A DNA stretch of 56,951 nt, counting the filler, from Dirinaria sp. TL-2023a (Eukaryota), in assembly GCA_051941275.1 (NCBI GenBank). It is 4 parts of 4 records of this genome, joined end to end, with 100 filler letters (N's around TTAATTAATTAA, not from the genome) between each part and the next. Parts side by side here need not be neighbours in the genome. Positions count along the whole stretch, not along the records: positions 1 to 14,170 come from JAVEBF010000618.1; 3 more parts are not named here. The stretch is one strand, 5' to 3'. A model generated the notes under the pieces. The model was not told the DNA's origin and made no database searches. It saw only the letters and a program-made list of their open reading frames with translations. Within the stretch, counting starts at the first letter, position 1; each line of letters begins with the position of its first letter. Shown piece after piece: positions 1-56,951 of this stretch. The position numbers and the translations under genes were made by a program.

Positions 1-770
1 GAATTAATGATTGATTTCGACGATATAGATATGAAATCTGTTCAAAAAAAAAAAACAATTAATACTCAGCTTTTCCCCCTCTCCCTTTTCTTCTCTTCAT
101 ATCCTCTCATCTCAGATCTTCTCTCTCAGAAGAATTTACTCAAAGATCAGTGATATAATATCGAGAAGGAAAGAAAGAGAGAAAAGAGGGGAGAAACAGA
201 AGATGAGTTGAATTTTGAGATTTTGGATTTGATTGATGATTTGATCGAAGTCTGAAAAAATTTGAGAGGAGAGGAGAGAAAAAGAGAAAGAGAGAAAGAG
301 AGAAGAAGAGGGGGGGGGGAGGAGGAAAGATGGAAGGGATTTTATATTGAATTGGATTTGAATTCGATTGAACACGGATCTCTTTTTCTCAACTTGAACT
401 GTGTTGTATTTGAGATTAAAAATGAGAAGAAAAAGGAAAGATGAAATGCAGGTGTGAGGGAGGGAATGGAGGGAATAGATGCTTACTTTCGATATGCAGA
501 ATGGTTTTTAAAATATGAAGACCGTTTAGAGAAAAAAATATAATGCTCAGCCCCTTTATTCCATTTGCTTTGAAATATACACACGATACCCCCTCCTCCC
601 ATCGCTTCTTCACTACTAACGATGCGATGAGATGCAATGCGATCCATGCATCCCACATCCCCGCTCGCCACCTGGGCTCCAAAAGTGTGTGAACTCGGCA
701 CAAGAATACAAACCCAGAATCGATTGCCTCTATCCTCACCTCCCAATAACCCAAGGGACGGAGGAATGAA

Positions 771-3540
771 TCACCGTGCAAAGATCTTCACAACGCCATC
801 CCCGCCTCCGGACAGAACCCATCGGCCATCCTGGGCCCAGACGACGGCGCAGACGCCTTCGCCGCGCATCAGGCGGTGGCTGGTGAGTTCCTGCGTGCAG
901 CTGCGCTTCTCCAGGCTCCAGAAACGCAGGCTGGCGTCGTGGCCCGCGCTGACGAGTTCCCGGCCGTCGGGCGAAAGGGATAAGGCGGCGATGGCGGAGG
1001 GGTGGGCGAGCATGCTGTAAGTGCATTGACCTAGAGGGGGAAACATTTAGCTAGTAGAATAGAAGGGCGAACCCGAAGAGGTAGACATGAGAAAAGAAAA
1101 GTGGGAACGACGGAACATACCGCTGTTGGCATCGAAAAATCGGATAAACCGATCTTCATGCCCACTCAATATCATTCCCTCAACGCCGGTGCTGCTCCCC
1201 GTTGCCCCATGAACAACGCTTTCATCCTCCGATACACCCCTGCCCGCATCGAGGCTCAGACTGCCGTCCAGCCCTACAGTCGTCGCCACCACTGCGTTCA
1301 CCCCTGTAGCTGGTGTACCGTCGTAAGTCTCCAAGCTAGCCATCCCGACCATCTCCTCGCCGGTGCGAGTACCGTAGATCAGGACCGATGCATCCGCGAA
1401 TGAGACGACAAAGGTATCGCCGGACATGGACAGCGGGGATATACAGGTTGGCGAAGGCGCACCAACGCGCTCGATCCGGTGCACGAGTGAGTGATGAAAC
1501 GGTCGAGTCGTAGCCGTACTCGGTTGAGGGGAGGACGGAAAGTTCGAACCTGAAGAGACTGAGTTCGCTCTTCTGCTGCCGCCTGCGCCTCGCCTTGATC
1601 CACCGCCTGATGTTGACATCTGAGGCGGCGTGCTCACAGCCCAGATAAGAATCGTGCCGTCTGCACCGCCCGAAGCGAGGACAACGCGGTCCGGTCCACC
1701 ATGATGCATGCATTGGTCTCCGAGGACTGAGGCCGAGGTACCGGGGAGGACGCAGACGGTCCAGACAGCGTCGGTGTGTCCGTCCAGCGTCGCTTTAGGG
1801 TCCACACGACCCCGTTCCCACACCCGTACAGTGGCGTCTTGCCCTCCGGAGAAAACCCACCCATCGCCGTTGGCTCTACCGCCGTTCGAGAAGTTCTGAG
1901 ATGCGGGTGATGCTGCCAGTGAGAGGACGGAGCTAGAATGGCCTCGGTGGGAGAAGAAGCTTGTAATATCTAGGTCGGTGCTTGTAGATGTGCTATGGGG
2001 TCCAAAGCCGCCATAGCTTGTAGGTATGTACCATCGCTTGATGATGCCATCGTCACCACAGGTGCATATTTCGGGCTCCGATGGACTGCCCCCTCCGGTG
2101 AATATGACTGAGCGAACAACGTCTAGATGGCCTCGCAACGCAAAACGAACTTTGAATTGCCCTGGCTCGCCTTTCGTGCTACCATCGGTGCGGGACGAAG
2201 AGAGTTCTCTTATTTCATGTGATCCATCGCTTTGCCTTCTGCGTGATAGCGAGCTTTTTCTCCGATGCGAGCCTGGACCTCGCGTTGGTGATTTTAGTGA
2301 CAAGTCGTTTGCATTTGGAAAAGGATCCGTGTCTCGTCTTTGAGGTGCATGATATTCAGGGGGAGGCTCGTCGGCCGCTGTAGGTTTCAGAGGATCACCG
2401 AAATCCCAGCCATCAGCATCCGCTGCTTCAGGCTCTGATATCCTTGAACTTTCCTGTTCTTCTCGTGTAGGTACAGCCCGCCCGTAGGAGTCGTAGCTAT
2501 GTGAGACCTTTTCAATCTGATCCTCGGGATTTGAAAATCCGTACGACTGCGGTCGATCTCGAGTATCAATGGCGGTCATAGGAGGTTGATGCTGTAGTGG
2601 CCGTTCAGGCATACTGCGAGACATGAAGGAGGCTTGTTCTGGCTGTTGCGTACCACGGGATAGAGGTGGAAGTTCGGATACTCGTGGTACAGGAGGTGGT
2701 TGATGGTTTGGAAGTGGTGAGGGCCCTAATATGCCGAGATTATTATTCTGCTGCTGCTTTTGCCTTTGAACGTATACTTCTTCAAGCGAAGGCTGTGGTT
2801 GTTGGTTGTTGGCGAAATGATGGTTTTGGAGCATTTCCTGTTCCTCGGTATACTGTTGAGCGTTGGTAGTAGGTACGACGTGATACGTGACTTCTTGCAG
2901 GCACTTCTGCAGGTATGTCCGAGACTTTTCTCGTTCTGTATCTTGCCTCAGGTCTGGCGATGTGTCTTCGGCCTCAAGGTCCAAGAATGAATTTCGCGGT
3001 TTCGGAGGTTCAGCTACAAGTGTATCAGCATTGTTATCGCATCCTAGCGGTTTACCCACGTTTCGTATCTTTTTTAGGCTTGGGCATGGGAACTTCCTTT
3101 GCCTCGTCCGGTTCTTCTAGCTTCGCTCCTGATTGCAGAGCCTTGACCTTCTCGCGCTCCTTTTTCAACGCGTTCTCCAAGATTTTGACGTGCTTGCCCA
3201 GCGATTCCTGCAACCGCTTGTTCGTGCGTCCATCCCCTTCAAGCTTCCCAATCCGAGACTTCATCTCCGCCCGCTCTATCTGCCAAGCATTGCGATCTCG
3301 CTCGTGTCGATGCCATTCAGTCTGCAGAAAGCGCATTACCCCTACTTTGGTCAGTCATCACACGACTACATGCACCTCACGTGGTCTTGGGCCAATTCGC
3401 AGATTGATCGGAGTCCCGCGAGACGCACCTTGAAGAGTGTATTCGGTGCCATGAGGCTGTCCACCACTGCCAGAAGCCTCGCTTCCTCCACTTGCACTTC
3501 CTCCATTGCCCACCATGGCGCCAGAGTTCTGCCAGGCCAT
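771..3540 (-). CDS. pro11: Striatin family STRIPAK scaffold (PRO11/HAM-3/Far8-like), 4 exons
   Basis: N-terminal striatin motif [37 protein letters not shown] (coiled coil) and C-terminal WD40 repeats ([28 protein letters not shown]). GT-AG introns at 3428-3342, 3059-3014 and about 1121-1032 join ORF-track pieces 3358..3549, 3052..3336, 1047..3059 and 771..1046. Confidence 0.95.
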
Positions 3541-4295
3541 GAACGGCACTGGCCTCTTCGCACGGCTGCACTATAAGTTGCGCCACTATTAGATCGAGAC
3601 CCTTTAATTTGGAGAGGCCTATAGCTAATTTCGATACGTCGGCAGTCTCAAAGAGCCCTGTTGCAGAGACGACTGCAAGCTCGTCCTTTCGCCGTTGGGA
3701 GTAGAAGAGGGGAAGGTTTCGCGGAGTTGTGTTTTCGCCTGTGGTCTGTCAAGGAGGAGTTGTGACTTTTCCGGATCGCGTTTTCATGCTCGGTGAACAG
3801 AGGACATAGCTCTTGGGAATCGAGATGCAGATTGTGAAGTGCAGGAACGATTTGCGTACCCTGGCACTCATGGCGTCGGCGCTTTCGAGGACACGCTAGT
3901 CTCGATGTAGGCACTTACATACGGGACCTGAGGTAAGAGGTGACTTTAGGTCTCTCCCTAGGGTTGCGTGCCACTACCACACAAGTACCCTAAGGTAAGG
4001 TACCGAGGGTACTCGCACCTCAAGTACCCCTGGGTCCCTTTTGCTTAACCTTACCTTCACTACCTCTATCTTACTATACCTACTATAACTACCTTAAAGG
4101 TACTCTACTTATTCCTCTATCGGCACGTAGGCATCAAAACGTCCTGGTTATAGTTCGGGATCAAATTTGACATGATAACGCATTGAGCAGTCTCATGACA
4201 TAACCATGCGTGACAGACAAGGCTTTACTGATGTACGAGTACAACGTACAGTACTTACTCTGCAACGAATACGAATATATGACCACCTCGCTGAG

Positions 4296-5480
4296 CTAGA
4301 ACTCCAATTCTTCCACTTCCATCCCACACTCAATACACGTTTTGACTTCGAGCCCTTCTTCATTCTGAACAGGCCTACCCCATACATGATTGTGCTTCCC
4401 ACCTTTACTTATCTCATCGCCAAATTCACCTCCGCCGCCTCCAGCCTGCCTGCTCCGTCGATAGGCCTCCACTCTCGTCTTCTTCTTCAGTTCCTGCAGC
4501 TTTGACTTGAATTTATCCTCCTTCCGCTTCTTTTTGCCCGATTCCCGCTTATTGAACTCTTCGTCCAACGCCTCTGCGGAGCCCCACTTCTTGGTGAACG
4601 CATATTCCTCGACTTGATATCGTAGGAAAAGCATCATGTTGTTCCACGTAGACTTATGGGGATTCGGTCGCTCAAGATGCGGCAGTAGTTCCTCGTCTCT
4701 GAGCTCCGGGTCTGTCAAGAGATAGTCCTCTTTGGCCTCGGTCTTGGTGAGCAAGCTGTACTTCTCCGGGAACTTCTCTTTGCACCCGTTGCAGACCGCG
4801 CAGCCGAATACGTCTTCCCATTTCCAGTCGATCTCCAAAGTGCCACACTCCTTGCATACTTTATTGTCCTCCTTTTTCAGTACGCTCAATCCCGGCTCGT
4901 ATGGCCCTGCCTTCTGATCCCGCAATGATCGTAATAATTGATGCCTTTCCCACTCCTTCAAAGTCATGTGCGCAGGTTTCTCCTCCTGATTAGGTGCATG
5001 TAGCTGCCTGTTATGTGGATCGTCCTCCGCCGTCAAGAAGCCCCCCTTCGTATCGGTCATCTTGCTGAAGTCATAATCAACAAACTTCGTAAAATTCCTC
5101 GCTGGCTGGATTTCGTCCAGTGGTCGGAAACTCCCGTTTCTCTCAGGCTCCTTGCTTCGTGCATCTCGCTGAGTCGCAGGAATACTGGATGTGGATATGG
5201 CGGAGTGGGCGCGCTTTTGCCCGGCCGCCACATTGCTTGAGGAGGAGCGCTGTAACGAAGAACCAGTATTATGTTGGCGGGCTTCGGTTTCTCGCTGGTT
5301 GCGAAGGGCCTTGGCTTTCAGCCGATTGATTTCCTGTACGTGACATCAGAGAGGCCATCTACGGGCGGGAATGGTCATACCTACTATCTGCTTGACTTGC
5401 TCTGGCGTTAGGGGCGATCGCTCAACTCCGCCACTGGTATGTGTCGCCTGCAGTGGCGGTGTTGATGGCCGGTCTGCCAT
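4296..5480 (-). CDS. RAD14: DNA repair protein Rad14/XPA
   Basis: DYDFSKMTDTKGGFL motif, C4 zinc finger CKEC...CNGC, YSLLTKTEAKEDYLLTD, NPHKSTWNNMMLFLRYQVEEYA and C-terminal CIECGMEVEELEF. ATG at 5480 (MADRPSTPP...PLTPEQVKQI), one short intron about 5384-5334, then EINRLKAKALR. Confidence 0.95.
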
Positions 5481-5834
5481 GCTTGCAATAATGTAATCCT
5501 ACTAAATTGTAGGAATGCCAACACTATGGAGGTATTTGGCGAGCGAGACTGCAGCGGATAGAAAGGTGTACGGGTTCAGTGACTCATTCGCTTCCACTAA
5601 AGGTATAAAGTTTCGTTGCCAATAGTCGCAGCATGAAGAGGAAAGATTGGTAGACCACCTTGTGCAGTGTTCACTTCATGCATAATCCAAGATTGTATCG
5701 GTCTAATTCATATGTTGCGGCTCTACAGATCTAACCTTAAACGGTAGATGTTTCTACAAACACACCCATTGTCCCAGATCAGGCACTAATGCACACAAGG
5801 TAAAGGGGCAGAATTGCCCGCTGGACGCGGCGTT

Positions 5835-6557
5835 CTATTCTTCTTTGACACCGCCGCTGCCAGCCCGTTCCGCTTGTTCGATACTCTTCTTGTCCGCCTT
5901 AGGATCATTAGCGCCTCCCATACCCATGAAGCCCCCAGCAGCCTTCCAAGGCCTCTTCAGCTCTCCGATAGCCGGCTGACCTAGCGCATGTATCTTGAAT
6001 AAATTGCCTTCGAATGCGCCCTTGAGCGGGATGATCGACTGTATCAGCAGCGGGTTCGTGTACTTGAAATACAAGTGCATGACTGCCATCATTCCAACCC
6101 CCATGAGCTGTGACTTGAACATGGCCCGTAGCTGTTGCAGATCATAGGAATGGATCGTCGTCGTGATCAGCTTGGGTTCTTCGGATGAGCCCATGGGCGC
6201 GGGCTCAACATATTTCAGTGTTGTCAAATCTGTGGAGAGCGCGGGTTAGTCGAGCTAGATCACTGCGTACATGATAGCGAATAGTTTTCACACCTTTCTT
6301 GGAATTGATTTTCATCTGTATCCACAGATATATTCCCGCTATGATCAAGTTTGAGACGACGTATAGCCCCCGGACGCCCATCAAAACTTGCGGATCGTCG
6401 AACGGTATTTTCTTCGAAACCTGCATCATACCGAGAATGATGACCAAGTTGGTCCTTATCGCCGGATGTTAGCCTTCAGTCGCCCATACCGCATTCTGAG
6501 CTCCGGTACACAAAGCTTCAGCGGAAGCCAGAATACTCACACCTGCGGGCTAACCAT
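5835..6557 (-). CDS. PHO88: Pho88/SND3 ER membrane protein (phosphate transport / SND targeting), 3 exons
   Basis: Spliced MVSPQV|TNLVIILGMMQVSKKIPFDDPQVL...INSKK|DLTTLKYVEP...YDLQQL...MHLYFKYTNPLLIQSIIPLK...LKRPWK matches the Pho88 family pattern; GT-AG introns with GCTAAC/ACTAAC branch sites. Confidence 0.92.
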
Positions 6558-7321
6558 GGCGACGGTAAGGCTCTTGGCGCTTAAGGAACGTTGGTGCTTG
6601 ACTTAATGCTCTAAGTTTAGAGATGGGTGGAATAATCGTATTCAAAGGCTGGGATTATCATGTTCTGTGCAATAATATACCGAGTTACGAGTGAAATTTG
6701 TCCTCGATTTCTGTGCTAAGATACGGCTACGGCATACTAAACGGCAAAGTGTGAAATACTGTCTCAAATCCTGAGATACTCCTAAATTCCCAAGTGATAC
6801 TCTCACAATCAAGAAATACCAACAATTCATGGCTATCTTCTCCGAAGCGATTATTAAAGGTAAGCTTGTTTCTTTGCTACCCTTCGACTTAGCCTGGTCA
6901 AATTCTGCTTGTCTCCTTACCTCGTATCTGAATGCCTGTGCCAGTCACTATCCTGACACAGCTCTTGCGGGCAGTCAACGAGCTACCATGCCTTCAAGTA
7001 TTCTACGCATTGGTAAAAGTACTACACTACTCAGCCCGGCCCGCGGGGAACAATGAAATCGATACATTTTGATTAGAATGCAACTGCTGCGCTGTACTCG
7101 TACCCAGCAAGATAACACTTTTGGCGAGCCCTCATCTCACATCTATCATGTCATAATCATGTGCACATTGCTACAAAGGAAAGCAAAAACTCAATACGTG
7201 AAACCTTCCGTTCGGTAATACTAGCATGGTGCCGACGATGGAGTCATTTGGCAATATCAAAAAAGCAGAACCCACCTTCAAAAAGTGAAACCCGCAATGG
7301 GTTTGGCATGCAGAAATCTCT

Positions 7322-10120
7322 TTACGATGCGATGTCACCACAAGATAAGACCAACGACAACATTGCTAGCTTGCTTACTAGCAAGTAGGAGCAGTCGGAG
7401 CAGCATATGGGAGGCCAGAGCCCAGTACCCAAATGCCAATTCGGTTGACTGGGGTAGTCCTGGGACAGCTTGACTGACTGGCTGTACGATTTCCAGGTCA
7501 TTTGAGTGCGGGAGCTGGCCACCAGCAAGTACATGGACCCGATCATAATGGTCATCACGACGAAGGCGCGTGGCTCTAGTCTCGATCTATGATACAGTCA
7601 ATGTTCACTTGCTTGAGACCGTTGCCTGGCTTACGGCGACCGTGGAAGTAAGTAAACGAGCGTCCGATTGAAAGCCAGAATGGAAAGCGAAAGGAGCTGT
7701 ATAGGATCTAAAATATATAGAAGCCATATCATTGCCATAATTGCCAAAGTTTGTTGAAGTATCTGGCAAAGATTTCTTAGCCACAAGTCAAGACCCTCGT
7801 CCCTCAATCTCTGATGTGCGGCATGCAATGACGCGGGGCGCCCGTCAGAGCCAAGCGCTTCATAAAGCAGCTTGAGAGCTCGCGCACCATCTTTGTTGGC
7901 TTCAGGATAAAGAATGGTCACTCTCGAGTCTCCTTGCCTGGATGCCTTCGCGCTAGTGAGGTTCAATACGGCGTTAAAGTTTTGCTTGCGGTCTGGGCCA
8001 ACTACGATTTGTAGTACGGTCCCGGGTTGCGTCTGTTGGTCTTTGATGTTGTTGGAACGTTCGAACGGCTGCTCTATAGTGATCGTATGGCTTAATAACG
8101 TAGCTTTGTTGCGAGACTTGCTGCGCCACTGGTTGTCTTTTTGCTGCACTAGCTCTTCTCCTGAGAGAAATCCAGCAACATGGGGATGCTTAAGGGTCTC
8201 GTCGTGGGTAACTGCTTTGTACGTTAGTGAGCGATGGTCATCGTTAAATGATATAGCGTCCAGTGGCTGGGCCGGCAGATGTCGAGCCATCTTTCTCCCG
8301 GAAGATTCTGTAGCCTGAAGCAGATTCGAGCCTGGGTTTCCATTTGATGCCTTAGACGTCTTCAGAGCCAGATTTTTATTGGTCGCCTGAGGTGTCTTGG
8401 GAGCTAGGCGTGCCCCTAGGTTTTCCCGATGGTAAGTACGCTGGGTTAGGTTCAACACGTCCCGTACCGTCAAACCCGTGTGATCTCGATTTATCAAGCG
8501 CCAACCAGCTTTAACTAGGTGTTCAAATCTTTCGAGATCTCTATCCTGCGCAGCCCTATGCAGAGGAGTCTGCGTGGGTTTCAGGGCCTTCCCGCGCGGT
8601 GGAGATCGGACACATGGAGTCTCTTTCTCCAGCCCGGCGTTCTGGTCGGTGGCAGAGTAATAAACCTTGTACAGATTTAGCTGAGCTTCCCATGCATACA
8701 GACGGCACCCATTTTCTTGCTTCTTCATCATTTGCAGAGCTACTCTCAAAGTTGACCTCAATTTTTCGTCCTTATCCTCTTTTTGTAATTCGTGGATCCA
8801 ATTTTCAACAACAATCCAGTTGTTGTGGAAGGAGCCATCTGGAGTGTGTTGGCTCGCGAGCCTAGTTTTTGTTTTGTTTGGGTTGCTTCGCCTTCGGTCT
8901 CTGAACTCGGCCACTTTCTCGGTGCTCCAGCCATGAACAATTAGGGTCGCAAGCTCAATGATGATGCAACCCATGGCCCAAATGTCGAATGCTCGTCCGT
9001 GCTTCACTTTTGCACGAGATCCGTCATCATTCCAGTACTCCGGAGGGTGATACTCGTATGTTCCCAATCCAGAGCTTGCCTCCGTTTCCGATCCTCGGGC
9101 CAAAGGGCGAAGTTGTGAGCGCCCGAAGTCAGCAAACTTCAATTCTTGCGCGAACACCAGGATGTTCCGTGGTTTCAAGTCATGGTGTGCGGTTATTTTT
9201 CCATTTTTCTCGTGATGGAGAAAAGCAAGACCCGACACAAGTGAGTATATCGAGCGAAAAAGGTATGCCTTTCGATCCGGCTGCGGCAGATCCCTAAGCC
9301 AAGCTGGAGGCTGAGCGCACGCCATCCATTCGAATAGGTCCTTTTCAGCTAATGGGAATAGTAAGTGCAAGGATGAAATAGCGAACTCTGACTCCGTCGC
9401 TTCCAAGGTATAAGATGCCAATAGGGGGACAATATTTGGATGTTCTCTTTCCCGAAGCGTTTCTACTTCACGAAGGTAAAAACGCTCATCTTCGGGCTTA
9501 TCTAAGCGAATAACTTTCTCCGCCACTGTGGTCTGCGTTCCATTAGCAAGCTGGCTATCCCTGAGAGCAGAGTGTCTTACCTTATCATAGCCTTCTAAAT
9601 GACCTTCTGCAATCTCGACTCGAAATATCTGACCAAATGATCCGCGCTTGTCAATTGATTCCCTCCTTGTGAATGGTAACACAGTTTCTTCCGATATATG
9701 CAGATGCGTACCCTTCCTCAGGATTGGCGCAAACTTGTGGCACTGCGCATCAAGCCTTCGTCGTTCGTCATAATGCAAATCCAAGCAACTGTAGTCGATA
9801 TGAGGGAGAGAGTCGTCGCTCTGGCCAGAGGAGACAAGGGCGAAGGTGAGACATTCGAGTTCTGCCGCTACTAGTATTGCAAACAGTAGGCGACAATTGT
9901 CCAATATGCGGCCGATCGTATCGTGGTCATGAGCACCAATATCTGAGCGTCGATGAAGGCGATGGGTTTCCATCCAGGCGCAAATCGTATTGTAAGACAG
10001 CAATCGCTCGACTTCTGCCGTACACAAGAATTTTTGCCCCTGGTGATTTTCGATTTGTGCGGGAAGCGTGCGAAGAAGCTCACGGAGAGTAAGGCCACCC
10101 ACAGAATCCGATAAAGTCAT
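7322..10120 (-). CDS. Non-RD Ser/Thr protein kinase with ankyrin repeat(s) and C-terminal hydrophobic (TM) segments
   Basis: Kinase motifs RGSFGQIF, VAEK, REVETL, HPNIVPLL, HHDLKPRNIL, DFG, GTYEYHPPE, DIWAMG, then ankyrin-like TPLHRAAQ. An in-frame intron (GTAAGA...GCTAAT...CAG) lies near 9581-9531. A 48-nt phase-2 intron 7634-7587 (CC|GTAAGC...TTGAC...TAG|A) extends the ORF-track end at 7631 into frame 7322..7558 (SRLEPRAFVVMTIMIGSMYLLV). The exact 3' end is uncertain. Confidence 0.85.
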
Positions 10121-10239
10121 AGCCCTTTCGTTTTCACACCGGTCTCTTTAGGCCAGTATATCTGCTGGGCCAATCTTAGGTGATAGGTCTAAACTCACGT
10201 GGTGTATTATTTGGCCTTCAGTATATGGTTGAATATTGT

Positions 10240-10825
10240 TCATGAAGAGATCTTTCGGATATCGAGTATATCTGTGCGGTATGGCGAATTGATGCTAGTA
10301 TCCTTTACCTGTAGTGATAGTGTGAGTGGCAATTGTCGCTTGCACACGTGCAGACGGGGGTTTTTACCCAGTATTTCTTCGAGTCCTCACTGCTGCCTCC
10401 TTCGTCCTGGATTTCGCCACGCCGCCACTTGCCTGGGAAAATTCAAAATATCAGCTAAGATCAAAAGACTTCCGCTAGACCTAAGCGAGAAAATGGCTGA
10501 ATGCTGCAGCCTGGATGGTGTCTTGCGGAGACAAATTATCGTAAGTAGATGATAGTTGACTCTAGGCGCCGTGGGATTTCTATATATAAACCAAGGGGCG
10601 GGCAAGCTGAGGACCCAGTGCCGATATTCATAATCAATGTCGTGAGTCACGTGGGGGGTTGCTCAATCCGCAGGGAGCGCGTGGAGCCAGATCCAGGGAA
10701 TGGAAAGCGCTCGTAAAGCAAATGAGATATGGAGACGTACCACAGCGGAAGTAATACACCTTATCGGATATATTGTAGGATGTCTCCTCGGTGCATCCTG
10801 CTGGAGGATTCGGACGTGAGGACAT
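10240..10825 (-). CDS. Small 72-aa protein with SH3/Tudor-like beta-barrel pattern, 3 exons (not assembled in the ORF track)
   Basis: Exons 10825-10741, 10432-10368 and 10308-10240. Intron 1 is GTACGT...GCTGAT...CCCAG; intron 2 (59 nt) is GTAAAA...CTCAC...TACAG; phases are compatible. Product: MSSRPNPPAGCTEETSYNISDKVYYFRCGKWRRGEIQDEGGSSEDSKKYWVKDTSINSPYRTDILDIRKISS*. Confidence 0.6.
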
Positions 10826-11476
10826 GTTCTCTACGATGACGATGAGCGGCGACAATGAGAGTCTGCTGCTAAAGAGGTTTGGAATGTACGCATTTGAAGC
10901 AAGTGATTTCAACGTGCTCCAAAATCGTGCTGGATACGAAGTTCAACAAGGCTGAGAAGGATTGGGGTATGATAAGACGGCGGTTGCAGCATGACGCACA
11001 AAAACTTTAAGATGCCAGTCTTCCCTCACCGCCGATCGGCCTCTCGCAGACTCGCACACATCTGGCGTTGCTTACTTAAGATAATAATGTGTTCGAGCTC
11101 AGCCTTGGTAACCTGATGGCTGCATTTGACCCACGCTTCTTGAACAATTGGCAAGTTGGGTCTCTACAGCATTCTTCACTCCGAGATATCGGAATCAGGA
11201 GAGAATCCACACAGTATTTGATGAGCCTCCGAAACCTATTGTGACAGGACTTATGTTCTTATTTAGGGCAGAACTCGGGCAGTACCTGTGAGACCAGTAG
11301 ACACTCAAGACACCTGAACGGCGCGGGCCGAGCTGGAATCTTCGGCGGCCAGCCTCGTTAAGGGTAAGGTAAGCCTTCCGGCGCCCGGTCCATGTACGTA
11401 AGATGTTCGTATAATCATGGATCTCTCTATACCTTACCTTGCCTTGATTCAGCTCTGACATAAGCTTACGGCCAGC

Positions 11477-13680
11477 ATGGCAGAGCCACTGTCCATTGCT
11501 ACCTCAACCATTGCAGTGGTTGGCTTTGCTGCTGAATCCAGTAAGTCTGCGTTCCAATTTCTCCAGGGGTTGGCCCACACGCCAGCCCACGTACGTGATT
11601 CCTTACGAATACTGGACTCGTTACACGTGACCTTGACCAGCCTTCAACAAAGTAGTACCAGGCTCGATCCAAAGTACAAGTTTCCGGAGCATTTCTGCCA
11701 TAGACTTCACGAGTGCTTGAATGATCTAAAAGCCTTTGAGACCAAGATACGCAAGATCGATGCTATCTTCGGCGAGAAAGGAAAATTTAAACACGCAAGA
11801 AGGTCATGGGAGAGAATAAGATGGCCGTTGGTCGGAGAGCAGGAAACCGGAAGATTCCTAGAGAAAATGAAAATGTATCAACATGTATTCTCTCTGGAAC
11901 TTCTGAATCTGCTGATGTGAGTTCGACTCGGCTTTAGTAAGGCCGAAAGCCGCAATGGCTAAGGCTAGTATACAGAGTCATCAATGGATCTCCTTCACCT
12001 TCGATGGGTCTGCCAGGGCCGGCTGTGGCAACTTCTGTTTCGGTGGGTTCTTCTTCGAGTCCCCCACTGGCCTCTCAATTTGCCCAACCGGCGCAATTCC
12101 ATCAGGACCCTGTAACCACAACACGGCTCTCTATTGAACGATTGCCGCTAGCTACCAGTACCCGGGATCTGGAGGGCTCGATGTACTCCATAGATCCATG
12201 TAAACCCGTAGACAGCTGTGGCACGTTCAGAGAGGACGCTATACTTGGTCATCCCACATCATATTTGCCGTCCCCTTCACTACGGGTAGAGTTCATGCAG
12301 CGATGGAGTTGCTTTCACTGCGAGTTTGCAATCCGCGGAGGTTCGGCTATCGTCCTGGATTTGAAGCCAAAGCAGAAAGCCCAGTCCTCGGCTCAATGCC
12401 GAAAAATTGGGGTTGGGTTCGGTCTGTCCTTGATGATGCCGGAGCTTTGTCGCAAGAAACTTGAAATAGCTCTCTATCTTGTTCGAACCACGTTCCTGTC
12501 TCGAATGAGGCTCACGCTTCACTACGATATAGAATTCCCGAGAATCATCCCCCGAAGCGCGGATATAATGCAGTGCGTAGAGGAGGGTTTGGTAGACCGC
12601 GTGCAAGGTTTAATAGGCGATGGTAAAGCAACATCAAGGGACATTACAATACACGGCACCACGCTGCTGCACTTGGCCATGAGCACCAGCAACTTACGGT
12701 TGATACGGTTGCTCATCCAGGAGGGTGCAGACGTGAATGCTCACGACGATGACGGAGAGACGCCACTCCATTGGGCAATGGCTAGGGATGGCAACTACGA
12801 AGCTGCGAGAGTGCTGATTGAGAGTGGCGCGGATCTTGGGAACAATAGTGTCGACGAAAGTACACCATTGCACACGTATTTCAATGACACCGTCGCCAAG
12901 GTCCTTTTGTGGGATGACTGGATCGAAGAAACACATCCGAACTCTCAAGGAATGTCGATTGCCCATTTCTTGGCGTGGAGCAGCAAAACCACTCCTGAGC
13001 TTTTCAAACGAGGTACGGCACACACATCAACCGGCTTGTGGTCCGTTGACGGCTTTGGAAGGACATGCCTGCATCTCGCCGCATCGAGGGGAAATGTCGA
13101 CCTTTTGAAGTATCTTCTTGAACGAGCCAGCTTGACTGAGGTTCGGCGGGCGGATAATGAAGGGTGTACGGCTCTTCATTACGTGGTGCAAAGCAGGAAA
13201 CGATTGAGCTCCATTGACTTACTACTTGCTAGCGGGGGAGATCTCCACGCGAAGGACGACGCCTCTCGAAGTGTCCTACATCATGCTGCGCGATGGGAGA
13301 ACTTAGAAGGGGCTCAGAAAGTGGTTGCTTTAGGTGACCGTGAAGTCCTTCTGGCTCCGGACAAAGAGGGATACTTGCCCTCGCACTTAGCTCGAAGCCC
13401 GAAAGCAACAGCCCTTCGAGATTTTCTGACCGATCTCGAATCAGCGGCAAGCCATGGTGCGGTTTCGAAACAAGAGCCTTCGAATTATCAAGGCCCAGGC
13501 ATAGATTCGTTTCCAAAAAGGAGATGTATTGCACTATCTTTGACACTGCTTCGGGGTATTATGATGGCGTTCACGATTCTCCTTTCTGCGTTGAGATCAA
13601 CATCTGTGCACGATGCTATGATATTTGTGTTTCCAGTGGTCATCTGTATTTTGTTACCCCTGATTCAAATCGGTCTTTGA
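11477..13680 (+). CDS. HeLo-like (fungal N-terminal) domain + ankyrin repeats + C-terminal hydrophobic segment(s), 714 aa, 2 exons
   Basis: N-terminus MAEPLSIATSTIAVVGFA...CLNDLKAFETKIRK...WERIRWPL is typical of HeLo-like N-terminal domains. Intron 11917-11975 (GTGAGT...GCTAAG...TACAG) joins it in frame to 12004..13680. Ankyrin repeats: GTTLLHLA, GETPLHWA, GRTCLHLAA, GCTALHYV, SVLHHAA. No NACHT/NB-ARC P-loop was seen. Confidence 0.88.
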
Positions 13681-14068
13681 AAACAAATGACTAGGTCACC
13701 CTAGTTGATGGTTGAGATCAGTCGATTGAATAGACTAGAACAAACAGCAAATCTGTTTAAATTGTTACCAGGCATAATATCTATGCTTGAGCATGTAAGG
13801 CCACTCTTTCTGGCGCATAGATACGCTTCTGAGAAGCTGAGGGATTTCGCGGAGCAGAGGAGCAATTATGCCACAGGCCTTAATGGCTGTACTGAAGTGT
13901 GTTCCAGTCTCTTTGACTGCAAATCTGATAGCTTGATTACCTAAGGTAGCTTACTGTAGACAATTCCACCAATCAAAACCGAGTATGGCTCACTAATGTC
14001 ATTCCCTTCTACGGCCACCACTATCAAAGCTGTTCACTGATCAGACAGATCTCGACTTCTAATCAACA

Positions 14069-14170
14069 ATGTTGATAAATAGCCTCACGCTCGCGCTCCT
14101 CTTCCCTCTCACCCTCGCCGCCGACCTACGGCTTTCCATCCCCTCCCATCTCCCCGCCCTTCCACCCCTG
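14069..14170 (+). CDS. 5' fragment of a signal-peptide protein, probably EMC7-like, truncated by the assembly gap
   Basis: MLINSLTLALLFPLTLAADLRLSIPSHLPALPP: a signal peptide followed by an L.LSIP...LP.LPP motif recalling fungal EMC7 N-termini. It runs into the Ns, so identity rests on about 34 codons. Confidence 0.45.
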
Positions 14171-14270
14171 NNNNNNNNNNNNNNNNNNNNNNNNNNNNNN
14201 NNNNNNNNNNNNNNTTAATTAATTAANNNNNNNNNNNNNNNNNNNNNNNNNNNNNNNNNNNNNNNNNNNN
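14171..14270. other. Artificial contig-joining linker (N-TTAATTAATTAA-N)
   Basis: 100-nt block of Ns with a central TTAATTAATTAA (stops in all six frames); identical blocks occur at 28440 and 42698. Confidence 0.97.
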
Positions 14271-14678
14271 GGATAGGATGGGATGCGAGGCGAGGCGATG
14301 GAATTAAAAGATAATTTCGAAGATGAGGTAGATGAATGAATGAATGTATGAAGAGATGGAGAGAATGCCAGAAAAGGAGGGAAGGGCGAGGGGTTATTGT
14401 TTTTGGGAGGGAAAAACAGGAGAAGGGAAGAGGGTGAGTATTTTCTTGAAAGTTATAATGGATCTAAGGGGGTTGGATTTGTACCGAAGGGAAAGTTCAT
14501 GATTGATTGTGCTGAAAGTAGTCGGTCATCAATGATTTAACCGACCGATTCGTCGGTAGTGTAGTTGTAGATAGCTGGACAGCACCTTTTCTCTTTTTTT
14601 CCTCTTTTTGAGACGTCTCATCTACAGGTAAGCTACTCTATCAGCCTCATCTCAAGCACTTCGCATCGCGACCCTCAT

Positions 14679-17104
14679 TCACTGATAATACCCACCACCA
14701 TACCCAGGCTGAGGAGGAGGCGGCGCATTGGGATCATACCCCTGAGGTGGATATCCACCATACTGAGGTTGAGGCGGATAACCTCCTTGTGGCTGAAATT
14801 GGGGTCCTGGTCCTTGCTGCCACTGCGGAGGCGGCTGTTGCTGTCCATAGCCACCTTGAGTCTGATACGGCACGGGGCCCTGGCTCTGCGCGTACGGGTC
14901 TTGCTGGTACTGCGGTGCTGAGGCTTGTTCATATGCAGTTGCGGGGCCGGTCGGTGGCCGCGTGCTGTCAAAGGCGGTGTCTGTCCCTGGGAAAGCGCTG
15001 GGGATGTTCTCAGCGTCATCGACGCCGTCTCGTCGTAGGCCGGTCGCGTCACGGAATTTGCCCAGTTTCTCCCAGGGCGCGTTGCTCAGCTTGCTGTGGC
15101 TGCCGGGGCCGAAGATGTTCGACATCCCCGGGATACCGCTGGGCATGCCGGGTATACCGCTACCGTGGCTATGCGGTGCATTGGCGTCGAGGCCGATGTG
15201 ATTCTTGCCTGCGCGCACGCTTTCGGAGGAAAGGATAGTATTTATGTCGGGAAGGTTGTTTGGCCGATTGTGAGCCCAGCGCTGCACAGTATCGTACATG
15301 TTCCTGTGCAGCTCACAGTGAGGATCTCGAAGTACAGGGTGGTGGAAGACTCGCGACACATCGTTGAGTACTTCGTGGATGGGGACGCCAGGATTTTGCC
15401 ATGCGAAGATGATGCGTGGTGCGACGTATTGTAGAATACAGGCGGCAACTTGGCCAGCTGGTTCGTTCAGAATGTTAGAGAAATGATCTTTCGACAGCAT
15501 ACTATGGGTTGGGTCACTGCATTGGGGGTTCGTCCATGGTTCGTATTGGTGCTTGCCACTCGTATCTATGACTGCGGAACTGCCGGTCTTCAGCTGCTTA
15601 GAAACCGCATTGATGATAGGGCGGATGAACGGCGCCAACAGCGACAGCACGAAGAGTGTCAAAGTCTCGGTGATCTTTTCGACGAGCGCCTCAAGACCGG
15701 GTATTTTCTCGATCGTCGCGGAGATGGCTTTCACTACTTTATCTCGAAACTCAAGGATCGGGTAGATCTTGCGGGCGGTTTCTTGAGGGTTGAAGTCTGC
15801 GCTGAGACCCGGAATGCCTGGTCCCGGAGGACCACCCGTACTCCCAGGAGGAGCGTCGAAAGTTGGAGGTGCTGACAGTGGGGCATCGCGAGTATTTCTC
15901 TCTGCTTGAGCGTCTGACTGCGCCTGCAGTTGTCCAGCTTCCTGAATTAGGCTGCCTGCGCCTGGAACCTGCCCAAGGAGTCCGGTCATGCTTGACAATT
16001 GCTGAGAGCCTCCAAACCCACGGCTGCTGCCGCCTTGTTTCGATTGGGCTTGTGCGTCGCCAAGGGCTTTCTCCATCTGCTCAACTTCGGATTGAGCAAA
16101 ATTATCTTGGGCTTCTCCAAGTACTGCTAGGTGTCAGCAACTTGTCTAAATTCTCCCTTTCGCAACTAGAAAAAAGGTCGCAAAATCATGAAACAACCTA
16201 CCGGAGTGCAGAAAGTCAACGACACCGAAAGTCCCAGTCACAAGCGGATACGCTCGATGGCCTCGGAGATTTATCTCTGTTGCAGTACCTGTGTGTGGAA
16301 ATACATTCCCATACCCCATGTCGCGAAGTGCGAGTTCCGTGTAATTAGTATGAGCTCCAAAATCCTCCAAGCAATGCAAACCCTGGCCCAGACATCTGAG
16401 CGCTTCGCAAAGATCAGCTTCCCGGCCCTTGCTACTCCCTGCACCACTTGTATAAAGTCTGCCGAAGTGAATGCTTCGTGTGAAACTATGCTTAATATAG
16501 CCAGCGCTAGTCGCGATACCAATATTCTCATTAGCTATGTAGTTCTTCATCCCGGTATTGGGATCGATTTCCAACTCGATAGGCTGGACCGGAGGCCGTA
16601 GCCTTGGATCATACTTTCTCGCATCTTGATTATCTGCGTAGTCTTTGGGGTTGTCAATGTGCTCCTCGGGCCTATAAGTCCCTAGCCGTTCCTCTGTGAC
16701 TTCGAACTCTGCGGTTGCATATCCGAATGCCAGAAACGAGAGAACCCAGACCAGGATCCGAATAGTCGCGGATTGAATACCCTTCAGAGTCCCCACGTCT
16801 ACTGCTTGAGAGTAATCACGTAACCAGTTGCCGAAGTAGACGCGCTTGATCATCATGGAAGTCCACTTGTGGCCATGGATGAAGGCCACAGTCTTGAGCA
16901 TGTCTTCAATATCTCCATGACGCCAATTATGTCCTTCAATCTTCGAGATTGAAGCTACTCATGTCTCAGTCGAGTTTTCTTTTTCTCCAAGAGTAAAGAT
17001 CAAGACCTACCGATGTTGCCGGCGCCAAAGGCGGTTGTGGGAGAGGCATACAAAATCAAACACACGAGAAAAATCGAAATGGACCAAGTACGAGAGATAG
17101 CCAT
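14679..17104 (-). CDS. het-c: Heterokaryon incompatibility HET-C family protein, 3 exons
   Basis: Signal peptide then AFGAGNI|ASISKIEGHNWRHGDIEDML...RVYFGNWLRDYSQAVDVG...ERLGTYRPEEHIDNPKDY...GQGLHCLEDFGAHTNY, DPTHSMLSKDHFSNILNEPAG, and a Gly/Pro/Gln/Tyr-rich tail. Introns at 17010-16955 and about 16201-16124. Confidence 0.93.
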
Positions 17105-17921
17105 GATAGTAATTGAGCTGCAGTACTAGGGTCTGGTTCAAAACTCTTCGTAATATCTCATGCTCAGTACAAGAAGAAAGCAAATAGACCTGCCAGACCT
17201 AGGCTTGCTATGAGAGAGGAACGTGAACTGGCAATCGGGTGTCAATCCACTTTAAAGTCTCTTAACTATACACCTCGGTCACATACCAGCTGAGAAACAA
17301 GGCGGTGAATGCATTAGGGCCCGGCATGCCCGTGTTACAAGTGCGAGCACGACTTGACGAAGCTGCTGTGGCTGAAGCAAATGGCGTCTGCTGATCGCAG
17401 CACTAAAATGCCAAGAAAGAAGCAAGTGTCGGTTTTCAGGGTTCAGGCAGGGTACGAGTACGTCGATCTCCAACTCATCTACAAACCAACGTTCTACTGT
17501 TCCATTTCATCGAGCCATACCGCTTGACTCAACAAGCGAAGGAGTTTCACACCGAGGAAACATATGAGTAGGTAGCAAGGAGGACGTAGATATATGACAG
17601 GGATGAGCCTCAGCTGCTAAATACTTTGCGAATTTACCATCAAAGTAGAAGAAGCATTCAAGATGCTGCAAAAGCCCGAAGACCAATGAACGAGAAGGCA
17701 CGCTAAAGATGGCATGGTAAAAAGAATCGATGGTATATTTTTATTGGGAAAGAGCGCTAAGTCCAGCAGAAGGAACTATGAAACCTGTTTCGACTATGTA
17801 CTCACGGACCCCACCTGCCTGGATAATTTTATGAAACGACCTCAAACTTGCCTCCTTCGATATATGTTCCAACTAGAAAGCTCACACCAGCGTTTACAAA
17901 GTCCTGCGTTTCAAGCTTCCT

Positions 17922-18918
17922 TTACAACACCGCGGAGGTATTACTTCCGTGAACGGTGAGCTGCGCATTCGCTGCAGGCCCGACCGCCTCATCAATCGCG
18001 GAGGCAGTAGCATACAACAGGACCACATACGGGTCGAGTGGCACTATCAATCGCATCAGCCATCCCTTATTCGTTTTGAAGAGCACTATGTAATTCTAAT
18101 GCCTGGGGGTGTGGGGGGTCCAACTGTACCGCTGCTCCAAATGGCCGCTGCTCTCGGTGCCATGGGATAGGGCCGCAGACAACGGTTTTCTGCCCATGAC
18201 ATGACATACGCCACGACATCCCAGGGAAGGCTGAAAGACGTCGCGAAGGGACCTGGTGGCAGCTGCGGCAAATAGCGACGTCCCTGAGTTGCGAAGGTGC
18301 CTAGGGTGGTGATTGCGAGGGTGCACTCTCCTGCAGGGAAATTATCATCAAAGCGATTCGGGGCAGCCCCAAGAAGAAGAAAAAAATCAAGAAAAAAAAT
18401 AATCAACTACCTCCCCTTCCACTAGCAACAAGTTTTTCGTCTCTTCGTTCTCTTTTGCTCCAAAAATATCGCCTTTTTTTTTTTTTCAAGTTCCCAACCC
18501 CCAAGGGGGAAAGTTGAATAGTACACAAATATCCCCCCTTAAAAAAACAAAAAAAAAAAAAAAAAAACAAAAAGCAAAAACCCATACCACGAACCAATTT
18601 AACCGGCGTCCGCACCACCGGCAACGCCGTCACCGGCGCCGCAGCCACGGGCAAGAACTCGAAGCGCGCACCCTGGTTGGGGATCACATAGCGGGCTTCG
18701 AGGTGGCGCTGGATGCTTCTGAAATTCATCGTGGCCACCGTAGGCGGCCAGTAGGGTCTTGTCCACGCCTGTGCTTTGAAGCATTGCCCCTGAGCGTCGT
18801 AATTGGACGCGTTTAGTTCTAAGAAGGAGGTAGCAGATTGAGGAAGCGTTAATGCGCTGCAGAATTGTGCTATGAACAGAAAAAAAAGACAATGGGAAGC
18901 GGTGATGCAGGTACGCAT
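17922..18918 (-). CDS. Small secreted Cys-containing protein of unknown function
   Basis: Signal peptide MRTCITASHCLFFLFIAQFCSA. Intron 18587-18331 (GTATGG...CTGCAG, poly-T rich) joins to GECTLAITTLG...LPWDVVAYVMSWAENRC. The ORF stops at 18086 unless a 44-nt GTACAG...CATAG intron is removed, which extends it (VVLLYATASAIDEAV) to a TAA at 17922. The 3' end is uncertain. Confidence 0.65.
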
Positions 18919-19558
18919 ACTTATTACACTATTTCACATCAGTCTCGCAGTCGCGTGAGAATTTTATGATGAAGCGGGAGCGCTGTTTGTACAGTACGTA
19001 AGGTAGGTACGATGGGTTCTCGAAATATGCGTCGCATAAATGAAAGCAGCGCGTATATAAAAATCTATGCCTGTTGCTGTTGCGCCCAAGTCAACAATAA
19101 TCCATCCGTGGATCGGGATCTCCTCTACTTGTCCATTGTAAATCTATCTATCAGGGAAGTAGGAAGTGGTATGGCTCATGGATTGGTAGATAACGAAGAC
19201 CTATGATATATCTTAGTTTTATGCCCCCCCCAAAAAAAAAATTCATGCTAGTGACTTCTAAAAAAGGGACGCAAAAAAGGTTCAAACATCAGTTTCTTTT
19301 ACGGCTGCAGTAGGATTGTGAACCACCGTGTTCTAACACTTGAAAAATGAGGAAAGGGAAAAAGTTTGATGGAGGGAAAAGTGAAAAATGATATGTGACT
19401 CGGCTTCATGAAATGTTGAGGTCACTTTCTCTAGAGTGTTCACTTTGTATGATGGCAGCACTGTGATAGGGGTTCCAATTATTTGCATTTGCTGCTGAAA
19501 TCATTGCATGCTACTTGACAAGTACACCGTTTCTCAGCACCTAGCTGACTTCATGGGC

Positions 19559-20406
19559 CTAGTATCCGTCATCGCTCCCCCACTCCGTCTCAACTCGGCC
19601 CCTCCACTCCTGAGGCTGACCGGGCATCTGTTGCTGCCATTCAGATCCCCCATACTCGATTCGCCGTCCATGGTTTTGGGGGTTTCGAGGACGTTGGGGC
19701 ATCGAAGTCCGAGAGCCACCACTATAATAATCAGCGGGTAGGGAACTTATGCAAGGGAAACGACTCACCTTCCGTATCCAGGATAGCCTTCATATCCGTG
19801 ATAGTCTTCATATCCGTGATAGTCTTCATATCCATGATAGCCATGCCCATGGGGAAATTGACCCTGAGAGCCATATCCATAGGGATCTTGGCCCTGGGAG
19901 GAAGGAGGTGGCACTGGACCGTGACCAGGTGCTCGGCCTCGATGAGAACTGAAACCCGAATCTCCATATTGGGAGTCGTATCCTGGGTGTCGAAAAGGGG
20001 GCTCGAGCATATTGGAGCGACGATCGACTATCTGACCACGGGAGTCACGTCGGCTGTCGCTGTATCCTCGATCATAGGCCATGTCTGCAAAGGATAACAT
20101 CATTAGCGACGTGACATCCGTAAAAGCTGATACTACGTAAGGTAAAGAACATCACTTACTCATTAGGCCCATGTCACGGCGAACCTGCTGAAGGGCGGCG
20201 CCATAACCCTCATTAAAAGATCGCCGTGCAACGCGGCGATTGGATTGACGAGCATGCTCCTGTTGCTCGATGAGCATGCCACGCGAGTTACGAAGGGCAC
20301 GCCCGAGCTGCGCGTTATGGGTTTGTGCAGCCCTAGCTACCCGCTGGTTGTACTCAGCTTCCTGACGCCATTCGTGGCCATTGATCATGTCCCGGAAGTG
20401 AGGCAT
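19559..20406 (-). CDS. Low-complexity Gly/Tyr/His/Arg-rich protein of unknown function, 3 exons
   Basis: ATG at 20406 (MPHFRDMING...). Phase-compatible introns 20159-20085 (GTAAGT...GCTAAT...GCAG) and 19768-about 19721 (GTGAGT...GCTGAT...TAG) join ORF pieces 20152..20544, 19765..20103 and 19559..19768. Confidence 0.7.
19782..19843 (-). repeat. 18-bp coding tandem repeat (about 3 copies) encoding GYEDYH
   Basis: Unit TAGTCTTCATATCCGTGA repeated with small variations; translates on the minus strand as HGYHGYEDYHGYEDYHGYEGY. Confidence 0.85.
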
Positions 20407-22345
20407 TGTGGAAATTGTGGTGGTAATAGTTTCTAAGAGGAGGTCGCAAGAGGATGTTACTTTTGTGTTAGAATCTCTGTTGAGTGAAGGGGGATTAGGA
20501 TGAAGATTTGGTATGCTGAAGTAGTTGATGATGAGAGGTTCCAAGGCTTAAGGAAGAGAAAGAATATATAGCTATAGGAATTATGAAGTCTTCATTTTTC
20601 CGGTGTTCGAAAATACTGTGTTTTGCGAATCGTGTGAGGAAAAAACCATAGTGATAAGATAGTGTTGGAATGGAGGGTTCATACTTCGGGCGTGTTGGAA
20701 GAGTCTGTGTATTGCGGATATAATCATAGTTTGAAAATCGTCCATCTGTTGCAGGAAAAAGTGATTTAAGGTAACCTCACCCCGTACGCATCGGAAAACA
20801 CGCAACGCTTGCTTCTTTCGCTAACACCATTCAAAGACCTTCCCATCTTTCCCCTCTCTTTTTTGCTAGGAGTGTTTAAATCAGGTCCGTGTTGTGTTGT
20901 ATAATCCTCAGCAGGCAAGCCCCAGGTTTTATTTTATTTTCATTTTTCTGTTGCTTTCCCAGCAAGGTGCCTCAATTTGGGGCTGGCATACTAAAAAAGC
21001 AACTTGTAGGTAAAGACTGAGAGTAAAGACGAAATTTTGGAGGAGTATCGCCACGAACAATGGAGACAGAGAAAAATTGTGAAGGAAGGAAGCATCCCTT
21101 CCTCATTCAAGCACCAGATTTGATAGAAGATGACTGTACAATCTCCAGACACGGTATAATGCTATACCATCTTCTGCTATACTCCATAGCTCTCCAAGCA
21201 CATTTTAGAGTCCTTGGGTAGCAGCAGTACAATGGCAGTATACGAAGTCTGTCGGACGAGTTTCTTTGTAATAGGCATGCTATGAGTTCATTACCATAGG
21301 TAGGAAGAGAAATAGAATTCTCAGGTAGGATGGGCTTTGCTTCATTAAATCACTCTTTCTATTTGCTACCACAGAAGTTTTGTTTGTCACATGCCAAGCG
21401 TACTCTATTCTCCCGTTAGTGTGCCAAGCATTGGCTAGTGCAGGTAGGAGAGCGCAACAGAGAACCATAACTCTTGGCATATATGGACTCCCTCGACTGT
21501 AAGGTACCTACCTTAATGTACCCATGCAAACATGCGGAAATCTTACATCCTTCATCACAGAAACTGGAAAACCGAAGTAAGATAATAGAATTCTATAAGA
21601 TGTGTTACACCCTGATCAAAATTGCACGATACGTGCACAATGTGCTGGATTTCAATGAGATGACGAAAGCCCACAGCGACGAACGCATCTAGAATTTTGC
21701 GGATACAGGATGCGAACCTTAGTAATACAGGAGGAAGGAGTTTTATGGGTAGGGCAACCTTTGCGAATTCAAAACCGTGATCAGAGCGTCGATGTTCATG
21801 TTTCCCACTGGCATTATTTCTGTTACCTACCTGTACGAGTACTAGTTGACCTTGGAGAGCTCAAACCACAAACAGTAGGCCAACAAACCCCAGGGTTGAA
21901 TAGACGGGCACAATAGCCATAGCAAGGCCATGTCAATATTAGGATCTATCAATTAGGAGGTAATAATACAGCAGAAGCAATGATTACAATTCTCAGTACA
22001 GGGGCGTCAATCCCCGTAAATCGACCGTAACTATCGTGCTGGCAGATCTCGCTGAACCGCGACCCTTTTTGCTCCAGCCCATGCTTCTCCACTGTACACA
22101 TAACTTGACACAATGAGGGGTAATGCTTGCGCAGGCGCTGCGGCCTGGAAGAGGACCCCCTTTGATGCTGATGCTTGTATTAATGCCATATGCTCGCTCG
22201 ATATCCTTACACATGCAGGCACGCGACCGTGCATGGAAAATCTCGAAATGGAAAGGGGGAATAAATGAAGAGAATTCGTCTATGCGTATCTATCGATTTG
22301 AAAGGTGCTGCGGTTTGTGGCAGGTATGGCGCTGGGTCATGGTGA

Positions 22346-25300
22346 TCATTGCTGGCCCTGGGTCATGTTCTGTAACTTTTCTCGTTCGGCGTCGTTCAGG
22401 GAGTGGTAGAGGTCTTGGAACCGTGGATCATTGCCGATCGAGTGGAAGAATCCGACGATATAGCGTTGAGTTTCGTCGTCCGAGGAGCGGTAGTTCCAGC
22501 GTGATTCGTCCAGCACGCCCATAAGGTCTATCAAGTGATCAATTAGCAACCCTCAGCTAGTAGTGTGTCTTAAATTTAACTTACCAGCACGGGTAGATGG
22601 GCTAGACAGGTCAAGGATGTTTGGCTCATCCTCCCACTCGTCATCATCGTCATCACTCGCATGCCCGTCTGTGCTGAACTTGGCGCCACGGAAGTTGCTA
22701 CCTGTAGGTGACGGCGGAACCAGTTCTTGGATAAGCACCTAGAATTGGCTTGCATCAGCACGTTCTCTCTAGATCTGATCCATGGAAAGGGAAACAAATT
22801 ATGAGCGTGACATTGAGGTTACGTCCAGGTACGTTGCTGTTACGAAGGGAGCGGAGGCATGAGAGCGAAAGCAATACTCACTTTGACCAGCTTCAGAGGC
22901 ACTGCAACCGTGGAGAATTGGTCAGGCTCGCGTTTTGATTGGGATCTAGTCTTAATCCGGCTTGTGTTTTGGACGATTAGGTCACCCTGGACCAGGATAC
23001 CGGAGAGTCGCTCATCGTGGAGACCGTAGATGTTCGTTAAGGCGACGACATTCTGACGAATCTCGTCGTAGCCAGAGAAGTTGACTGAGTTTTCCAACCA
23101 CTTTCTCATTACTACTTCGAGGCCAGTTCCAGGGTTGGGTTCCGGAACTTTGACTTGAGATAGAAAGTCAACCACTTCTTGAGCATTGGTAAGGCAGAGC
23201 CGAGCAAAGACCATGACCAGGTTCTGAACAAAATTGGCGTGAGTAGCGGTGCTCAAGCGTATTGCTACGATCTGTAGGAGTTGCATGAGATATGGTCCAA
23301 GCTTTTCTGCACCGGCTTTCTCGACCAGCTCTACAGCAAGACCACCAACCTCAGCAGCCGACGCATCTGCAATGTTGGGGCCCAGTAGACGATCGATGAC
23401 GAGCAGGATAATCTCGAGTCCACCTTTGCCAGTATCTGTATCCTGCCAAGCAAAGACTTGTTCGGGGTCATGAGCGAGTAAATGCTTGATAGTGACTGTT
23501 GCTGACTGATGAATGCTGAAGTCAACGCTCGAGAACAAGAGTCTGTATAATTTAGGCATCACTGTGGCAATGAAACCCTGCGGTAGCGGACTCGGGCCAT
23601 TTTCAGCAAGGCTCGACAGCAATGATACAGCCATATCGCTGAGCGAAGCCTGCTCCGTCATGTCTGCTACATCAAGTGCTCCGGTTAATGTAGGTAGTAC
23701 TTTGGCACAAAGATGTGCATACGGCTCAGCACCCATTGAAGCCATAGCTGATGTAATTGACTCGAAGGCCTCGTTCACAAGCATGGTGGTCTGGAAACTG
23801 CTCGCACCTTGCGACGCCAAGGTAAAAAGCACGTCGAGCGCGGGATGATCTAGGCATTGGCTCGGCGACGCCATGATGGTATCGCGAAGAGTCTCAACGA
23901 GCGTATCTAGAAGGTCTTCGCTCTCTTTGAGATCTTCTAAATCAAGCTTCGAGACGAACTTCGAGATTGCAGCTACTGTTCTCTTTTGAAATTCGGGAGC
24001 ACGCGTTGAGGGCAAGGCTTTCATATATTCTTGCATTGAGCGGATGCAGGACACTCTTACAATCTCCTGGGGACTCTCTTCTAGCGCATTAAGTGTCTGC
24101 TGAGCGAATTCGGGTATTAGATTGACAAAATGGTCACCTGGAGCAGTGACGAGCGCCGCGGCCAGGATGTACGCTCGCGCGGTGAGAAAGTGTTCACTGG
24201 CAGCTACGATGCGTCAGTCGAACAGATCGTAGTACTGAAATGATTGGAAAGCCGTCATAGAGTGGTAGATCGAGCAGGGCCAAAGGAGTACTTACTGTCT
24301 TGCATTGATGCTCGAATGTGATCCAAGAAAATGCGAGCAGCGTCGACGTCCATAACCTTATCGTAAGTTCTGAACTCATCAAGCACTTGCTTCAGCACGA
24401 ACAGCGTGGCTTCCTGCATTTTATATCTGCGTTTAACCCAAGTTAGCATCCCATTGATCGTGAGTTGAGACGAAACTTGCACCACTCACTCTGGCGTGCC
24501 TTGAGACTTGGCTCCACCGGCAAACATAGACTTGCTGAAGTTCAAGAGGCTTTGAACAACCGGAGCTGGCCAGTTACAGAGCTTCACAATGAAGTTGGAG
24601 CAAGCGCTTCGCGTCGAATAATTTGATGTCTCTGCCGTCTCTTCTGCTAAGAAAATGTTGACATCAATCTCCCACATGCCCTCGTCATCCGTGGTAATCT
24701 GGGAGTATCCGACCAAAATCGCTATGACCTGTGCGATCCAAGTCCCGCTCTCGGTAGCATTTGTGACCGTCTCTGGGGTCAGCTGCGCGTCTAGTTCGCG
24801 CCTTACCGTCCCTGTACCAATAAGAGTCTGAATGTAGTCAATCTCTTCCATGACCAAGAAATCAAGTGTGTATGGCAATCTGTCTGCATCCTCCATACGG
24901 CCTTGTCGGTCGCCATCGATGTACATGGCAACATATGGTGCCAGTTGGAGCTGCAGACCCTCCCATACAGCGCTGAAGAGATTCAAGGTATGCGCAGTAA
25001 GGAGTTGCGGGAACAATGTTTGGATCTTGTCCAGTGCCTAACCTAAATCAGCATGTAATGAATGAATATGATGACGCAACGCTTACTTTTACCACTTGTG
25101 TCTTCAACGCGACGACTCCTCGCCATGCATTGATTACCGGGCCTCCTGCATCTTCCTCGTCCTCCGACGGCAAATTCGGTAGCGACAATTTCAGGACGTC
25201 AAGAAAGAAGGGAGCCCACGCGTCTGACGCCTCTTGCATGAACTGCTTGACCGATGTCCTATTCGTTTGGTATACCAATTCCATCGTGTCGAAGCAGGCG

Positions 25301-25899
25301 CGGAAGATTGAAACCGCCAAAGCTCTCGATGTCAATTTCTTCTCGCTGTCGACGGATATGTCGTACAAACACTTCACCAGCTCCACTGCCGAAGCAGAAA
25401 ATTGCTCTTCGTCGAACCCATCTTCTACCAAATTACCAAGGACCACCAATGTACTATGCAGCTGGGCTGGGTCTGCCTGGCGAACCAGCTGCAACAGAGT
25501 GGGGAGTAGAGCAGGCCATGCTTCTGGAAAGTCTGCGCTTGCTATTTTGCTGACCACATCGCTAGCAGCACGAACAACTTTGCCTTCTTCGTCGCCACTT
25601 GTGGCCAGTGACAGGAGTGATTGGCGCACTTGGTCCTTTGTAGGGGCGCTGATGATAGCACCGGCTTCCTCGTACTCTTCTAGCGACGACGACCAGCTCT
25701 TGAGCACCAACCTCTTCAAGCTGAATAGCGCGGACTGGCGTAAGTCTCGGGGCACGGAGGCGTGAGAGGCTATGGAGATTAGGGAGATTGGGAATCGCTC
25801 GTTAGTGGAGAGCTCTGATAATTGGCGCTCCGCGTCATGGCGGACTGCATCATCGGATGCTAGCGTTGCAGAGAGCGAAGCAAGCACTTGGTCCTCCAT
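22346..25899 (-). CDS. KAP114: Importin-9 / karyopherin Kap114, multi-exon
   Basis: IBN_N domain (MEDQVLASLSATL...RHDAERQL...RQSALFSLKRLVLKSWS), KIASADFPEAWPALLP, RMEDADRLPYTLDFLVMEEIDY, AAEVGGLAVELVEKAG, VQGDLIV...RIKTRSQSK..PDQF...VPLKLVK, acidic DDDDDEWED and final DDETQRYIVGFF. Pieces are separated by GT-AG introns. Confidence 0.9.
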
Positions 25900-26171
25900 C
25901 TTGATGTCTCCGAGCTCAAGGCTGCTTCCGACCTTCAATTGATGCTCGGTGGCTCCGTCAATGTCATGCGGTGTTTATTCCAGATCGTTCTTCGAGCTAC
26001 TTTAGCTGAATTTCGGACGCGATTGAACGCGCTGGAGCTATTCGATAGCGCTTGGCCGGATGAGTTAAAGTGCAGCAGATAGGATGTCTTAACTCGACGA
26101 GGACTAGACTTGTATAATGTCCTGTCCGCAATGAGATGAGTTCTGAGTTGCAAAATTGACCATCAACAAAC

Positions 26172-27546
26172 ATGACTTCTAATAGCTATGACACACCTGT
26201 GCTGGACACTTACCACGCTGTCGTGCTAGCTTTCAGTGATTTCCTTACGGTTGCTATTCACACTATCCTTTACGAGCGTAGCATCTACCCTCGAGAGTCC
26301 TTCCTCAGTGCGCGCAAGTACAACTTTCCAGTCAAGCAGAGCAGGCACCCAAAGGTGTGCAAATGGATTCAGGATGCAGTAGCGGCTGTAGTGGTTGAGT
26401 TGCTGAAGGTAAGACTCAGTTCCTGAGTCAGATTGTTCGATGATGTCAATTTCTGTGGAAGTTTATGCGTTACTTTTCCTTTCTCTTGTCTCAGTACGAC
26501 CTCATATTTTGGCCTGTACGGTACTTACTTCGTTATTGATTTGACCTATCAGATTGCATGACCGATGCAGGGGCAATCTATGTGTTGCGTCGAGTTTTGC
26601 AGGTGTTTATCTGAGAGCCAAACTTTGCTTCATGATGTCATTCACGTTGTGCATGTGTAGACAGATACCTGGTTGAAATTATTATGAAAAGGATTGGAAT
26701 GGGAATTACAAAGCGGCCGAGCAATGTCGCACCTACAGAGATCTGTATCAATAATTGCGGCTCTCTCAATGTTCTCCCTGCGATCCATTGAGACCTATGT
26801 AACAACACCTTTGATGTCGCGTTTCTATTTACCGATATACTGCAGCCGAGTATATCTCAATTCTCTTAAATGACTCAGTTCTATAACACCGTTTCGCTGT
26901 TGAAGTCTCTTTCGAAGGAAATGCCACGCTTTCACGTCACCTGGTCTTACAATCCGATCTGTGCAACGCAGCTAATAAGCCTCAGTGTACCGTCGCCTCG
27001 ACCTCCCTCGTCATCCACTCGCCCGCCTCTGAACCGCTGGAGCGGTATCTCTTCTCCACTTCCTCATTTCCCCGAATCCCTTCCTCCGAAACCCTCACCT
27101 CCTTCGCCACGTCAGACAGCCCTCAGTCTGCGACCGCAAACCCCTCCAAGGAGAAAACCTTGAGCCCACCCCCAGCATCGGACCTTCCCGAACAGTTCCG
27201 TGCGACGCTTTCTCGCCTTTCAACACTGGAACGCGATCTGACACCTCTACCACACGACTGCAGCTTTACGGTCGCAATTGAGTTGCGAGACGAGGACGGA
27301 GTGGAAGCGCCGTTAGGCAACCCACAACCATGGATTGCCGCGGAGCCAGGGCTGCAGAAGGAGGGGAAGCGAGGCGAGGAAGATGGAAGAGGAAGTGCAG
27401 AGGGAAGAAAGACGGGGAGGGATATCGGAGGTGTAAGGACCACACCGGTTAGGAGTCTGGAGGCGGGGGCTTTTGTGATGGAGGTTTGGGTTGAGGAAGG
27501 AAAGGGGAAATTTGACGCTCGTGATGGTATCAATGCAGGACAATGA
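26172..27546 (+). CDS. REV7: DNA polymerase zeta subunit Rev7 / MAD2L2 (HORMA domain), 2 exons
   Basis: FSDFLTVAIHTILYERSIYPRESFLSARKYNFPVKQSRHPKVCKWIQDAV. Intron 26409-26985 (GTAAGA...GCTAAT...CAG) joins in frame to CTVASTSLVIHS..EPLERYLFS...EQFRATLSRL...LPHDCSFTVAIEL...PVRSLEAG. Confidence 0.92.
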
Positions 27547-28074
27547 GTCGTTCCACAGGCGTCAAATGGTGACAGTATTCGTCATAGGATAATTTGATGC
27601 TGTTCCAAGCTCCCTCGTCGCCGGCAACAAGAAAACTTAAGTGTCAAAGTTCGCATTGTCGATATGAAATCGCTCTAGCCCTCCATTTTCGATTATTTCT
27701 ATGCTGCACTGCTTAAACGGAGTTTTAATCGGCTTCGACTTCCTAGTTAGAGTGCGCTGGGGGTCTATTACGGAGGCTCTGTGACAACAATTGGATGATG
27801 TACGCTAGGAAACTACAATTGTGTTAAGGTAATATGCTCGCACAGGAAAGATTGGAGTGGAGAAGGAGTGAGATCTGACAAAGATTTGCCATTGATCCTA
27901 CTGCCAACACAGACAACGACAAGATAGAGACCGGTGGAGATGATGGATTAGTCATAGCTGAGCTATTGCAATGACTACTCTATATTATCAATTTCTCAAG
28001 GTCTCTGGCAGAAGTCCGAGATAACCACAGAAGCTGTTGCATACTATACACGCTCCAAACAAGCCATAAACTCG

Positions 28075-28439
28075 TTATCTTTTCTCCTTCCTCGTGCTCC
28101 CTGGTGCCTTTGCCTTACCTGTCGTGCCATGCCTTTCTCCCCTCATCTGCCGAGTATCATTCGCGTTGCCATCTAGGTGTTGGCCAACGAGATCGAATGC
28201 TTCAGGCTGGCCCCCTGCTCTGACTGCAGGGCGCTTATGATGCGGTGCAGCTCTTGGATCTTCATTTTTGGGAGGTCTACGGTGATGATCATGAGCCCCA
28301 TGTGGCGGTACATGGGCACCATGCTGGTGATGCGGTGGTCTTCCACCAAAATGATCTATCATTGGGGCCCCTCGAGCGTGAGCTAGGTATGGATCGTACT
28401 CGTACGGCTCATCCTGAGGATACATCGGCGGCCCACCCG
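28075..28439 (-). CDS. Partial (3') ORF, His/Pro/Gly-rich, open up to the assembly gap
   Basis: The frame is open from the gap (GGPPMYPQDEPYEYDPYL...PPHHQHGAHVPPHGAHDHHRRPP) to a stop at 28075. No family recognised. Confidence 0.4.
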
Positions 28440-28539
28440 NNNNNNNNNNNNNNNNNNNNNNNNNNNNNNNNNNNNNNNNNNNNTTAATTAATTAANNNNN
28501 NNNNNNNNNNNNNNNNNNNNNNNNNNNNNNNNNNNNNNN
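28440..28539. other. Artificial contig-joining linker
   Basis: N-run with central TTAATTAATTAA. Confidence 0.97.
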
Positions 28540-28640
28540 ATACACATACACTAACAAGAAAGACTCCCCTCTTACCAAATCCCAGAATACCACTGTTCTT
28601 TCCCAAGAAGGGATTAATTTTCCCTCAAAATCCTACCTAC

Positions 28641-30404
28641 CTACCCAATAAAAACCGGCTGCTCGCTCCCCCAATACCGGCTCGGCAAGCGCGACGGATT
28701 CTCCACCATCCCCTGACCGGGCATCATATACGTGCACCGCCACCAACAGAACGCGCGGAACATCATCACGATCCACGTCTCATTCACCAGACTCTCCTCG
28801 ATCATCGCATTCTTCCTCCGCATCTCCGCCGCCATGGACGGTATATAATCCCAATAGCAGTGCGCGCCTTCGGCAATCCAGTCCCTGAGGCCGTGATGAT
28901 CGCGCGCTCTGCCGCCGCGGATGTTCTCCTACGCGTCGTTCCAGTAGTGCACCACGTGCTTGACGTGGACGGCCAGAAGATCGGTGTAGCAGAAGTTGAT
29001 TTTCGGGTCGGACTGCAGCGCGGCGAAGTATTCAGTGGTTTGATCCCAGAGATCGTGGACTTTTTCCAGGAACTCGAGCGAGCGGTCGTTGGCTTGCATG
29101 TTGGCTTCGATCTCGTTCTCCCACTCCGGGTACGCGGTTTTCAGGGATTCGTATTGTTCGACGACCCAGAGCCGCTTGTCTGATGAAGTGCTGGGTTTGT
29201 TGTCGCGGATGTGGTCTTGCAGGCGGTGGTGGAAGATCACGAAGCCTTCGCGGTGGCAGGTCAGCCCGACGCAGTATTCGGTTGGGATGGGGACGCGGAT
29301 GATTTTGCTGCCTCGGAGCCGCAGGATCGGAGCCGCCATGGGAATCAGATCCGAGAAGCCGAATGTGCAGGTGCGTTCGATACCTCGGACGTTACGGATT
29401 TGCTGGCTTGTGTTTCCGGATCGGTCAAGCTTGTTCGCGGTGTCGTAGACCTCTTCGATGGAGCTCATATAATAGTTCGGTACGCCGAGAGCTTGACAGC
29501 CGGGCAGGATCCCAAAGCCGAGCATGCTGGCTTCACGCGTGGGGACGAACATTGCGTCCTTTGAAAGTTCTTTGATGGGTAGCGAAGACGAGTCTGAATC
29601 GTATGTTCCAACGCCAGTACGCATGTAGTGCAGCACGACCCCGAGAGAGCGTACAAATGTTGCATAGATGATGTGTCCGTGACCTTGCGCGGACATGATA
29701 CCCTCTTCAGGCCGGAACGAGCTCCATTCCATCCCTAGGCGGCGGGCCATCATGGCTATATCTGCGACAGTGGTCCTGGCCATAGGGCGCAGAAGCTCCG
29801 GCGGCATGAAATCCCACGATCTTTCTTGCAATCGACATGCCACGCTTAGAAGGTTAGTCTTCTGCGGACCCACATAAACTCCTTGTCTCCGTAACTCCCA
29901 TTCGTTGCGGCCCAGATCTTGCAGGAGGACTAACCAGCCAGCCATCTCGTGTCCGGTTTGTGCGGAAGGTGGTAGAATGTACTGAGACTCGAGCTCCGCC
30001 AATCCATCAATTCCAGAGCTCCTCTTGACTAGTGACTTCTGCGATGCAAGATCTGTCGCTTCCGAAGCCATATTCGAGTTAGTATCGGAGCTTATGAGCC
30101 ATTTGAGGCTATTTTTTGAGGCGCCACGACTGGCGTCCGGAACATGATGATTGGAGCCGCGAGGGTATAGACAGATATCTGGAGTGGTGAAAAGCGCCTC
30201 GAAACGAAACTGCGACCAGCGCCATCTCAGCCGAGTCTGCCGTGCCCAATGCCCCATGACCGAGGGCTGGCATCTCCGATAGCCATCTGCTGTTGCGAAG
30301 AATTGACCAAGGAGCTGGGCGGAGGCCACCGCGAGCGCTACCATAGATAGTCCGAGGGCAGCAGCGGCGATATTCACCTCTACAGCGTTACTACCGGAGC
30401 TCAT
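28641..30404 (-). CDS. Modin (MOD-A-like) family membrane protein interrupted by one in-frame TAG at 28931-28929 (editing candidate or pseudogene)
   Basis: N-terminal TM then QLLGQFFATADGYRRCQPSVMGHWA...RWRWSQFRFE and SWDFMPPELLRPMARTTVADIAMMARRLGMEW, as recalled for modin-annotated proteins. The frame continues past the TAG (HYWNDA*ENIRGGRARDHHGLRDWIAEGAHCYWDYIPS) into ORF 28641..28835, ending WIVMMFRAFCWWRC...LPSRYWGSEQPVFIG*. Confidence 0.75.
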
Positions 30405-32250
30405 CTTAATGAATATGGTCGCCTTAATAGAAACTCGGTGTAGTTTTGAAGTCTATCGGTATGATGGTAGGAGAGGCTTGGAGGACAAAAAGCGATAGAG
30501 AGTAATGAATGTTTTACTTGAGGGAAGGTCTGGCCTCGAGCTATATGAGTTCTTTTGGATATGTGAATGGTTCTAGTAATCAATGGATCTTGATATGAAG
30601 GAAATGAATGTCATCAAACTTTGTGTAGTTCATATCCACTTCCTCTGAGGTCACTACCGAGAGACTAGAAGCAATATGTCCGGCTCTAGAGAGGCAGTAC
30701 AGGCTTCTTAAGAAGAATATCAGCTTTTCGATCTCCGGGGGCGACCTTCGAAACAGCCTGATGCAGACGCCCGCTCTCTAAGCGCTTGTGTAACGCTCCG
30801 AACCGCCTGGACGAATTCTCGGTCGCCGTGCAGTGGACCGGCCTAGGAGCCTGTATAATCATGATTGAGGCTAGTGAAGCTGGAAGTCACCTATCCTTTG
30901 CACGGAAATAGTAGTCCAAGGCCACGCTGTTTCGGACAGCGGCAGATGAAGGCGAAGCCTTCCGGGAAACGTGTTTGCTACATCCATGGGATTTAACACA
31001 GTCCTTCATGGCTGATAAAGCGTCTTGGAGGTCACTGAATCACCATTACAATGAGTGAAGTTGGTCCGTTTCGTAGGACCTGTACATGATGTCGCTATGC
31101 TGATAATCACGTGCGGAATCGTGGATGCCCGGGATCGACAAGCCATCTTGGAACATCAGATCGTGATCATTCAAGACGACTTTTGACGTGGTTTTGTTGT
31201 TCCAAGCATCGCATCGCCGAAGTAGTCCCTGTATCGAGGACTGAGCTTTGGTGGCTGAAAGAAATGTTTCCTATCTTGTATTTTGTCCTCTGAAAAGATC
31301 ATGGGTGCCAGGAGTGATTCGCTGATGTCACCCTCGCATGGCATAGTTTACTCAGGGATCTAGGAGCACGTAGCTTCCAGTCCTTGGTCAAACATTGCCT
31401 TACCAAATTTTTTAACATACTTGAAAGGCTGAGATAGATGGAGAGCAACTGCGGCACTTGGCGAGTTGGGTGAGAAGAGAACAATAAGGTAAGGTACCTT
31501 AGTCAGCGGTCCAAGGTCTTGGCTAGTCTCGGACTAACGACGGCCCGATGATGCTCACTAAGTTCGAGGGTTCTCGGTTGTAAGCTACCGGCTTTTTGAC
31601 CTTCCTTCTTCTCTGGGGTCCGTGGGAAGATTTGACTTCAATAAAGCTACGCTTAGACGATGGAACTGAGCTACTTTTGGAGAAAGTAGTTGACGAAATA
31701 TCTGCGCCGGCGACATACTAACAGCACTGAATGAGAGCTTGATCGCATACATAGGCATCAAGATCCATCGTAGGGTTGATTCCAAGATGATAGATGAGGT
31801 GATATTATGAAAGAGGTTCATTCTATGTGGCGTGTTTCGGACGCAAATAAGTATTTCAGTCTCCAGCGCTGCTTTGCTCCCGAGTCATTAACGACCTTGG
31901 AAAGAGGTCAAGAAGTTACTCGCAAATCAAATATGAGAATAAAGGCTTTGAATCTGCAAGGCTGTGATGCAGAAGCTCAAAAACCTCCCCCAATGACACT
32001 TAGCCGGGCATGTGGCCGCGAAATGAAGATGTATATTCGGCCGAATTAGATGTGCATTGAACGACCGCCTGGGGAAGTCATATCTTGGAATAAAAGTCTC
32101 GCTATTCAAGCTTGTCGTGCGTTTGCAAGGATTTGGAGTTGCTTCATCGACCGAAATCCCTCAGCCGTGAGCGTTTGTCCTGCATGAAGATGTGATGACA
32201 CACGCTCAAGTGTATTGTTGTACGTGATTGAATACCAGATGACGACTGGG

Positions 32251-33982
32251 TTACCAGTTCAATACTGAAGGTGGGAACCAGAAAAAGACTAAAAGATAGA
32301 GTTCGACTTGAGCTCCAACGAGAAGCAATATGAAGAGAGTCCATATCCAGGCACGAACTCTCCCCTGGGTCCGAGGGCTCCAGTTCACGGTGAAACGAGC
32401 CCACCAAGCGGAAGGCTTCGAGCTACCAATAATTCCCAGCTCAAGTGCATAGGCTAGGGATATAAAGATGGCCGAAGCCAAAAGACTGCAGCTGAAAGCC
32501 ACAACGTACACGACGACGAACACATCTGTGGCGCCGTAGAATACATCTGAGCCCACGCCGACAATGATACGTGAACCGGGCAATGACGAACCCGGGACTA
32601 CGTACACTGTGCCCGCTGCCAAGACTACGATGGTTCCAAACATGAAGCCGACAAGGGGGTTGAACCAGGAATGCTGATCCGGTCGACCGAGTCCATCAAT
32701 GGCACACATGGTCGTTACGCTCGTATCAATCGCTAAAGGTGGATGGATCGTCTTGTGGAGGGTTCCAAGGAATGCCCACAGAGGGAGGGCAGACAGTAGT
32801 ATAGACAAGACTTGGCCAAACCCCCATGTATCCTCACCAACGAGAGCCGCGTTATATCTAAGGACAACTAACCGAAAAGTGCCCCAGAGCAGTGCTGCAA
32901 GAAGCCAAACAATTTCCCATAGCATGGAAGTCATGATTTCGTACAGAGTCTCCGAGAGCGTGATACACACAAGCAAGAAGCCTCGATATAGCCGTGCGAG
33001 TCTCTTGCTTGTGATGTAGCGCCTCCCAGCGGTCCTGTAAGCTTCACATAGCAGGTTCATTGGCGCTCTTCGAATCCAACTAGTCGCAGTATCTGCAGCA
33101 GGCTTGGAAAGTCGAATGATTCTCGTTACATAGCTTATGACCAGATATGCCAATGAGATAAGTATCAAACTAGTGTTGAACGGAGGCTGGGCCTTGTCCA
33201 AAGGCTGAGAGCCATTACCTGCCGAAGACAGGCTCTCAGCAACCTCTGCACGCCGATGTCTGTTGAAAAGGCATAGCGCAGGGCTTGCGATGTAATTCTG
33301 AAATGACTCGGTGGTATTCACATAAGCTAAACCTGGCACGCCTGTTTCCGAGTTTTCAGTAACGTAACCAGTGGGCTTTAGCGCAGATCCCAATAGGACG
33401 AGGGTAATGCCCATGAATAGGACCCGCCAGAAAGCCATTGTCGGACGTTGTTGAAAGTAGTGGCGGAGCGAGGTCAATGCAGTTAGATGTGTAAGTGCCG
33501 AGAACCATGCCAGATCCACAACCATCTCCCAATGATATTTAGACAGTCCACAAGGGAGTTGTACGTATCCACTCAGCACAATAGCAATACTGGTGACGAC
33601 TTGCGTATCACCTAGGAATAAAACAGCCTCGTCGAATGCTTGAGTCCATCGTTCTGAGGTCTCTTCAGCCTGGATAGTCAGGGCCTTAGGGACGACAAAG
33701 GCAAGAAACGCCCTGTCTACTGAATTCCGTTGCTGACGGCGGTCTATTAAGTAGTGTACGGTGACTAGGATTAAAGTCAGATAGGCGGACAGCATGAAGC
33801 CAATGACGACCTGCTGGATGTTAGTTAAGCTTTCAACCTATTGAACTATCGGATGAGTTAAAAGGCAAGTAGATTTTAGTAATATCGAGTGTCGCTTTAG
33901 GACCACCTACACCGATGCCAGCAATGTCTGGGTTTGGCTCTAGTGCGGACCATGACGTGCAATTTGTGCTTGGACACCTCAT
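32251..33982 (-). CDS. Multi-pass membrane protein of an uncharacterised fungal family (N-terminal NPDIAGIGV motif), 2 exons
   Basis: Exon 1 MRCPSTNCTSWSALEPNPDIAGIG, intron 33910-about 33811 (GTAGGT...ACTAAC...CAG), then VVIGFMLSAYLTL. Family motifs DTQVVTSIAIV, YHWEMVVDLAWFSALTHL and EDTWGFGQVLSILL, with many hydrophobic helices. Confidence 0.85.
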
Positions 33983-35323
33983 GTTGTCTCGAGCCAATAT
34001 GTGGAATGGTGTGTATCCCTATATTGCCGAAGAATGGTAAATTGATGAGCCCGAGGGATCAATGAAATCTTGAGGTATATGATACCTTTCATGGCTCTTT
34101 GCCGGACTATCATGCGGCTTTTATGTGTCATCCAGTGGACCTCTCCAGCCTTGTAGTGCGATGGGGCCATCGACGCAGGCTGACGGCGGCGCTGGGTTTC
34201 ACATGATGCTGGGAGACATGCCTGATAGGAAAGTTGGCTTAGACTCTTGTCGTGAGGATTTGAAGTCATTTCCTAAACTGAAACGTCTAAAGAAGCAAAT
34301 TTCCAATACTGATCGAATTTTCAGCTCAGGGAAATTGGGGCCACAACTGTGCATCGAGCATACCGGACAGGTCATAGAAAGGCCCGCTCACACTGCATGA
34401 GTGCTTGCGCACAGCCTGTGCGGCTCAGGGGGATGTTTTAGTGGCCTCGTTATGATTACCCCCGGAAGCAGGCGACGTTCGTGATCCTGCAAAGTAATAT
34501 ATGATGCAAAGTGCAGTGTATCATCCTTGACGAAATGGCGCACAGCGCCCTCTCAGCGCTTCGGCTTGATGCATATCAGTAACTTGGTATAATGCTGATA
34601 GATCGCAGGTCGGAAAGCCACACCAGGCACATTAACCTCAAGGTAGTAGTTGCCTCGTTGCCTTACTTGCTCTCGTACTCAGATGTACCTCCATTCCATG
34701 CTTACATTTACCCCAACCTGGATCGCAGCGAGACAAATCAAGCCCTTCCCTGGCCTTAGAAGAAACCTATTCTACTTTACAACCAAGCCTAATGTACATT
34801 TACTCCTAGATAACATCACAACACTTTCGGCAGCGGATCATGCCAATTACCAGCTCCGTCAATTCTCGAGCTCGAACGTTTACGGTCTTCGTACTCGTAA
34901 ATTACTTCTTCAAGAGCTTAATTCCACGAGTCTATCTCAATGCTACAAGGTGTCAGTAACTGGCCAAAGAACCATACCGACCATTCTGAATGCCTTTGCT
35001 TGGTCGGCATTGATAGGCCTTCGGAGCTTTAAAGTCTAACTTTTGTAGACGGTATCTCCATCCTGCCACTTCTTGACACGGTTAGACTGTCAGTATCTCT
35101 CCGGCCTGCCGCAAAGATCGGTATGTAGTGAAACTATATTGGGGTGTTACGGTCAGCAGCAGGCCTTGACGATGATGTATTGTATTGTTGCGTTTCGACA
35201 CGGTCCTTTTTACAACTCTGAAACTAAGTTCTTTTCTCCTCTCAACCACTGCTTTGATATCCATCCGAGACTCTCAATTGCAAGTCTCGATCTTGGTATA
35301 TCGCTGCATTTTGTACCGGGTCA

Positions 35324-36069
35324 TTACGACATTGATGACTCATCCGTTGATGTCCCATTCGTCAAGGTCAACTTTCCTCTCCCTATGACTAGTTCTGCAC
35401 TCCCTACCACGCCTGCATCGTCATCGACGATCGCTATTCGTTTGCAAATACTAAAGTTGGCTTTCCATCCAAATTCCATGACGCCGTCGACCGCTGCTGA
35501 CAACATGACCCATCTGTAGCGTTTGTTATCAGATAGCTTCATCAACAATATCATGTATTGCGCCATGTTAAAACATATCGAAGAAAGCACTAATGTCATC
35601 CAGCAGGTCTTTGCCGGCAACAAATCGAAGCAGAAGTAACGTGTTGGACAGCAAACTGACGTCAATTTATCCTCCAATTGATGATTGATCCTTAGACACA
35701 CACGAAAAGAACACCATTCAAAGTTAGGCTGTGCAATAGGCCCATCACCACGATTCTCCACTACGGCTTTCACAATTTCTTATTGCGCTTTATGTCCAAG
35801 ATCAAACAGTTCGAGGTCTCGGAAATGGATATACGGTTTACTAAAGCCCGAAAACACCAGGCTAACCGAAGTCTGATCGACTCGCCATTGGAAAGGGTCG
35901 GGCAGATCGTCATTTCTGCGGAAATGGGTCAGCGTGATCTAAGAGCAAGTGCAAGTAATAGCACTGAGGCGTACTGCGGAATGGCGATCAAGGTGGTTGC
36001 TGTGACCCAGACGCATGACTGCAGGGAAAGGATCAGGGTGAAGAATAATGACCTGAAAAGGGACTTCAT
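35324..36069 (-). pseudogene. Small secreted protein gene (3 exons) with a premature TAA at 35782-35780
   Basis: Signal peptide MKSLFRSLFFTLILSLQSCVWVTA. Intron 1 GTACGC...GCTGAC...GCAG gives QNDDLPDPFQWRVDQTSVSLVFSGF...GHKAQ*EIVKAVVENRGDGPI...EDKLT; intron 2 GTCAGT...CTGAT...TACAG gives WVMLSAAVDGVMEF...IVDDDAGVVGSAELV. Confidence 0.62.
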
Positions 36070-37407
36070 TGTGAAAAAGAGCTGTCTCGAATGAATCATT
36101 GAAAAGCACGGACTGAAGAGATTCAAACGATACTTTCGGCCTCGGAACGCGACTCGCGGCAAAATACTTGCGCGAAACATTCTCGTCAAGATTGAGCGCT
36201 TCTAAGGTGTTTGCGATCGCAGAACACGCGCTGAACGTTCAGCACAAAAAAAGTGCTACCATTGTTGCGAGAACAGGAAGCTGGCTTGCGGCCGGAAGCT
36301 CTTGTGCCTAGTTGGAGGTCAAATCAAAACCACCCAAGGCTACTGCGCAGACGAGTCAAGCTGCTCCTTAGAGTGTTATTATGCTTCTCAAACGTAGTTG
36401 TGGTCACCTATAACACCATTCTTCGGGATCCCTCTATTTCTGTTCAGGATTTTAAGATCAAAAATGGAAATTCTACCTATGATTATCTATTTGTAGCTTA
36501 CAACGCCATTCTATTTTGGCGCGTCGCTTAAAGAACACAACTTGGAAGATCTGAGATCTCTATTATTCTTCATAAATCGTACCGCACCGCACACTACTAA
36601 AGACGTTATTCTGCCTTTTATCTGCAGGAGCTGCTGCATTGACGAAACCGGTAACAACTTTGGCAAGGCTAAATTGATAATGGAGAGGTACAGAAAAGCG
36701 CTCCATGAACTCCACGACATAGATCGGATTGATGAATCCCGCCCCGGAGCAGTACTTGTAACTATCATACCTTCCTATATTAGAGCGGAAGCCGCATGCA
36801 TTACCACGGCGTCTTCTTCTTCAAGATCTACAAACAGCCGAACGTCCAAAATCAGTATTATTCTTCGTTTCGAGATCTTCGCGGAGAAAAGACGGGAGCG
36901 GCTGTCGCTTGTAGGTAGAAGTCTTCATAAATCGTCTCCGCGGGCTACGAATGATATGCCACGGTTTGAAAAAGAAATGGCATTCAAAACGAACTGGAGA
37001 CCTCGATGGAATCGATTCACGCGATATAGGCTACTTACGCTGCTGCTTGAGGCCCTGAGATCTGGATTCTCCCATTAATTCTAAAAAGGGATGTATAAGA
37101 TCAGACACGAACTTCGATAGAGTCGACACTTACAAACCCGACTACCATCCGCTAAAATAAATAATACGAAGCCTGAGAAACTTCCTTCATGACGTCGGTC
37201 ATCAGCGGCGCACGGCAGGAGGCACAAGAAAAATAGTAGCAATCAGTTTTACGTGTATCTTTCTTTGAAAGCTTAGTTGGTCAGTGTAATCCGCTTGGTT
37301 TGCTTTAGGTGGACATCTACGATAATTTCAACCGTAGCTCCATCTCGCAACACTCATATAAAATGCGCTACACAGACCATCCTCTAATCTACTCACCCAC
37401 ATTAGGA

Positions 37408-38020
37408 TTAGGATGTGTCATCAACCGCTTGCCCTGACTCCCCGATCCTGCGCAGACTCGGCGTCAAACTCCCCGTTGCCCAATACCTTCCCCCTTCCGC
37501 CAGAGTCCTCCCAATTGTCCAGTCACACTGATACCAGCCTCTATACCTCAGCTCTTCCTGCAATTGCAGTAGTGTGAACTCCAGCAACCCCCAGGTAAAG
37601 TGAGCATTCATTGCCAGCCATTGCACCCCTACACCACCCTCACCCCCCACACCGATGCCATGGCCTCTGGGCGTCGGCTGATCACGCCCCTCGGAGTCAG
37701 CTATTGCTGCGACTTGGACGATGAGGGCTGCAAAGCCGGAAGGGTTTATGGCGCGCGCATGCACAGGAAATGTAAGTTCTAGCGCGAGACCTGGGGTCGT
37801 GGTGTTGAGGCTTTAAGAAATAGAAGAGCGTTAGACGATGAATGGCGGAACGAGCAGGGAAAGGGTTCAAGTGGTGTCCGGTTATGGACAGTGGTTGGTT
37901 TCAAGCTTACGTTTTGAAGAGTCTTGGCACTGTTTGATTACTGTGTGATGGTCGCGAGGTAACGTGGTGAAAAATTGATGTTAAGAGGAAAAGAATTGGA
38001 AAAACAGGTACTACGAGCAT
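37408..38020 (-). CDS. Small secreted protein, 2 exons, similar motif layout to 35324-36069
   Basis: Signal peptide MLVVPVFPILFLLTSIFHHVTS. Intron GTAAGC...TCTAAC...AAG joins in frame to LNTTTPGLALELTFPVHARAINP...HFTWGLLEFTLLQLQEEL...CDWTI...ATGSL (ORF 37408..37764). Confidence 0.7.
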
Positions 38021-38495
38021 GATGATTGGACTAACTCATATGCTCTGCGGTACGAAGACGTCGGTGAAGTGCAAAAGGTGGGCTATAGGACGCTACGTTC
38101 TCTGGAAATTATGTGGATTGCTATTATTCTCATGAGTAAGTCTCGCCCATCATTAAGTACATTTACACTTCAAAGCGTCATCGTCGCTTGTACCACTAAT
38201 GTACTTTGAAGTGGTTGCGATAAGCGCCTTACAGCTTGGCAAAGGATGATTATCTGAGCGTTGAGGAAGCTCCTGATAAGGTTCAAAGCGCCTTCCTTGG
38301 GCCTGTTCCATGCTGAGTTGATGATCAATGCTTTTGGCAATTATTTTTTGTGAGGGAAAGGCTGAAGCGAGGGAGCAGGATACACCGGAAAAGGACGAGG
38401 GGGAAACTCTTTCCAATCCACTGATGATCTGTGTTCACTCACAGCGGGAAAGACGACGAAGTGAAAGCTCCTTCCAATTGACTGATAATTCTCTT

Positions 38496-39596
38496 TCAGA
38501 GTTGTCTCCATAGAACGCACCCGTACACCAAACCCATCAGGCCCACTAATCTTATCTTAGATCGAATACTTTTCGTCGTATTTCTTTCCATGGTCCCAAC
38601 GCTGTTCGCAACTAATCCCAAAATCATGTACACCGGAACGCTAGCACGCAGAGCCTGATTGAATCCGAGTGGCACATCGGCCGAAAGTGCAGTAGTAAGT
38701 CCAATGACGATCAGCGTGAGACCAGCCCGTGTGGAGTCGTGCTGTCGAGGGCCATAATAACCAAGAGGTTTGGCTTCGCTAAATTCCGTGATGTTCTCTC
38801 GGATGTAGTCCCGGTCCGATTCACTCATCTCCGGCTCGATAAGGTCCGTCACACTGTCGACGTGGCCTGCTCCGTCTCTAGTGGACGTGATACACATTTT
38901 ACCGTCAGCGCGAAGCATGCCGTACACTGGGAGCGGTGGATCCGTGGTCCGAAAGGCTAGGTATAGGCCAACCAGAACAGTGATGCCTACGGGAACTTGA
39001 AGGAACCATGGTAAATTGCTTGATATCAGTGACCAACGACCCAGGAGAATTTCCGCAAAGCTGTGCAGTTGCTCCAGAGCCGTGGAAGAGGGTTTGAAAA
39101 AAACATACGTGTGAAGACTGCCTAACAGTAGGATTGCCAAAGGGCCCCATCCATAGGCAGAATTCCGGGCTAGTATTACCCGCTTCTTTGGTTGCATCCA
39201 CCAAAGGACCATGAAAATGCCAAAAGCTACACCAAACGAGACAATCATATTGGCGTGCACCATCGAAGGTTCCGTGAGCGATACCATCCGCCAGACCGCC
39301 AGGTGCAAGGTCAAGAGACCTACGACGGCAGGCTCGTAGGGAGGATCATGGCACGGTAGTAAAATGTCCCCACCACGAAAGCGAATGTCGAAAAGGGCTT
39401 GACTGGAAGGCTTCCACCGAGGACGCGGCTCTGACATTAGCTCCATTACACTGTAGAGCAGTAATGGAACGACACTGAGCAGGTCTAAGAAAGTGCTTGT
39501 GGGTGGTTCCGTTCCCACGCGACAGTTGAGGTTCATTTTGGGCGGGTCGTTGCAAGCCATGCTGTCGAAGATGCTGCTTGACCTGTTGATTTTCAA
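38496..39596 (-). CDS. Uncharacterised multi-pass membrane protein; 5' structure uncertain, possibly degenerate
   Basis: 366-codon ORF with several hydrophobic helices but a TTG start. Upstream coding-like pieces (39346..39711, 39890..40093) lie in other frames or carry stops. Confidence 0.55.
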   Translation of the reverse strand: MKINRSSSIFDSMACNDPPKMNLNCRVGTEPPTSTFLDLLSVVPLLLYSVMELMSEPRPRWKPSSQALFDIRFRGGDILLPCHDPPYEPAVVGLLTLHLAVWRMVSLTEPSMVHANMIVSFGVAFGIFMVLWWMQPKKRVILARNSAYGWGPLAILLLGSLHTYVFFKPSSTALEQLHSFAEILLGRWSLISSNLPWFLQVPVGITVLVGLYLAFRTTDPPLPVYGMLRADGKMCITSTRDGAGHVDSVTDLIEPEMSESDRDYIRENITEFSEAKPLGYYGPRQHDSTRAGLTLIVIGLTTALSADVPLGFNQALRASVPVYMILGLVANSVGTMERNTTKSIRSKIRLVGLMGLVYGCVLWRQL

Positions 39597-41491
39597 ATGC
39601 TTCTCTTGCCCTTAAATACTCGCTGGTTACCGCGAGGCCATGGTGGCTTTGGTTGTCAGCCTTGGCAGGATTCCTTCGGTGCAGTGCACATACACATTCT
39701 AGCCTCAGCAATGTGTCTAGCCATGCGTCCGATATCTATAGCGGGTGAGCGGGTTGGCGAAATGATGGCTCCGAATTACAATGTTGGAGGATTTGAGGAA
39801 GCCTAGACGTGCGAAGGGGATACTGTATATATCCCTCCAAATGCCCACCGAATAACACGCCAAATGCGCTCAAGAAGACCTCTGCGGTCTCAATGCAGTC
39901 CTGCCACAGTGTGACAGTTTATTGTGGCAAAACTGCACAGTATCTCGTCAGCTGACTGTATGACGATCATGTATTGCGCATCTAGGCAACCAGCAGCCTT
40001 GGCAACCTCGTTGATGTACTCTCCAGATGGTTTCGGGTTATCCACCGTTCTAATAACTTCTGTATGCTTATCGCAGAGATCCATACAGTGCAATTTTCAT
40101 ATGTTGTCATTGTGAAGGTGCTAAAGTCACTCACAAAGGAGTGTTGGATGAGGAATGACAGGGTTAAAGTTGCTCGAGATCATAATACTACTAGTATTGA
40201 GAGAAGGCTTTGCTTAAATAGCAGACCTCTCACGACTCACGACTATGGAAACCCTCGTCAGCGCTCACTGATAGAGAGTACAAGCCCAGTATCCAGAAAG
40301 GCATACGGAGTTTAAGGTAGGCGCACTACTACGACTTTAGGGTTCTAAATAACCCTAGACAGACGCCAAGACCCAATGTAATTCATCCTTGCTTTGCAAA
40401 GCCGGCGGCCCTGCAAAATACTTTCCTTCCCAGCGAGAGCTTTATTGATCAGGAGCGGGAAAATACCTGTTCTGAAACTGGTTAGGCGCTGTCTACGCTA
40501 CTGATAATGACGTCATCGTACTCCTCGAGCAAGGAGCAGCAGAATTTGTTCTTACGTTAGGTGCTGATCTTTGCCCGAATGATTGATTACGAGTACGAGT
40601 ATACTTGGTGGCAATTCTTCAGGACGCTCCGCATCTCGTATCTGGAAAAGAGAAGGGTCACGCGCAGCAGTATCATTGTCGGCATACTCGTGGGACAGCA
40701 AGAGCTCCATGTTCGAAACATGCCCTGCCTTCCGCCCGCCGCGCAGATCTACCGTGGAACTCAACAGTCTTCGAATCATCTAGAATTTCTACAACACTGT
40801 GACTACAAAGAAAACTATAAGTGGACTCCTGCCTGGACCACTGGTCAAGATAGGCTGTTATACTGATGTTCCTCGGTGCATTTGGAGATTGAACGTGAAA
40901 TTTTGTCCATGTTCATGGGATCATCCGCCTCCGACAAAATCCCTGATCGGACTGCCGCGGGAATCTATTCTGGTACACTCTCAACCGTGAGACACGTGGG
41001 GGGGCGGAGATCTAGTCTCACGATTATCGATGACACTGCCAAGTGCTGAGCTCACCTTCCGCATAATTCGTTCAATTGGTGCGCGTCTCAATCATGAAAC
41101 GCCTTCCAATAAATTGCCCGATCCCCGGGACAGAGCCGCATCCTCACGTGGCCCACTATAATTGCAAGCCAGATTGCAGGTAGGCAGAGGTAAGTCTCAT
41201 ATTACGGCTCACAACGGCTTTCTATGTTCTTGTGACTCTCCTTTTACGTCAGTCATGACATGGCTCACAACCACCAGCCGTGTTCTCCACGATGTTGCAT
41301 CCAATTTCCATGCGGGCTCCTTGGACGGGTCGCGGCGTTTCGTTTTGTCTGGCGTATGCATAAAACCCGGTCTCAGCCCCTGCTATTTGATAATTGCCTC
41401 TCCCCAGCCTACCAGAGTCTGGTAACATGCAATTTCCGATATTCGTTCATCTATCATTAATATTGCAATCCATTTCAAATTCTTGCTTACA

Positions 41492-42037
41492 ATGTCGTTT
41501 TTGAAAACCATGTCCTCCTTCCTGGCTCTCCTATTTATTTCAAGTATAGTGGACGCCTTACCACTCCTTCATTCGCGCCAAGTGGCTCCACCTCAACCAT
41601 GCGGCTATAACATGAACTTCCCATACTTCACCGCCCAAACCTCTCAACCAGAATGTACCGCCGCCGCCACATCGCTCTGCGGGCAAATACCAGCCAGCTC
41701 GTGGACCGTCGACGGCTGGACGCAGGTGAACAACGGCAGCTGTCGCGCCATGGTATACCACGACAATAACATGCCCGTGCCCACGCAAGACGTGTGCATG
41801 CAAACCTTTGCGGGCATCATTTCAGCCTGCATCATCGAATCAGGCACATCGCCCGATTTCGGCAATGCAAACGCCAATATCAACGCGCCCAGAAACGATC
41901 CTCAGATTGCCGCAGACCCAACCCAGACCGTGTATCAGATCGGGTCTGGCGCGTATTACGATAAAAATGAGCAGATCAATGGCGCGTGGGTAGGGGCTGC
42001 GACCGGCTCGATGAACGTGGTCATGGTCCATGAATGA
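41492..42037 (+). CDS. Small secreted cysteine-rich protein (effector-like)
   Basis: ATG at 41492, signal peptide MSFLKTMSSFLALLFISSIVDA, six Cys (PCGY, ECTAAATSLCG, GSCRA, VCMQTFAGIISAC), intronless. Confidence 0.85.
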   Translation: MSFLKTMSSFLALLFISSIVDALPLLHSRQVAPPQPCGYNMNFPYFTAQTSQPECTAAATSLCGQIPASSWTVDGWTQVNNGSCRAMVYHDNNMPVPTQDVCMQTFAGIISACIIESGTSPDFGNANANINAPRNDPQIAADPTQTVYQIGSGAYYDKNEQINGAWVGAATGSMNVVMVHE

Positions 42038-42697
42038 TTGTCGTCAGCAGTTGGATATTTGAGAGATAGCTTGCAGCATTTTTGCGACGACATTGGAGGG
42101 AGCGCGTAACAATTCATAGCATGAGCATTGCGTTGCTTTGCATAGCAAGAGGTGGGCATCAGCGAGGATTGTTAGCATTGCATATTGCATCAAGCATTTG
42201 TGGGATTATTGCATGGCGGAGATTGATACCCCGAAAGCATTCATGTCTGCGCTGCGCGCTGGAAGAGACAGCTTTCTTCCCTGCAGAGCAAGCCACAGGA
42301 TTTCTTGCATCAGCGTTGGCACTACTATCGAGACATAATCTGACATATGTACATAGTAATTCTTTAACTCCAAACTACCTACTTATCTCTATTCACTCCG
42401 TCATACCGAGCTACAATTCTGTGTACACACTCATTCCAAAGACCGAATAAAAAAAAAAAAAAAAAGAGAAGTAAAAATATGACCCAAGAGTCTTCGCGTC
42501 ATCTTCCCGCGTCTCAAATCTCAACCCTGTTGTCACAGTCCCAGGATGTTTCATCAACCTCCCGCCCTTTTTCGAGAAACAAACCTAACCTTTAGCGTGG
42601 GCTTTAGCATCCACTAAAGTGAGCTTGTTTAATCCTACTCACTCACTCACTATCCCGATCTGCTACATACAGAATCTCACCCCTCAACTATATACAC

Positions 42698-42797
42698 NNN
42701 NNNNNNNNNNNNNNNNNNNNNNNNNNNNNNNNNNNNNNNNNTTAATTAATTAANNNNNNNNNNNNNNNNNNNNNNNNNNNNNNNNNNNNNNNNNNNN
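42698..42797. other. Artificial contig-joining linker
   Basis: N-run with central TTAATTAATTAA. Confidence 0.97.
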
Positions 42798-45700
42798 TTG
42801 TAAATGATTGCTCGGTTTCTCAAAATTCCGCGATTCATTTCACATTGACTGCGGCCTCGTTGGCTCAGGTTACAATATACCGCGCTTCAAGCTACAACCC
42901 AACGCCAGACCCGAAGCAAAGATCTTTATTGGTGCAAGCTTTAAACTATACAATAAAATCGATAACAACGTCCCTGAAAACTGTTTCATGTCAGATAATT
43001 ATACGATGCACGTAATTGACCAGATTAGAATCCCGGAGACATATACGGACATTCCACTTTGAAAGCTGATAACGGCTCAAGGATCATCGAAGACATATCG
43101 TGTCCATACTGAATTCTTGTTGTATAGCGGAGTCAACACCTTTCAAAAACATGCACCGATATTGTATACTTATTAAGTATTCCACGGAAAATCGATCGAG
43201 AAGTTACTGTTTTCTTAACACCTTGGTAGTGTTCAAGGTTATCATCAATCAAACATTTTCCTGCATATCGAAATTGCAAAGACCACACCAGAATAGATAA
43301 GCCGTTGACGATGAGCCGCTGGAACCACTGATAGCCGGCTTTGAAGTTCGGATCAAAGAATTTTATCAAGATGCGATTGTCTCCAAAGTGTTGACGATTT
43401 TAGGTTTCTACTTTATTACTGATGAAGAAGTTATAATTTCAGGGCATTAAGGTAAAGGAGCTTGATCAACTGTATGAATTGGATCCGGCTAAAGAGTCCT
43501 GCAACCGCTGAGCGACTTTTTTACTTTAGTCTTTCAGACTTCCATGAAAAAGGTCGTTAGCCTCACCATGGATCATTATTTCGAGCGTCATGCGTACATA
43601 GTCGCATTGAACAAGCAATATACTGACAATCAGACTATCATCTTCTGCACCCATGATAAGCAAATCAAAGATGGACTACTTTCTCAACGCGAGGTAATGG
43701 CAGGAGAGAACGTGCTGCGCCAGTCAGGGGATTTTCCACGCAGAAAGTCAGACTCAGCCTCGATTTCTCACAGCCAGGTTTAATCACCTGAAAGGCAGGA
43801 TTTACTGAAATCAGAGTATTAAAGGTTTTAGCTACATTCGATCGACATTGTGGATGTGGGTGGCTACGTGGATTGATGTGGAAAGCCCAAGCGACGAGAA
43901 TCGTAAGTGAGACATACTACTACCTATTATACTATCCTGCTAATAAAATAATAGTAACGAGATATTCAATCTGATGAATTGGTATGTTCTTCAGTTGACA
44001 GAAGCAGAATCAATGACTTTCAAAGCGCCGCTCGATCCAGCGCGTTGTGCACACAGCAAGCCTTGATCAAGCGCTTTTCAAAAATGGTCGCTTGCGCCCA
44101 GTTCCAAGCCTGGGTTCAGGGAGTGCAAGCTAAATTCAAAATTTCACCTGGTGCAAAGAAAAATGCTCAGTTCAGAGCAGATTCATGGTTTTATGCGGAG
44201 CATAAATCGGTGCCAGATTCGCTGAGGCAATTTTCGCTTCTGAGTCTCGTTGTTGCAAGCTCAAATCGATGATCTGAAATCAGTCTGCGTACGTACAAAA
44301 CCACAATGGCGTGCGAAATCTACTTCGGCCAACACATTATACAATGGGCGAGGAATCCAGCTTCGATCGACGAAGCAAGAATCAGCTGATGACTCTATTC
44401 AGCGGATTGAATGAAAGCGCGCCCCGTGAGCCCGACTTCAGGCAAAATCGATAGAAATTCTAGCGAATTTTCGATTAATACTGAATTTTGCGACGTTTTG
44501 GAAGTGGAATTTTTAATCAAGAGAAGCAGAGCGATTCTAAGACTGCACGAGCTCTTTTCTCCTGTTGGTTTCCACTTTTTCTCAAACTGACAAGTAATGG
44601 CGTGACGAAACCAAGTTCCCGCATCTTTTTTCGGCGGTGAAGAGGAGTATAGTGTGTGTCGGCAATGATAAGAGTCGCGATAGCAATGAACCTCTATGAT
44701 TATCTTAAATGAAGTCACAATGTCCGACTCAAGAACTGCTTGACGTTTTCGAGCTATAAATGTCGAGAATCAATCGATTTTCGACCAAGCAAGATTTTTT
44801 GACAATTTCAGAATCGAAGGACATTTTCTCACATATCTTACTCAACAGACAGTGGGTTTTACGCACTTCTGGGCTCTCCAAACGAGTAAGGCATCGTGTG
44901 GATGCTCATCCCTCGATCAATGGAACGCATTGGGCTAAACGATACAAGTGCGAGAGTAATAAGGGCACACAGAGGAACGCGTTACCAACGCTCTACTTCG
45001 TTCTTGTTGATCATGGCATCCCAAAGCCAGCCGAGGGATCTAAGAGGTTGACTGCGGACTAAAACAGCGTGCGCTACGATTGTTCACGGTTCGAAGAATC
45101 AAATTCGAGTGGGCTAACGACTTTCTCGCATACATTAACTGGTAGAGGAGTTGTATATCAATGGAATTAATGATCGGACCACACTTTGATAGTTATCGAA
45201 AAAAGAAAAGATCAATGCAAATGAAACAAAGTTACTAGGTTGGAGGATGAAAAGTCCAATCTTCACAAGAAAAGTAGACGGTATAAATATCTCTGTCACG
45301 TCATCGCAAATTCGACCCTGGACAATGTTATTAAAAGGATCAAGATTTCGCGCTTGAACAGCCAAAGAAATTTGCAATTTGACATGAAAAATACATCAAA
45401 AAAAAAAAAAAAAAAAAAAAATTCAAGCTATATACAAGATATCTTCAAAGATACACGGCCAATAGTAGCGTCCACGTCTTTTTAAAAACGTTGAGACGGA
45501 CAGCGAAATCCATACTGTGGATCTCTGTCATTCTTTTCTTCTAATATTCAAGTCATCCGAGTTCTAATTAATTCATTCACCTTCAATGACTTTCAACCCA
45601 TTTTGCTGGCGCTGAAATATTTTCAGAGCCTCTCTATTGCGGTGAAAGAAACCTCGCGTTACTTCAGTCGAAGATCTCACGTAGACTGTAGCCTGCCGTT

Positions 45701-48700
45701 ATGTATGTTATGCTGGCGTGCATATCGAAAAAAAATCAACTGCGAGCAGAATTTCTCGGTAAAGGGCGTCGCATTCAGATCAAGAATCCTCCAATATATT
45801 ATGTAATGCATGCGACGAGCGATACACACAAAGCGTGTCAAGTACTAAAAGTTAATAAAGTAGAATTAAAACACGCTTTCCGGGCTTTACGCCCAGAGCA
45901 AACATTTAGACACTGCAACATGGAGATATCGTCTCCAGGTTTCAATACTCGATGCTGTTTCATCTTCTCGAGCCGACCCGCTCTGGCCAGGACCTGTAGT
46001 AGCGGCTGAGCCGGGTGAGTTCCTCCGTTCTGCTTGTTACTGTGATGGATTACTGAACATGGATAGACTCTGGAAAGACTCTTGGAATGCAGAGCCCCTT
46101 TGTCGAACGCCTACTGAAATTACCTCGTGCAATACCTATATTGGATGAGACTGCGGCCTGGGCTCGACCGAAGATAGTCGTTCTCTCTCCTACTCGGGAA
46201 GCGGCAATTCAAAACTTCCAAAACATGCTGAACATGATCAGGTAAGGATTGATGTGGCATGTCTCTTGAAGAAGAGAAAGGTCTCTAACGATATCTTAGA
46301 TACACCATGATCCGACCAATTGTTGTAAAATCGCGGACTTGAAGCTTGGAGACAGCGATTGGTTCTCACTGAAGGTTGACTGCTTGTTGTTGAGAGATGT
46401 TGCTGGCGTGGAAGAAACTGACTGCGATTTGATAATCTCGATATCAAGATAGGTTAGTCTTGATCAAGGTTTTTCTTGACGAGTTCACGTTAACAGTGGA
46501 CGCAACTGTCCTGCTATAAGAGCGACGGAAAGACAGTAACCTACAGGCATAATGTTAGCACTGACCTCAGAGCGCAGAGCGACAGCGATCTCTTGTACCT
46601 TAAGCTTCTTGCCTAGATCACAGCCCAATTTCCTTAGCTCCACGTTTGCTTCTACGGTACTTCATGCCTCTCCAATGCGATGATGACTGGAATGGAGCAG
46701 ACACAACACCAGGCGTATACGACCCGAAGCTCAACGCGACTGAGATGGAAATGGGAATAGGCCCCCACTGAAGTAGCTCTGCACGACCTCGCTCAGTCCA
46801 ATATAGTTATCGGCGCTTCCGTTGCACCTCAGTGTGGACGCTACTGACACCATGAAAAATGAGTTTGATAGGAAAGCCGTCTTGGCTACAAAAGATGAGC
46901 TCGATTCGAGCGAAAATCTGGAATCACGCGGTGAGAAAAAAAAGAAGCAAAAGCAAAGCTATAGCAAAGGAGCATATGAATAAAATCATGAATTAAATCA
47001 ATCGTCCGAGCGCCATCGTAACTACCTTTTTCACATCATACTCTCAGACAGAGCCATTGAAACATCGGAAAAAGACTCGAAATGATAACGATCAACCGTT
47101 GAATTAGGTCAGTCCATAAAGCAAGATCAAGAAGAAGGTTGATGATTTTGGAATTTTCGAACCAGCTCGGACAAATGGTAAGAAGTTTTGATCTCAATGA
47201 GAACTTGTAAGATTAGAAGGGGATTCTATGTTCCAACAGATAGTTTTTGCGCATTGAGAAGCTTGCGAAGCTCAGAAAAGATTTATAGCGTTAAATCCGC
47301 GTGTAATATAAAAGCAAGATCAGAAGTGCTATCATTTACGCATGTCAGCTCAAAAGCGATCTCGAAAGTGAGAATCTCAGAGGCTGGAAGAGCAACGAAT
47401 CGGATTTTCTTCCTCATCTGTACAAAATCATGAACATTAACATCAACTTTCAACCTGCTCAGATTATGGCATAAATGCAAATTATTGTACTTCTCTCGAC
47501 ATGTCAATTCCAACCAAGATCATTGCATTGGACCGTGAGGGAACTCCGAGCCCGCTCGCCGATATCAAGAAAACATTGGAACGCGCCACCGGCCCCTCGC
47601 GGAGCAATATTTGAAAACCGAATGGCTACATGTTCGATTCGCCGATAGAGGAGAAGGTCGTTCCAATCGATTTTGAAAAGGTACAGGAATTCCTGTCAAC
47701 TGCAGATAATATGACAAAAGCTCTCACACCTACAATGGATTACATGCAGCGTAATTTTCTCGAAACACAATCGTTGGTAAAGTCAACCCTCGAAAGCTCG
47801 AGCGCCAGAAGAAATTAGGAACGTCGACATGGCCGCTGTGCGGCATCAAGGAAGAAAATAAGGGGATATTCCCGTCGACTTCCCAGGCAAGAATCGACGC
47901 CCAGTGCTTGGGGAGAAAGTCTTGATCGGAATTCGTACCGTTCCAGCTTACTGGAAGAACTAGCATAGCTATGATCGGAGACGACGGGTTGTTGATTGGG
48001 TGGCTCAGAGAGTGGGAGCATGATGGAATCCACGACCAGGGATGGGATACCAGGGTGATATTATCAATGGAAAATTCTTACTGGGCTCGGTGTGGAGGCA
48101 TTTGTTTCCAAGGCATCCTTGAGACCGTGTGAGGTAGGTGTATATAGCACAGTCTCAAATATCATTTGACAAACGAGATGGCATTTGATTCATGACATTC
48201 GCCTCGATCCGTTACTTCCACTCTAGGGTTGTGTATAACCCTACTCGGTTGTTTCTGATAGGCAGAATTTGTAGCCGAACATGGCTTAAACATCTCGGGC
48301 AACACTTAATGGACCATGAGTTCACATGTCAAATGCTGATCACACGTCGCTGAATATATTCATGCTTGCTACTCAAAGTCGTACTCGTAATACTACGCTC
48401 ACATATTCTAGAAGCGCTAATAAAGAAAGGGAGAGTTCCATCAAGAAAACGATGCAAAAAAAGAAAGGACAATTTCTACATCTCTGAAAGGAGCCCGAGC
48501 CATCCCTCAAAATGGATGTGAATGTTCCGATATGCTCTGCTTCAGGCGTTGAGACATATTTTTTAAGCATCGCCAACAGATCCCAAATGAGATCCACGAA
48601 GTGATAAATCGATGAAAAAAGAAAGTATTATTGAGCTGCCCCACATATCTTTTGAAACGATTAATACTCTCTAGCTACCCAATTGATTTGGATCTGGCTA

Positions 48701-49705
48701 TGGATTGTCACCGCCGTTTTTTTCATCCATTTGGAAGAGATCATGCGTTTTGCTTTTACCACTGGACACAAGGCTTCAAAGCAGCTTTCATCCCCAGATG
48801 CACTGGGAACAATGCATGGCAAGATTCACGAGTTGATAGTGACTCTTCGAACCTGCCTATAATATCCAATTATCTCCAATCACACTCACGACGTAGTCTA
48901 GATAATAGATTTTCCCGTCTTTCAGCTTTCCACGCCACTTACACAGCTGGGTACACGGCTGGGTATGCGGTCATTGCTAGCAGGAGAGCGCTAATGCGGA
49001 GGGTTGAATATGCTCTCCACCAAAAATAAATTAAAATTCGCTCCCAGATCTCGACTGGGCGACTGCTTAAAGTCCATCACAGAGCTCAGTTTCCATATAC
49101 AGCTGAGCACAGATACTGGATTCTTCGACTTGAGCAACTGGCCAGCGATTTAAGGGACATCAGCATGACTATCGAGCTTGTTGATTTACATTTTTTTTTC
49201 CAGAGCCAATTTGATGGAGAGCGCCATTCCTCACCGCCCTAGGGCAGTCCAACATGAGCAAAGGTACTTCGTGCTTGCAGCACTTAATTCAGCTAAAAGC
49301 TTGCAAACAGACTGTGTGAATTTAGTTTAAGAGCTGTTCAGGCTTTCTTTTCCAATTTTGCGCAGTTTGAAACAACTCCACAGATATTGTCACTAGTCAA
49401 CGCACCTTTCCCGGTGCTTGAATAGCACAGTGGCAGCTCTACGACAACGCACGATTTGAAGAGTCAAGATACGACAAGAAATCTGAGACCAAGCCTACAC
49501 TGAAATCGAAAGATTCATATGGACATCACGCGCTATCACCCAATCTGCTTTCGTACTTCGTGGACGGTCTGTTCACTCCCTATGAAGCCGAAGCAGATCA
49601 CGCTTCTTCTTCCTTTCATTCCCGGATGCCCCACCCCTTCAACCTCCGATCGACTTTCCCTCCAACCACTTTGTCAAAGAAGAATCGGCAAGTGCCGTAG
49701 CAAAA

Positions 49706-51196
49706 ATGCTTCTCAAGACGGGATTACCTACTTCCCTCTTGATTGGCGCTTCCATCCTCCTCGTCTTGACAAGCCATGTCTTTCGGAATCCAGACCACTC
49801 TGTCAGCAGACGTAATAGCCCCAACGAAGTTGTTCTCTCTAATAGACTTCGGGCCAATGCTTCGGCTCCAAGGCTTGCAAGTCTTTTCGGGTTCAAGCCT
49901 TCCGTTCATGACAGCCTCTTGAATGTACTCTCGGTGAACAAATCTCACTCTAAGCGCGATGTGTGGTATGTTGCTTTTATAATATCACCGCATTTTAGTA
50001 CCTCTGCGCTAACTATTTTAGGACCGATGCGGTAGCTCAAGGAAGACGACTTTACCAAATAATTGAGGGCGGCAAATCTCTTCCGAGCCCTTTTCAACAC
50101 ATCAATTGGCTCACCGTACGTGTCTTTCCCGCCTTCTAATGAAAGCCAAGATTCCAGAGTGCTGAGGGACCATATAGGGTGTTTATCCGCCGGGGAGTCA
50201 CAACAGCGTAGGCTGGAGGTTGGTTGGACAATCTGGAAGCCCTTTATCGTCGCCTGGCGATTCCCCCGCAAGCCACGGCGATCATGGCGCACTGACCTCG
50301 TCTGATAACCCCCCGTCCGGTGCTGGCAGTAGACCGCGCGACTTGGCCTCGGCTAAGAACCTCTCATCAAATGTTGGCAGTCTTCTGGGCGCTTTGGCGT
50401 TGTCTGATAGGGCTAATTCGCCTATGGAAACGAGCCCCAAGCCCGGTGACTCCGGCTCCTCGCCGTCCCATGGCAGTGATAGCTCATCCGAATACCAACC
50501 CGTCAATCAAACGCCCGAAGACTACGAAACGCCTTTCAGATCGCTCAATATCCCGCTTGGTAATGACAATCAGAACTGGGTTGCTTATCAGGACCTCGAT
50601 TTTACCAACTGCTATGGTTCTGGGAAAGTAAGCATCCTAATACAAAAGTGCGCAATTCGTGTCAGCTGATAATGACTTGAAAGAAAGCTACTGGAGGATC
50701 GTTCGACAACTTCTATAACGTGCCCGGCAGGACTATTGTTGGAGAACACAATGTTAGCCCAGCTTATGAAATAAAGAGTTCTTATGCCGAAGAACATCAG
50801 AGTTTGCCGCCAGACTGGGAAAAGGCTCTGCCGTTCGTCTCACGATATTCGGACGTTCTCTGGATAGTATGGGCCGATTTGAGCCAGAAGGCAGGAAAAC
50901 CACCCGGTGACCTGAAGTACATCTTCAAACACAATGTCATAACTCAAGCAACTACCACAATAATGGAACGAGCTGTGAACTCGCACAAGGATCCTTGGCC
51001 TGGAAAAAAATTCACGGCGAATGATGATCAGTACATGGCTCTGTTGGCAACCGCTCATGGTAAAGGAATCTTCAACCTGGTAACCCAGCACCCGGCGGAT
51101 CTTAGGTCCAGGAAAATCGAGTCGATAACGGTCTTTTACACTAAACTTGAAGATCGTTGGCCTTCGCCACACTTGCTTTTTACTCTGACTGGCTAG
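49706..51196 (+). CDS. Secreted or membrane-anchored protein of an uncharacterised fungal family, 4 exons
   Basis: Hydrophobic N-terminus and a KR site (HSKRDVW). Introns at about 49966-50021, 50117-50177 and about 50628-50682 give WTDAVAQGRRLY..., a Ser/Pro-rich linker, then KATGGSFDNFYNVPGRTIVGEHNVSP...YSDVLWIVW...LKYIFKHNVITQAT...WPGKKF...ALLATAHGKG...KIESITVF. Confidence 0.75.
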
Positions 51197-51362
51197 AGAA
51201 TACAAGTCAATCGGTGGCTGTTGCAGCAAGAGCTTATCAACTGGGATTAAATATATCATAAATCCATTCGTGCCGATTGGTCCTGCTTTTTACTCTGACT
51301 AGCTAGAGAAGACAAGTCAATTGGTGTCTGTTGGAGTGAGAGCTTATCAGTTGGAATGATAT
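51174..51362 (+). repeat. Diverged direct duplication (about 80 bp, period 110 bp) covering the 3' end of the preceding gene
   Basis: TGCTTTTTACTCTGACTGGCTAGAGAATACAAGTCAATCGGTGGCTGTTG... at 51174 versus TGCTTTTTACTCTGACTAGCTAGAGAAGACAAGTCAATTGGTGTCTGTTG... at 51284. Confidence 0.85.
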
Positions 51363-54048
51363 GTCTATCAAACACGTTTTTGTCAATTAGTCCTCCAGCT
51401 GAAGTACGAAACTTTACTTTTGACTCTATCCTTGATAAGCATCATGACCTTCTTTTACTGATCCCTAGCTTTTCTGCGGAATGCGTACGGATTGGCAAAC
51501 CCGCATTAATAGTGGGCACAGATATCCGTAACCCGCTTTGTCCTTTAGTGTCTAGAATAAGTGATAGGCTACTTTTGGAAAAGGCGCTGTCTGTCTCCCT
51601 TGCTCTCGGGCAAGAGTACTGACAGCACGACCTTACAAAGCCCGGCAAAAGCACGAACTTTGTTCCGTCAACAACAAATTCGCATCACCCTGTTTGTAAG
51701 GTTTTGAAGGGTCGCAAATTGCCGATTTATTCACCTTCCCCGCACGATGCTCTTCCTTAAGAATTCTTCCATTCGCATTCATCAAGCTTCCTAGTATGGC
51801 AATCATATCGGCAAATCCCGGGTGCCTATATGTATCTGTGCAATGCTAAAAATTAGATTTTCTTTTTTTAAGGATTTCGCATTCAGTGCACGCACACATT
51901 CGAAGAGGATACAGTCATCGCGGTGTTCTAAGATGAATTTTTTCATGCCTCGACGAGCTTGTAATCTGTTGGAGGGAGCTTACGGTTCTACCCGAAGTAA
52001 CTGAGGAGGAGAACGCGGGACTTTACCTCGCGTGTAAATTTTTCGTAGACAAAGGTAGGAAAAACCGGCTGAGGATGTTTTTGGCTTATAATTCTCCTGA
52101 ATAAAATACTGAAAATCAGACCAGACAATGAAGAGGCTTGAAGAGACCGAGGGCCAAAAAAACCGAGGCTCGGAGAAACCAAGACTCGGAAAGTATTTGA
52201 GACCTTGATTTAAAGCAACAGCGTAATCTATCCAGTATTTGCGACCTCTATTGACTTGAGGTGGGAAAAGTTATAATTGAGTAAGGGAAAGACATCAGTT
52301 GACTGGTTATTATCCAGCTAAGGGTTATAAACTTTAAAATTGTCATTAGATGCTTTTATCTAATATATTGCTGGGATTAAGGAACATCAAATTCTTGATT
52401 TCTACTGCCTACATGAAAAGAGAGGAGTTTGGCCATCTTCAATTCTGATGGAGTCTGCTGAGTTTACAATCTGGTACTCCAAAATAAGACAACTAACTTA
52501 ACAGTGATCGAAGATACTCAAATTTCTGTTGTAATTGAAAGGAAATGCCAACAAAGACATTCTATTATTCAAAATAGTTCAAAGTACATTGGCCTTGAAA
52601 GTGCAGAAACCCCTGCTCACTTACTGCTCTCCTCTCATCCAGAAAGGGAAGACATTGAACCAAGTGGAGGATGTTTGCAATACAACATCCCTGGCAAGAT
52701 TTACTCAAGCATCATCAGATACAGCGGACAAACGAATCATTCTGAAGTGAAGTAATCTACTCTTGCAGTTTTCACACCTTATCGACTTAAGTGTCGGAAT
52801 CAAAATGGCGCAACAAGAATGTGAGGTTTATACCAAAGCGATGCTACTTTGGCTCGTTGTTCTCTCCTTCGTGATGGGTACTACAACTTGCTTACGCTTA
52901 TCTATTCACAAATTGCTCAGAATCATGTGTGCCGGGGCTTCAGTCGTCACAAATGCTGTATAGAAAAAGGGAAGATGTTTTGAAAACACAAAGAAGCCTT
53001 CTTTTCGACTTTCGAGTTGCCTGGACGCCGCTTACTTTATACATCTTAAATATATCTACTGTTATTCAAGTCGGAAATTGAAGAGAGACCTAGAACCAAA
53101 GAGCGTTAGAATATTCGAGTAACAACGCCGTATGCAGACACTGAGAATCTCTCCCATGGCAAGGTGTTTGGACCAGTATGCTTCATATTCTTTCATCATT
53201 ACGATGTCAATGAAAGGTCCGGTAGTTCTCGGCAGCTGGACATAGCAGCTTCGGAATCCAGATTTAAATCATGAGATGATCCGCTACCTAGTTGAATTTT
53301 GGATGGGTGCTTTCAGTCTTTGTTCAATTCTTGTTGTTATATCCCTCATACTTATCTTTCTCTCACAGCGCTCCGCATATACTATATAAAGACTTCTTCC
53401 CATTCGCGGTAAAATCGAGATATTGGAATATTGAAGTTCGAGATCAAAAGAGAACAAGTAGAAAGGATTAAAAAGCAGAGAGCGCTATACACTTCTCGTA
53501 TAGGCACAAGGAATTTGCCGGAGTTCTCATCACTTCTAATACTCGATTCACTCGTCGCGTGCATACAACATGGTCTTTCCTCAGAGCACATTTTCACAAG
53601 AAATAGTTGTCAAGCTTGGGAGTCTTAATGTACCTGCGTCCTCAATGAGCCGCTCAAGCGTCAGAGATGTCAACAAAAATCTCAAAAAGCGTCCACAATG
53701 GAAATTGATACTCATAGAAGATTTCGAGTGTGAGATTGGCCGGCTAGTTGGAAGGCTTTTGTGCATTATTTTAGCTTTCAACGAGTCAAGGCCCTTCAAT
53801 GATTTTCGCTCCGAAAGTCCTGCTAAGCTTGATGGCGCTTTCTGCTGTCTTCGATGGATCCCCTCGCTTCGTCTTTGACCTTTCTTCCATCTCAGTGCTT
53901 GTTTCCATCACATAGGGGGCTTGTGCTGCTGCATCGAATGAAGAATAGATTGTACCGGCGTATTGTACCTTTGGACCTCTATACAATTTGTCAGACAAGG
54001 TAATGGAAGTACTAAAGGGCTACATTGATAAACCCCTTGAAAGCGATA

Positions 54049-54216
54049 TTAGAACCCCCTCCTCCACCAACTGGACTTGTCACTGAGGTGGGCGAGGAAC
54101 ACGAAGAATGAGAGGTGGTAGAAGTCCTTCAGTTCAAACGAGAACGAGGGAAGTTAAAATACTATGTTCGCTGGAAAGATTATCAAGAACAAACAGACAA
54201 AATAACCTGAAAATGG
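54049..54216 (+). mobile_element. Degenerate chromodomain of a Ty3/gypsy (chromovirus) LTR retrotransposon pol C-terminus
   Basis: Translates as LEPPPPPTGLVTEVGEEHEE*EVVEVLQFKRERGKLKYYVRWKDYQEQTDKIT*KW: a Pro-rich linker plus the chromodomain pattern EEWEV..IL..R...GKL.Y.VRWKGY....TWE, with both conserved Trp codons now TGA. Confidence 0.75.
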
Positions 54217-55559
54217 ACGAAACATAAGACCAGCGTCTGACGACGTCTATATAATCTACATATTTATCGTACATCATTGAAGCATGAATCTCTATGAAGA
54301 CTACGTCGGATTAAATCTAATTAAACGCGTACTTATCGCGTGTACTTATCGCGTGATAGATACACTTAAGTGAAGTTCTCTATCTTTTACATTCTCAATC
54401 AAACCTTACTCACTGCTACCCCAAACTTTACTTTCATATCTTTCATACACACTTCGTCAAGTCTTACTTTCATTGCTTTCGTTGTCTTTGCTCACCCAAG
54501 TGATCACTGCTACTCCTGAACTCTCATCGACCCTTCGGGGGTCTTGGATACTCGTCTTGCAGCCGTGAAGATGATGAACAAGAAGCTGTCAGCGGGCAAA
54601 GTAGGTCTGTAGATCTATCACAACATGAACAATATGAATAGAGTGCTGTGGAGATTCACGAAGTATAGTCTTTACGAAGACGGCAAGAGCTTTTGCACGA
54701 GGGGTATGAAATGGGTCTACGTATCGAGTCTTTTAAGCATATTTATGATGTATTTCCCCAGAGACGCTTATCGGGACATGTAAGATTCTTACCCGTCTGC
54801 TGACGGCATCCCTCCGCCCAATTCGTCATTCAGCTCTTAGTCTGGCACCGAAATAGGCCATCAGTTGGAGAAGCGATATCTACCACTCTGTCCGCCAATG
54901 GACAGCGAAGAGTCGCACTTATTTGCTCCATGGTTGCTTACTTCTCTTCATACGTGGTCTCACCCATTTTTCAATATCGATCAGAGACATTCTGTAATCC
55001 GAGAGAATAAGCTCTATCTGAGCGAAGGAATATGTTCGATTTTGAAACAGGGCAAAAGATGTTTTTTGTTCTGTGATTGAACTCTAAATCGCAAAGTCTT
55101 TGTAATCTCATGTTCTTCATTCCGTATGACTTGTGCTTATTATTTTCCTACTGATAATTTTCTCACGATAAATCAGCATGGTCATTTCTACTCACATACG
55201 CGTAACTGAATATTAGCATCTCCAACTCAGATGGGCCTCTGGCAATTCGACACGCTTTCTTTACGGAGATCGAAATAGTTGAATATTGCTCGCAAATAAA
55301 CCTCTCAAAGAGTAGTATGGAAGGGCCAACTATCCTCATCAAAATCTTACCGGGGGAAAGACTACCTTTCCCACCTCAGAAAGACGATTCGATCTCTTTT
55401 CCTCCTAACAAAACATCTTTGATATTCTTTGGACTCCACTCCACTTATATTCTTTTGTATAAGTCTTCAGGGAGCTCTGGGATAAGCAACTCTTGAAGCT
55501 CATTTGAGCGCGTCCTTTGTCTGAGACCATTGCTTCAATTACGAATTTGACGAGGTCGC

Positions 55560-56951
55560 ATTGATAACCGAGATGCGACGACGGGAGCAGTCACTAAGGA
55601 ATCAATAAGTGCTCGGAAACCAGCAGTATTCATAGCGTTCACTGTTTCTATCGTGTCGAGTCGATCGAGAATCGCCTCCAACACGGTCCAAGCAGTCATT
55701 GATTAAAATAGTCACGAGACGTCACTGAGATAGAAATACACTATAATATCATCTCGAAATTATACAATCTCAGCGCATTATTTCACTACTGTACTCAAAG
55801 CATCTCTGTTAAAAGCCAATAGCCACAGGTCAAGTTAGCTCCTGCCGTTCACGACAGGAAAGCAGCGATCTAGGATTTAAAAAAACGGTACGAAGTAATG
55901 CTTATATTTATTGTGGGGAGTCAAGATGACATTTTTAGTCTTAAGAAATTTCCAGCTTTGAGAGTCTTCGCTAAAGAATTCAATTCGAAAGTACTGACCT
56001 TTGATTTTTATCATTCGGGATCGAGACTTCGTGACGGATCGCGGTGCTACAATGTGATTCTCAAAATTAGTTAAGTTTCTCGCAATGCTAATATATGATT
56101 TTCTCATCGTTCTCACGATTACAACTTCCAGCAAGAGAGAGAAAACCGGTAAGGACAAAGATACGAACAAGGAGAATGCTCAGAAAACAGGTAGGAAGGT
56201 CCCCGCGCTTGGAATGGAAGAAGACGTCGCAAAGGAAAGAAAAGTCGAGGAGACAGTTCGAGAGACAACCACGGGTGGAATGAGTGCTCACGATTCAAAT
56301 CTCTCTCATCTACTTGACAATCATCACAGAACTCATTATTCATCAGTCGATCAACTAAATACAATGCAATGATCTCAGAAGTCCTGCTCTAAGTGTTCTA
56401 TGATCGAATGTCATGATGTTTTTGTGTGTGACAATGCTAAGTGTCGTTATTGTTACTTGATTAAAAAACTCATGGGATGAGTTTTAGATTCTAATCAATT
56501 AGAAGCTCACAATTCTCATTGGAATTTTCAATCTCGCGTGATTGTCGTGCTTTTTTTGATCGTTGTTTGACGCAACCTGTGATTGTTTTTTCGATGGTAT
56601 TCGTTAAACCATTATCATTTCATTTCATTAAGTTTTGTTTGATGAGATTTTGAGTCATCTGATTGCTAATTATTTGTGCTCATAAATTTGTAATGAAACT
56701 CATCGATTGATACTTAAATCTTGCTCGTCGAAACGAAAATCGCTCATTTAACATCTCGTTTTCTGTAATCAGAGTGAGCTGAATTTTGACTTCTAGTTGC
56801 TTCATGATCAATTGTCAATTGATTATCAAAAGAATAATACAATCGTCGTGCATTTTTACAAACGATACTATCGCTTCGACAATTCAGTGACAAACTCAGA
56901 TTCGAACGCTTCAATCTCTTTATGTCTCAGGAACATAAGTGGCAGTCAAAT
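55560..56951. repeat. AT-rich, mutationally decayed repeat-like DNA
   Basis: No long ORF, high AT content, and no CC or GG dinucleotide between about 56611 and 56929. The element family cannot be identified by eye. Confidence 0.45.

Follow-up and report, generated by a model that had tools for sequence, protein, structure and literature searches.

The window (the whole 56,951-nt stretch of Dirinaria sp. TL-2023a DNA that was analysed) carries on a single contig, positions 1-14170, a divergent pair of large genes: an open reading frame for a protein kinase at 7631..10120 on the minus strand and, on the plus strand at 11477..13680, a gene for a 714-amino-acid ankyrin protein with a HeLo-like head, here termed the partner (Table 1). 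This head-to-head arrangement, the domains of both products and a Pho88 gene next to the pair (5838-6468, minus strand, upstream in window coordinates) are as a sequence-only reading of this DNA had described them, whereas its third gene, its EMC7-like flank and its extension of the kinase coding sequence to 7322 were not upheld. No EMC7 match was found among 95 ORFs of at least 40 amino acids (6.2-7.65, 13.6-14.75 and 16.9-21.5 kb), and the contig ends 490 nt beyond the stop codon of the partner gene, at an artificial junction made up of an N-run, TTAATTAATTAA and an N-run; further copies of the linker motif occur at 28484 and 42742, and the longest contig listed for the window's own proteins is likewise 14170 nt. 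Since the contig stops at 14170, the Het-C gene at 14679-16958, which sits past the N/TTAATTAATTAA linker on a different contig, need not be the downstream neighbour of the pair, and the proposed PHO88-EMC7 frame is in part an artefact of contig concatenation.

Table 1. Coordinates of the features at the kinase/partner locus (window numbering)
Feature	Position	Strand	Details
Kinase gene as transcribed	7631..10830	-	ORF, RNA contig joints, tblastn with orthologues
Hydrophobic C-terminal kinase tail	7646..7753	-	Kyte-Doolittle 19-mer score 1.97
Ankyrin region of kinase	7811..8575	-	one repeat 8441-8575, then degenerate array 7811-8353
Kinase catalytic core and conserved post-kinase region	8633..9532	-	HHDLKPRN at 9164-9187
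In-frame 48-nt kinase intron	9533..9580	-	GTAAGA...CAG; skipped in RNA joints, 3/3 runs
Kinase N-terminal domain (~165 aa)	9626..10120	-	family-conserved, identity to relatives 0.38
72-codon upstream ORF	10240..10825	-	spliced and translated by coordinates
Partner exon 1, HeLo-like domain	11477..11916	+	146 codons + 2 nt
Partner intron, 59 nt, phase 2	11917..11975	+	GTGAGT...CAG (GT..AG)
Partner exon 2	11976..13680	+	ends in stop
Ser/Thr/Pro-rich linker	11977-12201	+	27% Ser+Thr vs 14% elsewhere
Conserved middle domain, no Pfam or PDB match	12199-12555	+	alignment of 61 relatives
Partner ankyrin repeats	about 12532-13416	+	Pfam ANK families, E = 1e-31
Partner hydrophobic C-terminal anchor	13528-13677	+	hydrophobic 19-mer
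Artificial contig junction (N-run, TTAATTAATTAA, N-run)	14171..14270	.	ends pair-bearing contig

Exon 1 of the partner gene matches the Pfam family PF17111 at 38.0 bits (cut-off 27.2), as do 64 of 69 exon 1 relatives, and the domain that it encodes finds 107 cluster representatives at E ≤ 0.001. The AF2 model of this domain is a five-helix bundle (pLDDT 86.8) with MLKL, NRG1 CC-R and plant CC domains among its structural neighbours, none of them above unrelated bundles, and its most hydrophobic 15-mer (residues 5-19) coincides with the N-terminal helix; by Pfam, the earlier assignment as HeLo-like is borne out. Death function has been established for few members of PF17111 only. The family was formerly Helo_like_N in Pfam, is now named after the pigment-cluster protein PigL, and in the available text of PMC9815663 is the family that work on fungal cell death calls HeLo-like. 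With the full-length orthologue P0123 as tblastn query, residues 1-144 aligned in one reading frame and residues 154-716 in a second, and no other segment was hit; the partner gene as a whole is intact along 97-99% of its length. Searches of Pfam and PDB gave no match to the middle domain, the ankyrin region is 59-65% identical to that of orthologues, and the C-terminal hydrophobic 19-mer recurs in 107 of 120 partner relatives. Neither NACHT nor NB-ARC was detected in the partner gene with Pfam, and the combination of HeLo-like domain, ankyrin repeats and hydrophobic C-terminus (described earlier as a transmembrane segment) stands.

The kinase ORF matches Pfam Pkinase at 83.5 bits (cut-off 31.7; E = 2e-23) and contains the motifs HHDLKPRN, DFG and VAEK; as had been recognized from HHDLKP, the product looks like a catalytically intact non-RD Ser/Thr kinase. 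HHDLKPxN is found in 114 and DFG/DLG in 112 of 120 kinase relatives, with H312, H313, K316, P317 and N319 invariant. An identity as a RIPK-like kinase was considered and rejected: among solved structures its best relatives are CDK2 (E = 1.3e-13), a likeness that weighs against kinase-controlled effector function, and the kinase contains no RHIM. Its N-terminal domain has no sequence match in Pfam or PDB and does not resemble the HeLo-like profile (hhalign probability 0.2), and an atlas search matched unnamed ascomycete clusters only. Most kinase relatives end in an ankyrin array. The corresponding region in the window can be aligned, in frame, with the arrays that P0002, P0004 and P0014 carry, but Pfam ANK is absent from the last 309 residues even at E ≤ 10, so that of the ankyrin repeat claimed earlier one copy stands, visible solely through orthologue alignment, and the remainder is degenerate. 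The array matches relatives at an identity of 0.22 and the tail at 0.20, where relatives compared with one another reach 0.44 and 0.47; the N-terminal domain (0.38 vs 0.42) and the kinase core (0.60 vs 0.64) differ little. Compared with RNA contigs of a close relative, the degenerate region shows 12 synonymous and 28 non-synonymous differences (pN/pS ~0.76, a rough ratio from 40 listed of 138 differences), suggesting that the sensor part may be disappearing from the local copy. The hydrophobic C-terminal tail is present in only 4 of 120 family members and, on this comparison, is lineage-specific and no family trait, which removes the basis for a 'membrane-anchored kinase sensor'.

The kinase gene is transcribed in a relative that is ~5% diverged, where RNA contigs assembled from three runs (X1, X2, X3) place its exons at 10740-10830 (5′ end open), 10366-10431, 9581-10306 and from 9532 to at least 7696, the joints 9532/9581, 10306/10366 and 10431/10740 all being GT..AG on the minus strand. 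Translation from the ATG at 10120 to the stop at 7631-7633 gives a spliced product of 813 amino acids instead of the 829 codons of the ORF with the intron read through; the 16 additional residues of ORF-based gene calls are missing from the NCBI-modelled orthologue P0004, and tblastn with orthologues follows a single frame from 10063 to 7856. With the stop at 7631 and RNA contigs only to 7696, coding sequence out to 7322 is unsupported. In the leader, a 72-codon ORF (ATG 10825, stop 10240-10242) is open across introns 10432-10739 and 10307-10365, spliced exactly as had been claimed for a separate gene, and ends 119 nt before the kinase ATG. Its exons continue into the kinase coding sequence in X2 record 6 and X3 record 9, and an X1 contig joins the three leader exons. 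Because RNA contigs link these exons to the kinase coding exon, the 72-codon ORF is most likely an upstream ORF of the kinase mRNA and no third gene, and the module consists of two genes rather than three. It has no Pfam family (the 63-aa unspliced ORF gives only DUF7053, E = 0.07), and nothing supports the 'small beta-barrel' that had been ascribed to it.

Of 119 listed kinase relatives, at least 36 lie on a contig that also bears a partner relative, a shared contig being one of equal size in both lists (119 kinase and 119 partner relatives listed, the latter from the best 120 of 1625), whereas a Het-C control of 120 proteins gave 0 shared contigs. For 83 of the 119, including 16 of 23 NCBI-named ones, no same-contig partner occurs among those best 120 of 1625; this counts against a kinase-controlled effector, since pairing need not be universal, but with the partner set cut at that number it is no evidence of absence. 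Locus tags of the two genes directly follow one another in six named species and are one apart in a further one, the seven including the Eurotiomycete Pyrenula; in Wetmoreana one tag lies between them. Metagenome contig L001 carries a 33%-identical kinase without a long ankyrin array together with a PF17111+ANK partner, in tandem rather than divergent. Across 37 pairs, the kinase and partner distance matrices correlate at r = 0.89, a value reached in 0 of 2000 permutations, and in either tree each of the three major subclades contains paired members. The pairing is conserved and co-inherited; linkage elsewhere, as predicted, extends to the two large genes, which to judge from their sequences are a conserved two-gene module of lichen-forming ascomycetes.

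Fusion to a STAND NTPase is seen in two of 120 kinase relatives: P0054 (49% identical to the kinase) has NB-ARC+TPR, and P0010 (55%), nested in the window's subclade, carries the start of a NACHT-type NTPase (NPHP3_N). These belong to the same kinase family as the PKinase-class fungal NLRs (Dyrka et al., 2014), from which the window kinase and most relatives differ in bearing ankyrin repeats directly, with no nucleotide-binding domain, in effect an NLR minus its NOD. In the available text of PMC4986451, PKinase appears among the N-terminal effector classes listed for fungal NLRs (Table 1 therein) and the PF17111 HeLo-like class accounts for ~1/5 of annotated N-termini. The window pair resembles HET-S/NWD2 of Podospora and HELLP/PNT1 of Chaetomium, in which a HeLo or HeLo-like effector gene lies beside an NLR gene, in being an adjacent two-gene module with a HeLo-type bundle, its first helix hydrophobic, at the effector start, but its neighbour is a kinase, and the effector ends not in an amyloid motif but in a middle domain, ankyrin repeats and a membrane anchor; lack of this motif excludes control via amyloid templating. 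To our knowledge, every characterised HeLo/HELL effector differs from a protein pre-anchored by a C-terminal membrane segment, and such pre-anchoring speaks against a kinase-controlled effector. As far as the available texts describe them, a hydrophobic first helix directs the bundle of HET-S/HELLP-type effectors to membranes (PMC12881547, PMC10197012) and is called essential for HeLo/HELL killing in reviews (PMC10197012). Compared with RIPK3-MLKL necroptosis of animals and plant MLKLs, the kinase is outside the RIP family, the candidate executioner lacks a pseudokinase domain and is predicted to be pre-anchored in the membrane, and the genes for the two proteins are adjacent.

Insertion into, or disturbance of, membranes is the action of HeLo/HELL domains and of the MLKL four-helix bundle. 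The recurring pairing in related fungi suggests a kinase-controlled relative of known fungal cell-death systems, and that the module is a kinase-controlled HeLo-like membrane effector is the reading we tentatively prefer, with a chance not far short of even. The partner would be held in the membrane by its C-terminal anchor, with the HeLo-like bundle, ankyrin repeats and remaining parts facing the cytosol; a cue would be sensed by the kinase-ankyrin protein, which would then dock on, or phosphorylate, the partner, and the released head would enter the membrane and perturb it. The gene models, domain identities, pairing and co-inheritance are observed; contact between the two proteins, phosphorylation, damage to membranes and a cell-death or non-self role are what we infer, and licensing by phosphorylation, toxicity and allorecognition are likewise putative. 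If so, HeLo-like effectors could be controlled without an NLR and without amyloid. The earlier interpretation retains linkage and the HeLo-like domain, and loses its third gene, its kinase anchor and part of its PHO88-EMC7 frame; by sequence the kinase is not RIPK-like.

A coupled pair that does not kill is less probable, though it deserves serious attention: the partner could be a tail-anchored ankyrin scaffold on an endomembrane that either brings in its cognate kinase or is controlled by it in signalling, trafficking or stress sensing, its N-terminal domain serving oligomerisation or reversible membrane binding. Pairing and co-inheritance fit any joint function, the partner ankyrin repeats at 59-65% identity are well conserved and lack the hypervariability of many non-self receptors, the match to four-helix bundles is a generic one, and PF17111 also occurs on pigment-cluster ankyrin proteins (by its Pfam name and the MpigL listing as available). 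The PF17111 share of NLR N-termini and the hydrophobic N-terminal helix, within the source texts noted above (PMC4986451, PMC10197012), and the fusion of same-family kinases to NACHT/NB-ARC NTPases tell against it. It is rather improbable that the local pair is a decaying, non-working relic whose kinase no longer has its ankyrin sensor and ends in a newly acquired hydrophobic tail of no significance: the missing Pfam ANK, the low identities of array and tail and the rough pN/pS would be expected, but ~280 codons remain open, none of the 40 listed differences creates a stop, the N-terminal domain and kinase core have kept the conservation seen in relatives, the partner gene is undamaged, a close relative makes a spliced transcript, and L001 and the NOD-fused relatives show the kinase module without a long ankyrin array.

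Very little probability attaches to a three-gene system with the 72-aa product as a separate small protein; splicing at two confirmed introns leaves its ORF exactly open, Wetmoreana has its intervening tag, and assembled contigs over two genes are not proof of a single transcript, yet contigs of two of three runs pass from leader exons into the kinase coding sequence, X1 links the leader exons, only 119 nt separate the ORF from the kinase ATG, nothing lies between the tags in six of seven named species, and the ORF has no family match. Chance adjacency or hitch-hiking of unlinked members of two large, multi-copy families (1625 partner-like matches), for which the 83 of 119 listed kinase relatives with no pairing seen could be cited, is just as improbable given the shared contigs, of which the Het-C control had 0, pairing kept across two classes and despite altered orientation, the matrix correlation that no permutation reached and the matching subclade structure of the two trees. 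Two further observations that count against the preferred kinase-controlled effector are the degenerate local ankyrin array and the naming of PF17111 after PigL. Monascus PigL/MpigL shares with the partner a HeLo-like N-domain followed by ankyrin repeats, but the literature listing, as far as available, describes no kinase neighbour or membrane anchor for it. Among eight long representatives of the subfamily that were scanned, four combine PF17111 with ankyrin repeats and a fifth has ankyrin repeats only.

The finding is a conserved module of two genes, encoding a protein kinase and a HeLo-like–ankyrin protein, and not the three-gene module put forward in the sequence-only reading, whose 72-codon member falls to the leader of the kinase mRNA. 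Both genes lie on the first contig (window 1-14170), and the linkage of the two large genes recurs elsewhere: the NCBI locus tags of kinase and partner follow directly on each other in six species, and a seventh has them one apart; of these, Pyrenula is a Eurotiomycete. A near-tag partner was detected for 7 of the 23 NCBI-named kinase relatives, the other 16 having none among the best 120 of 1625 partner matches.

Locus tags of kinase and partner genes in species where the two are consecutive or one apart
Species	Kinase	Partner
Loekoesia	Q9225_006638	Q9225_006637
cf. Caloplaca sp. 3	Q9219_005516	Q9219_005517
Pyrenodesmia sp. 2	Q9184_006528	Q9184_006529
Pyrenula sp. 1	Q9160_004245	Q9160_004246
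Bacidia gigantensis	KY384_006794	KY384_006793
Blastenia	Q9170_005874	Q9170_005873
Wetmoreana	Q9181_006583	Q9181_006585

When contigs of exactly equal size in both lists were taken as shared, 36 of 119 listed kinase relatives had a contig in common with the 119 listed partner relatives (28 of 79 for contigs of at least 10 kb only), and none of the 120 Het-C proteins used as a negative control for this test had such a match in either list. A metagenome scan returned three loci. L001 (2347-10120; soil or environmental metagenome) holds the pair, comprising a 33%-identical kinase (3343-5040, +) whose catalytic domain is followed by a single ankyrin repeat, a stretch of about 2.6 kb with ORFs that have no assignment, and then a PF17111+ANK partner (7872-9922, +), so arranged in tandem whereas the window pair is divergent. 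L002 is too short to judge, and L003, which encodes a 26%-identical kinase, contains no partner within its 6.8 kb.

Distance matrices of kinases and partners are correlated across 37 pairs (r = 0.89, a value reached by 0 of 2000 permutations), and in 21 of the 37 the nearest neighbour is the same for both proteins. This shows joint descent, not interaction, and is expected for co-inherited neighbours. In a tree of 115 kinase cores (5 of 120 without the HxD motif were dropped), the 35 paired kinases occur in each of the three subclades of a 102-row clade (SH-aLRT 100), whereas the 13-row sister clade (Monosporascus, Trapelia and the relative P0054) includes none. The partner tree has three matching major clades, each with paired members, and one six-row clade without any. 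Kinases of Pyrenodesmia sp. 2 fall in two subclades, which therefore represent paralogous lineages, and those members of the paired clade that have a name belong to two classes and form lichens.

Coordinates of the gene pair and neighbouring features
Feature	Position	Strand	Remarks
Striatin-like WD40 gene	1050-3116	-	First contig
XPA homologue	4299-5345	-	First contig
Pho88	5838-6468	-	First contig
Kinase ORF	7631-10120	-	829 codons before intron removal
Kinase intron	9533-9580	-	48 nt, in frame, no stop codons; skipped by RNA contig, GT..AG
Leader intron	10307-10365	-	59 nt; skipped by RNA contig, GT..AG
Leader intron	10432-10739	-	308 nt; skipped by RNA contig, GT..AG
Partner exon 1	11477-11916	+	Followed by 59-nt intron (GTGAGT...CAG)
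Partner exon 2	11976-13680	+	Product of both exons 714 aa
Het-C homologue (PF07217)	14679-16958	-	Second contig; two ORF pieces, E = 9e-152 and 5e-99

The structure of the kinase transcript was derived from RNA contigs of three runs from one lichen-metagenome sample (one study), aligned at 90% likeness, which are ∼5% diverged from the window (e.g., 97 differences in 1837 bases) and hence represent a close relative rather than the window's genome. Removal of the in-frame intron in the coding region gives a kinase of 813 aa; in intron-blind gene calls (the window's own P0001, and P0002 from another fungus related to it) it appears as 16 extra residues ahead of the beta-3 strand. Extension of the coding sequence to 7322 would require a splice at a GTAAGC overlapping the stop codon; the RNA contigs end at 7696, with no cover over 7200-7695, and for the partner gene RNA cover consists of a single 158-nt contig (13028-13185) in one run; gaps in this cover are given no weight. 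The 5′ end of the kinase mRNA lies at or beyond 10830, so that the leader measures 340 nt or more, and its first ATG (10825) opens exactly 72 codons across both leader introns; the stop (10240-10242) is 119 nt from the kinase ATG. The 72-aa gene of the sequence-only reading corresponds to this spliced ORF, and RNA contigs (record 6 of X2, record 9 of X3) join its exons to the coding exon of the kinase. It is most simply explained as an upstream ORF of the kinase mRNA, although two overlapping transcripts, a less likely arrangement, could also yield such assembled contigs. Its product, which had been taken for a small beta-barrel, has no family match and no support for such a fold.

The window kinase matches Pkinase (E = 2e-23; 83.5 bits against a cut-off of 31.7) and carries VAEK, HHDLKPRN and DFG motifs that are invariant or nearly so across 71 aligned relatives. 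It is a non-RD kinase, as had been read from the sequence, with HHD and no Arg before the catalytic Asp, and HHDLKPxN is found in 114 of the 120 relatives listed. Among the kinases of innate immunity, the non-RD type is over-represented. Among solved structures the closest relative is CDK2 (E = 1.3e-13), which makes up 48 of the 60 best listed, the remainder being other kinases. The catalytic core is 0.60 identical to relatives (0.64 among relatives) and the N-terminal domain, of about 165 aa and conserved across the family, 0.38 (0.42 among relatives); this domain has no Pfam or PDB match, a protein atlas search with it returned unnamed ascomycete clusters only, and comparison of the HeLo-like profile with the kinase family by hhalign revealed no likeness. 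The catalytic core is followed by one ankyrin repeat, after which relatives carry an ankyrin array. The hydrophobic C-terminal tail of the window kinase has a counterpart in just 4 of 120 family members listed, so that the earlier description of a membrane-anchored kinase does not extend to the family.

Exon 1 of the partner gene bears out the proposed HeLo-like domain, matching PF17111 at residues 2-142 (38.0 bits against a cut-off of 27.2), as do 64 of 69 aligned relatives and the orthologues P0123 and P0238, the former of which, being full-length, aligns to exactly the two partner exons. PF17111, named PigL_N in the present Pfam copy, corresponds in passages of the fungal NLR literature to the Helo_like_N/HeLo-like family (PMC9815663). 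An exhaustive search with the domain produced 107 cluster representatives at E ≤ 0.001, most of them about 145 aa in length and ending at the exon 1 end, indicating that the domain forms a separate exon in many relatives. It was modelled with AlphaFold (AF2) as a five-helix bundle (helices 4-30, 37-62, 71-99, 107-119, and 121-145; pLDDT 86.8, pTM 0.78), in which the highest 15-mer hydropathy is at residues 5-19, in the first helix. With Foldseek, the model had no PDB match at E ≤ 0.001, bundles of unrelated proteins reached equal or higher scores in fold searches (Cbl TKB 11.1, dynactin 10.9, IncA 10.7), and the family profile detected coiled-coil noise (coronavirus HR1) among PDB sequences, with NRG1 CC-R at E = 0.35 only. 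The predicted fold is compatible with the HeLo/MLKL/CC class, short of proof. Exon 2 encodes, in order, a variable linker (Ser+Thr 27% vs 14% elsewhere), a conserved stretch (about 110 aa) that matches nothing in Pfam, the PDB, or the protein atlas, ankyrin repeats (Ank_2, E = 1.2e-31), and a hydrophobic C-terminus; a strongly hydrophobic 19-mer lies in the last 80 residues of 107 of the 120 partner relatives listed (best 120 of 1625). An IQIG tetrad at the partner's last residues was taken as coincidence, such an end tetrad occurring in 0 of 120 listed proteins of the family.

Two absences named in the sequence-only reading hold on searching: NACHT/NB-ARC is found neither in the window proteins nor anywhere on contig 1-14170, and there is no amyloid motif, Pfam giving ANK families only after the N-terminal domain and a C-terminal RHIM-like tetrad being present in 0 of 120 listed relatives. 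In HET-S/NWD2 the effector has a C-terminal amyloid motif and the adjacent gene encodes a NACHT/NB-ARC NLR, whereas the window partner ends in a hydrophobic anchor and its neighbour is a kinase. RIPK3 is a RIP-family kinase with a RHIM, whereas the window kinase is without an [IV]Q[IVLC]G tetrad and has 0 RIPK among the 60 solved relatives listed; MLKL combines a helical bundle with a pseudokinase, unlike the partner, which has no kinase-like domain. The module would work like RIPK3-MLKL or HET-S/NWD2 but is a member of neither; the defining features of both were looked for and are lacking.

The NACHT/NB-ARC centre of fungal NLRs (STAND), although missing from both window proteins, is present in kinase relatives, with STAND NTPase fusions in 2 of the 120 listed. 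P0054 comprises Pkinase, NB-ARC and TPR, and P0010, 55% identical to the window kinase, has Pkinase and a NACHT-type start (NPHP3_N) that is cut by the contig end. The position of P0010 inside the window kinase's subclade, among ankyrin-type kinases, suggests recent replacement of an ankyrin array by a NOD module. The kinase module is thus seen to move between two architectures, one with ankyrin repeats only and one with NACHT/NB-ARC. The finding also points to expansion of an immune-type gene family in lichen-forming fungi, a group in which little is known about recognition. Table 1 of PMC4986451 gives twelve N-terminal effector classes for fungal NLRs, PKinase and HeLo-like among them. In the passages of PMC12881547 and PMC10197012 on fungal HeLo/HeLo-like (HELL) executioners, control by NLRs proceeds via amyloid templating or direct fusion, and kinase control is mentioned for RIPK/MLKL only, i.e., animal MLKL. 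No description of a kinase/HeLo-like–ankyrin pair was found in a search of full-text literature whose scope excluded subscription journals and supplements.

In the likeliest working model, which reaches beyond the observed anatomy, pairing and co-inheritance and is put at slightly under an even chance, the kinase protein would sense a cue and then signal to the HeLo-like protein, which would act as a membrane effector anchored beforehand. A more specific version has an NLR-free, amyloid-free necroptosis-like fungal death switch, duplicated into at least three lineages, in which a non-RD kinase-ankyrin sensor would phosphorylate the tail-anchored HeLo-like executioner encoded next to it; it is rather unlikely, and if true the switch would be a candidate for recognition of the symbiont or other non-self in lichens. 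Also unlikely is a membrane signalling pair that does not kill, which the conserved pairing and co-inheritance would fit as well; the place of HeLo-like domains among the effector classes of fungal NLRs leans the other way. Under the working model, the conserved pair would be a directly testable candidate for phosphorylation-based control of HeLo-like effectors in fungi, and it would strengthen the evolutionary connection that has been proposed between necroptosis and cell death in fungi.

Local decay of the window copy would be compatible with either reading of the family. The window sequence aligns in frame to the relatives' ankyrin array with the repeat consensus lost (identity 0.22 vs 0.44), Pfam ANK has no match in this degenerate array even at E ≤ 10, and pN/pS over 7817-8650 is about 0.76, as calculated from 40 of 138 differences; those 40, relative to the RNA contigs, comprise 12 synonymous and 28 non-synonymous changes and 0 new stops, and decay is regarded as quite improbable. 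A true third gene, to which the intact 72-codon frame might point, is given very little probability beside RNA contigs that run from that frame into the kinase. Hardly any weight attaches to chance adjacency, although 16 named relatives have no near-tag partner among the best 120 of 1625: the Het-C control shared 0 contigs, and the major clades of the kinase and partner trees match.

The first contig ends 490 nt past the partner gene, and its size equals the longest contig (14170) given for the window proteins P0001 and P0122. Between the first two contigs, positions 14171-14270 hold the six-frame stop linker TTAATTAATTAA flanked by N-runs on both sides, and the linker motif recurs at 28484-28495 and 42742-42753, N-runs having been read at the first junction only. 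About four contigs, nearly equal in size, make up the window, and since these were joined artificially, gene neighbourhoods across the junctions are meaningless. The apparent adjacency of Het-C to the partner gene is therefore an artefact, Het-C being located on the next contig behind the linker; over its searched part it shows 100% identity with a protein named from a Dirinaria sp. metagenome-assembled genome, and the tags of the kinase and/or partner lie far from those of Het-C in 8 named species. An EMC7-like gene had been named as a flank of the pair opposite Pho88, but none of the 95 ORFs of at least 40 aa scanned in 6.2-7.65, 13.6-14.75, and 16.9-21.5 kb matched EMC7. Rfam and tRNA scans of the gene-pair contig gave no match, and every one of the best protein matches belongs to a lichen-forming member of the Lecanoromycetes. 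The second contig also carries an ordinary housekeeping gene, importin-9-like (IBN_N, HEAT_IPO9_c; 22843-25974, -), over several ORFs, and the third has ORFs of 507, 528, and 371 aa (28932-30452, 32254-33837, and 38499-39611, all -) with no Pfam family at E ≤ 0.001. The last contig (window 42000-56951) has a GC content of 0.40-0.45, compared with about 0.50 elsewhere, and only short ORFs without families; this AT-rich DNA may be repeat-derived or RIP-affected.
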